A stretch of 64,000 nucleotides of DNA from assembly GCA_904063045.1 (NCBI GenBank), contig CAJFCJ010000014.1, positions 62,001 to 126,000 on the forward strand, read 5' to 3'. Of the stretch, positions 1 through 64,000 are shown piece by piece. The stretch is from Dimorphilus gyrociliatus. Its lineage: Eukaryota > Animalia > Annelida. A model generated the notes under the pieces. The model had not been told where the DNA came from. It saw only the letters and a program-made list of their open reading frames with translations, and ran no database searches. Position numbers and translations under genes: made by a program. Positions within the stretch are counted from its first letter, which is position 1, and each line of letters begins with the position of its first letter.

Positions 1-3000
1 CACAATCCTCCTTTAAGACCAAAAGATGTTTGACAACTTGTACATTTGAGCTCTACTCCATCTAATAAGCAAGTTTTGCATCCAATTGGACAAGGCACAC
101 ATAAATTATTATTTGATTTGTAATATCCACTTTTACAAGATGAACAGGATAATTGATTGCTTGTTGAATCAATACTGCATCCATTGCAACCAGTTGGACA
201 CAACTTACAATTTCCATTTGAAAGGGTACTATTTGCTGTATTACAAGATTGGCATATTGTTTGAGTGCCAGATCGAATAGAGATTTCACATCCAGCCTTA
301 TTTTTGTAGCATTTCTGATCATCAGAATTATAGAAGAATCCAACCTTGCACTTTCCAACATCACATTTATGTTGTCCAGCTGTTGAACATTCCATGCAAT
401 TTTCATCACACTCTGAAAAATTAGCAAAATAGTCATTATCTCTCTCAAAATTATCATTTATAAAAAATTATTGATACCTTCACATGTATTTGGTGTTGGA
501 GATGTGTTTAGGAAAAATCCTTGTTTACAAATCTTTGGTAGAATATTATTAGAAGTAAAGCTTTCATATTCACAAAATGCTATTCCTCTTTCTCCACATG
601 AAGTACATGTTCCATCTGTTCTGTGCTTGATAAAGCCTTCATTGCAGCCATCTCCCAAACAACTAGTTGCATCTGTACACATATTACAGTTTGATATACA
701 AGGAACACAGCTTCCACCACTATCTAAAAAGTATCTATCATTGCATAATAGACATTTATCATTATCAGAAGTATCTTTAGTACATAATTTGCAATTGCTT
801 ATTGAACACTGTTGGCAACTGAAATCTTTATCACTGAAAGAACCTCCATTTGAACAACCAAATTGTAAGCAAATAGAGCTTTCATCATTTACTGGATCAA
901 TTCTACATTCAGAACAAGGAAGTGGAGATGTTGGACATCTGATACATTTCTTTGATGAATTAAGAACATAACCAGAATTACAGTTTGTACATGTTGTGGT
1001 TGGTGAGCCACTTAAATTGACAGTACATTCTAAACAATTTGCTTCACATGGAGTACAAGTTCCAGTTCCAGTTGAAATCAAACCATAGTTATCTTGACAT
1101 TTTGAGCAAGATTGAATAGAATTGGGTGAGGAATTACTTTCAGTGCATACTTTGCACCCAGAAGTGAATGAATTACAGTCAAGACATTGACTTTGATCAT
1201 TGGATAAAATAAAATTATCTACACATCTGCTGCAGCCACATGATTGATCTGCATTTACATTTAAACTGTCAGATTTACAGTGTTGAAAGTTTGCTGCAGT
1301 GCATAAAGTGGCTGTGGTTCTTGGAGTGTTAGTAATTGTTGGAGTAGGTGTTGTTGAAGTAGGAGTTGTTGGTGTAGGAGTTGTTGGGGTTGGAGTTGTT
1401 GGAGTAGGAGTTGTTGGTGTAGGTGTTGTTGGGGTTGGAGTTGTCGGGGTTGGAGTTGTTGGAGTGGGAGTTGTTGGAGTAGGTGTTGTTGGGGTTGGAG
1501 TTGTTGGGGTTGGAGTTGTTGGAGTAGGAGTTGTTGGTGTAGGTGTTGTTGGGGTTGGAGTTGTCGGGGTTGGAGTTGTTGGAGTGGGAGTTGTTGGAGT
1601 AGGTGTTGTTGGGGTTGGAGTTGTTGGGGTTGGAGTTGTTGGAGTGGGAGTTGTTGGAGTAGGAGTTGTTGGTGTAGGTGTTGTTGGGGTTGGAGTTGTT
1701 GGGGCTGGAGTTGTTGGAGTGGGAGTTGTTGGAGTAGGAGTTGTTGGTGTAGGTGTTGTTGGGGTTGGAGTTGTCGGGGTTGGAGTTGTTGGAGTGGGAG
1801 TTGTTGGAGTGGGAGTTGTTGGTGTAGGTGTTGTTGGGGTTGGAGTTGTCGGGGTTGGAGTTGTTGGAGTGGGAGTTGTTGGAGTAGGAGTTGTCGGGGT
1901 TGGAGTTGTTGGAGTGGGGGTTGTTGGAGTTGGAGTTGTTGGTGTAGGAGTTGTTGGGGTTGGAGTTGTTGGAGTAGGTGTTGTTGGAGTGGGAGTTGTT
2001 GGTGTAGGAGTTACTGCTCTGATTTTTCTTAAATCTCTTTTTACAACTAAAGTTGATATAGAATTAGGTAAATAATCTGAGCAGTCTTTATTTGGAAGAG
2101 TAAATTTTTTACCATTTACACACTGAGAATCCAAACATTTCAAGCCATTATCAATCATTATACATTTTTCACAATTGTCCAATGAGCTACAAGATATACA
2201 ACTTTCAATTTGCCCATTTGGATTTAAACTTTCTCCATAGCCATCAAGACACTTTAAACATATGTTTTCACCAGATCTTTTTTTACATAATCTGCAGCCA
2301 TCAGGACATGGAAAACAATTTCCACTTGTATCGTCATATCCATAATTGTCAGCACATTTTGAAGGATAACACATAGGGGTTGATGCTTGATTGTCTTTAA
2401 AGTAGCATTTTAGACAATTCAATGGACATTCTGTACGCATTTGAAGACAATTTTAGATAATAAAAACAATAAAATATTCAATTATGATTGTCACCTGAAC
2501 AAGTTCCATCATTCTTTTTTGTCCATGATTGTCCTTGTTGATTTTCAATACAAGAATGACTGGCGCCATTGCCATTGCATTCAGTTTGTGAAGTTGATGG
2601 ATTGTATGTACAAAGTAGACAATTTGAAGGACATCTACTACATAAATTATCCGAATTTAAAGCATAACCAGACTCGCAACCATTTGTTGAACACACAAGG
2701 TCACCATTGGAATGATGACATTTGAGACAGTTCCTTGGACACAAGTTGCACACCCTTTGATTCAAAAGAGTGTAGTCAGCTTTGCATTTTTTGCAGGTAA
2801 TAACACCATTTTGTTGAGAACACGAATTGCAGTTGAGAGGACAGGGCGAACAAGTTACGCCATCTACAAAATATCCATTTTGGCATTTAATGCATACAGT
2901 TGTTCCAGAATTTCTGCTACAATCTATACACATTGGATGGACACTGCTACATGGTAAACATTCCTTTTGGTCAATTAAAAGATATTGATTCGATAAGCAT

Positions 3001-3864
3001 TTTGTGCAGGTTTTTCCATCAGAACAAGTGAGACAACCAGATATTGCAGAAGAACACAAGTTACATTTAATAGATGCTGTTGATATATCTCTATAGGCAT
3101 TGGAATGGCACTGATTGCAAGTGATACCATTTTCCATGGAGTAGGAGCAAGATTTACAATTCTGTCCACATGCTATGTAAAAAGAAATAGGTAAATAATC
3201 TGTTTCTTTGATGTAGCTTTTCTAGATGATGTTGAAAGAAATACTTACATTTGCAATTGTTCATCGTATCCAAAGTATATTCATTTTTGCAAATATCGCA
3301 AACTGTTCGAGATTGCTGATTACTCCAGGTGCATTTTGAGCATGATGAAGAACAGGCGATGCATTGTTTGGAAACGTTATTGAAGGTGTAATTATCAAAG
3401 CACTGATTGCATTGAATGGAATTTGTACAAGTTTTGCAGGCGGTCGGACATTCTTAAGGGGAAATTGGATAAAGGTTATTAATAATTATAGCTTATAGAT
3501 GTTTGAAAATGTTATAGCTTTGTTTTCTATTGAAAGTTGTAAACTTAACAATGTATGAAATGATAATGTGGTCGAGATTCAATTTAAATTAGTAATTTTC
3601 GCAGCAAGATTGTATGTTTCCTACCTGTACAGATTGTCTTATCTTCGTTTAAAGCCTTTCCAACTTGGCAAAATGAGCAGAAAGTTTTAGCTGTTACCGT
3701 TTGTCCATTTTGGCAATTGTAGATTTCAGTTGTTGTAATTCGAGCCGCTTGAAGACCAACTGCAAAAAGATGTTTCGAAAAGTTATTACAAACTAGTTGA
3801 ATCTACATGACGATAGCCTACCAAACAGTAGAAGAGAGGAGATGATCAAAGATTGAATCAGCAT
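1..3864 (-). CDS. Secreted Cys-rich furin-like/CxxC repeat surface protein, paralogue 1, with (PTPTT)n mucin spacer; 3' end runs off the window
   Basis: Manual splicing. ATG 3864 (MLIQSLIISSLLLF, signal-peptide-like). Exons 3822-3864, 3625-3759, 3249-3452, 2495-3172, 478-2430, <1-412. GT-AG introns 3760-3821, 3453-3624, 3173-3248, 2431-2494, 413-477 all keep frame. Dense CxxC repeats; near-identical to 11281-15658. Confidence 0.9.
1338..2012 (-). repeat. Coding 15-bp minisatellite, about 45 units, encoding (PTPTT)n
   Basis: Plus-strand unit GTTGTTGG(G/A/T)GT(T/A/G)GG(A/T) repeated in tandem; 1441-1500 and 1561-1620 are identical. Confidence 0.97.
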
Positions 3865-4901
3865 TTTTCAATGGGCGTCAAGAGTTGGTGCCGATATGAA
3901 GTGCATAAATGTCTGAACTTGTTTTTATAGAGATTTTCTGATTGTCTTGGTTGTCAAGGATATTTATAATATTATAATTCATCAAACACCAATCCATTTG
4001 AATGATAATGTGAAAATAAATATTTTATTTTTAATATCTAGAATATATTACAAGTTCATGAATAAGCAAAAAAGTGGTTTAGCACTGGCTAATAGCACTA
4101 TTTAAGTATAACGCAACGTTTTGCAGAAATACGATTACTTACGAAAGGAAGGAGGAAAGATGGAAGAATTTAACCAATGATTAATTACTTAAAGCAAGTG
4201 CTCAAAGTAAACTAAAAACTTGAATGTAGTTTGAAGCGAAAGCACTTAATTTGCTTAATTTTTCAAACTAAGAAGTTATAATAGCATTATTTTTGGTCTA
4301 TAAATAGATTCACGCTAAAGCAATTGCACATAAAAGAACGCCTACTAGTTTGCTTTCTATGAATTCCTAGGTCGATTCTGTTGAATGCGGATTAATGTTT
4401 TAGAAATTTTGGTAGGTCATATTGATAAAATCTCGACAACAAAACAAAATAGCAGTCTTAAGAGACAAAAGATAGTTGTTATCTATATTTTCTTCCTTAA
4501 GTCAGTGTTTGCTTTTTTTTTTAAAATCAAAAAAGAAAGAAACGAGTAAACCCGAAAATAGAACTATTTTTAAGTTTATCATAACTCTCTGCCAAAAGGT
4601 TGCGTAATTAATTCAGGTACTTCGTAAATAGATATATATAGAGATTAGTATATAACAGTTTTCGAAAGACAATAAAAAGTCTTCGAGCTAGAATCAATAA
4701 ATGAAATAATGCTTGAAAAAAGTGTAAAAAGGATTAAGAATTAGTTGTAGGCGTTTCTTCAATAGAGGAGGGTGTTTATATCATATAAACAAGTCTCGAT
4801 TCAAATGCAAATAGCTTATTAATAGCTAAATGAAATGAATAGAAATTTTCAACTCGAAACATTTAATGAATGAGATTTCCTAAAAGAGTAGAGATATATT
4901 T

Positions 4902-5585
4902 TCTATTCAACCTGTTACCGTAATGGAGAGAGGGTTAGGGCATAAAGAGAGGCAATAAAAGTAAAGTTACGCTTGAACCTGCTGGGTGCTTAAAAGTTGA
5001 TTAATTAACTGATTAGTTTATTTCAAATATTCTATTTTCACGTATTTACAAATTCCATCTCGGCAGTTGTTCGTTGTTACCGAAAGCTGAAATTACATTT
5101 TTATTTATTAACTCCTTACTTTCATTTACAGAGAATACGTGGAATTGCGTCGGGAAGCTTTAGACATGAATAGGAAATTTACGCCTACGCTTAAGCTGGG
5201 CTTTTGTTGCCGGTAGATAGAAAGTTGAACAAGTGTAAGGACAGTAAAGAGAGGAGATCGAGTCGTAAGAATGATACATTTATTCTTCTTCCTCAATCCG
5301 ATCTTTTTCAAACAATCCCTATTTGAAGAGAGGGAAGACAAGCAAGAAAAGCGAAAGAGGAAGAACAAAAGGAAGATAGAAGCAAGAGAAGACATAAAAT
5401 AGATATAAAGTTATACGGAGATATTATTTCTATTGAAGTTGTTACTGTAAGGGAGAGAGGGTTAGTGCATAAAAAGAAGCAATAAAAATAGAGTTACAAT
5501 TGAACCAGTTGGGTGCCTAAAGGTTGATTAATTAACCGATTAGTTTATTTCAATATTGTTTTTTCACCTATTTACAAATTCTATT
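4902..5585 (+). repeat. Diverged direct repeat of ~160 bp (about 4902-5060 and 5428-5585; third copy about 16680-16835)
   Basis: Shared text such as GAGAGAGGGTTAG..CATAAA, GGGTGC(T/C)TAAA.GTTGATTAATTAAC.GATTAGTTTATTTCAA. Confidence 0.8.
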
Positions 5586-6294
5586 TACAAGTTATAGCTC
5601 ACAGATTTTTACCAGAAGATATTTTTGAAATTTTTTTAGCTAATGTATTTTATTGAAATTTTAAAACAACAGGCTTAACTTTTCAGCATGAATGAATGAT
5701 TTATAGAAATAAGAATTTTTTTTAAAGTCAAATTAGCTTTCACTATTGGATAGTCAAGCTCTATTAATTGTTTTTATTTGAAAGTTCAATAGAAGGAACA
5801 CTTAACAAAATGATAAAGTGAAAAGAGCAGACATACAGGCACCGGACAAAAAGAAATGATATTGAATAATATTCAAGTAAGTAATTCTACTATTCAATGA
5901 AGGTATTTTTAATGTACGATTCAAGAGAATAAAATTATTAGTAGGGTTATTTACTTTATCTTCATTCATCTATTTATATAGTTTAAGCCAGATTATACAA
6001 TTTTTTTTAGTATTTCACAAAATTATACTGTTTTTTCTTCTACAGATTTAATTCACAAATTAAGTACTCTTCAAGGACATCCAAAAAGATTATTTTTTTA
6101 TGTTGATTAAATTTTTTATTGTATTGGAATAAGAATGGCTCAATACTTGGTATGGTTTGGAGATCTCTGTCAAGTACAATGACACCGGGGTCAGGACATT
6201 TCGGCCCAGGATGTAAAATCACATTTTTAATCATCTTATTGGTGAAACTATGGAACAGCAGATGGTGGATTATGAAAATTTGTCAATATTAATC

Positions 6295-6507
6295 GGGAGA
6301 AGGCTAAACCATACCCATGGATGCAACATCACTGCTTCTACCCTCACTCTAACCCAGCCTATAGCTGTACCTAACCTTTTCCATTACGCCTAACCCTCAG
6401 AGGAGACACTCTTAAGTACAAATCAGTTGCTGTCTTCTTCCTAACCATTTTTCAATCCAAAATCTAGTCTTGAAATTTTTCATTTGTTGACATTTTTTGT
6501 CAACCCC
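6295..6507 (+). mobile_element. Degenerate copy of the 208-bp MITE
   Basis: Ends in GACATTTTTTGTCAACCCC (TIR-like); internal CCTAACC motifs are colinear with 7237-7444; left TIR is decayed and no TSD was found. Confidence 0.55.
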
Positions 6508-6515
6508 TAGCTGGA

Positions 6516-6723
6516 GGGGCTGACAGAAAACGTCCCCAAGTGAGATTTTTGATAGCAAGATTTTGGATTGAAAAATGTGTAGCAGGAGTAAAGTAGCTTT
6601 TTATTTGTAGTTAGGGGGGTTCCATCTAAAGGTTAGGGGTAATCAAAAAGGTTAGAGAGAGACAATGGCTAGGTTAGCATTAAGGTTAAACCATGCATTT
6701 GGGGGCATTTTCTGTCGAATCCC
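6516..6723 (-). mobile_element. 208-bp non-autonomous DNA transposon (MITE) with 8-bp TSD
   Basis: TSD TAGCTGGA at 6508-6515 and 6724-6731; imperfect TIRs GGGGCTGACAGAAAACGTCCCCA / TGGGGGCATTTTCTGTCGAATCCC; reverse orientation relative to 7237-7444. Confidence 0.85.
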
Positions 6724-7236
6724 TAGCTGGATGGTGGTTCATAAAATCTTAGAGTTTGAGAACAGGCTACAAGTCATTAGAGATAATACAAGAAAGAGCA
6801 AAATTTATAAGAACAAAACTGAGGAACTTGAAGAGAGGGAAAAGAACCCATGTAAGGTGAAGTTTAGTGTCAGGGTTAGTTAATTTCAAATAACAACGTT
6901 AATTATATGCACAATATACTTGTTTCACTCTACTCATTTTCTTATATGCAGTATATATATGTAACAACATATAATGACATAAGAAATATCTAACAATTAC
7001 AACTAAGTTTAATTGCTTTACTATTTATAAATACAGTAAAGGCAAAAAGTCCCCAGCAACCCTATAAAATTTTTAGTTTTGATATTAAGATATACAAAAT
7101 AACAACTTTGAATCGGTAATAATAATGATTAATATGTATAAACTAATATCCTTTACAAAAAATTATCAAAAAATTGTTTTTCTTTTATAAAATGCAGTTT
7201 TAGTAATTATACCTTGAAAAAAGGGGTGAGCTAAAA

Positions 7237-7444
7237 AGGATGCGACAGAAAACGGCCCCAAAAGCATGGTTTTACCCTAACCCTAAACCATCCCTAATGT
7301 ATCCATAACCCTTTTTATTACTCCTAACCCTTAGATGGGACCCCCTTAACTACAAATCAATAAATGTTTTTTTCCTCCTAACCATTTCTTAACCTAAAAT
7401 GCTGCCTTCAAATATCCTTCTTGGGGCCATTTTCTGTTGATCCC
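7237..7444 (+). mobile_element. 208-bp MITE nested in the left TIR of the Tc1 element
   Basis: TSD AGCTAAAA at 7229-7236 and 7445-7452; TIR GGATGCGACAGAAAACGGCCCCAA / TTGGGGCCATTTTCTGTTGATCCC; removing it restores the match to the right Tc1 TIR. Confidence 0.9.
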
Positions 7445-7579
7445 AGCTAAAAATGAGTCACCATCTATTTAATTAAATATTTTACTTTAAATCTACCTTA
7501 GGACACTCCTTAACAATTTGTATACATGAATTATTATAATATTTTATGAAAATATAGTAATAATACTTTTAAACCTTAT

Positions 7580-8571
7580 TAATACTTAGTATGGCCAACC
7601 TTATTGAAATGACACAGTTGCAGCCTCTTTCTAACAGGGTTAAACAATTTTTCAACATATTCAGTTGGAATATTGTCAAATTCTTGCTGTGTTACCCTCC
7701 TAGATCATCAACATGGGTGCACAGATGTTTACCAACCCTTCCTTTTAGGTATGACCATAAATTTTCAAAAGGATTACGGTCAGGACTCTGGGCTGGCCAG
7801 TCTTGCTAGTGCCTTAAGTTCTTTTCATTTAGATATTGTAAGGTACTCCTAGATGTATAGCATGCAGCACCATCCTGCATGAATACATGGTCCCTATTGT
7901 AATTCTATAGAAAAGATTTATCAATAATTTCTTAATATTTCTCCAAATGTAAATTGCTTTTATATAAATGTATACCTCTGCTGCCATCACTTTTTATAAA
8001 ACCCCAACTATTTAGAGAACCATTTGCCTCTTTAAAAGTTTTTTTTGCATATTTTGCCTTATATCTATTAGCTGGATGCCTTCTGACAAACTGCCAGTGT
8101 TTTGGATATAAATCTATCCTTGTCTCATCCAAAAATACAATTGAATTAATTTGCTCTGTGCTCCAAGAGAGGAGTCTTTTACAAAAGTTTCTCCTATTTG
8201 ACAAGTGTTTTTTTTTTTAATAGGGATTTTTTTGCTGCAACATAGCCTCTCAAGTTATGTTTCCTTAAAACATTCTTACATGTTGATACGAATATAACTG
8301 ATGCTGGTTTAGAGGCAGACAAAAGTTTTTTTGCTCCCCAGAAAGGATTTCTGCTTGATATAAGGCATAATATTCTCTCATCTTGCTTGCTTAATTTGAC
8401 TGGTCTGCCACATCTGGGTAAATCTTCAATTGTATGATGCAATTGAAACATTTTCCAGATATTTTAGGCACTGAAGCTAGAAATTTTAAACATTTTGGCA
8501 ATTTTGTTCAATGATAGCCCTTCTTGGCATTTTTCAACAACCAAATAACAAATTTGTTTATCAATGACCAT
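7580..8571 (-). pseudogene. Tc1 DDE transposase pseudogene
   Basis: ATG 8571; HTH with GRP motif (PRCGRPVKLS), FLDETRI, FMQDGAACYT, WPAQSPDRNPFENLW; several in-frame stops and a frameshift at the A-run near 8210. Confidence 0.92.
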
Positions 8572-9015
8572 TATTTTTTTGAAAAACCAAAGATATAATT
8601 ATAATAAAATACTTTCCTATATGATTTATGCAGCTTAACCCCCTTTTTTTTTGATTAAATAGATGGTGACTCATTTTTAACTAACCCCTTTTTTTGAGGT
8701 GTAATTACTAAAACAGGATTTTATAAAAGAAAAACAATTTTTTGATAATTTTTCGTAAAGGATATTAGTTTATACATATTAATCATTATTATTACCAATT
8801 CAAAGTAGCTATTCAGTATAGCTTAATATCAAAACAAAAAATTTTACAAGGTGGCTGGGGACTTTTTGCCTATACTGTATATAATAATATATAAAATATC
8901 TATAAAAACTAGTATTAATTTAAAATAGCTATAAATAATATGGGTCAATACTTTCAAACGAATCAGATATGGGTTAAAGATTCAAGTCTTAGAATGCAAG
9001 GTTAAATGTGAAAAA

Positions 9016-9546
9016 CCCTATGCTCCTGTTCTGGTGGATTGTATCACAGAATATTGCTAACTGATGAAGGTGCCATCCCCAAAACTCTTGCTGTTGCTCT
9101 TAATTTTCCTATTTCCATATATTTCCTTAGTTCAAGATCCCTTATGTCTTTACTCCATGTCATAGTTAAATAAATACAATAAAAATTAACTAATATAATT
9201 AAAATTGACAATAATAGATATACTTAACATGGAGAATTGAATAAGTCTAAAAAATTTTAGTTTACAATGTTTTTTTTAATGCCAAACTGGATATCCAGCG
9301 TCTGCTCCAATAATTAAAAGGGTTATGGTTAGGGCCAAATACAGAAAAAATTGATGAAAATTACAAAAAGTATTTTGCTAATAATTTTCCCAAATATCAT
9401 CATTTTCTCAATTTTTTTCAATATTACATAAATATTACTCTTTATCTATATAAATTTAGACAAAAGAAAACTATTTTCGTGGGAAAAAACATTTTTGACC
9501 ATTATTATCAAAATTTAGGGTGTTCCAAAATTTAAGCGGATTACTG
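9016..9546 (-). mobile_element. Truncated second Tc1/mariner-type element: one TIR plus the transposase N-terminus
   Basis: End reads CAGTAATCCGCTTAAATTTTGGAACACC on the minus strand next to TA (9547-9548); ATG 9163 gives MTWSKDIRDLELRKYMEIGKLRATARVLGMAPSSVSNIL*, an HTH-like transposase start. Confidence 0.65.
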
Positions 9547-9761
9547 TATATGTAACAACATATAGTGGCATAACAAATATGTAACAAATAGGACTAAATA
9601 TAATTGATTTACTATTTATAAATATTTAATAATATATATAATATCTATAAAAACTAGGATTAATTTAAAACAGCTATAAATAATATGGGTCAGTACTTTT
9701 AAATAATTCCGATAGGGGTTAAAGATTTAAGTCTTAGAATGCAAGGTTAAATTTGAAAAAC
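9547..9761 (+). repeat. Uninterrupted duplicate of the sequence split by the Tc1 element (6956-7033 + 8878-9016)
   Basis: TATATGTAACAACATA...CTATTTATAAATA|...GTCTTAGAATGCAAGGTTAAAT colinear in both copies. Confidence 0.88.
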
Positions 9762-11280
9762 AGCATAAGATTGGGTACTGAAAATACTGGCACTGTGCCA
9801 ATATATTGTTGCTATGTCAAATGACTAAACATACACCATGTTACAATAGTTTCTACATGTTTCATTTAAATTTTCACAACTCTCTGTAAAAGATTTGTTA
9901 CAAAATTGCTTACAGATTTAATGCTAGCCTCAAACATTTATTAAATGAGACTTTCCATATGGCCTCAGTTCCTAATACCTAAAATACCTAAAAAGAACAG
10001 TTTGCTAGATGAGTCTGACTGTTGGAAATATTTCAATTTTTACTTATATTTATACAAATCCTCAAATACATGGCGAATAAGAGTTAAACTTCTGGAAACT
10101 GATTGAAGCGATTATCTAATTTATTCTATTCAAAAGAGAGAACTTTCAGGCTATTTTTTATATATCTAAAAGATCATTCTGACATTTTGTTACTGAAGAC
10201 TTTAAGAGTAAAAATTTTTGGTTCAATTAAGAAAAGATAATAGACAAATGGGCATCACTAGATCTTATACAAATGTATTTAAACTTTTATTTTCAGGGGT
10301 TAGAGATAGTTAGAAAATGGCTTGCAATAAATTGGGCAATATTAATTTCTCATGAAAAGGATACTGTAAATTGCGAGATAAATGCCCCTTCATTAATCTT
10401 CAAACAAGATCTTTTTTTGACGTTTTGTGACTAATTTAAGTTTGATGTTTAAAGGATTCAAAATAGTATATTATTTATGGAATGTAAGTGATTGCTTCTA
10501 TTTTTGTAAGTAATCAAGGAAGAAAAGGATTTTTTAAACAAAGGATGATAAATAATAATTTAATGCGGTGTTATCTTACAAAACCTTTTTAAAATAAAAC
10601 AATATCATCTGTTTGGCAAAAAATTTTGTTTGTCAAATGAAAAAATTTGATTATATTCATGTAGGTCTCTATATTCTGCTTCAAGCAGTTGACGCTGCAA
10701 TATAGGCATAAATCACATTGACTTGAATAATGAAAATGTATGTGATATTATCTTTCTATTGAAAAATTTCATTCATATTCTAGATTAATTAATTTGCAAT
10801 CTCCATGTCACTGATTACAAGTCAGATCGTTTCATAGTATAAAATGTTCAACTTCTTTTTATAATGCCAACAAAAGAAAGGTGAAGACAAGAAAGAATGC
10901 TTCAAAAGGATTTATCATTTTAATATGTGCACAATAGTTTCTTAATAAGCAGTGAGCGATATGAGATGACAAGAACTTCACAGATCACACATCATCCATA
11001 CTTAATGTCTTCATTTTGTAAATTGACAAAAAATCATTGTTTTTTGCTTAAAAAAACTGTTTTTGTAAAGCAAGTTTCACAAATAACAGAATTAAAACAA
11101 AAGGAATTTCATATAAAATGGTGAAAATATGCCAACATCTTTGAAGCAACTGAAGAAAATTAAAACTATAATATTAATAGAAGGTGTTGGAAACAAACCA
11201 AAATAATTCAAAATCTTCTAAAACTGACAATATATTTTTGATTACATTATCAAGTTATCAAGTTACTGTCGTTTATCAAT

Positions 11281-14200
11281 TTAAAAAAGAATATAGTAGA
11301 TTATAGATAAACCAAAACAAGCAAATGAAAACAGAATACGTCCAGTACCAGCTTTTCCATCTAAATGCCAAGTGTTACAATTTTCACCATAACAGCACTT
11401 TTCACAATGATTAAAACCATCAATCTTATCACATTTCTCATTTTCAGATATTTCAACACATGTTCTGTTTGAGCATTTCCTTGAGTACAATATACCATCT
11501 TTTGATTCAATTCTAAATGCCCAACAATCCCCATTACCACATTCAACCTCCTTTACTTTATCTGATAAAGTATTATTTCCATTTATTGCTTTACCACATT
11601 CACTTTCATTTCCTTCACATTCATAACATTTGCGCCCACATTCTCTGTTATGGTTAATTGGATAGAATCCACTTTTACATTTTAAACATTCTCTTCCATG
11701 AACACATAGTCCACAACCATTAATAGGACAGGAAATACACTCTGATTCATCATCTTTCAGAGCAAAGCCTACACCACACGTCAAACATTTTGCATTCTTT
11801 GCACTTGATTCAGAAGTGCAGGTTTCACAGTTTCCAAAGGTAACATCAGAGCAAAGCCTACAAATTCCATCACTTTGAAGAGAGTATCTGTTTGAATTGC
11901 ATTCTGTACAGATTGAATTTCGTTGAGAGTTAGCAATACATTTTTTACAATTGGATGGACAAACTATACATTGGCCATCTGAAGTTTTTGCATAGCCATC
12001 ATAACACTTTGAACATTCATATCTCTTATTATATGAGCATTCACTACAGTATAATGGACACTTTCCACAATTGTTGCTGTTCACATAAAACTTGTCAGCA
12101 CACTTTTCACAAATCATAGAATTGTCATCAAATAGACAACTTTCACATTCAGAAGTATCACAAGATTCACACAATCCTCCTTTAAGACCAAAAGATGTTT
12201 GACAACTTGTACATTTGAGCTCTACTCCATCTAATAAGCAAGTTTTGCATCCAATTGGACAAGGCACACATAAATTATTATTTGATTTGTAATATCCACT
12301 TTTACAAGATGAACAGGATAATTGATTGCTTGTTGAATCAATACTGCATCCATTGCAACCAGTTGGACACAACTTACAATTTCCATTTGAAAGGGTACTA
12401 TTTGCTGTATTACAAGATTGGCATATTGTTTGAGTGCCAGATCGAATAGAGATTTCACATCCAGCCTTATTTTTGTAGCATTTCTGATCATCAGAATTAT
12501 AGAAGAATCCAACCTTGCACTTTCCAACATCACATTTATGTTGTCCAGCTGTTGAACATTCCATGCAATTTTCATCACACTCTGAAAAATTAGCAAAATA
12601 GTCATTATCTCTCTCAAAATTATCATTTATAAAAAATTATTGATACCTTCACATGTATTTGGTGTTGGAGATGTGTTTAGGAAAAATCCTTGTTTACAAA
12701 TCTTTGGTAGAATATTATTAGAAGTAAAGCTTTCATATTCACAAAATGCTATTCCTCTTTCTCCACATGAAGTACATGTTCCATCTGTTCTGTGCTTGAT
12801 AAAGCCTTCATTGCAGCCATCTCCCAAACAACTAGTTGCATCTGTACACATATTACAGTTTGATATACAAGGAACACAGCTTCCACCACTATCTAAAAAG
12901 TATCTATCATTGCATAATAGACATTTATCATTATCAGAAGTATCTTTAGTACATAATTTGCAATTGCTTATTGAACACTGTTGGCAACTGAAATCTTTAT
13001 CACTGAAAGAACCTCCATTTGAACAACCAAATTGTAAGCAAATAGAGCTTTCATCATTTACTGGATCAATTCTACATTCAGAACAAGGAAGTGGAGATGT
13101 TGGACATCTGATACATTTCTTTGATGAATTAAGAACATAACCAGAATTACAGTTTGTACATGTTGTGGTTGGTGAGCCACTTAAATTGACAGTACATTCT
13201 AAACAATTTGCTTCACATGGAGTACAAGTTCCAGTTCCAGTTGAAATCAAACCATAGTTATCTTGACATTTTGAGCAAGATTGAATAGAATTGGGTGAGG
13301 AATTACTTTCAGTGCATACTTTGCACCCAGAAGTGAATGAATTACAGTCAAGACATTGACTTTGATCATTGGATAAAATAAAATTATCTACACATCTGCT
13401 GCAGCCACATGATTGATCTGCATTTACATTTAAACTGTCAGATTTACAGTTTTGAAAGTTTGCTGTAGTGCATGTTTGAGTTGGTAAACTCCTTTTTTGT
13501 ACAGATCTCTTTTTATCGAAATGAATGATAGGAAATGTTGTTTCAAATGGTGGTAGAGTTGTTTCAGTTGATGCTGTTGATGCAATATTTTCTGTAGATT
13601 CTGTTGACGTTGTTGATGCAATATTTTCAGTAGATTCATTTAACGCAGTTGATTCATCTGAAGCAGTTGATGCATCTGATGGAGTTGATTCACTTGTTAT
13701 GGTTGAGACAGTTGATACAGCCGATGCAGCTTTAGAAGTAGTTACAGATTCTGGAGTTGATTGTGATGTAAGTGTTACGCTGTTAGGATGTGTGACTGGA
13801 GAAGAAGTTGCTCCTTCTGTAGTTGTTGAAGGTGTAGAACTTGGAGTTGATGTTGGAGTAGGTAAATCCTCTGAACAATCTTTGTTTGGAAGAGTAAATT
13901 TTTTACCATTTACACACTGAGAATCCAAACATTTCAAGCCATTATCAATCATTATACATTTTTCACAATTGTCCAATGAGCTACAAGATATACAACTTTC
14001 AATTTGCCCATTTGGATTTAAACTTTCTCCATAGCCATCAAGACACTTTAAACATATGTTTTCACCAGATCTTTTTTTACATAATCTGCAGCCATCAGGA
14101 CATGGAAAACAATTTCCACTTGTATCGTCATATCCATAATTGTCAGCACATTTTGAAGGATAACACATAGGGGTTGATGCTTGATTGTCTTTAAAGTAGC

Positions 14201-15658
14201 ATTTTAGACAATTCAATGGACATTCTGTACGCATTTGAAGACAATTTTAGATAATAAAAACAATAAAATATTCAATTATGATTGTCACCTGAACAAGTTC
14301 CATCATTCTTTTTTGTCCATGATTGTCCTTGTTGATTTTCAATACAAGAATGACTGGCGCCATTGCCATTGCATTCAGTTTGTGAAGTTGATGGATTGTA
14401 TGTACAAAGTAGACAATTTGAAGGACATCTACTACATAAATTATCCGAATTTAAAGCATAACCAGACTCGCAACCATTTGTTGAACACACAAGGTCACCA
14501 TTGGAATGATGACATTTGAGACAGTTCCTTGGACACGAGTTGCACACCCTTTGATTCAAAAGAGTGTAGTCAGCTTTGCATTTTTTGCAGGTAATAACAC
14601 CATTTTGTTGAGAACACGAATTGCAGTTGAGAGGACAGGGCGAACAAGTTACGCCATCTACAAAATATCCATTTTGGCATTTAATGCATACAGTTGTTCC
14701 AGAATTTCTGCTACAATCTATACACATTGGATGGACACTGCTACATGGTAAACATTCCTTTTGGTCAATTAAAAGATATTGATTCGATAAGCATTTTGTG
14801 CAGGTTTTTCCATCAGAACAAGTGAGACAACCAGATATTGCAGAAGAACACAAGTTACATTTAATAGATGCTGTTGATATTTCTCTATAGGCATTGGAAT
14901 GGCACTGATTGCAAGTGATACCATTTTCCACGGAGTAGGAGCAAGATTTACAATTCTGTCCACATGCTATGTAAAAAGAAATAGGTAAATAATCTGTTTC
15001 TTTGATGTAGCTTTTCTAGATGATGTTGAAAGAAATACTTACATTTGCAATTGTTCGTCGTATCCAAAGTATATTCATTTTTGCAAATATCGCAAACTGT
15101 TCGAGATTGCTGATTATTCCAGGTGCATTTTGAGCATGATGAAGAACAGGCGATGCATTGTTTGGAAACGTTATTGAAGGTGTAATTATCAAAGCACTGA
15201 TTGCATTGAGTGGAATTTGTACAAGTTTTGCAGGCGGTCGGACATTCTTAAGGGGAAATTGGATAAAGGTTATTAATAATTATAGCTTATAGATGTTTGA
15301 AAATGTTATAGCTTTGTTTTCTATTGAAAGTTGTAAGCTTAACAATGAATTAAAAAATAATGTGGTCGAGATTCAATTTAAATTAGTAATTTTCGCAGCA
15401 AGATTGTATGTTTCCTACCTGTACAGATTGTCTTATCTTCGTTTAAAGCCTTTCCAACTTGGCAAAAAGAGCAGAAAGTTTTAGCTGTTACCGTTTGTCC
15501 ATTTTGGCAATTGTAGATTTCGGTTGTTGTAATTCGAGCCGCTTGAAGACCAACTGCAAAAAGATGTTTCGAAAAGTTATTAAAAATTAGTAGAATCTAC
15601 CTGACGATAGTCTACCGAACAGTAGAAGAGAGGAGATGATCAAAGATAGCATCAGCAT
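11281..15658 (-). CDS. Cys-rich furin-like/CxxC repeat surface protein, paralogue 2 (1312 aa): signal peptide, Ser/Thr spacer, C-terminal Ly6/uPAR-like domain, GPI-type tail
   Basis: Exons 15616-15658, 15419-15553, 15043-15246, 14289-14966, 12647-14224, 11281-12581 total 3939 nt in frame. N-terminus MLMLSLIISSLLLF; C-terminus KCYECEG...KCCYGENCN then GKAGTGRILFSFACFGLSIIYYILF*. Confidence 0.92.
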
Positions 15659-17190
15659 TTTTCAATGGGCGTCAAGAGTTGGTGCCGATATGAAGTGCAT
15701 AAATGTCTGAACTTATTTTTATAGACATTTTCTGATTGTCTTGGTTGTCAAGGATATTTATAATATTATAATTCATCAAACACCAATCCATTTGAATGAT
15801 AATGTGAAAATAAATATTTTATTTTTAATATCTAGAATATATTACAAGTTCATGAATAAGCAAAAAAGTGGTTTAGCACTGGCTAATAGCACTATTTAAG
15901 TATAACGCAACGTTTTGCGGAAATACGATTACTTACGAAAGGAAGGAGGAAAGATGGAAGAATTTAACCAATGATTAATTACTTAAAGCAAATGCTCAAA
16001 GTAAACTAAAAACTTGAATGTAGTTTGAAGCGAAAGCACTTAATTTGCTTGATTTTTCAAACTAAGAAGTTATAATAGCATTATTTTTGGTCTATAATTA
16101 GATTCACGCTAAAGCAATTGCACATAAAAGAACGCCTACTAGTTTGCTTTCTACGAATTCCATATCGATTCTGTTGAATGTGGATTAACTTTTTAGAAAT
16201 TTTGATAGGTCATATTGATGAAAATAGCAGTCTTAAGAGACAGAAGATAGTTGTTATCTATATTTTCTTCCTTAAGTCAGTGTTTGCTTTTTTTTTTAAA
16301 AAAAAAAAAGAGAAAGAAACAACTAAACCCGAAAATAGAACTATTTTTAAGTTTATCATAACTCTCTGCCAAAAGGTTGCGTAATTAATTCAGGTACTTC
16401 GTAAATAGATATATATAGAGATTAGTATATAACAGTTTTCGAAAGACAATAAAAAGTCTTCGAGCTAGAATCAATAAATGAAATAATGCTTGAAAAAAGT
16501 GTAAAAAGGATTAAGAATTAGTTGTAGGCGTTTCTTTAATAGAGAAGGGTGTTTATATCATATAAACAAGTCTCGATTCAAATGCAAATAGCTTATTAAT
16601 AGCTAAATGAAATGAATAGAAATTTCCAACTCGAAACGTTTAATGAATGAGATTTCCTAAAAGAGTAGAGATATAATTTCTATTCAACCTGTTACCGTAA
16701 CGGAGAGAGGGTTAGGGCATAAAGAGAGGCAATAAAAGTAAAGTTACGCTTGAACCTGCTGGGTGCCTAAAAGTTGATTAATTAACCGATTAGTTTATTT
16801 CAAATATTCTATTTTCACCTATTTACAAATTCCATCTCAGCAGTCGTTCGTTGTTACCGAAAGCTGAAATTACATTTTTATTTATTAACTCCTTACTTTC
16901 GTTTACAGAGAATACGTGGAATTGCGTCGGGAAGCTTTAGACATGAATAGCAAATTTACGCCTACGCTTCAGCTAGGCTTTTGTTGCCGATAGATAGAAA
17001 GTTGAACAAGTGTAAGGACAGTAAAGAGAGGAGATCGAGTCGTAAGAATGATACATTTATTCTTCTTCCTCAATCCGATCTTTTTCAAACGATCCCTATT
17101 TGAAGAGAGGGAAGACAAACGAGAAAAGCGAAAGAGGAAGAACATAAGGAAGATAGAAGCAAGAGAAGACATAAAATAGATATAAAGTTA
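12170..17190. repeat. Segmental tandem duplication of 1-~5414
   Basis: Shadow ORFs are identical in both copies; homology runs through introns and about 1.5 kb upstream and ends at AGATATAAAGTTATA (about 5414 / 17190). Confidence 0.95.
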
Positions 17191-17427
17191 TATAGCTTCG
17201 TTTTGGAGAATATAAGAAAGAAAAGAAATTTTAAAACGTAGTTGCAAAATATTTTTAAATTCCTTTGATCGTAAACAAACAGGGTCAGTGAGGTTGACGT
17301 TGAACGGTAGAGAATAACCTGAATTGATTACGTGGCGGGTGAGGGGAATAAGAAAAGAGCGCAGACAATAATCATAAACGATCTTATTAGAAACTTAGAC
17401 AGAGCGTCTTTTTTATTATCCCTTCCG

Positions 17428-18216
17428 TTAGCAGTCGTAATTGTAAAGTACCGAGGAGGAAAAATCGAGTTTAACTAATTTCTCTTCCGTGGTGAAGAAA
17501 TTTCCGACGCCGACGTCTCCCCAACAGATTTTGTCGTCCTCCGAATCGAGTTGTAAGATTTGAATATAATCTTTATAAGAGGAGTTAGACCTTGGATCGT
17601 TTTGTATGAAATTAGCGTATCCACCTATTTTATGACCTCTTCTATTGAAGAACTCTTCAACTACCTCTTCGTGTTTAGAGGGGAATTTATCGATAAATTC
17701 GTCATATTCCATACCAAAGAACTTTTCGAATCTGCAATCTTGCATGCTAACGTAGTCGTAATCTTTCTCGAAGGTTAGACGGAATTGTTTTATGACTGGC
17801 AGAGTGCACGACGAACTTTTCAAGTGATTGTCGACAAACGAAAAATCTGTTTGCCTATTGTTCTTATCGTATTCTTTCACGTAGATAAGCCGAAAATCTT
17901 TCTGATCCGTTGGATTATCGAAATTCATTCCGTAGACGTCGTCCAAAGCCAAGTAGAATTGAAGTAGGCCAGTCTTCGGATACGAGTTCAGAGTCGGTAT
18001 TTCGTTAAAGTTTAATTGGGCTTGGAGAATAAGGGGATTCCCTTTTGAATCGTAAGGATATTCAATATTCTTTGGAAGGCAAGGATATCCACCCAATTTA
18101 CTGTCATCAATATCAACTTTGACCTTTTCATCGCAAATTATAACTTTAACGTATTCTAGTTTAGATTTCTCGATGACATCTCGATATTTTTGCAGTTGAC
18201 GAGGAATATTGGCCAT
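17428..18216 (-). CDS. ywqG: YwqG / DUF1963 family protein, 262 aa, intronless, bacterial type
   Basis: First ATG 18216 (the track start at 18288 is a non-ATG codon). Motifs SKLGGYPCLP, AQLNFNEIP, GLLQFY, DDVYGMNFD, GHKIGGYANFIQNDPR, WGDVGVGNFF, YNYDC match Bacillus YwqG as I recall it, over the full length. Confidence 0.9.
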   Translation of the reverse strand: MANIPRQLQKYRDVIEKSKLEYVKVIICDEKVKVDIDDSKLGGYPCLPKNIEYPYDSKGNPLILQAQLNFNEIPTLNSYPKTGLLQFYLALDDVYGMNFDNPTDQKDFRLIYVKEYDKNNRQTDFSFVDNHLKSSSCTLPVIKQFRLTFEKDYDYVSMQDCRFEKFFGMEYDEFIDKFPSKHEEVVEEFFNRRGHKIGGYANFIQNDPRSNSSYKDYIQILQLDSEDDKICWGDVGVGNFFTTEEKLVKLDFSSSVLYNYDC

Positions 18217-18823
18217 TTGATAGTGTCGATATACTGTCTGTTTATTGAATAGTATCAAAAGATGATAAGAGTGATACGGAGTTTCCAATAGAAATACTGA
18301 ACGAATTAATCGTTAAACTCATTGTCCTAAATCTCAGTGTTGTTGTTCCGCCCCGCCTCCGTTTTATATGTCATCTGTTTTTGAGTAGATCCTACAAGAC
18401 GACAAAAAATAAAGACAGTCAAATTTATAGGATTAATTGTTCTGCTTTCTTGATAAAGTATAACGTGTAATTAGATCAATAGAAGAAATAGCAATGACAA
18501 CAGCAGCAGCAACAACAACAACAACAACAACAACTTTTAGGACTGTAAGCAAGACGGATAAAACTGTAAGTCTTCGACGAAAATTGAAAAAAATTGACAT
18601 AAAAAATCATTTCGTTTCGCCTATAAATAGTGGAAAATTTTCAAATGGCTTTGTTGCTGTCTTAGTTTCTACCGTTTCTTCTGCTTCTGCTTCTGCTTCT
18701 GCTTCTGCTGCTGCTGCTGCTGCTGCTGTTGCTCTGCTACGAAGGTGGACTGCTAAGAAACAAAAGACCTAATACGATCTAAATTGTAGATAAATATCAT
18801 AGTTATATTTCTCGTGTGAAAAG

Positions 18824-18887
18824 GTAATAAGGAACGTTTGACTTTTATTATACAATAGGATTGTTAATTGTTTTCTTCTGCATCTAG
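18824..18887 (+). other. Probable 64-nt 5'-UTR intron of the oxidase-dehydratase gene
   Basis: AAAG|GTAATA donor and TTTTCTTCTGCATCTAG| acceptor 16 nt before ATG 18904; size matches other introns here (62-76 nt); TATAAA at about 18622. Confidence 0.5.
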
Positions 18888-18903
18888 ATTTCGCTTAGGA
18901 AAG

Positions 18904-21900
18904 ATGGTCAAGATTAAAGATTATGAACCTCTTATTAACGTCAGTACCGATCCCATTGGCAGTCTGGAAACTGATGTGTTGATTATTGGAAGTGGACCTA
19001 TCGGTGCTACGTATGCTCGTAAAATACTGGATGAATCGGACGCCAAAGTGTTAATGATTGACATTGGGGCTTTTGGTTCCGTGGTGCCTGGTGAACATTT
19101 GAAAAATACGTCGGTCTTTCAAAAGGATGTCGACCCGTTTGCGAGTGTCATTCGCGCTCATTGGCATAATCTGTCAACTCCGGTCAATAAGGCTCCTACT
19201 CCTACACTTGGTCCCGGAGCGTTTCGAGTTCCGTCGAATAAGCTTGGTACTTATCAGCTAAAAAATCAGAATCCGGATCAAAAGGATGATGATAATATGG
19301 CGGCTGCCGGCGCGACTTATATGGTGGGTGGTATGAGCACTCATTGGACTGCCGCCTGTCCTCGAATGAATGAGTCGGTTGAATTGCCCGATATCATTCC
19401 TTACGAAGAATGGGAAACATTGTATGACGAAGCCGAAAAGTTGTTTAACGTTTCGAGCGATGTTTTCGATCATTCGATCCGTCATAATTTGGTCAAGCAG
19501 ATCCTAAGAGAGACTTACGCCGATGAAATTCCTCTAGAAAAAAACAAGCCGAAAAGTCTTCCTTTGGCGGCGAGACGTCGTATACGCAACAGCGAATTTG
19601 TTGAATGGTCCTCCTCCGCTACAATTCTCGGCAAACACGCCCAAGATCCGAGCGTTATTTATAGAGCTTCGAATCCGTCGTTGGCCTGTAGTATGGAAAA
19701 GAATCGCTTTCGTATTATGGAGCAGCATATCTGTAGGAAATTGTTTCGTAACAAGGAGGGAAATCATATTGAGTATGCACTCGTTGAGAACTTACTTCAT
19801 AAAAGATTCATTAAGATAAAGGCGAAAATTGTTGTTGTTTGCTGTGGTACTGTGCTAAGCGCCCAATTACTATACGCTTCTGATATTCGCCCTCAAAAAC
19901 TTGGTAAATATCTTACCGAACAGCCGATGGCCTTTTGTCAAATTGTTCTCAATCAAGATACTATCGATAGGCTAACTAAGCCCAATAGCGAATTCGCCGC
20001 AACTATTAAAGAGTATCAAAAAAAGAATCCCAACGATCCTATTCCCATTCCTATGAACGATCCCGATCCGCAATGTTATATTCCCGTCTCCGAAGATAGA
20101 CCTTGGCATTGTCAAATTCATCGTGATGCCTTCTCCTACGGGGACGTTGCTCCCAACGTCGATCCTCGTCTAATTGTTGACTTTAGATGGTTCGGTATAG
20201 TTAAACAATCGGAGTCTAATATGGTTACGTTCAGCGAAGAGTACAAAGACTTTCTAGGAATGCCGCAGCCAACCTTTCACTATACGATCGATTCGTCCGA
20301 TAGAATAACGTTAAGTTCAATGATGAAAGATATGTTGAAGGCGGCTACGTCGATGGGTTCGTTCCTTCCCGGCTCGAGTCCGCAGTTTATGACTTCTGGC
20401 CTATCCGCCCACGTAAACGGTGTAACTAGAATGGGAAAGAACGAAAAAGATTCGGTAGTCGATGTTAATTGCAAAGTATGGAATATCGACAATTGCTTTG
20501 TCGGAGGATTGGGAGTATTACCAAAGGCGGCCGCCTGCAATCAAACGTTAACAACGGCCGCTTTGGCAATTCGTACTGTAAATCATATGCTTAAAACGAA
20601 TATGCTATCCTATAAGCATGCCGAAGTTGATTTCACCTACGAGTTGTCCGGTTCTCCCGATTTTCAAAAGTTAAATTTGGAAGGAAACCGACAGGATGGC
20701 TATTGGATTAGTTCGTCGGACATAAATGCTAACGGCTACCAAGATATTATTGGTTATGGTTTGAATGTTGGCGACATTAGATGGTTTGAAAATCCAAACG
20801 CCAACAAAGTCGATGTACCATTGTCAACGGAAATACCAACAATAACAACAACAAAAACGGCGTTGACCGAAAAGAGTACGAATGGTGTTAATGGAGATCA
20901 TAAGAAAGGTGCCCTAAACGGTTCCACTAACGGAAAGCCAGAAAAATGGACAAGTCACCTGATTACGAAGCTAAATCAGCCAGTTGGAATGGATAGTTTC
21001 GATATTAATCAAAATGGCCTTCAGGACATTATTATTACGTCGGAATACGGACCAAATATGGACAACATAAACGAGAAAGGTGGTCTTGTTCATTGGTTGG
21101 AGAATCCCGGCAAGGATAATTTATCAATGGATAAAGAATGGAAAAAGCACTATATCGGAAGATCAACTGGAACGCATAGACTAGTCGTTGGACATTTTAC
21201 CCAAACGGAGAGAATAGAAGTTCTTATTCTTCCGGTTGTCGGAAAAGCCCACGACGTTCATTCGGTGTGCGAAGTGAAACTGTTTACTTCTCCACCGCTC
21301 AACCAACTCGATAAGGTAAAAGAATGGCAAGAGACGATTGTTGACAACGAGTACTTTCACGTTATTCACGGCGTTGAAAAGAAGAAATACCGCAAAGACT
21401 ACTACGGTGACCAATTAGATTCAGTCCTATTGGCTTCGCAAGAGGGTATCACCTACTTGTACTATTCGACCGAACAGAAGAAATTCGTGAAAAAGAATCT
21501 GGCCAAAGGAACGTTGTGCGAAAAGACTACGACCGGCTGGTATGGATGCGGAAACATCACTTCGGGTAGAGTAGGAGACGATCCATTCGCATATTTGGCA
21601 ACGATTGGACCATTCCACGGAAATGTTGTTGCCGTCTATGTTCGAGATAATGCTGTTTCAATCGGCGACTTGGAGCACTCCAAATTCACGCGTTACGTAT
21701 TGGACGTTTACGGAGAGCCAAACGACAAAGGTGAAGGTCCGGGACATTATATTATTGCCAAGGATTTCGACAACGATGGAGATGACGAATTTCTCGTAGC
21801 TCTTCGAGGCGATCCTCCAACTCAAGGAGTCTTTTATTACAAACCATTTGATTTGAGCAAAGGTCAATTTACAAAGTATCAAGTATCAAAAGATTCAGCC

Positions 21901-23070
21901 GCTCGAATTGCAGTTGCCGACTTCAATAAGAATGGTAGATTGGACTTTGCAACAATTGGCTATTCGGTGAAAACCTATTACGAGGCGAAACCTTGCGAAT
22001 TGAATGTCTATTACAATTCGTTCGATTGTTCAGACGTGAAAACGACTTATGAAATCGTATTGGAAATGATGGAGAAGAAAACCAAAGAAAAATCTGACGA
22101 AAAGGAAGATAAATCTTCCCTTAAAACGGAAGTAGTCGCAACTATTCCTTATCAAAGACCTTCGGCAATTCAACAGAGTTACTTTCTAAAGAAGCAACTG
22201 ATAAAAATCCACAAGCACACCATCTCCTTGGCTTATTTACCTCCTAATAGTTCGGTAAAGATACCCAAAGGATTGATGGCGAAGGTATTGGACGGAGCTA
22301 TATACTATAAAACTTCGAATAATGCGCCTACCACCATGGTAAGGAACGTAATCAATCCTGACGGTACGCGATCGATGAAGCTTTCCAGTGAAGATTTGGA
22401 AATTTGGACTGAGGATGAGGATTCAACTTTCCTGTGGATGATACCCGATTTGGAGTATTTAGACGGCGATGTACCATTCATAAGGAGCGTCGAGTCGGTG
22501 GAAGTAAAAGCGAATTTAGTGGACGAAAAAGTCGTACCATTTGGCTTTAAACCTTACAGAGATATGGGATTTTTCAATATGACTGGCTTTACGGTTCAAA
22601 TCGAGAGAGAGAATAAGAAGACCGGCACGATTGAGCTGAAAAAAATATGCCATATTCAATTTTGGTTGGCCGATAAGGGAGTTGATTGCGGAATTCATGA
22701 CCATTCGGAAACTAAAGGAAATGACGCCTTTTGTGAAATTCACGCTTGCTTCTTGAACGGCACTGGTTCCGGTGGAATGTACAAGCATATCGGCGATATT
22801 CACAAGCCATTCAAGGATATGAAAAAGAATGAGTTTTTATATATAAGAGTTCCCAGTGGTTATGAACACGGTCCCCTATGGGAAATCGATGGGAATGGAG
22901 ACCCAAAACGTCGACCTGACGGCAGCGTAATATACCAACCTCATAGATGGATGGCCGGAGAAGGAGATCCAAAGGAGGCAAAGGAGAGTTCGTACGATTT
23001 TTGGATGGCTTGCGAATTAAATCCAACAATTGTCAATTCAAATTTGATTGAAAAGAGGAATCATTATTAA
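18904..23070 (+). CDS. Fusion of pyranose 2-oxidase (GMC flavoprotein) and aldos-2-ulose dehydratase/isomerase-like beta-propeller + cupin; 1388 aa, no coding introns
   Basis: N-terminal part (about 18904-20592): GSGPIG, VGGMSTHW, HCQIHRDAFSYG, catalytic His (SAHVNG) and Asn (CNQTLT). Middle (about 20630-22020): FG-GAP-like repeats DINANGYQDII, DINQNGLQDII, DFDNDGDDEF, DFNKNGRLDF. C-terminal cupin: GIHDHS...FCEIH...PHRW. One uninterrupted ORF. Confidence 0.92.
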   Translation: MVKIKDYEPLINVSTDPIGSLETDVLIIGSGPIGATYARKILDESDAKVLMIDIGAFGSVVPGEHLKNTSVFQKDVDPFASVIRAHWHNLSTPVNKAPTPTLGPGAFRVPSNKLGTYQLKNQNPDQKDDDNMAAAGATYMVGGMSTHWTAACPRMNESVELPDIIPYEEWETLYDEAEKLFNVSSDVFDHSIRHNLVKQILRETYADEIPLEKNKPKSLPLAARRRIRNSEFVEWSSSATILGKHAQDPSVIYRASNPSLACSMEKNRFRIMEQHICRKLFRNKEGNHIEYALVENLLHKRFIKIKAKIVVVCCGTVLSAQLLYASDIRPQKLGKYLTEQPMAFCQIVLNQDTIDRLTKPNSEFAATIKEYQKKNPNDPIPIPMNDPDPQCYIPVSEDRPWHCQIHRDAFSYGDVAPNVDPRLIVDFRWFGIVKQSESNMVTFSEEYKDFLGMPQPTFHYTIDSSDRITLSSMMKDMLKAATSMGSFLPGSSPQFMTSGLSAHVNGVTRMGKNEKDSVVDVNCKVWNIDNCFVGGLGVLPKAAACNQTLTTAALAIRTVNHMLKTNMLSYKHAEVDFTYELSGSPDFQKLNLEGNRQDGYWISSSDINANGYQDIIGYGLNVGDIRWFENPNANKVDVPLSTEIPTITTTKTALTEKSTNGVNGDHKKGALNGSTNGKPEKWTSHLITKLNQPVGMDSFDINQNGLQDIIITSEYGPNMDNINEKGGLVHWLENPGKDNLSMDKEWKKHYIGRSTGTHRLVVGHFTQTERIEVLILPVVGKAHDVHSVCEVKLFTSPPLNQLDKVKEWQETIVDNEYFHVIHGVEKKKYRKDYYGDQLDSVLLASQEGITYLYYSTEQKKFVKKNLAKGTLCEKTTTGWYGCGNITSGRVGDDPFAYLATIGPFHGNVVAVYVRDNAVSIGDLEHSKFTRYVLDVYGEPNDKGEGPGHYIIAKDFDNDGDDEFLVALRGDPPTQGVFYYKPFDLSKGQFTKYQVSKDSAARIAVADFNKNGRLDFATIGYSVKTYYEAKPCELNVYYNSFDCSDVKTTYEIVLEMMEKKTKEKSDEKEDKSSLKTEVVATIPYQRPSAIQQSYFLKKQLIKIHKHTISLAYLPPNSSVKIPKGLMAKVLDGAIYYKTSNNAPTTMVRNVINPDGTRSMKLSSEDLEIWTEDEDSTFLWMIPDLEYLDGDVPFIRSVESVEVKANLVDEKVVPFGFKPYRDMGFFNMTGFTVQIERENKKTGTIELKKICHIQFWLADKGVDCGIHDHSETKGNDAFCEIHACFLNGTGSGGMYKHIGDIHKPFKDMKKNEFLYIRVPSGYEHGPLWEIDGNGDPKRRPDGSVIYQPHRWMAGEGDPKEAKESSYDFWMACELNPTIVNSNLIEKRNHY

Positions 23071-24641
23071 ATAAATAGAGCTAAAAGAAGAAAGGAGAAA
23101 GAAGACAGTAGCAACAATTGAACAAAAATTTGTTCAAACTCTAAATTATAATTTACCAATACAGTTAAAAAGCCTATTGCGTTATAAAATCTCATATCTT
23201 GCGAAATTGACAAAATTGGTTTGAATTCAATTAGTTGAATTGAAAGGTTTTGAAAGCATTTCGAAATGTCTAGCCCACGCTTATTCCGTATTCAGACAAT
23301 ATAGTTGAAATTCTTGTATTTTCTTCGTTCTTTTAGACTGTTTAGTTTCATTCTGGTAAATGTATAGATAGTCTATCGAATTCAATGGATTAACATTGGC
23401 CTATATCTCTGACATTAGCTTGCCATTCGCCTAGATTGATAACCGGCTTCCATACACCGTTCATGTGGTTCCTACTCCTTCAATGGTTTTCGACTGTACT
23501 GGCAGCCGGTGAGAGCAGAAAGTTGATCCTTATTGCTGCAATACTAGGAATGGGCTTTTTCTTTATTGCCGCTGTGAGTGAGGATTATCTGACTACCGTT
23601 TATAGATAGACATTATCGTAGATGGTAACTTTTCCTTCTCCTGCAAAATCTCTTCGATGTAGTTGAATAGGATTTGAATGAGAATTCTTTTAGAGACGAT
23701 ATTTAACGTGAAATTTAGACGTCTCCAAGTAAAAAAGTGATAATTATCTGTGAAAGTTTGCAGATATCCATTTGGGAATAGAATGGAGAATTTTAGTGTA
23801 ACTTTCATCGACGCTAAAATAGACTGACGCAAGTAATTTTCGTCAAGAAATTCCAGCTGAATTCTAGCCAGGATTTAGTTAATTGCGAAGTACTTGGTTT
23901 CCAAAACCAAAACAAACTATTCGAAGAATCTGGTCGGCCGTCCATTAGAAAATCCAGATTAGTAAAGGAGAGGACGAACTTTGAATTTGAGATATTTGAT
24001 CTATGAGATTGCTGCGAAGATAATCGTACGAAGAAGAGGAAAGAATTATTGAGGATTATAACAAATACCAATGGAATTATCATTGGCAGTAGTGAGAGAT
24101 TGAAAATTTAAACGACGCTCTACTTCGTTCTCTCTGATAAACTAATCTGTTTCAACGAGAATAAAAGACACAATTGCCTGTCAACTTTGATAATTAAATC
24201 ACTTTTGAACCGACTTTCGATCAGGTTTGCTTGTAAAAAATTCATAAACCCTAATTAATCACGTTCAAGTCTTTTATTCATTCAATCATTACAAATCTCT
24301 AGCAAAAGTATATAACAAAATAATGCTTTCTTTATATGTGTTCTAGGTCATTTTAGCGTTATTGTTCTTTTTTATAGCCTAAGAGAGGAAAAAGATGATT
24401 CGGATAGTGTGCTTAGGGTCAAGCACTCTTCTCTAGGCCGTTTACCACTTTTCAAGAGGATTCCTTTATCTTTCCACTTTTTTTCGCTTTCTCCTCTCAG
24501 TTCGCCCCTGTGCCTCTTTAATATTCAATTAAATCAATCCTTGGTTTGTTAATTGAGAATATAGAAGAGTTTTCTTTGAAAAAGAATTTATACAACCGTG
24601 TACGCCATCTATCGAGCAGAAATGGTAATGAACAAGTGGAC

Positions 24642-24642
<1 letters not shown>

Positions 24643-24679
<37 letters not shown>

Positions 24680-25106
24680 TGCGTGCGGAGGCGTGTTTTA
24701 GAGTATAAAAAGAAATATCTACTTGAAATACTATTAAAATAGAACAGTTGGAGTAGATAGTGGACATGATACAAGATACAAAGAGATAGTAAATATTTCA
24801 TAGGTACAATATTATAAACAGATTATCGAAAGAGCGAAAGAAGAAAATTGAAAGTGTACCGATAAGAGAAGAGGCTAAAAATAAACATTTATCAAAGATT
24901 TTCTTCTATTCAAAGATTACTTTCAAAGAAACAGCAAAGAGGAGCAAATGAAAAGAAAAACTAGAGGACTTTTAGATTTAATAGAGATAAAGATAAGAAT
25001 AAGTAGTCCACAAGCAAAAAAAGTACTTGAATAATGATGAATAAGGAGAAAAAAGTATACTTAATTGGATGACGAATTATAGAAGTGAGAGAGGGAGAGA
25101 GGAAGG

Positions 25107-25161
<55 letters not shown>

Positions 25162-26372
25162 AAAGTAGGAGAAAAGTAAAGAACAGTTGAATGGCTACGT
25201 ATTAAAATTTTATACGTAATTTAAGATTAAGAAGGGATTTTCTTTCTCTCCTTTTTTCTGCTTCTTTTATTATATTTGGTTGTAAAAAGTTTTGCTAGTT
25301 TTTCTCGTCATAATTAATAAGTTGTGATTAATTCTCTGGTGGGCTTTGTACAATTTCCTTATTAAAACACTTGCTTTTAGGCGGTGACCAGATTCTTTCT
25401 TCACTTTGTTATACTGTTTGGCCCAGATGAAAGAAAGAAACAGAGTTGTACGATTAATTAGAGGGGAAACGGAGAAGAAATGAGATCGTAATAAAAAGGG
25501 AAAGAAGAGGAAGGGGAGGGGAGAAGGAGTGGGAGTGAGAAGGAAAAGATGTAAATAAAAGCGTCTAAAAACAGTGGTAATTGCTGAAATTCGATGAGAA
25601 TATGAATAATACGAAGATGAATGAGATAAATACGGTTTTTTTGTTTGTCAGTGTGCAGTTTCAGCTTTTCAGCTGAAATGTTTGAACGTCTACGTCCGAG
25701 TGTATGAATGTATATATAAATATATTAGATATATAGTATATACTTGAGTGCAATTGAATTGGTATGAAAGACAAGTGTAAAGTGCGTTCAGCAGATACTT
25801 TGAGGCTATAAATACAATTGATCGTAAAACGCCAACAACAGAAAATAAGTCTACAATTATTTACGATACAAAAAAAGAGATTATACATTTAAGACAAGCT
25901 GTTGGCTGCTGGCCGTTGGCCGTTGGCCGTTCAATGCGTGTTGAATAACGGTAGAAAATCAGCAAATATCTTTTACAGTCGTTTCATAAAGAATTAAATG
26001 AAAAATTCAGTCACTTTTAAGCATATATCATTCATTCTTCAATCTTGAATATACTTTTCTCTTTTTCTTTCATTCGTTCATTCCTTCTTTCTTTCTCCGT
26101 CCTTCCTCTTTTCCGGTTTTTTCTGTCGGGTAATTTCACTGAACGTTTTGTATCACGCAACTTGTTTATTCGTATTTTCCTTCTAATCACGTGTCTTTAT
26201 TTTTATAAAAATCTATTTATACATCGAGGGATTAACCGAAAAGAAAAAAAATGTAATATAGGCAAATTTAATAAAAATCACGACTCTTTTTCCTATTAAT
26301 CAATCTAATTTAGATCCTTTTTTTTCTATTGCTGCTTTTCAAACTTTCCAATTAGATTGTTTGGACAGAGAG

Positions 26373-26428
<56 letters not shown>
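24643..26428. repeat. First microsatellite cluster: (TG)n ~24643-24675, (GA)n ~25107-25157 and ~26365-26428; similar tracts recur to the window end
   Basis: Directly visible dinucleotide runs. Confidence 0.95.
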
Positions 26429-26431
<3 letters not shown>

Positions 26432-27227
26432 AAGAGGAAGGAACCGATTGGAACCTATATCATTTTATAACCTTTATTTTTCTTCCATTCATTTTTAAAA
26501 ACAACTTTAAAAGACTATTAATAGAAGCTAAGCGTACGCCTGGAAATATTTATAGATTCGCAAATAGACTTTAGGCCTATCGATCGGTTTTTTAAGAGGT
26601 ATTCATTCAGTCATTCTTTTAATCGTTTATAGGCTCATTTTTGTTTGGGTTACCTCTGGGAAAGAAAGAAAAGAATGCAAAGAAGTGAAATACAAGGATT
26701 GATTAAGTTTCCATGTCCTGCTGTCCGATTATAGGCATTCTCGCTGCGTTTGCGTTTCCCCTATGAATATATATTAGATATACACAGTACATATTTATTA
26801 TTTAGATATATGTCTGTCTATCTATCTATCTATCTATCTGTCTATCCGTAACTTTCTTCCTTCCTCCCTCCCTCGTTTCTTCGGAGAGGGAAGAGTAATG
26901 GAAAATATTACTGTTAAATGTAATATATCTGCCAAGTGTATATACCAAATAGAGAGAAATTCAATAGTCAGTACAGTTCGAAATAGCGGCGTGTAACAGT
27001 ATAGCGCTTGTTTCAGTTTCGATTAATGACGCAATTGTCATTAAATTATAGAAAATGTATAGGGGGAAAAATGATTAATGTTCAGAGAGAATTGAGAAGA
27101 GAAGAGAAAAATGGTGAAAGGAGAGTCTGGCTGGTGAATGGAATGATAAAATAGCATATGAAAAAAGTAGATTTAAATGTATTTAAATAGAAATAACAAT
27201 AGTATTTATACGAATATATTGCACTAA

Positions 27228-27791
27228 TTAAATATCTGATCTAATAAGCGTCTTTTTATGAGTAGAACTTGACCACCGAACTTGCTTTCGGCTAGAGTTT
27301 GGTTCTTTACTTTTTCTAACAACCTTCTTCGTTCTCGTCTTCTTTTTTGTCTCTTCTTCGTCGTTATCGTCGATATCTTCTAATACAAATTTGAAATTCA
27401 TATCCTTAAGAACTTTTTTGAAGTCGTCCGATGTTCGGGCCATAATACTGGAAACGCTACTGGGAGCCAAATCTAGAGAATACCGTCTTGGGCTCTCTTT
27501 CGTCTGATTATTTGCTTCGTTCGTAGCGGCACCGGCTCCGGCGGCTATTGAATGTCGTCTATTGGAATGCGTTTTTAGGGCGGGAACTTTTAAAAGGTTT
27601 CTTTGAACTTGTCCTTGAATCTTCCTCGAATATTCTTCTTCGACGTCGTCGTCTTCGTGAAAATCCGAATCGGGATCAACGGTAGTAATGGTAACTTTAG
27701 GTTCGTTCTGGAGAGAAAGTCGTCGGGGAGGCATAGTGGTTGGTCGGTCGGCAGCGTCTGTAATAGCGAGCCGGTTATAAAGCGAAGCCAT
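27228..27791 (-). CDS. 187-aa low-complexity, probably disordered protein with three RRxS sites and a C-terminal KQVRW motif
   Basis: Clean ATG-to-TAA ORF with coding-like composition in microsatellite-rich surroundings; no recognised domain. Confidence 0.7.
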   Translation of the reverse strand: MASLYNRLAITDAADRPTTMPPRRLSLQNEPKVTITTVDPDSDFHEDDDVEEEYSRKIQGQVQRNLLKVPALKTHSNRRHSIAAGAGAATNEANNQTKESPRRYSLDLAPSSVSSIMARTSDDFKKVLKDMNFKFVLEDIDDNDEEETKKKTRTKKVVRKSKEPNSSRKQVRWSSSTHKKTLIRSDI

Positions 27792-30418
27792 GAATGCGGC
27801 GAAGCTCTTTTTCGATTCGATATTTGTTTACCTGGTGACGATCGATATTCGAGCGTTTATTGGCGCTTTTCTATAGTCGCAATTACTTTATCACAAATAT
27901 AACAAAATAGTTGCTAGCTATGCACGTTTTGTTACGTAATTTCTATGTAAAAAAAGAAAATCTTGCAGAGTGAGTCAGAGAGGAAAGTCACTGTCCGCAG
28001 GACGGAGAAGGTGAGGTGAGAGGAAAGAGAGTACTGGTACTAAATTACGTTTGATTGGGTGACGGAATGGGAAGATAAGGCAGAAAATAGTAGATAGTAG
28101 TGGTGTGTTAGTAGTCCACTTCCCAATAGTATAAAGAACAGTAAAAGTGACGATAGAAAAAGTGATAAAACCTTATTCTATTAAAAAAAAACCGTCTAAA
28201 AACTAATTAAAAATAATTAATTAGCTAGCCTGGCATCCAGTCAAAGAGAGCCAGATAAAAAATGTAAAAAGATCGGCTATAAATAGCTGAACTTTCAGTA
28301 ACATTTTACCCTTAAAAACTTAATTAGATATCCATATCGTTGAAAAACGAATGAATTCAATGCATTATTTGTCTTTTTCGTCAATCTTTGCTAAATTCTC
28401 TAAATGTTTCTTTTTCTCTCTCTCTCTCTCATTGTCCAAATGGAGAATAGTGAACTAATTACGGGATAAATCAACGTATAGAATTCTACTCTGTTCATTC
28501 ACTTGATTTTTTCTAACCCTTTTTAATATAATCTCTATTCTTATACGTTTTTAAGCTGTTCACTAATTGAGTAATCTATTAAAGTTGAAGTTAAGGAAAG
28601 GATAACAAATTTCATATGTAACTTTTTATTCTCTCTATTCGTAAAAGAGATAAAGAACTGTGTGCAATCGTTAATATGTATATAAACAAGAGAGAAGGAG
28701 GGAGAGAGAGAGAGAGAGAGAGAGGGGGGGGAGCGGAAAAGAAAAATAAACAAACAGCTGCTTGTTTGATTATTGCTTTAATGATTTGGCAAGAAAAATT
28801 ATTGTAATATTGCATATATTTATATATGTTTACTTGACGTTTATAATACATAACCTATCTATTTCTTTATACTAAGAATGAATTGCACAATTAATTCCTT
28901 TATTATATTTGTATTTCCTATCCTATGTTTTTTAATTTTCTCCTTCTTTCTCTCTCTCTCTCCTGAACCCACGGCACCCTCCCCCCCGCACCTTCCTCCC
29001 CCCAACGTTGTCTCTTTCTTTCTTTACCACACGTAATACTTTTTGTTAAACTTCTTGTAAAATATCCTATTATTAGATACTATACACAGATAAATGATTA
29101 CATTACTATATTTATATATCCTCTTTTATGATCTTTTCATAATAATGCTATTTATACGCATTACATTTGCCTTATAATCTTACGCTCTCTTTTTCCAACT
29201 GTAGAGAGTCAGACCACCTTTAATCCTTTTGATTATTTCGCGACCTTTACTATAATGCGAGAAAAGTACGTGTTACCTGAAAGTTTTTCTCTTCAACGAT
29301 CCTGGTTCGGTTGAGGGGAAAATATTAGCAGTCGTATTTAATCTTAATCGATTCGATAGTAACGACTGCAAATGTGATTCTTTGATCTTGCTGTTTAACA
29401 AACAGTAGTGGGTGTTGCGATGATTCTATTTAACGAGTTTTCAAACGAGTAGAAAAAGGAAGGGGGAAGAGGAAGAAAAAGTAAACTGTTGATGCTCTTG
29501 AAAAGAATGCTTCTTAAACGCTGAAAGTGTATGTTCAGGTTTGCTCACAGCGTATTAAAGCTGTATTTATTAATAGAAATCTGCTTTTATACCTTAAATA
29601 ACGCTGTTACAACAAAAGATAAAAAGGTATTGATATCCTATTTAGTGACATCTTTTAATAAACGTTTAGTACAACAAGATTAAATAAGAGATAAAAAGAA
29701 AGACTTGTATTAATCAGATGATTAAAAAAAAGCCAAAGTATTCTAGATATTATTTTTCTTAATGTTTTTTGTTTGTTTGTTCTTTGGTGTAAAAGGAATG
29801 AGAAATAAAATCATTTATTGCATTTGTTAATTGAATATAGACTTGAAAATTGCGGGGTTTACAGTTTTATCCTAGTCTCTCTAACCTTTTCACAACAAAT
29901 GAATTCATATTATCAGTTCGATTAAACCTTTTATGTAATGTTTTAATTAAATTCTCGATATGGAAACTCTTAAGTAGGTTATTATCCTGTGAACTTTGTA
30001 ATAATTATATTGGCCAAGGACGGATAAGACACGCTTTTCAATTGAAAGACCACTATTCAAAGAGCGCAGATGGGGAAAGTGAGTCGGTAAGTAAGCAAAT
30101 AAGCGAATATAACCAAGAGATGGATGGAGATGAGAATGAAGAGAAAAAAAAGGAGCGTAATGAAAAAGCGAGAAAAGGCAGTCAAAGAAGATGAAAATGA
30201 AATTAAGAGAAAAAGAGAATAAAGAAGAAATAAAGAAAACAAACAATCAAACTAACAAGTCGAGTGTCAAGTGTCGACATCTATGAAACTTGTTTCTATG
30301 CATAACAACATAAATAAAAAGAAAGTAGGGTTAGAGTTACAAATAGAGGGAGACAGAGAGAAGGAGAGGAAGAGGGAGAGGGAGGAAGGGAGAGAAAGAA
30401 AAGAGGAAGACAAACATA

Positions 30419-31352
30419 TTAGGTACGATCGAAAAATTTCAAGCTCTGTGCTATAATTTTAAAACAGCTTAACTAATCCCACTGATATTTTCGAATAATC
30501 TTAGTGAATTAGTAAACTATCACTGTGTAAACTTTCATTCAATTCTGTCTAGCCATTTCAATTTTATTTTCGTGTAAGCAACCACATGTCACGTCCACAC
30601 GTTCCATTCAATGAAATATCATTGCATTTTTTATGTATGAGAAGGTCTCTCTAAGGAAAATTTATATAGGTTAAAGAGCTTTTTTGGAGATGAAACTCTG
30701 AGTGAATGTTCTATAAGAAGGTGGGTATCTGACATAAAAAAGGGAAGAAAAATTTATGAAGACTTGCCAAGGTGTGGTTGTCCAAAGACATCTGTAACAG
30801 AAAAGAGCAGAGTTCTGGGACCATTAAGGCTTAGTTCATATGGAATTTATCGAGTATGGAGAAGTTTTCAACTCCATACAATATATATTGAGACCCTAAA
30901 GAGGCTCAGAAAGAGATTACATAGAATCAGACCTGGAAAACAAATAATTTTACAGCACAATAATGCAAGACAACAGACTTTAAAGGAGACCAAAAGGGGG
31001 TCATTATGCCCTCACCCACCATACAGCCCTGATTTGGCCACCTTTGACTATTATCTTTTTGGGAGATTGAAGGACGATATCAGAGGGGTCCATCGTGATA
31101 ATTTAGGAGAATTGAAAAAAATTATCAAAGATTATCTAAGGAGAAAGCCATCCTCCTGTTATCAGAACAGTATCAACCTACTTCCAAGCAAATGGTGGGC
31201 TTGCATAGAGAAAGGAGAGGAATATTAGAAAATATGATTGTTAATATTTTTAGAGTAGACTATAGGCTATAACATAAAAAAAAATTAATAAAATTTCACA
31301 AAGATTTCTTGCAAAAAAAACACAGAGCTTGAAATTTTTCGATCGTACCTAA
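30419..31352 (+). mobile_element. Internally deleted mariner element, 934 bp
   Basis: Perfect 32-bp TIR TTAGGTACGATCGAAAAATTTCAAGCTCTGTG; TA on both sides (30417-30418, 31353-31354); transposase remnants LPRCGCP, QHNNAR, HPPYSPDLATFDYYLF. Confidence 0.95.
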
Positions 31353-31605
31353 TAAAAAAAGCAACTATAACAGAATGTAATATTTTATAGAATAATTGAA
31401 GAATTAGAGTAATTTTTAAAATATTTTAATGATGATTATGTAGAATTTCATGAAATTTTCCGATAACCTAATTATAGAGAAAAATAGCGGAACGGGAGGA
31501 AATCAGATATATAAAGAGAATTCCGAAAGAGAGAGAGAGAGAGAGAGAGAAAGAAAGAAAATATTACGGTAAGAATCGAAGAATAGCAACTAAAAGGTTG
31601 ACACT

Positions 31606-33297
31606 ATGAATAAAGAGAGGAACGGGGAGATTGGAAGAGGCTTTTGGAAAAGTGGTCTACAGTTTTTCATATGGAATATAGGTTTTGATAACGGGTTTCA
31701 AACCATGTTCCGTTTACCCTATTATATCTATAGGTATGGTTCCCTTTTTTTTATACCCTATTTGGTGACCATGCTTCTTGTGATACTGCCGGTTTGTTAC
31801 TTCCAACTAGTTTTTGGACAAATGGGTGGAACGGGTATTCTAACAATATTCAAAGATAATCTAAGTGGTAGAGGATTCGGATACGCGATATTCACCATGA
31901 GTTTTTTAGGTACTGTTGAGACTATTTTCATTGCCAGTCAGTTTCTAGCCTATTTAGGTGTTTCGTTCTCGGGGATATTCTATGGAAGTTTCTGGTCCAC
32001 CTGCAGCAACGTATACAATACAGCAAGGTGTAAATTATTTGAAGAGAAATGGATACGTTACGACCGTCTATACAATTATACCTACAGTGCTGAACCCGAT
32101 AACACTCCCAGTTTGGAATTCTACCGTGGTTTCATACTGGCAGAAGAATTAGGAGATGGAGAACGGAACGATTTTATTCGTTACGATTCATTTTCAATTC
32201 CATTGTCGATTGCGCTTGCTACCTGTTTCGTTCTGTGCTTTTTTTCCATTAGTAGAGGTATTAAATGGTTGGGAAAAATATCATATTTTCTTGCATCTAT
32301 ACCGTTAATCCTCATGTCAGTACTTTTAACGCGAACCTGTACACTGCCCGGTTTTAAAGGTGCTCTCAAGTGGATTTACTTGCCCAGTTGGAGTAGTCTA
32401 GCCACTGTGCACTTTTGGTTTGACGGTTTTATGGCGGCATGGAGTAGTTACGATTGTATGGGTTGTACCACTATCGTTATGTCTTCGTTTTGCAAACGAA
32501 ATATCAATTGTTTTCAAGTGGCTTATTTAAAAGTATTAGCAAAAATATTTACCAGTCTCTTATCTGTTTTGTTGGTATTTTCCACACTATCCTTTCTAGC
32601 CTACGAACAGAATCTTCCCATGGATAGAATAATCACTTCCGGAAGCGAACTTTTTTTTTTACCTATGAACAGCAGTTTTACGCTTACAAACCAACCCTAT
32701 TTATGGTTATGCCTATTCTATTTTACAATATTTCTATCATTCTTCGTTAATATTATATCGTGTCTTGAAAGTTTAATAGCTTCGATTATGGACCTTCAAC
32801 CAGCAATTTGGTCGAAATCGATTGCTAAACGTGTACTAATTAGATTCATATTTTGCCTTGTAGTCTTTTCGTGCGTCATACCTTTGCTCATTGGCGGAGT
32901 TGGAGAAGGTATATCGCTTAGTATTGATATTGGCTTAGGTTCGGCTAATATAATACTACTGGTTCTCTTTTACTCTTACATGATCGTCTTTTACAATATT
33001 CGGACTTTGACTGAACAATACGAGAATACCTTTGGTAAAAGATTAAATATACTAGCTAGAATATTTTGGGCGGTTCCTGTTCCAGCCATGTTTTGGGCTT
33101 GTTTAGGATATCGAATTATAAGCGGCTCACTCGCGCCGTTTATGTATAAAAATTCAATTTTGTTGTATATAATCCAATGGGTGGTGATTCTCTTTCCCAC
33201 TTCACTTGCGGTTGGATTTCTGTGCACGAAAATAAAGCATTTGCTAATCGCGTGTAAACTTATTACTCCTGCTTCCCAATTCTACGAGATGGAGTGA
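31606..33297 (+). CDS. Divergent SLC6/NSS (sodium:neurotransmitter symporter) family transporter, intronless, 563 aa
   Basis: About 12 hydrophobic segments; FRLPYYIYRYG..FFIPY, FGQ, EL2 WSTC-x8-C, GIKWLGKISY, ISCLESLIASIMD. Confidence 0.88.
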   Translation: MNKERNGEIGRGFWKSGLQFFIWNIGFDNGFQTMFRLPYYIYRYGSLFFIPYLVTMLLVILPVCYFQLVFGQMGGTGILTIFKDNLSGRGFGYAIFTMSFLGTVETIFIASQFLAYLGVSFSGIFYGSFWSTCSNVYNTARCKLFEEKWIRYDRLYNYTYSAEPDNTPSLEFYRGFILAEELGDGERNDFIRYDSFSIPLSIALATCFVLCFFSISRGIKWLGKISYFLASIPLILMSVLLTRTCTLPGFKGALKWIYLPSWSSLATVHFWFDGFMAAWSSYDCMGCTTIVMSSFCKRNINCFQVAYLKVLAKIFTSLLSVLLVFSTLSFLAYEQNLPMDRIITSGSELFFLPMNSSFTLTNQPYLWLCLFYFTIFLSFFVNIISCLESLIASIMDLQPAIWSKSIAKRVLIRFIFCLVVFSCVIPLLIGGVGEGISLSIDIGLGSANIILLVLFYSYMIVFYNIRTLTEQYENTFGKRLNILARIFWAVPVPAMFWACLGYRIISGSLAPFMYKNSILLYIIQWVVILFPTSLAVGFLCTKIKHLLIACKLITPASQFYEME

Positions 33298-33690
33298 AAG
33301 ACGTCAACCTTCTTCTTCGTGGTTAAAAAATCAGAAATAAACATTTAAATTCAGTGGTATTGAATGTATTGTTCAAAATTAATACGAGTCTATGCATAAA
33401 TGTTTGTAAATACATGTCTGTTTGAAATAATAACAAACTGCAATTGTCAATTTTCACATCTCTTGTTTTCCTCTGTTTCTCTCAATGTCCATTAAAACTG
33501 TTAGACGTTATCTTTCAATTACACAAATATTGAATTTATCGACATTTTTTCCATCAATAAAGGACAGAGAATACATCCAAAAGATTTTCATTTTAGCATT
33601 TTTTTTGTCAATTTAACGATCTTTCAAAAAAGAGAAATTGCAAAAATTTTCTACCAATTTTTCAATATAGATAATTCTTTTAAGCGGTCT

Positions 33691-33725
<35 letters not shown>

Positions 33726-34596
33726 TATCTATCTATCTATCTATCTATCTATATTATCCATCTTTCTTAAATCTTTTCTTTCTCCTACTCTTTTTCTTTA
33801 AATATTATTCATTTAATTCAATTTTCTCATATTAGATAATTCTTACGACTGCTATCAATAGTTGTAATAATAGGAAATAATAACAATAATAAAATAATAA
33901 TAATAATAATAATAATAGGCCTAATATTGATTATTGATTCAAGAGAGTTAAAAGGAGAGAAAGACAGTTAGTAATAAAATTCAATGATAATGAAACTTTG
34001 TGGAATAATAAAGAAGACGGAGAGAGAGAGAGAGAGAGAGAGTAGGGATTGGGGAGAAAAATGACAAAAGAGTTAATTAATAATAGAACCAGACAATCAA
34101 GATAGTTGAGAGAGGAATTAAATAAAAATGAAAAGAGAAATGATTGGAAACTTTACCGTGACAGAAAGAAGAGGAAAGTAAAGAAGATGGTATAGATGAG
34201 GGGGTTTCAATTCAGACAATTTAACGCACTCCTCTAATATACAACACATTTCTGAATAAATATATTGAATATCACGTATATTCAGCAGCTATATACGCTT
34301 GTATATACTGTGTATAGGCCCATTAGCATAAATTAGCTACATGAAAAGAAATTATCGAACAAACCAGAGTTATAGGTCTAGAAAAATGATTGCGAAATAA
34401 CAAAATGTAGTTTGTCAATTGGTTGAATCATTTTTTATAGCGTTTCTTTTTTGTCTTTAATTGTGCAATATTTCTATTGTTTAGATAGTTATGATACTGT
34501 GGTATTTCATATAGTCTACTCTATATAATGTTTATATAATTTCATTGCTTTTGCTCTCATTTTCTCTTCCTTTCTCCATTCTTCTAGTCTTGTAGG

Positions 34597-36360
<1,764 letters not shown>

Positions 36361-36958
36361 TTAACTCGATTAAATCGTAAAAGTTAACGTTTCGTCTCCT
36401 TCTTGAACGAAAATCAACAAGTTTGTTTGTTTGTTAGATTTTTTTGAACAGCTGTCAAGCAAGAAAGAAGAAAAAAACAGAGAGAGAGAGAGATATATAT
36501 ATATACAGTATATTGATTTGAAATTCAAAATATTCAAGTTCAATTATTTGAATGGAATATCTGTATCTTATCGTTCAATTTATCCTATCTGCATCTCTCT
36601 GACCTGCAGCTTGTTCGTTATGTATGTTTCTCCTCCTCCATTTGATTTAATAGAAAAACATACGAAAAGATTAATGGGGGCGTTGTTGTGTTTTTGTCGT
36701 ATTTCGATATTCGTAGGCCTTCCCAGAGCGATAAGCCACATTCTCTCATGTATTTAAAATATTATTGCGCATTTCGTAAAAAAGACATTAGGTCACGCGA
36801 TTATGACTCTTACAGAAACATTTGCAGGCCAACTGCTGGAATAACAAATATATTTGCGTGTAACAGAAAGACGAAGAGATTAGAAAGAGGGAGGGACTGA
36901 GGGAGGAGTAATACTATATAGTATAAAGCATAAGAATTCATTGTCACGTGCTTCCTAT

Positions 36959-37846
36959 TCATCTGTCGATTATCTTTAAGATATCGGCTAATTTTTTACA
37001 GCAGTTTTTAAGGCAAATTCCACAATCTACTTGATTTTCTCTGTGATTTTTACATTCGTCGCATAGAATTTCCATTCCTGGAAAGGTCGTTGGCTTTTTC
37101 CTTTCGATCACCATACGAATCTCGCGAAGACTTTCCGTATTCTTTTCGTATTTTTCACATTTTTCTATTAATAAATTAACCTTAAAGTCTTCGTCCAATT
37201 CGTTGAATCCTTCCTTAAGAAGGCGGGAAGTTGGACAACGTTTCATATAGCCTAAACAAGATTCTTTTAATCTATTCAAGTTGAACTTTTCGCCAATGAT
37301 ATAATTTTGAACAGACGCCGATTCGGAGAGTAAATATTGTTCGCATCTTTCGATGAGATTATCCATTTGGTACTCTTGAACGAGAGGCAGTAGGAGATGA
37401 ACATTTTCCTCTAAAGTAAACAGTATACGTATATACAGTATACCGTATATACAGTATATAAATATAATATATAATCTCTGATAAGCCAACAACTTAATAG
37501 GCCAAGAGAGACGCCCTTCAATATTTACTAATACTGTATACTTAGCGCAAAATATCGTATACTATTTATATATACAGTATATACTTATATTAATATATAC
37601 ACTACCATTTATTTCTGAGCAGGGTGGATGAACAACTTTGCAGAATTGCAGTATTGCGTCATAAAATTTGCCAGGTAATTCGATTTCTTCGGCGTCTTTT
37701 TCCTTGAAATTTTTAGAAAACATGGCTCTAAAAACCGGTGACCACATACAAAAAATTAGTTTATTGGCATAAACTAGTTTATTTTCCACTTTCAGCTTGA
37801 TGTCGCTATATTCCCAGGGTTTAGTAAAATCTATATCTTGTGTCAT
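36959..37846 (-). CDS. BTB/POZ domain protein, 230 aa, 2 exons, with a Cys-rich tail
   Basis: Exons 37606-37846 and 36959-37410; SDIKLKVENKLVYANKLIFCMWSPVFRAMF is a BTB signature; tail CDEC..CGIC..CC. Confidence 0.9.
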
Positions 37847-38324
37847 CTTGAGATTTGATAGAAATCGTTATTTATAGGACTAGAATATTGCAGTTGAAGG
37901 CGAAATTTATACGAAAATACCACAATTTTCTAGCTCTATTTCCTTTTCTCTTTCTTACTCAGTCACTCACTTATTCCGTCTCTAGTACTATCAGTCCTAT
38001 TTATAGCCTAGGCGGGCGGTTAGCGGAGAGGAATACGTAGTCTGCAACAGAGAGGTTACAAACCATTTATCACGTGATAAAACCTGCGTGTAACTTATAA
38101 GTTTATCTGATTTCTAAAGATGCTGCGGGTGGAGGAAGCGGAAGAGGAAGAGAATTCAATTTATCTTTATTATTACTTAAAAAGTCGTTTATTATTTGTT
38201 AAAGAAAAACAAAAAACATTGATATGAATGTATAAAGGAACGTTAAGGACAATCATAGTTGTCTGTCTGGAGGAATAGATAGATAGATAGATAGATAGAT
38301 AGAAGGGCAAACAAACAAAAAAAT

Positions 38325-39501
38325 TCAAGATTCTTCCATTTCAATATGTTGAATATGCTTGGAAGAAGAAAATTGCAAGGATAGAGATTGCTGAAATTGT
38401 TTAGGGTAGAATTTTCGAAATAGGAAAATCCTCAGGGAATAGAAACCGTAAAAGATGAAATGTACTACTGGAATACCAACAAATAATATAATAATGACGT
38501 ACAAGGCGGCCTTTCCTGGGTCTTTTGAATAATCTATAGTTGAGTATATATACGGTTTCCCAAGCATATTTAATCCACCGGAAGCGTCGTATATTATCGA
38601 GAATATTACGTAAATAAGTCCCAGAATCATAGACTGATAAATATGCAAAATCCTTATAGGAATTGCCACTAAAGCAGAATCGACCATTAAATAAATCATT
38701 GTGACGGCGTGAGTGAGAAAGTCCAAATATAGAATGGAACCACCTAAATAGGAATAGGTAAGGGAATTTTTACAGATACGAAAACGGAAGAGAGAGAGAG
38801 TGGTAACGCCCTTACCCGAATAGAGCAGGACCCAGAATGCAATTCCAGTGAGCATCGGTACATTTGTATTTAAGTTGTAAACAACCCAAACAAATTTGTA
38901 AAAGAAACCCAAGCTTTTTTCTAAATGATGGGGAGTAGAAGAGAAGGAGAAGGATTAATATGAATATTTAATAATCATGTATTAAAAACCTTTTGTAGAA
39001 TTGATTTCGTCGGTCACTTGGTTGTCAGTATCAGCTTTCTCCTCTCTTTCCACCCGTTCATTTGCCTGAAAGAGTTTACGAGTACAGGCCGCTAGCTGTA
39101 CGATTGTTGAGAATGTAATGAAGAAAAAACTCCAATTTGTCAGATAGATAAACCATCTAATCCTATGGAAGGGAATTTGACATTTTGATTAATTCATATA
39201 ATTAAAAAAAAAGTAGAGGGGAAGATGAGGAAGAGATAGATTTAAAGATATTTTACCTGTATTTGTTTGTGTTTTCCTTTAACCATTGGGAATGAGGATT
39301 TGCACCAGTTAGAATAATAATAACAATATGATATATTGCTATTAACAGACGATAAATAAAGAAACTTATTTTGTTTATAAATGGCCATTGAGAACTTTCA
39401 AAAGCGTCTTTTTTAACATTCTTTAATCCAAAATTTTCGCATGAAAATTCAAATCTACAATCACAAATTCCCAATCTATTTTCTTCGTTGGAGACAACCA
39501 T
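38325..39501 (-). CDS. Rolling stone-like multipass membrane protein, 337 aa, 3 exons
   Basis: Exons 39257-39501, 38990-39162, 38325-38920 are in frame; SQW..YR, RWFIYLTNW, THAV, PIRILH, YIYSTIDY motifs. Confidence 0.82.
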
Positions 39502-39866
39502 ATTTGCCAGTCTCTTTTTTCTTCTCTTTTCTCCCTCCTTCCTCTTCTTCTGTTTCGGTCAGGAACTGTGCCTTAAGGATTATTTCATTTTTATTCACAC
39601 ACACTCTCTCTCTCTTTCTCTGTCTCTCTCCCTTCTACGCCAATTTTCACCCAACTCCTTTTACTCACTTACTCATGCAGCAATATTTTTTATAACAGAA
39701 AAACAACTCGATAAAAGCCTCTAGCAGACGATTTAATTGAATGGCAACAAAAGAAGGCAAGGTTTTTATTTAACCGCCTATATGCGGAATGTTTTTCCCT
39801 TTTCTAGGGAATTTGAACAAATAGACAACAATCTATTCTGTTCATCTTTTTCTGTCTGTCTGTCTG

Positions 39867-39911
<45 letters not shown>

Positions 39912-40240
39912 CAATTAAATAACAAACTATTTAAATATGTTGCTGCTCCACTCTTTTGCTAATGAAATTGGCAACATGTTTCTATCAAAAGTATTGATTG
40001 GTTAGTTATAAGTCGACCCATATGAAAAGGTCATCGTTTTTCTTTTAACCTTGTTCTGGTTCGCTTTTTGTTTTTTTTTTATATGCTAATTTATTAATAG
40101 AACGTACAAACGACATATGAAGAAGTGAGTACTACGTTCCTTCTTCGTTGACGATACAACATCCAAGAAGGTGAGACTGATTGTACAATAATATCGGGGA
40201 CAAAGGAAAATAGATGGAGAAATTGGACTAAAACGCTTCT

Positions 40241-41224
40241 CTAAACGGATGATCTCGATTTGTTGCTTAACGTTTCAGTAGATTTACAATGTCGAACGTT
40301 TAAAAAGAAACGCTTGTAGGCTTGACGAAATCTCCTGTGAGTTGCGTATAGGAAAGGGTTAATAGTTGAGTTGAGGTGGTAAAATGAAGTAAAGATTAGA
40401 TAGAAGGGTCTGCCTGACTTGGTTGTGAAGGGGTCGAAAATTAATGCCAGGCTCATGGGGCTGAGACAAAGGAATAGGACTATAGATACTAGGAAGAGGG
40501 TTTTCGCTAGACGAATTTCATCTTTGAGCACTCGCTTTTTTGATGATTTGTCCATCTTCCTGATCATTGTCTTAATCATGTGAACGCGACAGAAAATGCT
40601 CATATTAAACCCTATGACCGTAGCTATCGGAAAAAATACAACAACGCTATTCCAGAGGACGAAGAATTTTTCATTTAGCCGAATATTGCAGAGAAAATGA
40701 CTTGCATAGTATCCCAGATCTCCCATACCGATCCACCAAGGAAGAATATCTAGGAAGCCATAAGCCCAAATGAGAATAATGAATAGAAATGTGCCCGTTC
40801 GACCAAAATATGTTGGATACAAGTGAGGTCTAGCGATATAAAGCCACCTATTAAATGAAATAATAGCCAATGCTGCGGGACTAGCAATACAGCAAAAATT
40901 GCAAACAAGACCGAAAGCGTCGCATATTATATTCCATGGATAGATTTCAAATAATTCCTTTCCGTTCCAAAGAGCTCCCGCCAAAACGGTAAATTGGCTT
41001 AGAGCGCATATGAGCAAATCGAAAAAGCCGAGTTGAAGAATGAGAAAATTAGCCGACGTCCATAAAGAGTATTGCGAAATGATTATAAATATAACTAAGA
41101 GATTGCCTAGCGTACCAAGTACTGCAGCTATTAGATCAATAAGCCAAAAGCTAACGATAATTACATCTGAAACAGTTAGCTCAACATCTTTCCAGTAACT
41201 ACTACCGTTGTATAAAATCACCAT
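40241..41224 (-). CDS. Rhodopsin-class GPCR (melatonin-receptor-like), intronless, 327 aa
   Basis: Seven TM segments; GTLGNLLV, LGFFDL, SFNRW at the DRY position, LCLSP, NSTINPFLY; first ATG at 41224. Confidence 0.9.
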   Translation of the reverse strand: MVILYNGSSYWKDVELTVSDVIIVSFWLIDLIAAVLGTLGNLLVIFIIISQYSLWTSANFLILQLGFFDLLICALSQFTVLAGALWNGKELFEIYPWNIICDAFGLVCNFCCIASPAALAIISFNRWLYIARPHLYPTYFGRTGTFLFIILIWAYGFLDILPWWIGMGDLGYYASHFLCNIRLNEKFFVLWNSVVVFFPIATVIGFNMSIFCRVHMIKTMIRKMDKSSKKRVLKDEIRLAKTLFLVSIVLFLCLSPMSLALIFDPFTTKSGRPFYLIFTSFYHLNSTINPFLYATHRRFRQAYKRFFLNVRHCKSTETLSNKSRSSV

Positions 41225-41633
41225 ATTTTCTTTCACTTTCTTTTGCTTCTTCTCTTTTCGAACAGTGTTGAAATGCTTATAAATTCAACAGTCATTCCCT
41301 TCAACTTGACACAATTAGTTATGCCGAAGCTTTCATTTAATCATAAATAACTAATGACGTCACAGTTTCCTATATAAGTCCATTTACAAGATGGATAGCG
41401 AAAAATTGCTGCTAAGAGAAACTTTCAAGCCTATATCCGCTGTTTCTATATTATATATTAATTGTGTATGAAAAGTAATAGTATAGTCTCTGTTTTCTCT
41501 GTTAAAATGCCGCTTTTCCCCGTTCCCTCTTTGTAAGACTGGAAGACTGGCGAAGACACTGAGAGTTGGATAGATGGATGAATGGATAGATAGATAGATT
41601 AGCAAAGGAGAAAATAAACAACTGTCAATTATA

Positions 41634-41682
<49 letters not shown>

Positions 41683-42111
41683 TGTATATGTATATATATT
41701 TAAAACGTATAAAGTCTATACATGTAGTTAGAGTTTTAGTTTAGCGTCTCTTTGGTCGAGCCAAGAAGAAACAAAGCCAGTTGGCTGATTGTGTATGTAT
41801 GTATATACTGTATATATATAAATTTATATACAGTATATATATATATAGGTGTGTGTGTGTATGTGTGGCAAGAAGATTCTTCGTAGAACTCTTTTCCTTT
41901 TTTCAAATTACGTAATACATTGCAGGACATGTATACAGGGTAAATAACATATACAGTATACATAAGGAAAATAGACACTCTTCTCCTTCTTTCCCGTCTT
42001 CCCTCGCCAAAGGAGAAGATAATAAAAAAAGAACTGAAATACTGAAATTAGAAAACGTTCTTCACTTTGAAAATATCAAAGACAAGTTTGTCTATTCTCC
42101 GTCTTCTTTAT

Positions 42112-49135
<7,024 letters not shown>

Positions 49136-50479
49136 CTATCTATCTATCCCTCCCTCTCTCTCACTCTCTCTCTCTCTTTCTCTCTCTCTCTCGCTCTCTC
49201 GCTCTCTCCCGCTCTCACTCACCCTCTCTTTCTTCTTTCCCTTCCCGCTCTCCTTTCTTTCCTTTCTATCTTTCTTTCTTACGCTCTAACTCTTTCTTTC
49301 TCTAATCGTTTCGTTTCTCTTTTTCCGTGTCGTTTAATCTGCAATTCCAACAGCGTCACTTTAGTTATCAGTTAATGGATTTAGTAATAAATTACGTTTA
49401 ACGTATCATTAGACTATGAAGTCAAATAGCAGATATAAATATTAATAATGACAATAGTAATTGGTAGCGGCGAAAGAAAAACAAGAGGATAGGAAGACGG
49501 AGGAGGAGGAGGAGGAGGAGGAGGAGGATAAGAATGGACAGATAAAGCATAAAGAAAGATTAAACTGTAAATAACGTTAAGATAGATTGATAGAGAAAAA
49601 GAAAGTAATACATTTCTAATTTCACTATATTTTCACTGCAACTTTCTTTTTTCTTTATAGAAAGTTTCTTTGCCTTGTAAGTCTTCTATTTAGTGGGTAA
49701 AAGAAATTGCTAAGTACCAGTCTGCTAGACAGTTTTCCCTCTTAAAGAATTCTATTAAATACTAAAAGGAGTATATGCTTCTTCTTTATTCAACATCTCT
49801 GATATACTGCGTACACAGGATAGACATAAGACAAAAGTGAAAAATTGACTAATCTACGCAAGTGAAAGATTAAATATTCAAATAAAATATACAATAAATC
49901 TGTCTGTCTGATATTTTTTGCAATTCAAAAATTTTTATGCGTTCTTAACCGTTAGGGGGACCACTATTCACTCATTCACTCACTCAGTCACTCATGCAAT
50001 CTTTTTCTCTCTCAATTTCATAATTGGCGTTTTGTGTTTGAGCCTTTAGATCCGACCATTATGGATCATTAACTTTGCGCTGCAAAATTTTTTCCTCTTA
50101 CGAAATAACAATTTTATTGATTTTCCTCAAAATAAAGTAACGCTCCATTCTCAGACACTCTTAACTTTGCTAACCTCTCTCCCACTCGTCCTCCTTGTGT
50201 TTCGTATAATTATGACATACACCATTATTGCTATTACTACTATAATTAACTATTCTCATTAAATACTTCATATAATCATTTCTTTAAAGGAATATAACGT
50301 TAAACATAAATTAATTGGAAGGAAGGAAGGAAGGAAAGAAAGAAAGGCGATTGAACGAACGAACGAGCGAACGAACGAACGAACGAATGAACGAACGAAT
50401 GAGTGAATAGACTATAGAATGGATTTGGTGGGCAGTCTATACTTGAGGACAATAGGATTGAGTAAATTCATAAATAAAA

Positions 50480-50511
<32 letters not shown>

Positions 50512-51964
50512 AGAAAAGAGAAGAAAAGAGAACGAAGCGAAACGAACGTAAAAAGTTAACGATGATAAAGATAAAAGTTTTCAAAAATTTAGTAGAAAAC
50601 TTGAACATTCGGCTATTTTATACTTCTTCTATCTATCCTTCATTCACCACCATTAATATCCTCTTTTCTTATTATTGGACTTTTTCTGGGCAAATGTTTA
50701 CTCTAAGTTTAAGCCTATTTCAAAGAAGATTTTTATTTATAATGGAGAATAGCTAACCTGTCAATCAAATCTATTTTGATAATTTGACATAACGAATATA
50801 ATACTGTACTTATTACTAATATTTAATTGTCTTTATGAAGACGTCTAATATATTCGATTGAGCATTCAGTTTGAAATAGTAGGCCCAATCTTCTTCTCGC
50901 TGATTGATTTTTTTTGCCCCCCTTAGTTGCTTTACTTTGTCATTACTAGCTGATTGTACTAGTTTGTTATGGCTTATCATTAGAAATAACTGTAGTCGAC
51001 TATTACCAAAAAGAAAGAAAACATGTTCTTTGTTATTATTAATATTGATAGGGGAAGAACAACTACCACCAACAACCACTTTGGCTACTAACTGAGTGGC
51101 TCGGAGGTGTTCGCTCTAGGAACAAAGGACGGCGACCTCATTTGTCGCTTAGACTTGCTAATTTTACTTATCTATTGCTCTGCTCGTTACGAAAACAACA
51201 ACTCTTAACATGTACAAATAACAAATAAACGAATTATCTACTTTGTTTCTATTGAAAGTATTTAATGATTTTGTGAATATTCACAAACTAACTACGGCTC
51301 TAGTCTTGAGACTTTTCAACAGCGATTGCTTAGTTAATAGTCATTTTATAGGTTAGTTTATGTAGACCATATTGTAACGGAATATAAAAGGGCCTATATA
51401 AGAATTGCGGGTCAAACTATTGGGAAAGATATACGGAAATACGTAGTGTATACCATGTGATTAGAACGTTGTCATAGTCACGCGATTCATTTCTTAATGC
51501 GGACCAATAGGTCTACGTTGACTGGTTTTTAGTAGTTTGTTTGGGAGTAGGATTTAATTTCTCCTTGAAAAGAGAGAGAGAGAGAGAGACAGAGAGAGAA
51601 AGAAAGCGGTGGAGAGAGATAGAGACACGAAGGGAGATGAGTGAGAAGGAAAAAGATGGAGACACATTCAAGTAAATTTAGACGAGTACTGCTGTATATT
51701 TTCGTAGTAGTCAATTTGACAATATGAACGAAACTATTCAATTATGCAAATAATATATTTTCTATGAAGAAAAGTGGAAAGGGTTTGCCTTTTAACAATT
51801 CCATCTGCAACCTTTTCCCGCCACTTCGTAAACTCGATTGTTATTTCTAATTGCGAATAAAGTAACAAGTAGAAAATAAGGGGAACAGCTAATAATTCGG
51901 TCTGCTGTAAAATAACAAAAAAAACCTCTGCGAAATTGCGTACAAAAAGTAAATTTTTTCCCTT

Positions 51965-52010
<46 letters not shown>

Positions 52011-52393
52011 CCCTTTTCTGGATCTTCTTCTCTGCTTCCATCTATGCTTACACCTCTCCGTCTCGCTTTTCTATCAATAAAGAGTGAAATTTGACTAAAC
52101 AAGGCAAACAACCATCTTTCTTTCTTTCTTTCTTTTTTTCCCATGTATATTTACAACTTATTTTTACTTTTTTTATGGCTTATTTAAATATTTTTTCAGG
52201 TGAAAAATAATGATTTTATCACGTAATAAAATGAAAAATACAGGTAAAAAAATTTTATTGATAAGATAATGAATTTAGAATTTTCAATCTTTTTTCTTTT
52301 TTGCAACTAATTGCTCGTGAAAAATTAACTTTTTTGATTTATTAATATCATATTTTAGCCTATTTAAAATTCCCATTATTGCTGTTCTTATAC

Positions 52394-52431
<38 letters not shown>

Positions 52432-53163
52432 CATCATCCTTTTTGTCAACTGCTATAAGCGTTTGTGTTAGCAATTAAAGGTACCAAGACTTATTTTTGG
52501 ATCTAGAAGAATAATAACACTAGTTGTAATATTAATAATAAATAATAATATAGTCCATCTGCCAAGGTTTTATTCTCCTCTAGTCTTTACGTGTTAATTT
52601 TTATATTGGATTTGATATTTATAGGCAACTGTTTACATTCAATTCTCCAGCCTACGATAAGCGGAAAAGTATAGAAGAAGAAGAAGAAGAAGAAAAAGAA
52701 GAAAAAGACTGGAAGGCAAACGGGAGAATATTTATTCATTTTGTTTATAGACCAATTTACTGGTACATAATTCAAGTGTATACAATAGCAAAGGGAGTAA
52801 TTTACTGCATAGATGTTGCGTGCTTTAATCGTTGATGCTAAATCAGTAATCAACATTTTTATAATTAGCAGACGAATGGTTGCATCTGCTCTTAGTTTCT
52901 TTTTTTTTATTTATCTCTAAATATTTCTCTCCTTCTCTTCTAAATTTATTGCTCTTCCCCTTCATTTAGACTATCTTCTTTCCTCCATTCACTCGTCCAT
53001 TATCTTTACATGGGGCGGGTGTTTAACCTACCTAATTTTTTGGCCTATGTCTGTTATTGACACACGGCTGCTATAAAGTTGAATAGCAGTATAAATAAGT
53101 AAGTCTACTAATTCTATTGTTCATTTGCTAGAAAAATACAGTATAAGCGTGGATGTACAGTTT

Positions 53164-53202
<39 letters not shown>

Positions 53203-56200
53203 CGACCTGTATAGAAGATACTGTAAGTGGGCTGGGCTCTGTATATACCTTATCACATTTATATACAGTATATATAATCCATGCGAGCGGAGAGTATTCC
53301 ACCATAGTTCAATAGGCTCTGCATACAAAATTCCCACGTTACTTTTTCACTATTTATAGTTTCATCCACGTTGAATTCTTTGATTACATTATAAACATAA
53401 CTGGTTTGGTGGTTAGGTTTCGTCTGTTGATATCTCTTAGTGGGAAATGGTATTGGTGGTCACGTTATCAATAGTATATCATAAATCCAGTTTACGGCTA
53501 AAGTGATTAAAGACAGTCTGAGCATATTGGACTTGTTAAGAAGATGAAATAGCCGAGATTGGAGCAACTCGTCAATGACAAGCCCCCAGAAAAGAGAAGC
53601 TTCCTTAATGCTCTTTTTGTTAGATCAATGACTTCTTTTCCGACAGATGTATAAATGCGGAATTATAACAACAACAATACTATAAATATAGTCTACAAGG
53701 AACAAGTATCAAATGACAAAAATAGGAGAAAGAAATTTCAATTTCCTTTAATCCTTCTGTCCATCTCTCTCTCTCTCTATCTATCTATCTATTTATCTAT
53801 TTATTTGTCTGTCAGTCCGTAAATATCTACGTAGATCTGTGTACTGATTTGCTTGTTTGCGTCATCATCCTATTGCTCATATTCGTGTTTCCCTGCTCAT
53901 CTGTCAACCGCTTCTCTCCTCTCATCTCGTCACGCCTTCCCATACGCAAACAAACAAGCACAATAATTCTTAATTGACAAATGGCAGATAGGCAGAGACC
54001 GCCTGTTAAATTCGCTTAGTTTCTATCTAAAGAAACAGTTGTGTGCAATTTTTTTGCATCAGAGCTTTTCGTTGGAAATGAGAGTGTATTGTTCTTTTTC
54101 TTTTGAACAGAAAGAGAAACATTTCCTGCTTTCACTCTTCAAATAGGGCTTACTCGTTGTTTTTGTTTTTCTCTTGAATAAGGATGGAATGAAGGGGAGG
54201 GGAAAGAGATTTTTTCACTCTCTCTCTCTCTCTTTCTCTTGATATTTTTTTTTCCCATTACTCACTTTGTGACCATGCATTTTTGCACTTTATAAAAATA
54301 TTGACTTTCCTTCTATGTATATAGAAATTTGCCTACTAGCTCATCTAGTCTGATTCGCTATTGTCGGTATAAACTGTCAAGTTTACAACCATAAATAGAA
54401 CATTCTTTTTTATTTTTATTCATTTTTACACCTCAACGCCAATCCCGGAAAGAGAAGACAAAGCGGTGTATTTAAAAGAATCAACAACTTGCTAAAAGTT
54501 GAGGAGAAACGGAATGGAGGGGCGGCAAGGAGAGGAACGGGGTTCAATGGAGAAGGTGATTTTTCTTTTTGAAGCGACAATCAAAGAAAGGAAATCTTTA
54601 TTCGTACAAATAATGAATCAATAAGTAATTATTTAATGGCCGAATATAATAGATAATCCTATTTACATTTTCAACCATTTCATGCTCAATTTCCTTTTAA
54701 TCAGCTTTTATTGAAAATACGAAAGAATGAAGAAAGTATGAATGAACGAGTGAATGCAAAGAGTCCGACTTAATCTTTTCATAAGGATCGTTGTTCAGGG
54801 CGGGCCGAGTTTAATCAACACTAATCTCTGTATAGTTGATTTGTATTGAATATTCTTTTGCTCCCTCTCCTCTACTTGTCTTTCGTTTCAAGATAGATAG
54901 TTTTTTAAGCAATAGTTTTATCTCTTTCTCCTCTTTCCTTCCTTCCTTCCTTCCTTCCTCCTTTCCTTGTCCTTATCCGTTTCGCTTACGAATTATTTCG
55001 GAATTATAAGTGAAGAAAAAACTACAAACACAGCTACTCGCTACTAAAATATGAATATACGCCTATTGAAATCTATCCTTATTTGATAAGGTGTAAACTA
55101 CTTCAGACATATCCACTTTAGAAGCATCCAAGTTAGTCTTCTTTCATTAGGATCTCTCTACAAAGTCTAAGGTATATTTACAGCCTCTTTTTTCCTCTAT
55201 TTTGTTATTTAAGCATATTTCTTTAGCATCGCAAGAGAGAAGAAGAGAAAATCATATTTGAAATATAGACCAAATTGTACGAAATATACAAGGGTTAGGA
55301 GAATGAAAGAGAGAGAGAGAGAGAGAAAATTGTACAAATTACAATAGATAGATTATGCTATGAGATTTGTACATAGCTATTTTAAGCAATGTAAATCTCA
55401 TTAGGGAATTAAATAAATACTTGTTTTGAATTTAGTACAGATTAATCGGTAACCGCTTTTTTTTTATTCTTCATCATTTTTCCATATTCTCTTCCCTTTT
55501 CATTCTTTTTTTAGACAGTCAAATTTAAATAAGAGATTAATTAAGTCAGTAGGCCTGTCGTTTTAGTTGTATTTTTTTTTTTTTAAACTTTTAATCTCTC
55601 TTCTGCCACTCTCTCTCTTTTTTCTCCCTCTCCACCACTTCTCTCCTTTCCTCTCCTCTAGCCTTCTCTTTTTCTTAATTCCTTCTCTCCCTCTCAGTCG
55701 TCTGTCCCACCTTCTTTCTCTCATTCCATTCCTGATATTCATTCATTCATTCATTTTTTCTCTCTCTCTCTCTCTCTCTCTATCCTTATCGTAAAACAAA
55801 CATCTCTACAAATATGCGACATTCATTGACTATTTCATTAAAAGGAGAAAAATACGCCTTTGGCTTTTCTCTCTGTCCAAATTCTGGAATGAATGTATTC
55901 ACAGTTTTCACTCTAATACGCCCATTTTCTCGCCCACTACGCCCAATTCGAATCAGGACAAAGAGGTTTGTTTTCTCTTTTTTTTTTCTACGCAGTTAAA
56001 ATAAATGTTTCTTTTCCTTTTATCAGATGAACATTTTTTTACAATGAAAGAAGGAAACGAAGCATTTTGGCCTTTTGCCAAAAATCGAAACACTAAAAAG
56101 AAAAAAATCCACAAAATCGGGAAAAATATAAATATTTTAACTTTTGACGTTTCTTTAAAAAGACGGTTCTGCTTTTTTTCATTTTGTTGTTTAGTCTAAA

Positions 56201-59200
56201 TTGAAACAGAGTAGGGTTGGGATTAGGTGAATATAGTCAAGAAGAGAGCGGAGGAGATAAAGACGAAATGTTTATGGAAAGGAGAGGAGAGAGGGGAAAA
56301 CCAACAGAATAGAACAGGAAGGGGAAAGAGACGTGTTAGGAAAAGATTGAATAGGAGCAAAGAGATGGTAAAGAAAGGGCGAAGGGAAAGGCATAAGTTT
56401 GTATTCTGAGGAGAAAAGGAATATAAATTGGGAGTCGTAATTCACTTTTTTCTTCTTTTAGAGGATAAATAGAAAAATGAAAAGGTTCCAACGAATTTTT
56501 AGAGACTTTTTCCTATTAAATCGATAAAGAGGAAATGTTCCTTTTCTTTTTTATTAATTGTTATACTGAAAGGATAAAGACTCGCAATCTTGTTTCTTCT
56601 CTGTCTTTAACAAAATAGGTCCTGCTTACCTTTCTTTTGTACGTCTCTAACATAGTTCAGCAGCGGGGAGGGAGAGAAGTGAAAAGAAGTAGGAAATGGA
56701 GAAAGAGGCAACGAGAGAGGCGGAGAAATAAAAAGTAATTGTTTTTATTTTCAAAAAATATAACCTATTAAAGGAAAGGCAAGAACATCTTATTAGCGGC
56801 TATTTGCCAGCTTTCCTCCCTCTCTCTTTCGCGATTATTAAGAATATAAGAGAAGGAAAACAAGGAAAAAAGGAAAAAGAGGGAAAAGAAGATGCACGGA
56901 AGCCTTTAGATACTGTGAACAATTTATCAAGTACAACAAAACAACTTTTACATCTAGTTAGTAAGATTTTGTGCTCAATGAATACATTTGAAATATATCA
57001 ATACCTAATATATAATAAGCTATATTTTATATATTTACATATATATATATATATGAAAGAGAGAAAGAAAAAGAAAGAAAACAACAGAGAGAGAGAGAGA
57101 GAAAACAAGTAAACTGAATGGAGAAAAAAAGACCAGATATCTAATTGTGAAAAACAGCTCTATTGCGTGCTTTTAAAAGAAAAGTCCGTCTATAAATTAT
57201 TTTAGGAATTACTTGCTATTACGTAACATAGAATTTGATTAAATGTAGAAAAAGGGTTATAGATAGATGGGTGGATGGATAAAAGAATGACCGAATGGAC
57301 AAGTGAGCTAGTGACTAAGTAAGTACATAAGTAAATAATAAGAACCTAAGTAAGTGATTAAACGAATGAATAGGGTTAGATAGTTGAATGGTTAGATAGA
57401 CGGATAGATAGATAGATAGAAGAAAGGGTAGGCAGTCGAGTAGAGAGGGTTAGAAGCTACGATAAGAGATCGATATCATCGTCTGGAGAAGGGATATTTG
57501 CTCAAGGTAAATTGACCTTAAAAGAAAATAGAGGAGAAAAATGTTGAAGAGAGAGAGAGAGAAAGAAAGAAAGAAAGAAATATTCGAGGTAAATTGTAAA
57601 ATAATAAAAAAAGTATGTCTTTTATTTCATAATCAAATATTTGATGAAAGATAGTTTTTTTGTCTTGTTGATTTTAGTTAACAGAGAATAGTGTAAAAGT
57701 TTTGAATACGGATATGAACCTTCTCTCTCTCTCTCTCCATCTATCTTTCTTCATAGTCAGCTGTAAAATACATTACATAACAATCTATTTACTTTGCTAC
57801 CTGTATAAAAGAACGGGAAGAAATTGGCAACGAGGTGGGGGATAAAAGTGATGCATCGAAAGTAATAACATTGACTGGCCAGGATTAATGTTTCAGGTGG
57901 TTGGAAGGCGATTAGACGCCGTAAATAGAGCATGCCGAGAGCTTGTATTATACATTTGCTGCCGCGTAAATATAAAGCGTGTATGATGTTTATACGAATT
58001 GCGTACAGTAAGACTAATACAGTATGCATATATGATAATGGAGGCAATTCGCAATTAATAATGGAAACCGATGAATTTTTCCTTCTTAATAAACGTATGC
58101 CGCTTATCTAACTATTCAACTAATTAGAGTCATTGTAATAGTTTCTCTCTTCATTTATCCACACTATTACTTTTCCTGCTTCTTTAACGTATACTCGTTC
58201 TCTCTACTTTTTAACTTTTCCTTTCTTTCTCTTTTACAATTAGCACTTTAAATGAAATATTCTTTTTCTTTCATTCAACTCTTCCATCTCTCTAGCTTTC
58301 GCTCTCTACTCTTCATAAACACACTCCCAGCAGTGTTTATATATTTTTACTCAATCTTCGACGTTACAGCTTAAGAAAAGTTTTTTCTCTTTCTCTCTCT
58401 CTCTCTATCTTTCTTCCTCTTTAATTTTCGATTATCAAGAAAGGAAGAAGGAAGAAAAATAAACTTGTTACAGGCAATAAAAACACTCGTTTACAGTTTT
58501 CGTTAGAGGGCAAAAATTTACATTTTAGAAAGGGAAAGGGAAAAGATTTAAGCTATGAAAAAGGATAGGATTTTTTATGAAAGAGAGAGAGAGAGAGAGA
58601 GAAGGGTTTGGCGCCTTCTGACGCCTGAAACTGACGTGATGTTTACGAAACAGGCAGAATTTATTCAAAAGCAAGAGGAAAGCGAATATAAACGAATATA
58701 AATATGAGATTTTATAGTTATTATCATGCCGCGGCTCGACAAACAAGATTAATTACGTTTTCCTAACCTTCTTACAAGAAAAGACAAACTACTCACACTT
58801 TTTGTTGTCAACCAAAGGAAATTATCTCAAAAATTCTTCCACTCATTAAGTTGTCTTCCCTTTGAAGTTTTCCTTTTTTATTATTATTTCAATTCTTTAT
58901 ATTATAATCCTCTTTCAACAATTTCTTCTCTTTTTCTTCCTTTCCTTCTTAATTTTATTGGCAAAACAAATTCAATACAGACTTGTTTCTTTATTTCTTT
59001 CCTTCCGATAAAAATTCAAGTGTACGAATGTTTTCGGCAGCGGTTCTAAAATAAAAAAAAAAACTGCGCCTTTCCACGGTAAAGCTTCAAATGCAGTGGG
59101 ATTACTTGATCACGTGCTTCTCGCCGTCCAATGAATATGCATTTAGTCACGTGGTACGCTGTTATATTCCTATTTTTGCCTCTGGTTTGTTTTTCAACAG

Positions 59201-60398
59201 ACCAGCAAACGAATAATTAAGGAGAGGGAAGGGAGAAGGGGAAAGGAATAGTGTATATAACAACATATGCGTGTATATATATATATATATATATATGAGT
59301 GTATCTGTATGTGTGTATCTTGGTGTTTGTATCCGTAAGCGAATCAGTAATTTAGAAAAGGAGAGAGAGAGAGAGAGAGAGGGTGAGCGAGTAAAACATG
59401 TCGTTACGTATTACAACGGTTGAACAATATTGAATAAAGCAGTGGCGTGTGTATACAATGCATATTTAATCACTTAACGAAACAAGATAAGACCAAAATT
59501 TTGTAATAAAAATAGAGAATTATTCAAAAAATGATTTTTTTATTTAGGTTCTTTTTTAATGTTCTGTTGGGACAATATTTTCTCTCTCTCTCTCTCTCTC
59601 CCTAGACTTCTCCCTCTCCACCTCCTTATATAGTCTTTTCTCTTTTTTCTCTTCTTGCACTTTATTTGATATTGTTAAGGATTAAATCTACAAATATCTC
59701 CTCCTAACCAAAATAAAGTTCATACATTTACTATTTACTCAGTTTTCGTTATCTGCGGTCTATCTATAATATAGTAATATTTTTTACATCTATCTATATA
59801 TGTATATATAAATATATCCATTTATTTACTCATTCATTCACTCACACACTCGTTCTTTTGGCTTGTTCATTCGCTTCTTTCTTCCATTCTTCTCTTTTCC
59901 CTCTTGCTTTTCGTTTTCGTTTCCTTATTTCTTTCCTTTCTTCCTGCCAAACACTTTTCAACACGCATTCGCCATTCACAAGGACACGGTGAGCGAGCTA
60001 TTTTAAATACAAAATATCTTTAATAAATTTACCATCAATGAGATGATGGAAGGAAGATAAAGTAGAGAGGGTGTTAGGCTGTCAACAACCCCCAAATAAC
60101 CGCCCTATATATAAACAATACCGAAGGAAAATGACAGTTAGCTTTACTCTGCTATATTCTATTTTCTATCCCTGTGTATATACTTTTGTATAAAACCTCT
60201 GTGTGAGAGTGCCCAAGTATATCTTACACAGTGCTACGTAGCTTCTAAAGCTGACAAATCCGTTAAGAGAAAGAGAGAGAGAGAGAGAAAGAAAAAAAAC
60301 AAGCTAAGCAAACTTTTATCTTTGGACTTGTTATAATTAGAAAAACCGTAACGTTTGATTAATAAAAAGGTGAGTACGTGAGGCTTATCTTTAATATT

Positions 60399-60455
<57 letters not shown>

Positions 60456-61054
60456 TATATACTGTATACGGTATATATGACAGAGGGCCTGAATTACCGT
60501 AACGCCATCTATAGTAGTAGAAAATGGTATCGAATTGCAAATAATTTGGCTAACGATGGCTAAAGTAGTAGCCGTAACGGTGGCGGTGATGACGTTGGTA
60601 GCAGAGGTAGTTGAGTAGTTGATACTATTTTGTATAGGCCATAAGATGGGGAGGAGGAAGGTGGGGGGAGGGGGCGGGGGAAAATTAATCCTATATCCAT
60701 ACATTAGTTTCCGTTAGAAAAGAGTTTTATAAGATGAGTAGTAACTCTTTACCTCGACGCTATTTTTTATTTAACCTAAAAGAGCAAAAAAGTGTCCTTG
60801 ATTTTTGCATATAGGCCGAGGAAAACAATAACATACCAAAGAGAAGTAATTATAGAAAAACAGTAGAAAGTATCTTTCAAGCCTATTGCATATGATTTAG
60901 AGAGACATCTTAAAATTGTTTATACTGTACGTACGAAGAGTAGATATGTATGTATCTATATATATATACAGTATATATGAATAGATATGCGTGTATAATA
61001 TATATACAAGTAGGATTCTCATCTTGAATATATTGAAAATAATACGAAATAAGC

Positions 61055-62349
61055 ATGAGAGGAGCTGGAGAACAAGAGGAATCGTTTCTCAAACCGGAAG
61101 GCTATGGTTATAACGTAAGTAAATGTATTGTTTATAAGATCGACTATAGGTTTATAATCGTAGTTTTAACGATTCCCTTAGCACGGAAAGAAGGGAAGAA
61201 GGGTTGGAAAATTTAAGGCGAATGCCGCAAAATTACTCGGAGCATTCCAGTTTATTTTAGCTACAGTTTTATTAATAATAATATCAACTCTTATCGGAGT
61301 TCTATCGGATCGTAATTCTAAAAAGGGTTCTTATCTCAATAATATTGAATTAGAAGTAATGTGCAGTTTTGCTTACGTCTATTGGTGTGTACTATTTTTT
61401 GCCATCTCTGGAATATTTGGAATAGTTTCCGGTTATAAGAAAGACAAATGTCTCGTAAGTGAAATCTCTCTTTTCTCTCTCTCTCTCTCTCTCCTTTTAT
61501 ATTCATCTCTTTTTTTCTTCTATCCTTCCTTTTAGATCATCTCATTTATGGTTCTGTCGATCTTTTCGTCTTTTTTCTGTTTGCCTCTCTTGTTTCTATC
61601 AGGAATGTCTCTATTTAAATTTCAATTTTCAAAGGGATACCTCGAGGCTTACGACTGGACGAATGATCAACTTTCACTTGTAAGTATCTATATTAAAACA
61701 AGAGTGGGGAGGGGATGGGTTGCATAGAAAGATTGAAAGAAAGAAAGGAAGAAAGATAGATAGATAGATAGACGAACAGACGGATGGGAGGGTGAAGTAA
61801 CATATTTATAAAAAAGAGGAAATATCTCTTCAACTTGCACTCTTTGACTATTAATCATTTTCCCGTAATTAGAAATTGTCTGTAATCACTTCAATAGTGA
61901 TAGTGGTCTGTTCAATATTAGAAGGAGTATTGGGAGTAATATCGTCGGCTGTGTGCTGCGCGAAGGTTTGCTGTATGAGAGAAGAACAAGTAAGCCCTAT
62001 TCAAACATCTATTATCAAATATATTATATATGTTTATAAAACAAGACTGTTAAAAGAGTATTCTGTACTAAATGCCCCGCATTTCTATCCAAACAATCAA
62101 GCCAAACTCGCAGCCTGTCAAGTTTATAGAGATGAAAAACTTTCAAGACGATGGCGTTTATCATTCGATTAGATCGAGAAATGAGTTACAGGTTTGTATG
62201 CTTCAATTTCTCTCCCTCTCGTTTTTATGTTTTTAATTCCAATCCTCCATCATCTACAGTCCGATCCAATGAATACAACGCAACTACCTCCGGATTATCT
62301 CAACTCTTTCTACACTCAATACGAGAACCACGATTTACAAAATATTTAG
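61055..62349 (+). CDS. MS4A/CD20-like four-transmembrane protein, 253 aa, 6 exons (absent from the ORF track)
   Basis: Exons 61055-61114, 61182-61454, 61536-61679, 61873-61989, 62114-62191, 62260-62349, all phase 0 GT-AG; four hydrophobic helices, ISGIFGIVSG, SSAVCC, C-terminal PPDY. Confidence 0.8.
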
Positions 62350-64000
62350 TAAAGTTGGAGGGAGAACATGCGCCAACAGACACTTTTTTAATCTCGATAT
62401 AGATCCCCTTGAAACGAGGCTGTAAAGAGGAGACGACTGGATGAATAGTTGACCAAAGACAATTCAGAAGGCGTCTCCGTAATAAATCTACTAACACTAA
62501 TACTATTAAAGCTAACATATATAGATATCACTAATCATTGAATAAAATTATTTCATTATCTCTACTTTTGCTCTTCTCTCTTTGACAACTTTTAAGCGGT
62601 TCAGAAGAAACTTTACGCCATCTATAGGAGAGAAGAAAAATGGAAAAATAGATACTGTAATGACGACGACGATGACGATGTAGGAGATAATGAAAAAGGA
62701 CTGAGTATATTTCGTTCCTCTTATGATCGAGGAAGGGAAAAAGAAAACAGAATTGACGAGGAAATGAGTGATGAAAAGAGGCAAAAATTGAAAAAAAAAG
62801 GATAAATATTAATGATATAAAAACTGTAAAAAGGGAAAAAGGCATAGCAAACAACAATAATAGCAAAAAATATGGTTTAAAAGGTTTTAGTTCGGAAGTT
62901 GTTTTTTTTTTCCTATTGATTTATAGAAATGATTTACGGGGTATATTGCATGATTAATATGGAGCGTTAAGAGAGAGAGAGAGAGAAATTACCATGAGGT
63001 CCTTTTTTCTCTCTCTCTTTCTTCATTCATTCACTCACTATTTCCCTTTCTCTTCTCTTATTTATCCTCTTTTACTTTCCTTTTCTTTCGTTATATTAAG
63101 AAGGTTAGATTAGTTTTGTTATTATCTATAGAGTAGGTTCAAGTACCAGTATGCTTATAAGTTACATACAGTATATTCTATAGCAGTATACCCGATATAG
63201 TTGCATAAAGTAAATACTCTTTTACACTCGAATCAAGGAAAGGAAGTATATAAAGTGTGTCAAGTAGCAAACTACTCGAAGTAAAGGAGCAAACGAAAGA
63301 GAGAGAGAGAGAGAGAGAGGAGTGTGGGTGACAGAGTATCTATGATTTATTAAAGAAGATTTGCCGAGTTAGTTAGCTAATTAGTTGTCGTGTAGGAGGT
63401 CCCACCTTATAACACATATAGATCGCTATGCAGTGTTATACTTTTTCCTTTCTCCAAAGAACAAATGTGCAAAAGAAATACAAAGAAATACAAAGCCAAT
63501 GCATAGATTGTATGGAAAATAAATCAAAGAAGAGTACAACAACTCTAAATTTCAAATAGACTTTTTAACCGTTTCACGAAATAATAAAGTAGAGAGAGAG
63601 AGAGAGAAAGAGAGAGAGAATGAACGAGGGTGTTGAAATGTACAACAAATCTTTCCGCTATTACGATAGTTTTACAATTGATTTCCAATGTTGATTTAGA
63701 TAGATGAATAAAAGAAAAATTCTGGAAAAAGGAAAAAGTAATTTATTCAATTTGTCTTTCTTTTTTTCTAAAAGAGAAAAAAGAAGATAGATACCTCTAC
63801 GAGTTGAAGAAGAAAGGAAAGAAATGTACAGTTTGGGGGGACGGGAGTGAGGGAAATAGGCGGCTACAATAGACCGAATGAACTATGCGGGAATTGGAAT
63901 AAGAGGGAGCGAGCGAGAGAGAGAGAGAGAGAGAACGATACCCGCCCTTTCTTCCAAAAAATAAAATAAGGAAGAAAAGTAACGCCCCCCTCCCCTATAT

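Follow-up and report, generated by a model that had tools for sequence, protein, structure and literature searches.

In fungi (Phanerochaete chrysosporium, Trametes), the cortalcerone pathway relies on two separate sugar enzymes, a pyranose 2-oxidase (P2O; PDB 4MIF and 1TT0) and an aldos-2-ulose dehydratase (AUDH) with a C-terminal lectin domain (PDB 4A7K), which together make an antibiotic. A stand-alone P2O of the covalent-FAD type, OPOx, has been described from the cyanobacterium Oscillatoria princeps (PDB 9FL2; PMC11650716). Bacterial AUDH genes are propeller-only, and the genes of bacterial clusters are split: seven Streptomyces loci have a P2O-like oxidase 1.1 kb upstream of the propeller on the same strand, with a xylose-isomerase-like TIM-barrel gene intervening, and cyanobacteria have a propeller gene followed by a weakly cupin-like gene of 245-252 aa and then a GH31 gene. 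The small protein downstream of the cyanobacterial propeller gives no match to Pfam AUDH_Cupin. The animal genomes of bdelloid rotifers (Adineta, Rotaria; P0003-P0009) encode full-length AUDHs made up of propeller and cupins, and a gene model of the alga Mesotaenium endlicherianum (P0015) fuses an AUDH to an alpha-amylase. No member of the YwqG family of the TYPP superfamily (PMC4275035) has a known function; one DUF1963 gene, PjDUF1, moved from Acinetobacter-like bacteria into ladybird beetles and became fixed there (PMC12931235).

We analyzed a 64-kb window of the small marine annelid Dimorphilus gyrociliatus (positions 62001-126000 of a 2,241,898-bp contig). A YwqG-family TYPP/DUF1963 gene on the minus strand (17428..18216; 262 aa) and a P2O-AUDH fusion gene on the plus strand (18904-23070; 1388 aa) are both intron-less ORFs with no internal stops. 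The ORF list places the first ATG of the minus-strand ORF 17428-18288 at 18216 and that of the plus-strand ORF 18868-23070 at 18904, leaving a divergent spacer of 687 bp (18217..18903; GC 0.345) between the start codons. Our reading agrees with the initial annotation, which had described two microbial-type genes without coding introns, head to head over a spacer of ~690 bp, with AATAAA at or just after both stops. The hexamer of the YwqG gene lies at 17412..17417 on the minus strand (TTTATT on the plus strand), 11-16 nt past the stop, and that of the fusion gene (23070-23075) overlaps its TAA stop on the plus strand (together 23068..23075). Since in this window AATAAA lies within ~20 nt of a randomly chosen site, or follows a TAA, in only 3-7% of cases, its presence at both genes is modestly above chance.

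The N-terminal half of the fusion is a P2O domain (residues 1-565; 18904..20598, plus strand). It matches the pyranose oxidase profile TIGR02462 over residues 23-563 with 543.6 bits, 1.3 bits under the equivalog cut-off, and its best match among solved structures is OPOx, end to end over residues 21-564. Comparison with PDB structures shows that it retains GSGPIG and, in common with fungal P2O, the covalent-FAD His motif (STHWT), the DAFSYG gating loop, and the catalytic His/Asn pair. A linker of ~19-20 residues (20599..20655), delimited by the ends of the 9FL2 and 4A7K alignments, leads to the seven-blade beta-propeller of AUDH (20656..22038; PF22301, E 2e-50, FG-GAP repeats; 4A7K residues 75-478), which contains a variable low-complexity loop (~20821-20973). 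The AUDH cupin region follows (22039..23067; PF18637, positions 8-308 of 308, E 4.4e-50; 4A7K residues 584-731); its HxH..E..H residues are invariant across 17 AUDHs. The gene had been annotated as an oxidase, which holds for the first half, but it encodes more than that, since the second half has the full-length, eukaryote-type AUDH architecture. As read from its sequence, the product is a single polypeptide joining a bacterial-type, predicted covalently flavinylated P2O to a full-length-type AUDH with propeller and cupins. By homology, the P2O half would oxidize D-glucose at C-2 with O2, giving 2-keto-glucose and H2O2, and the AUDH half would dehydrate and isomerize 2-keto-glucose to the pyrone cortalcerone or, alternatively, convert 1,5-anhydrofructose to microthecin. 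If so, the fusion would condense the two-enzyme fungal pathway into one gene.

The fungal pathway has the same two families in the same order, yet in the worm they form one polypeptide, and in an animal. The worm P2O resembles bacterial POx more closely than fungal P2O, and the AUDH half, which shares the propeller and the cupin HxH..E..H residues with fungal AUDH, is 31-37% identical to it and lacks the lectin domain. OPOx is of the same covalent-FAD type as the worm half, but it is only ~38-43% identical, and its branch in the P2O tree is long. Bdelloid rotifers are a second animal lineage with an otherwise fungal or microbial AUDH. Their proteins, at 36% overall identity, likewise lack the lectin domain, but the P2O half is missing and they group apart in a clade of their own with strong support (100/99). 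Among bacteria, the propeller-only genes share 40-47% identity with the worm propeller; the Streptomyces loci have the gene order of the fusion, although their oxidases are only 42-43% identical, and the small downstream protein of the cyanobacterial clusters shares only 23% identity with the worm cupin region. The Mesotaenium protein is also a eukaryotic AUDH fused to a sugar-processing enzyme, but AUDH is joined there to a GH13 amylase domain instead of a P2O, and its branch is long and separate. Precedents exist in the DUF1963 transfer to ladybirds and the AUDH genes of bdelloid rotifers; what is new is the P2O-AUDH fusion itself.

We searched 5.8 billion protein clusters with a length-limited, word-indexed method; among the 22 significant matches to the fusion, only two clusters had the P2O-AUDH arrangement. 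One is the window's own, which includes a 99% identical variant from Logan (P0143). The other, P0002, is 68% identical to the worm fusion over the full length and 78% in the P2O domain; it keeps all motifs, and 17 of 37 junction residues are conserved. It may stem from a related worm or from a source closer to the donor.

The YwqG-type gene, present in one copy in the genome (G000), matches the whole DUF1963 profile (PF09234, positions 1-216 of 216, E 6.7e-58) and aligns over residues 2-262 with Bacillus subtilis YwqG (PDB 1PV5; 216 bits), a TYPP protein (PMC4275035) of equal length and termini; the ends of the worm ORF also match those of bacterial homologs. The GGxP motif of the family (GGYP in the worm) and a conserved Gln are shared, but the worm gene lies on an animal chromosome with eukaryote-style flanking signals. 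Its product is predicted to be a protein-binding or chaperone-like module. The best 120 of 340 DUF1963 matches are all bacterial or metagenomic proteins; the closest of them is bacterial, at 50% identity, and none of these 120 exceeds that value. In the DUF1963 tree, the sister of the worm protein is P0024, encoded on a contig of bacterial character (dense, co-directional genes, low GC). The worm protein falls in no supported clade, however, so the Firmicutes-like donor proposed in the initial annotation is not borne out. Compared with PjDUF1, another bacterial-origin YwqG/DUF1963 gene in an animal lineage, the worm gene has a host from another phylum and apparently another donor, as it lies outside the Acinetobacter clade.

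Taken together, we think it probable that two intact non-animal genes, one of them a P2O-AUDH fusion, were integrated in an annelid chromosome through separate, old acquisitions. They would then have come to lie head to head, and each now has its own TATA-like box, an AATAAA at its stop, and host-like codon composition; both may be transcribed.

A rather unlikely alternative for the present state of the locus is that one bidirectional promoter serves both genes as a co-regulated functional pair, in which YwqG might, for example, serve the oxidase-dehydratase as chaperone or adaptor. Apart from the orientation and the short spacer, this idea draws on the proposal that TYPP domains are protein-binding or chaperone-like modules (PMC4275035) and on the repeats previously noted in the spacer (CAA/CAG and GCT/TCT), which we recovered as (ACA/CAG)n at 18497..18534, found by TRF, and (TCT/GCT/CTG)n at ~18668..18738. 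These form the arms of an inverted pair (I1; 26 nt, 85% complementary) placed symmetrically within the spacer. Yet each gene has a putative TATA-like box of its own, ~250 bp apart: TATAAAA at 18362..18368 on the minus strand, ~150 nt upstream of the YwqG ATG, and the TATAAAT at 18622..18628 on the plus strand, 282 nt upstream of the fusion ATG. Just downstream of the former is a GC box (18350-18359; minus strand, GGGGCGG), and a second minus-strand box, TATAAAT, is found at 18429. A head-to-head spacer of 687 bp is ordinary in this compact genome, where short intergenic spacers are the rule, given ~209 genes per Mb (PMC7854359). In none of the 80 bacterial and 80 metagenomic loci surveyed, moreover, was YwqG linked to P2O or AUDH.

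This last result bears equally on whether the HGT island of the initial annotation is a single one, with both genes brought in by one donor fragment and adjacent ever since. No DUF1963 gene was found within +/-10 kb of bacterial AUDH-propeller loci (0/80), and no P2O or AUDH gene in metagenomic DUF1963 loci (0/80; 0.70 Mb covered). Each part has different nearest relatives, and while the fusion has its 68% counterpart in a second source, no YwqG ortholog appeared with P0002, the best listed DUF1963 relative being 50% identical; Logan includes P0143 but no near-identical DUF1963 protein. Against this stand the immediate adjacency of the genes, their similar CpG observed/expected ratios and equal GC3, and the like identity to their best bacterial relatives (~50% for DUF1963, 53% for P2O, and 47% for the propeller). 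Equal GC3 would be the outcome of long amelioration in any case. It is also somewhat improbable for two independently inserted foreign genes to end up side by side, barring a permissive locus. On balance, a single transfer seems quite improbable, and we favor separate acquisitions.

That the genes are decaying relics, with reading frames still open but function or expression gone, is very improbable. An unlinked GH31 gene of the same chemistry lacks its acid/base motif, which would fit decay, but a stop-free 4.2-kb ORF in AT-rich DNA is hard to maintain without selection, and the catalytic and metal-binding residues are retained, as are all motifs in the full-length P0002. In addition, the two Logan contigs exceed their ORFs by just 184-216 nt and may be transcript contigs.

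The foreign origin of both genes is well supported. The P2O half is 47-53% identical to bacterial POx, with best bacterial matches of 600-646 bits in the protein search, and it nests within a bacterial radiation in the P2O tree; in a separate PDB search, OPOx scored 410 bits versus 320-344 bits for solved fungal P2Os. Named full-length AUDH matches come from fungi, bdelloid rotifers, and one streptophyte alga, and four metagenomic full-length AUDHs were placed in the rotifer clade. In the careful AUDH tree, the worm protein and P0002 form a lineage of their own. The nearest relatives differ for each part, and the donors of the two genes plausibly differ, in keeping with the earlier suggestion. 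Vertical inheritance of ancient animal genes lost nearly everywhere else, for instance of an AUDH that rotifers and the worm would both owe to an early spiralian ancestor, is likewise very improbable. Bdelloid propellers are 40-44% identical to the worm's, and the AU test rejected neither a worm-rotifer (p 0.145) nor a worm-fungi (p 0.20) grouping, yet the best trees set the worm pair on the bacterial side, apart from rotifers, whose AUDHs lack the P2O half. Beyond rotifers, no named animal appeared among the AUDH matches or the listed best P2O and DUF1963 matches, and the genes lack introns, whereas many ancestral ones are retained elsewhere in the genome (PMC7854359).

Both genes are embedded in animal chromosomal DNA, the junctions resting on the published long-read assembly (PacBio, ~78 Mb, ~350 scaffolds, N50 2.24 Mb, decontaminated four times; 77.9 Mb and 349 contigs in the version used). 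Upstream lies a Cys-rich gene on the minus strand whose large exons fall at 11281-14931, and the window also contains an animal SLC6 transporter (best PDB matches GAT3, BGT1, and TauT), TMEM144, rolling-stone, and a rhodopsin-type GPCR. Downstream, we confirmed the animal microsatellite DNA reported earlier, namely (GT)n at 24643, (GA)n at 25087, and (AG)n at 26367. Non-animal families, intact intron-less ORFs, and animal flanks support the earlier proposal of horizontal transfer. Contamination or chimeric assembly with genes of a worm-associated microbe is the least credible account, for although both genes lack coding introns and their coding GC (0.38-0.44) is higher than that of flanking DNA (0.32-0.35), this raised GC equals that of host exons, both stops carry AATAAA, bacterial neighbor genes are absent, and the flanks on both sides are AT-rich animal DNA that contains animal genes and microsatellites, on a 2.24-Mb long-read contig of a decontaminated assembly.

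In keeping with integration, GC3 is 0.427 and 0.426 in the two foreign genes versus 0.37-0.40 in neighboring host ORFs; a small difference persists in CpG observed/expected, at 1.3-1.5 in the foreign genes versus ~1.0 in host ORFs. Finally, the fusion gene may have a 5'UTR intron of 64 bp (18824..18887, plus strand), a candidate from sequence reading that starts with GTAATA and closes with a pyrimidine tract followed by TAG, leaving 16 nt to the ATG; the median intron of D. gyrociliatus is 66 bp (PMC7854359).

The window holds two open reading frames (ORFs) that diverge from a shared spacer, at the places first claimed for them. On the minus strand lies a YwqG/DUF1963 gene (gene 1; ORF 17428-18288, first ATG at 18216, 262 aa) and on the plus strand a gene that joins a pyranose 2-oxidase (P2O) to an aldos-2-ulose dehydratase (AUDH) (gene 2; ORF 18868-23070, first ATG at 18904, 1,388 aa). 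The new element is this P2O-AUDH fusion. The head-to-head pair is less than 1 kb apart, with 687 bp between the start codons where some 690 bp had been estimated, and the AATAAA signals described at or after both stops are present: one at 17412-17417 on the minus strand (reading TTTATT, 11 to 16 nt past the gene 1 stop) and one at 23070-23075 on the plus strand, overlapping the gene 2 stop. Since the chance of finding AATAAA so near a random site, or near a TAA, is 3 to 7% in the window, the pair is modest evidence for eukaryote-type 3′ ends at both genes. Within the spacer, the CAA/CAG and GCT/TCT repeats of the initial annotation correspond to an (ACA/CAG)n run at 18497-18534 and a (TCT/GCT/CTG)n run at about 18668-18738, and the TATA-like box turns out to be two separate ones, TATAAAT at 18622 (plus) and TATAAAA at 18368 (minus), which would argue for two core promoters. 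A candidate 5′ untranslated region intron of 64 bp (18824-18887, plus), with a donor, a pyrimidine tract, and an acceptor, would end 16 nt before the gene 2 ATG; the median intron of Dimorphilus gyrociliatus is 66 bp (PMC7854359). The CAG-type (18498-18523) and CTG-type (18706-18731) runs of the spacer are also inverted arms of 26 nt, 85% complementary and 182 nt apart, placed roughly symmetrically between the two genes.

Both genes are of microbial type and lack introns in their coding parts, and their families, their relatives, and the flanking animal genes uphold the earlier view that they sit within animal DNA. The window is part of a contig of 2,241,898 bp, and the assembly to which this belongs spans 77.9 Mb in 349 contigs; the PacBio assembly of this species (about 78 Mb, about 350 scaffolds, N50 of 2.24 Mb) was decontaminated in four rounds. 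Among the animal genes of the window are those for an SLC6 transporter, TMEM144, a rolling-stone-like protein, and a rhodopsin-type GPCR. According to the assembly, host genes flank both foreign genes on one contig, and the nearest relatives of the latter are found outside animals, as in an integrated horizontal acquisition. The genome contains one copy of each foreign gene, and GC3 is 0.43 in both, compared with 0.37 to 0.40 in neighboring host ORFs, with a GC content of 0.32 to 0.35 in the noncoding flanks. Given the animal flanks, the single copies, the GC3 values, and the long-read contig, contamination is therefore very unlikely, judged from the assembly. The microsatellites reported downstream of the pair were confirmed, and a search around it for target-site duplications or transposon remains recovered microsatellites only. 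Telomere repeats, sought at the start of the contig as a test for a subtelomeric hotspot of foreign genes, were absent there, and the locus is 80 kb from that end.

Three other features of the window deserve mention. The SLC6 (SNF) transporter gene (31606-33297, plus) encodes 563 aa in a single exon; it has no bacterial NCBIfam match, its top solved matches are animal transporters for GABA, betaine, and taurine, and by its sequence it seems native to animals despite having no introns. An ORF at 27228-27791 (minus, 187 aa), with no Pfam or NCBIfam match, is akin to both foreign genes in its GC content of 0.43 and its observed/expected CpG ratio of 1.6. Two paralogous genes with large Cys-rich exons (458-3137 and 11281-14931, minus) have a GC3 of 0.16 to 0.20, an observed/expected CpG ratio of 0.1 to 0.15, and no Pfam match.

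Transfer of genes into animals has been seen before, and there are precedents for both families: DUF1963 transfer into ladybirds has already been published (PMC12931235), and AUDH genes of bdelloid rotifers are present in public annotation. What is new here is that a two-step microbial pathway is packed into one animal gene and has been retained in the very compact and otherwise conservative genome of an annelid. Our literature search found no account of foreign genes in Dimorphilus and none that ties AUDH or P2O to horizontal transfer into an animal. A word search with the whole fusion, against billions of proteins, returned 22 significant proteins, and the two halves occur together only in the window's own cluster, which includes a 99%-identical fusion variant (P0143), and in one further protein (P0002; 1,387 aa, 66% identity by BLAST and 68% in the alignment). 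The worm fusion and P0002 are conserved throughout: identity is 78% across the P2O half and 62 to 67% across the AUDH parts, and variability is limited to a short acidic stretch and a propeller loop of low complexity. The Logan contigs of P0002 and P0143 extend just 184 to 216 nt beyond the ORF and look like transcripts.

The N-terminal half of the fusion resembles P2Os. Residues 23 to 563 score 543.6 bits against the TIGR02462 equivalog, 1.3 below its cutoff of 544.9, and cover profile positions 1 to 544 of 548. The top solved structure is the covalent-FAD enzyme of Oscillatoria princeps (OPOx; PDB 9FL2), with fungal P2Os next, and with 410 bits for bona fide pyranose oxidases against 161 bits for glycoside 3-oxidases (7QF8), the half is nearer to the former. 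The fungal and OPOx residues are matched by the histidine in SAHVNG, the asparagine in ACNQTLT, and the substrate loop HRDAFSYG; the first two presumably fill the roles of the catalytic pair of Trametes P2O, His548 and Asn593. The N-terminal FAD-binding motif (GxGxxG, here GSGPIG) and the STHW motif with the histidine for covalent FAD (here GGMSTHWT) both line up with their counterparts in 9FL2 and 4MIG, and in OPOx and the fungal enzymes FAD is held covalently via a histidine (PMC11650716). From its family, this half is predicted to oxidize D-glucose at C-2 with O2. The best 120 of its 673 matches are pyranose oxidases with 46 to 53% identity; the named ones come from Chloroflexota, Actinomycetota, Bacteroidota, and Bradyrhizobium, and most of the 120 are metagenomic. 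In a P2O tree built without the fungal enzymes, the worm pair is sister (support of 100) to two Logan proteins, and this group lies within the bacterial radiation. These two, P0144 and P0145, are the nearest relatives of the P2O half and are stand-alone P2Os on Logan contigs of 2.0 to 2.2 kb; an N-terminal extension of 100 residues in P0144 is not bacterial-looking, and the two may come from another eukaryote.

The rest of the fusion, from about residue 585 to 1388, matches AUDH, both in the propeller (PF22301; E = 2e-50) and in the cupin (PF18637; E = 4.4e-50, profile positions 8 to 308 of 308). Against the Phanerochaete AUDH (4A7K), the propeller aligns at residues 75 to 478 and the cupin at residues 584 to 731. 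The putative metal-binding HxH..E..H motif of the cupin (H685, H687, E698, and H700, numbered within the AUDH part) is invariant in an alignment of 17 AUDHs, as are several propeller histidines. The alignment with 4A7K stops at residue 731 of 900, and the fungal C-terminal lectin domain is not present in the worm AUDH. Lentinula AUDHs carry such a domain (PF14200); rotifer and ascomycete AUDHs (764 to 859 aa) have no lectin-type Pfam domain, and it is therefore probably not a defining feature of AUDH. Two gene models show AUDH in other company, apparently joined to an alpha-amylase domain in Mesotaenium endlicherianum (P0015) and to phospholipase D domains in Rotaria (P0009).

Bdelloid rotifers (36% identity), fungi (28 to 33%), and one alga supply the named full-length relatives of this half, and four metagenomic AUDHs fall within the rotifer clade of the tree. 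Bacterial AUDHs are propeller-only genes of about 400 to 460 aa, 40 to 47% identical to the worm propeller. A careful propeller tree resolved four separate groups, namely, rotifers (support of 100/99), fungi (98/90), the worm pair (100/100), and bacteria (88/77). Constrained-tree AU tests favored the bacterial side and rejected neither worm plus rotifers (P = 0.145) nor worm plus fungi (P = 0.20), these P values being approximate (IQ-TREE, LG+F+G4, constrained searches of about 30 iterations). The worm cupin region is of the eukaryotic full-length type, and the small proteins that follow the propeller in cyanobacteria are only 23% identical to it, with no Pfam match. The fusion may be chimeric in origin.

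The two predicted activities stand in pathway order. The N-terminal half would convert D-glucose and O2 to 2-keto-glucose and H2O2 by C-2 oxidation, and the C-terminal half would dehydrate and isomerize 2-keto-glucose to cortalcerone or turn 1,5-anhydrofructose into microthecin, a chemistry known from fungi (Koths et al. 1992, as cited in PMC11650716). The linker between the P2O C terminus and the AUDH N terminus is only about 19 residues long, and a fusion in this order with so short a linker would favor the hand-over of the reactive ketoaldose. Neither a signal peptide nor a PTS1-like end was seen by eye in the fusion. If the enzyme is active, glucose could yield H2O2 and an antibacterial pyrone in this meiobenthic worm, which would be a testable case of borrowed chemical defense or sugar metabolism, and the fusion would be a ready-made cortalcerone biocatalyst.

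A further piece of this chemistry lies elsewhere in the same genome. On a 25.7-kb contig (G000:C158:12532-15999; L170:4533-8000 as a compared locus), an intron-less ORF of 1,155 aa encodes a GH31 protein whose best solved match is an alpha-1,4-glucan lyase (2X2H). Also new is the presence in this genome of such a glucan-lyase-like gene, whose bacterial relatives neighbor AUDH-like genes: the worm GH31 is 31 to 41% identical, end to end, to cyanobacterial GH31 proteins encoded next to them. It keeps the nucleophile motif QDMT but has LSDRN in place of the acid/base motif WTGDN. AUDH accepts 1,5-anhydrofructose, which is what a glucan lyase produces. The fusion and the GH31 gene, which are unlinked, thus give the worm two pieces of one sugar chemistry. 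In Vasconcelosia and Oscillatoria princeps (L002:907-6154 and L010:9974-15583), an AUDH-propeller gene is followed by a gene for a weakly cupin-like protein of 245 to 252 aa, with no Pfam match, and then by the GH31 gene, an arrangement that looks like a split bacterial anhydrofructose pathway. In the O. princeps genome searched, OPOx and the propeller-GH31 cluster are on different contigs.

Another bacterial cluster was considered as the donor and rejected. At seven Streptomyces loci (L035:7025-11236, L031, L038, L039, L042, L047, and L081), a P2O-like GMC oxidase gene, a xylose-isomerase-like TIM-barrel gene, and an AUDH-propeller-only gene lie in that order on one strand; the oxidases are 42 to 43% identical to the worm half and form a distant clade.

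Taken at its widest, our reading would be of an animal that produces an antibiotic pyrone of fungal type (cortalcerone or microthecin) by means of a single microbe-derived fused oxidase-dehydratase, which would channel 2-keto-glucose from one half to the other and release H2O2. The enzyme would be part of a wider borrowed anhydrofructose/ketoaldose toolkit, including the unlinked glucan-lyase-like GH31 that adjoins AUDH-like genes in cyanobacteria, and YwqG would be coexpressed as a protein-binding helper. We consider this combination less likely than not.

Gene 1 is a clear member of its family. It matches DUF1963 (PF09234) over all 216 profile positions (1 to 216; E = 6.7e-58) and Bacillus subtilis YwqG (1PV5) with 216 bits across residues 2 to 262. 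Its GGYP and Q205, invariant in the alignment, correspond to the GGxP motif and conserved glutamine by which the YwqG family is defined within the TYPP superfamily; proteins of that superfamily are predicted to be protein-binding or chaperone-like, their function being not known (PMC4275035). The worm YwqG is accordingly expected to serve as a protein-binding module, and only its position ties it to the fusion enzyme. Among the best 120 of 340 matches, all bacterial or metagenomic, identity ranges from 38 to 50%. The sister of gene 1 in the tree is P0024, from a clearly bacterial locus (a 125-kb contig of 33.5% GC with dense, codirectional genes), and no supported clade includes gene 1; the Firmicutes-like donor that had been suggested for it was rejected on this account.

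The initial annotation saw in the pair a domesticated horizontal-transfer island, possibly from different donors. The latter point is plausible from our trees, in which each part has different nearest relatives: P2O falls inside the bacterial pyranose oxidase radiation, AUDH forms its own lineage, and DUF1963 belongs to no supported clade. The transfer of both genes as a single island was not borne out. No DUF1963 gene lies within 10 kb on either side of the bacterial AUDH propeller (0 of 80 loci), and neither P2O nor AUDH occurs in metagenomic DUF1963 loci (0 of 80; 0.70 Mb), so that a bacterial neighborhood of ywqG with P2O or AUDH genes is missing from all 160 loci. Moreover, an orthologue-like copy (68% identity) and a 99% variant exist for the fusion, yet the YwqG relatives reach at most 50% (best 120 of 340), and no near-identical YwqG was found in Logan. 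We consider it likely, on these sequence comparisons, that YwqG and the fusion were acquired separately. A joint arrival of both genes would be compatible with their equal GC3 and their similar distances to bacterial relatives; these fit separate transfers just as well, and against the missing linkage, the differing relatives, and the lack of a YwqG counterpart to the known fusion copies, cotransfer seems improbable. With separate acquisition, it is plausible that the genes are adjacent by chance or that the locus is permissive; adjacent foreign genes need not signal a single transfer.

Follow-up and report, generated by a model that had tools for sequence, protein, structure and literature searches.

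Sequence analysis of the Dimorphilus gyrociliatus window, the 64,000-nt stretch of contig CAJFCJ010000014.1 (assembly GCA_904063045.1) considered here, identified one intact open reading frame on the forward strand at positions 18904-23070, which encodes 1388 aa from its ATG and contains no internal stop codon. PMC10212961 gives Dimorphilus gyrociliatus as the species of this assembly. Read from a TTG, the listed ORF (18868 to 23070, +) would give 1400 aa; translation from the ATG at 18904 yields the 1388-aa product, to which the protein called on the 2.24-Mb contig (P0001) is identical. The single ORF of this length claimed in the earlier note was confirmed both by the ORF listing and by translation.

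The coding sequence (18904..23070, stop codon included) is intronless and is preceded by a spliced 5'UTR. RNA contigs from three data sets (X6, X2 and X5) begin in a first exon (18741..18821, +) and join it to position 18886, defining a GT..AG spliceosomal intron of 64 nt (18822..18885, +); the median intron of the host is 66 bp (PMC7854359). The joint 18821>18886 was not found in DNA run X1, and the spliced 5'UTR contains no ATG. Position 18741 is a lower bound for the transcript start, as the (GCT)n repeat immediately upstream was masked in read placement. At the 3' end an ATTAAA signal overlaps the stop codon and the transcript contigs stop shortly after (23066..23120, +), at 23097 for X6 and at up to 23120 for pieces from X2. 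A 4354-nt RNA contig spans 18741-23097 with the 64-nt intron spliced out, and the transcript is present in independent RNA data sets from 2017, 2020 and 2024. An in-frame ATT insertion polymorphism was seen after 20819 in the X6 contig. In a strain diverged by 1.1%, the gene carried 25 synonymous and 13 non-synonymous codon changes, and third positions accounted for 28 of the 39 changes, a pattern taken as evidence of selection.

The N-terminal part of the protein (aa 21-565; 18964..20598, +) corresponds to a pyranose 2-oxidase (P2O). A PDB sequence search showed aa 21-564 to be colinear with residues 11-538 of 9fl2, the Oscillatoria princeps enzyme OPOx (E 1.6e-121); Pfam detected GMC_oxred_C (1.2e-17), and GMC_oxred_N at 18.1 bits, under the 23-bit cut-off. 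OPOx is a characterised glucose oxidiser whose key residues are His125, Asp373/Phe375/Tyr377 and His470/Asn514 (PMC11650716). The Rossmann FAD-binding motif GxGxxG is present as GSGPIG (aa 29-34). The STHW motif occupies S145-W148 (19336-19347), and its H147 (MSTHWT) is the flavinylation site by alignment to OPOx His125. The substrate loop DAFSY lies at D408-Y412 (20125-20139), within HRDAFSYG, with D408, F410 and Y412 matching Asp373, Phe375 and Tyr377, while H503 (20410) and N546 (20539) match the catalytic pair His470/Asn514. Each of the oxidase hallmarks claimed from the letters alone (STHW, DAFSY, the His at 20410 and the Asn at 20539) was therefore found in its place.

The earlier assignment to the pyranose 2-oxidase family stood, with the correction that the enzyme is not of the Phanerochaete type: the PDB matches, the identity values and the tree all point to a bacterial type. 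The oxidase half is 47-53% identical to bacterial P2Os (about 50%) and lacks the segment inserted in fungal enzymes, the alignment to 4mig breaking at 331/332. Its closest relatives are two stand-alone transcript-derived proteins, P0023 and, from run ERR1719206, P0024. Compared with OPOx and the bacterial P2Os, it shares whole-domain colinearity, the covalent-FAD histidine, the substrate loop and the His/Asn pair, whereas the annelid gene is nuclear in an animal and its product bears an 820-residue C-terminal extension. These comparisons support a predicted pyranose 2-oxidase of bacterial type with covalently bound flavin (a GMC oxidoreductase of CAZy type AA3_4). No animal appears to have been reported with a pyranose oxidase before.

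A short linker (aa 566-583; 20599..20652, +) separates the oxidase from the second enzyme: the match to 9fl2 stops at query residue 564, and residue 19 of 4a7k aligns to query residue 584. The linker is predicted to be disordered, with pLDDT below 50 at residues 1-17 of the AlphaFold model of the C-terminal half.

This half (residues ~584-1373) consists of a propeller and a cupin, as in aldos-2-ulose dehydratase (AUDH). The PDB sequence search matched aa 674-1372 to the AUDH structure 4a7k (E 2.2e-97). When the model (mean pLDDT 79) was used for a fold search, the three top PDB matches were 4a7z, 4a7k and 4a7y (E 2e-61), the next match having an E of 2e-10. The propeller, the dehydration domain (aa 584-1040; 20653..22023, +), was recognised by PF22301 (AUDH_beta_propeller; 2e-50), by its fold matches and by its alignment to 4a7k residues 19-458, and is of the seven-bladed AUDH type; Pfam also detected FG-GAP_3 (6e-11). 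Propeller H758 aligns to H155 of 4a7k, and H819 and H822 align to H212 and H215; H758 and H822 are invariant across 19 homologues (alignment A1). We take H155, H212 and H215 to be the catalytic or metal-binding histidines of the propeller (dehydration) site, roles that reportedly go back to work by Claesson and colleagues in 2012. Between blades 1 and 2 lies a poorly conserved low-complexity insertion (aa 636-678; 20809..20937, +), for which the model has pLDDT values under 50 (its residues 71-113).

The cupin, the isomerisation domain (aa 1073-1373; 22120..23022, +), matches PF18637 (AUDH_Cupin; 4.4e-50) over 301 of the 308 profile positions. The HDH..ExH..H metal ligands previously read from position 22696 onwards are present as H1265-D-H1267, E1278-I-H1280 and H1322. 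These residues and H1347 are invariant in the 19 homologues, and HDH..EIH aligns to HNH..EIH of 4a7k. With both Pfam AUDH domains detected as well, the C-terminal half both aligns and folds like AUDH.

The proposed AUDH identity held for the propeller and the cupin, with the correction that the C-terminal lectin domain of basidiomycete enzymes is missing: no ricin-type lectin domain (PF14200) was found in the fusion protein, whose end corresponds to roughly residue 731 in the AUDH chain of 900 residues. This domain is present in Lentinula AUDH homologues and absent from ascomycete, rotifer and metagenomic ones, and is therefore a lineage-specific accessory that does not define the family. The annelid half and Phanerochaete chrysosporium AUDH (pyranosone dehydratase; 4a7k/4a7y/4a7z) thus have in common the propeller and cupin, the H155 and H212/H215 positions and the cupin HxH..ExH; they differ in sequence (about 28-33% identity), in the lectin domain and in the 43-residue low-complexity insert after blade 1.

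An architecture search among 1.84 billion cluster representatives found no P2O-AUDH fusion besides P0001 and one relative, P0002, from one other sample. P0002 is 66% identical and colinear, keeps all catalytic motifs including the flavinylation histidine, and does not align with P0001 in the low-complexity insertion. The novelty suspected earlier is upheld with this one exception. No homologue of either half was found in other annelids or animals except for the AUDHs of bdelloid rotifers (Adineta, Rotaria), which are assumed to have been horizontally acquired too. Like the annelid AUDH half, these occur in animal genome records; unlike it, they are stand-alone proteins of about 780 aa without an oxidase domain, are 36-39% identical to it, and group with fungal and giant-virus-like sequences.

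In separate phylogenies neither half grouped with the fungal enzymes, nor did the AUDH half group with the rotifer AUDHs. The oxidase half nests among bacterial-type enzymes, and in the propeller tree a split with 96% support sets the annelid AUDH half and the bacterial sequences apart from the fungal enzymes. A clade of annelid and rotifer AUDHs is rejected by the AU test (p 0.0002), for a clade picked after inspection of trees that were run in quick mode. For each half, the sequences closest to it come from metagenomes or transcripts. Judged by these affinities, the fusion gene is of microbe-like foreign origin, having come from outside the animals by horizontal acquisition followed by domestication.

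Genes for P2O and pyranosone dehydratase adjoin in several wood-decay fungi, on a route to cortalcerone (PMC4256170), and in Phlebiopsis gigantea and Phanerochaete the pair is read as converting glucose to glucosone and then to cortalcerone plus H2O2 (PMC4256170; PMC7910265). The same two families are genetically linked in the annelid, but fungi have two genes and two proteins, whereas the annelid has one ORF and one mRNA, neither half of which belongs to the fungal lineage. At seven Streptomyces loci (L037, L039, L043, L044, L050, L053 and L087) a P2O gene and, about 1.1 kb downstream of it, an AUDH-propeller gene share one strand, the products being 42-43% and 40-42% identical to the respective annelid halves. 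Genes at the only annotated locus, L039, run GH15, P2O, TIM-barrel and AUDH-propeller, the TIM barrel being xylose-isomerase-like. The pairing of the two families is shared with the annelid; however, the Streptomyces genes are separate, their propeller lacks the AUDH cupin, a TIM-barrel gene stands in between (L039), and each annelid half has relatives closer than these gene products. This clustering is a separate line of genomic evidence for cooperation between the two activities. AUDH-type propeller genes also adjoin GH31 genes, both in cyanobacteria and on a giant-virus-like contig; alpha-1,4-glucan lyase belongs to GH31, which links the AUDH family to the anhydrofructose pathway. The single-protein fusion is new, and the genetic linkage of the two enzymes was already known in principle: as the genes are neighbours in wood-decay fungi and Streptomyces carries both in one operon, we regard the fusion as a variation on a known pairing.

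We consider it reasonably probable that this foreign and expressed gene, which fuses a bacterial-type P2O to a complete, lectin-free AUDH, serves defence by making an antimicrobial pyrone, via glucosone or anhydrofructose, together with H2O2. In the proposed scheme, the linker of about 18 residues would tie the oxidase to the metal-binding propeller and cupin of AUDH within one cytosolic-looking 1388-aa polypeptide. With O2, the oxidase would oxidise D-glucose (or 1,5-anhydroglucitol) at C2 to glucosone (or 1,5-anhydrofructose) and H2O2; the tethered AUDH would dehydrate and isomerise the reactive keto-sugar to a cortalcerone- or microthecin-type pyrone, and the fusion would keep the dicarbonyl intermediate from escaping. 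One gene would yield both the antimicrobial pyrone and the peroxide. The products (cortalcerone, microthecin, H2O2) and the substrate are those we infer from homologues that are 28-50% identical. The worm is likely to use these products to defend itself chemically, or to keep in check the microbial film on which it lives and feeds. Wherever the interpretation put forward in the earlier note could be tested computationally (families, residues, single ORF and mRNA, host and rarity), it was supported.

No signal peptide or PTS1 was found in the fusion protein, so that the peroxide-making oxidase would be cytosolic, a poor fit to secreted defence. This would suit a catabolic or detoxifying role for the same fusion, which we regard as possible although somewhat unlikely: the enzyme may clear dietary or endogenous 1,5-anhydroglucitol or anhydrofructose released by algal or glycogen breakdown, or H2O2 may be the useful product and AUDH may dispose of toxic glucosone as metabolite repair. 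The GH31 genes beside AUDH-type propellers are in agreement with such a role. AUDH products are themselves antimicrobial pyrones, and disposal and defence are therefore hard to tell apart. The reading of the fungal pair as a cortalcerone route argues for defence (PMC4256170; PMC7910265).

It is improbable that the oxidase half is a glycoside or C-glycoside 3-oxidase-like enzyme and not a C2 oxidase, in which case the AUDH half would act on another keto-sugar and there would be no cortalcerone or microthecin pathway. C-glycoside deglycosidases use a xylose-isomerase-like TIM-barrel fold, and the TIM barrel of the Streptomyces operon is of this kind. Many bacterial enzymes named pyranose oxidases are really glycoside 3-oxidases, but these are described as having no covalently attached FAD (PMC11650716), whereas the annelid protein retains the covalent-FAD histidine and the D-x-F-x-Y loop. 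In addition, its match to OPOx, a true glucose oxidase, has an E of 1.6e-121, against 1e-46 to 1e-53 for the glycoside-oxidase-type 7qf8, 7dve and 8qve.

Production of two proteins from the long ORF, by an internal promoter, internal initiation or proteolysis in the linker, would make the gene functionally a two-gene cassette. The disordered linker and a methionine at the junction (Met567) would allow this, and the RNA depth of X2 climbs toward the 3' end, roughly doubling twice, which is probably due to library bias, although a shorter transcript with AUDH alone may contribute. However, single contigs of constant depth in X2 and X6 traverse the junction, that of X2 (18750-21343) running across 20599-20652, and the sources of the junction-crossing contigs are worm runs as well as the metatranscriptome of a coral tank. 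Two taxa whose proteins have diverged by 34% have both kept the frame open at the junction, and the host has neither operons nor trans-splicing (PMC7854359). With both halves in one ORF and on one spliced mRNA contig, the earlier claim of one polypeptide is supported and two separate products are improbable.

The gene lies among animal genes on the 2.24-Mb contig, with a GPCR, an SNF transporter and Rost encoded within the same window. DNA depth in run X1 was about 440 over the fusion gene, compared with 415-480 in the flanks, and GC3 was 0.43, compared with 0.37-0.40 in neighbouring host genes. That microbial DNA was misjoined into a worm contig, as a contaminant or an assembly chimera, is close to refuted: the bacterial type and intronless coding parts of both the fusion gene and its DUF1963 neighbour, and a local GC of 40-43% against a window background of about 34%, would suit it, but the uniform depth, the spliced GT..AG intron of host-typical size, the host-like GC3, the animal genes on the same contig and the recurrence of the same transcript in data sets from three different years all speak against it. 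The gene is a genuine expressed nuclear annelid gene, encoded by the animal as the earlier note had supposed.

The neighbouring gene (17428..18216, -), divergent from the fusion gene, encodes a bacterial-type YwqG/DUF1963 protein of 262 aa as called (Pfam DUF1963, 8.7e-58). It belongs to the genomic context and is no part of the fusion enzyme; its nearest Atlas clusters are all bacterial, and RNA coverage is present over it.

The reading frame at 18868-23070 (+) was uninterrupted in the ORF listing of the window, and translation from the ATG at 18904 yields 1388 residues. The earlier note had described a fusion in a single ORF, with a pyranose 2-oxidase (P2O) half followed by an aldos-2-ulose dehydratase (AUDH) half: every motif that it quoted was found where it had been placed, fully confirming the observation, and both the architecture and its structural interpretation were upheld by Pfam, by PDB matches and by fold. 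The Pfam domains were GMC_oxred_C at residues 438-555 (1.2e-17), AUDH_beta_propeller at 726-914 (2e-50), FG-GAP_3 at 954-1016 and AUDH_Cupin at 1073-1373 (4.4e-50); GMC_oxred_N scored under the curated cut-off. The linker between the halves is only about 18 residues long, since the oxidase stops at about residue 565 and residue 19 of the Phanerochaete AUDH 4a7k aligns at about residue 584, from which the first AUDH blade extends. Blade 1 is followed by an inserted low-complexity loop of 43 residues (636-678), which is poorly conserved, is unstructured in the model and holds an in-frame 3-nt polymorphism. Inspection of the sequence revealed neither a signal peptide nor a PTS1.

Residues 21-564 were compared with all PDB sequences and aligned colinearly to pyranose oxidase 9fl2 (E 1.6e-121); the fungal pyranose 2-oxidases gave E values of about 1e-95 to 1e-101. 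Entry 9fl2 is OPOx, from Oscillatoria princeps, a pyranose oxidase that truly oxidises glucose; it binds FAD covalently through His125, has Asp373, Phe375 and Tyr377 in its substrate loop and uses the catalytic pair His470/Asn514 (PMC11650716). The corresponding residues of the worm protein, H147, D408/F410/Y412 and H503/N546, are intact. When the oxidase half alone was used as query in a database search, hundreds of bacterial 'pyranose oxidase' matches of 46-53% identity were obtained, including sequences from Ktedonobacteraceae, Rubrobacter, Actinomadura, Pilimelia, Bradyrhizobium and Rapidithrix. Glycoside-3-oxidase-type structures in the PDB also matched this half, at far lower scores (1e-46 to 1e-53, against 1.6e-121 for OPOx), and enzymes of that type do not attach their FAD covalently (PMC11650716). 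Because of both differences a glycoside 3-oxidase identity was rejected, and the N-terminal half is read as a genuine bacterial-type pyranose oxidase acting at C2.

The C-terminal half was compared with AUDH by alignment and by fold, and it matched by both. Among all PDB sequences, residues 674-1372 aligned to 4a7k with E 2.2e-97. An AlphaFold model covering the AUDH half only (residues 566-1388; mean pLDDT 79) gave the three AUDH entries as its three best PDB fold matches, at E of about 2e-61, the next match being 50 orders of magnitude weaker. The orientation of the domains to one another is uncertain in this model, which has a pTM of 0.58 and, despite the E of 2e-61, a global TM of 0.48 to 4a7z. 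Across 19 aligned homologues of fungal, rotifer and metagenomic origin, the propeller residues H758 (H155 of 4a7k) and H822 (H215) were invariant, as were the cupin residues H1265, H1267, E1278, H1280, H1322 and H1347; H819 of the propeller aligns to H212 of 4a7k, in a column that is not invariant among the 19. In the work of Claesson et al. from 2012, the propeller Zn site of AUDH reportedly dehydrates and the cupin Zn site isomerises; roles were assigned to the worm residues by alignment and conservation, against the background of such fungal structure work. The basidiomycete AUDH has a ricin-type lectin domain, which the worm protein lacks, as do the ascomycete, rotifer and metagenomic homologues.

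Contig CAJFCJ010000014.1 (2.24 Mb) of GCA_904063045.1, the Dimorphilus gyrociliatus assembly (PMC10212961), carries a gene call for exactly this fusion protein, and the window also holds a rhodopsin-type GPCR, an SNF transporter and a rolling-stone homologue. The gene is transcribed as a single mRNA: in X6, a coral metatranscriptome from 2024, a single contig of 4354 nt consists of 18741-18821 joined to 18886-23097. The 64 nt skipped (18822-18885) have GT..AG ends; the same 18821>18886 splice was found in the RNA data sets X2 and X5, and one X2 contig spans 18750-21343, crossing the domain junction. The median intron of D. gyrociliatus is 66 bp, and the species has neither operons nor trans-splicing (PMC7854359). 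No ATG precedes the start codon in the spliced leader, and at the 3' end an ATTAAA shares bases with the stop codon. The reading of the gene as a contaminant insert, for which the earlier note had proposed a test by read coverage, was not borne out, DNA depth in run X1 being flat at about 440 over the gene and 415-480 in the flanks. The GC3 of the fusion gene is 0.43, near the 0.37-0.40 of neighbouring host genes. The animal neighbours, the flat depth, the spliced intron of host size and the host-like GC3 together make contamination or chimerism very unlikely, and the contaminant insert was rejected.

A bacterial-type YwqG/DUF1963 gene (17428-18288, minus strand) lies divergently, about 450-500 nt from the start of the fusion-gene transcript; it has RNA coverage, its nearest ESM Atlas clusters are all bacterial, and Pfam agrees with the assignment. 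Two repeats masked in read mapping, at 18487-18542 and 18669-18740, occupy the shared intergenic/promoter region, the second being a (GCT)n microsatellite that abuts the mapped 5'UTR on its upstream side. Elsewhere in the window, two similarly arranged pairs of long ORFs on the minus strand (458-3137, 660 and 219 aa; 12627-14931, 535 and 219 aa) gave no Pfam match and have an extremely low GC3 of 0.17-0.20.

An architecture search for the same fusion in any taxon returned, besides the worm protein, only P0002, a protein of 1387 aa from run SRR31837527; in the search of 5.8 billion clusters the two halves were combined in these two proteins only. The same picture emerged when 1.84 billion cluster representatives were scanned exhaustively by HMMER with query residues 189-1388: among the matches listed, P0002 alone matched across both parts, and each of the other 149 had its best-scoring stretch confined to one part, oxidase or AUDH. 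No fusion cluster was found in the ESM Atlas, which returned only GMC-oxidase clusters with scores of 0.72-0.73, under the meaningful level. A literature search retrieved no paper mentioning either enzyme in an annelid, nor the fusion.

P0002 is 66% identical to the worm protein (oxidase 76%, propeller 61%, cupin 62%), is colinear with it through the junction and retains every catalytic motif, which argues that the fusion is old and has been maintained. At 66% protein identity, saturation of the synonymous sites is to be expected; selection was therefore gauged by the within-species variant spectrum instead of dN/dS against P0002. The X6 contig differs from the window at 48 positions, with 39 listed within the CDS, 28 of these at third-codon positions. 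Synonymous changes account for 25 of the 38 changed codons: the oxidase half has 13 changed codons, 11 of them synonymous, and the AUDH half 25, with 14 synonymous. The non-synonymous changes are mostly conservative. The fusion gene is under purifying selection.

The two halves were placed in separate phylogenies, and each fell away from the fungal enzymes. In a quick ML tree of the propeller with SH-aLRT support, the two annelid sequences joined the metagenomic sequences P0143 (695 aa, propeller plus cupin) and P0148 at 98%; a 96% split separates them, together with the bacterial sequences, from a clade of fungi, bdelloid rotifers and one giant-virus-like sequence. In the oxidase tree the annelid pair joined P0023 (SRR13378177) and P0024 (ERR1719206) at 99%; these are stand-alone transcript-derived proteins with no AUDH half, and the whole group is nested in bacterial-type enzymes, apart from the fungal clade. 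A common origin with the rotifer AUDH was rejected by the AU test of an annelid-plus-rotifer clade (p 0.0002), and an annelid-plus-rotifer-plus-fungal clade was likewise rejected (p 0.01), the groups in both tests having been named after the tree had been seen. A fungal origin of the enzyme pair was rejected on the placement in both trees. Tree placements and AU tests thus indicate that both halves are non-fungal and non-rotifer. In the metagenomic locus L089 (179-2436; JGI 3300038657), P0148 is followed by small separate ORFs with pieces of the AUDH cupin, a layout that points to a frameshift or to a eukaryotic gene with introns.

By analogy with the characterized enzymes, the FAD domain would oxidise glucose, or 1,5-anhydroglucitol, at C2 using O2; the tethered propeller site would dehydrate the resulting glucosone, or anhydrofructose; and the cupin site would isomerise the intermediate to cortalcerone or microthecin. 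The proximity of the sites may limit escape of the reactive dicarbonyl. Speculatively, the geometry would fit a D2 oxidase tetramer with two AUDH dimers attached. The seemingly cytosolic location of a peroxide-producing enzyme is the main puzzle. The biochemical product and the ecological role are hypotheses, the candidate roles being defence, biofilm control or disposal of anhydro-sugars. As a tentative proposal, which we consider somewhat more doubtful than probable, the animal may make a pyrone antibiotic of the cortalcerone/microthecin type, together with H2O2, from glucose or glycogen-derived anhydro-sugars by a single horizontally acquired fusion enzyme, protecting the worm or its egg cocoons or managing the grazed biofilm.

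Both enzymes and their cooperation are already known from fungi, and the worm gene varies this two-enzyme pathway by fusion, host and lineage; the covalent fusion, the presence and expression in an animal and the non-fungal ancestry appear to be new. If the assignment is true, this would be the first animal pyranose oxidase and the first one-polypeptide version of the pathway in any organism, as well as a single natural protein able to catalyse the whole route from glucose to cortalcerone or microthecin, compounds of interest as antimicrobials and platform chemicals (furylglycolic acid). If the chemistry holds, it would be a compact example of how gene transfer can bring an animal a pathway that makes an antimicrobial, open to testing in a worm that can be cultured in the laboratory and has a 74-Mb genome. 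The gene is of relevance to horizontal gene transfer in animals, natural-product biology and biocatalysis.

In several wood-decay fungi the P2O gene immediately adjoins the pyranosone dehydratase gene (PMC4256170). When bacterial genomes were scanned, AUDH-type propellers turned up at about 80 loci, in most cases lacking the cupin. Seven Streptomyces loci (L037, L039, L043, L044, L050, L053 and L087) have a P2O homologue on the same strand as the propeller and about 1.1 kb upstream; the one annotated, L039 (1274-7236), has, in order, a GH15 glucoamylase/trehalase-like gene, the pyranose oxidase, a xylose-isomerase-like TIM barrel and the AUDH-type propeller. The propeller of cyanobacteria, Oscillatoria princeps among them, stands beside a GH31 gene rather than P2O. 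AUDH-type enzymes are therefore repeatedly linked, in the fungal and Streptomyces P2O pairs and in the GH31 pairs, to the makers of their 2-keto-sugar substrates, which independently supports a functional coupling of the two activities; the worm gene is the extreme case. The fusion, if real in function, could serve as a 'Rosetta stone' for the widespread uncharacterised bacterial propellers beside P2O or GH31, the pairs giving a testable functional hypothesis for a large unannotated family.

Propeller and GH31 genes on the same contig, often adjoining, were seen at L016 (5974-11583) and at L008, L009, L010, L013, L014, L024 and L040, the hosts being Oscillatoria princeps, Pseudanabaena, Scytonema, Plectonema, Vasconcelosia and other bacteria. 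We know of no described bacterial function for the pair. These bacterial GH31 proteins, of about 1000 aa, are related to a giant-virus-like GH31. At L005 (7047-12067 of ENA ERZ25039475 contig_51218, 82 kb), a complete AUDH of 688 aa, with propeller and cupin, is arranged head-to-head with a GH31 of 963 aa. The contig is giant-virus-like by its Rpb5, D5-type DUF5906 helicase-primase, DNA ligase, MutS and HNH genes, and the two genes may form an 'anhydrofructose pathway' cassette of a virus. When the giant-virus-like GH31 was used as query, no D. gyrociliatus protein was among the 120 of 663 matches listed. Two predicted gene models carry AUDH with other domains: in P0009 of the rotifer Rotaria sp. 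Silwood1 (1776 aa) it is combined with phospholipase-D domains, and in P0015 of Mesotaenium endlicherianum (1331 aa) with an alpha-amylase domain, a further link of AUDH to a glucan-active enzyme.
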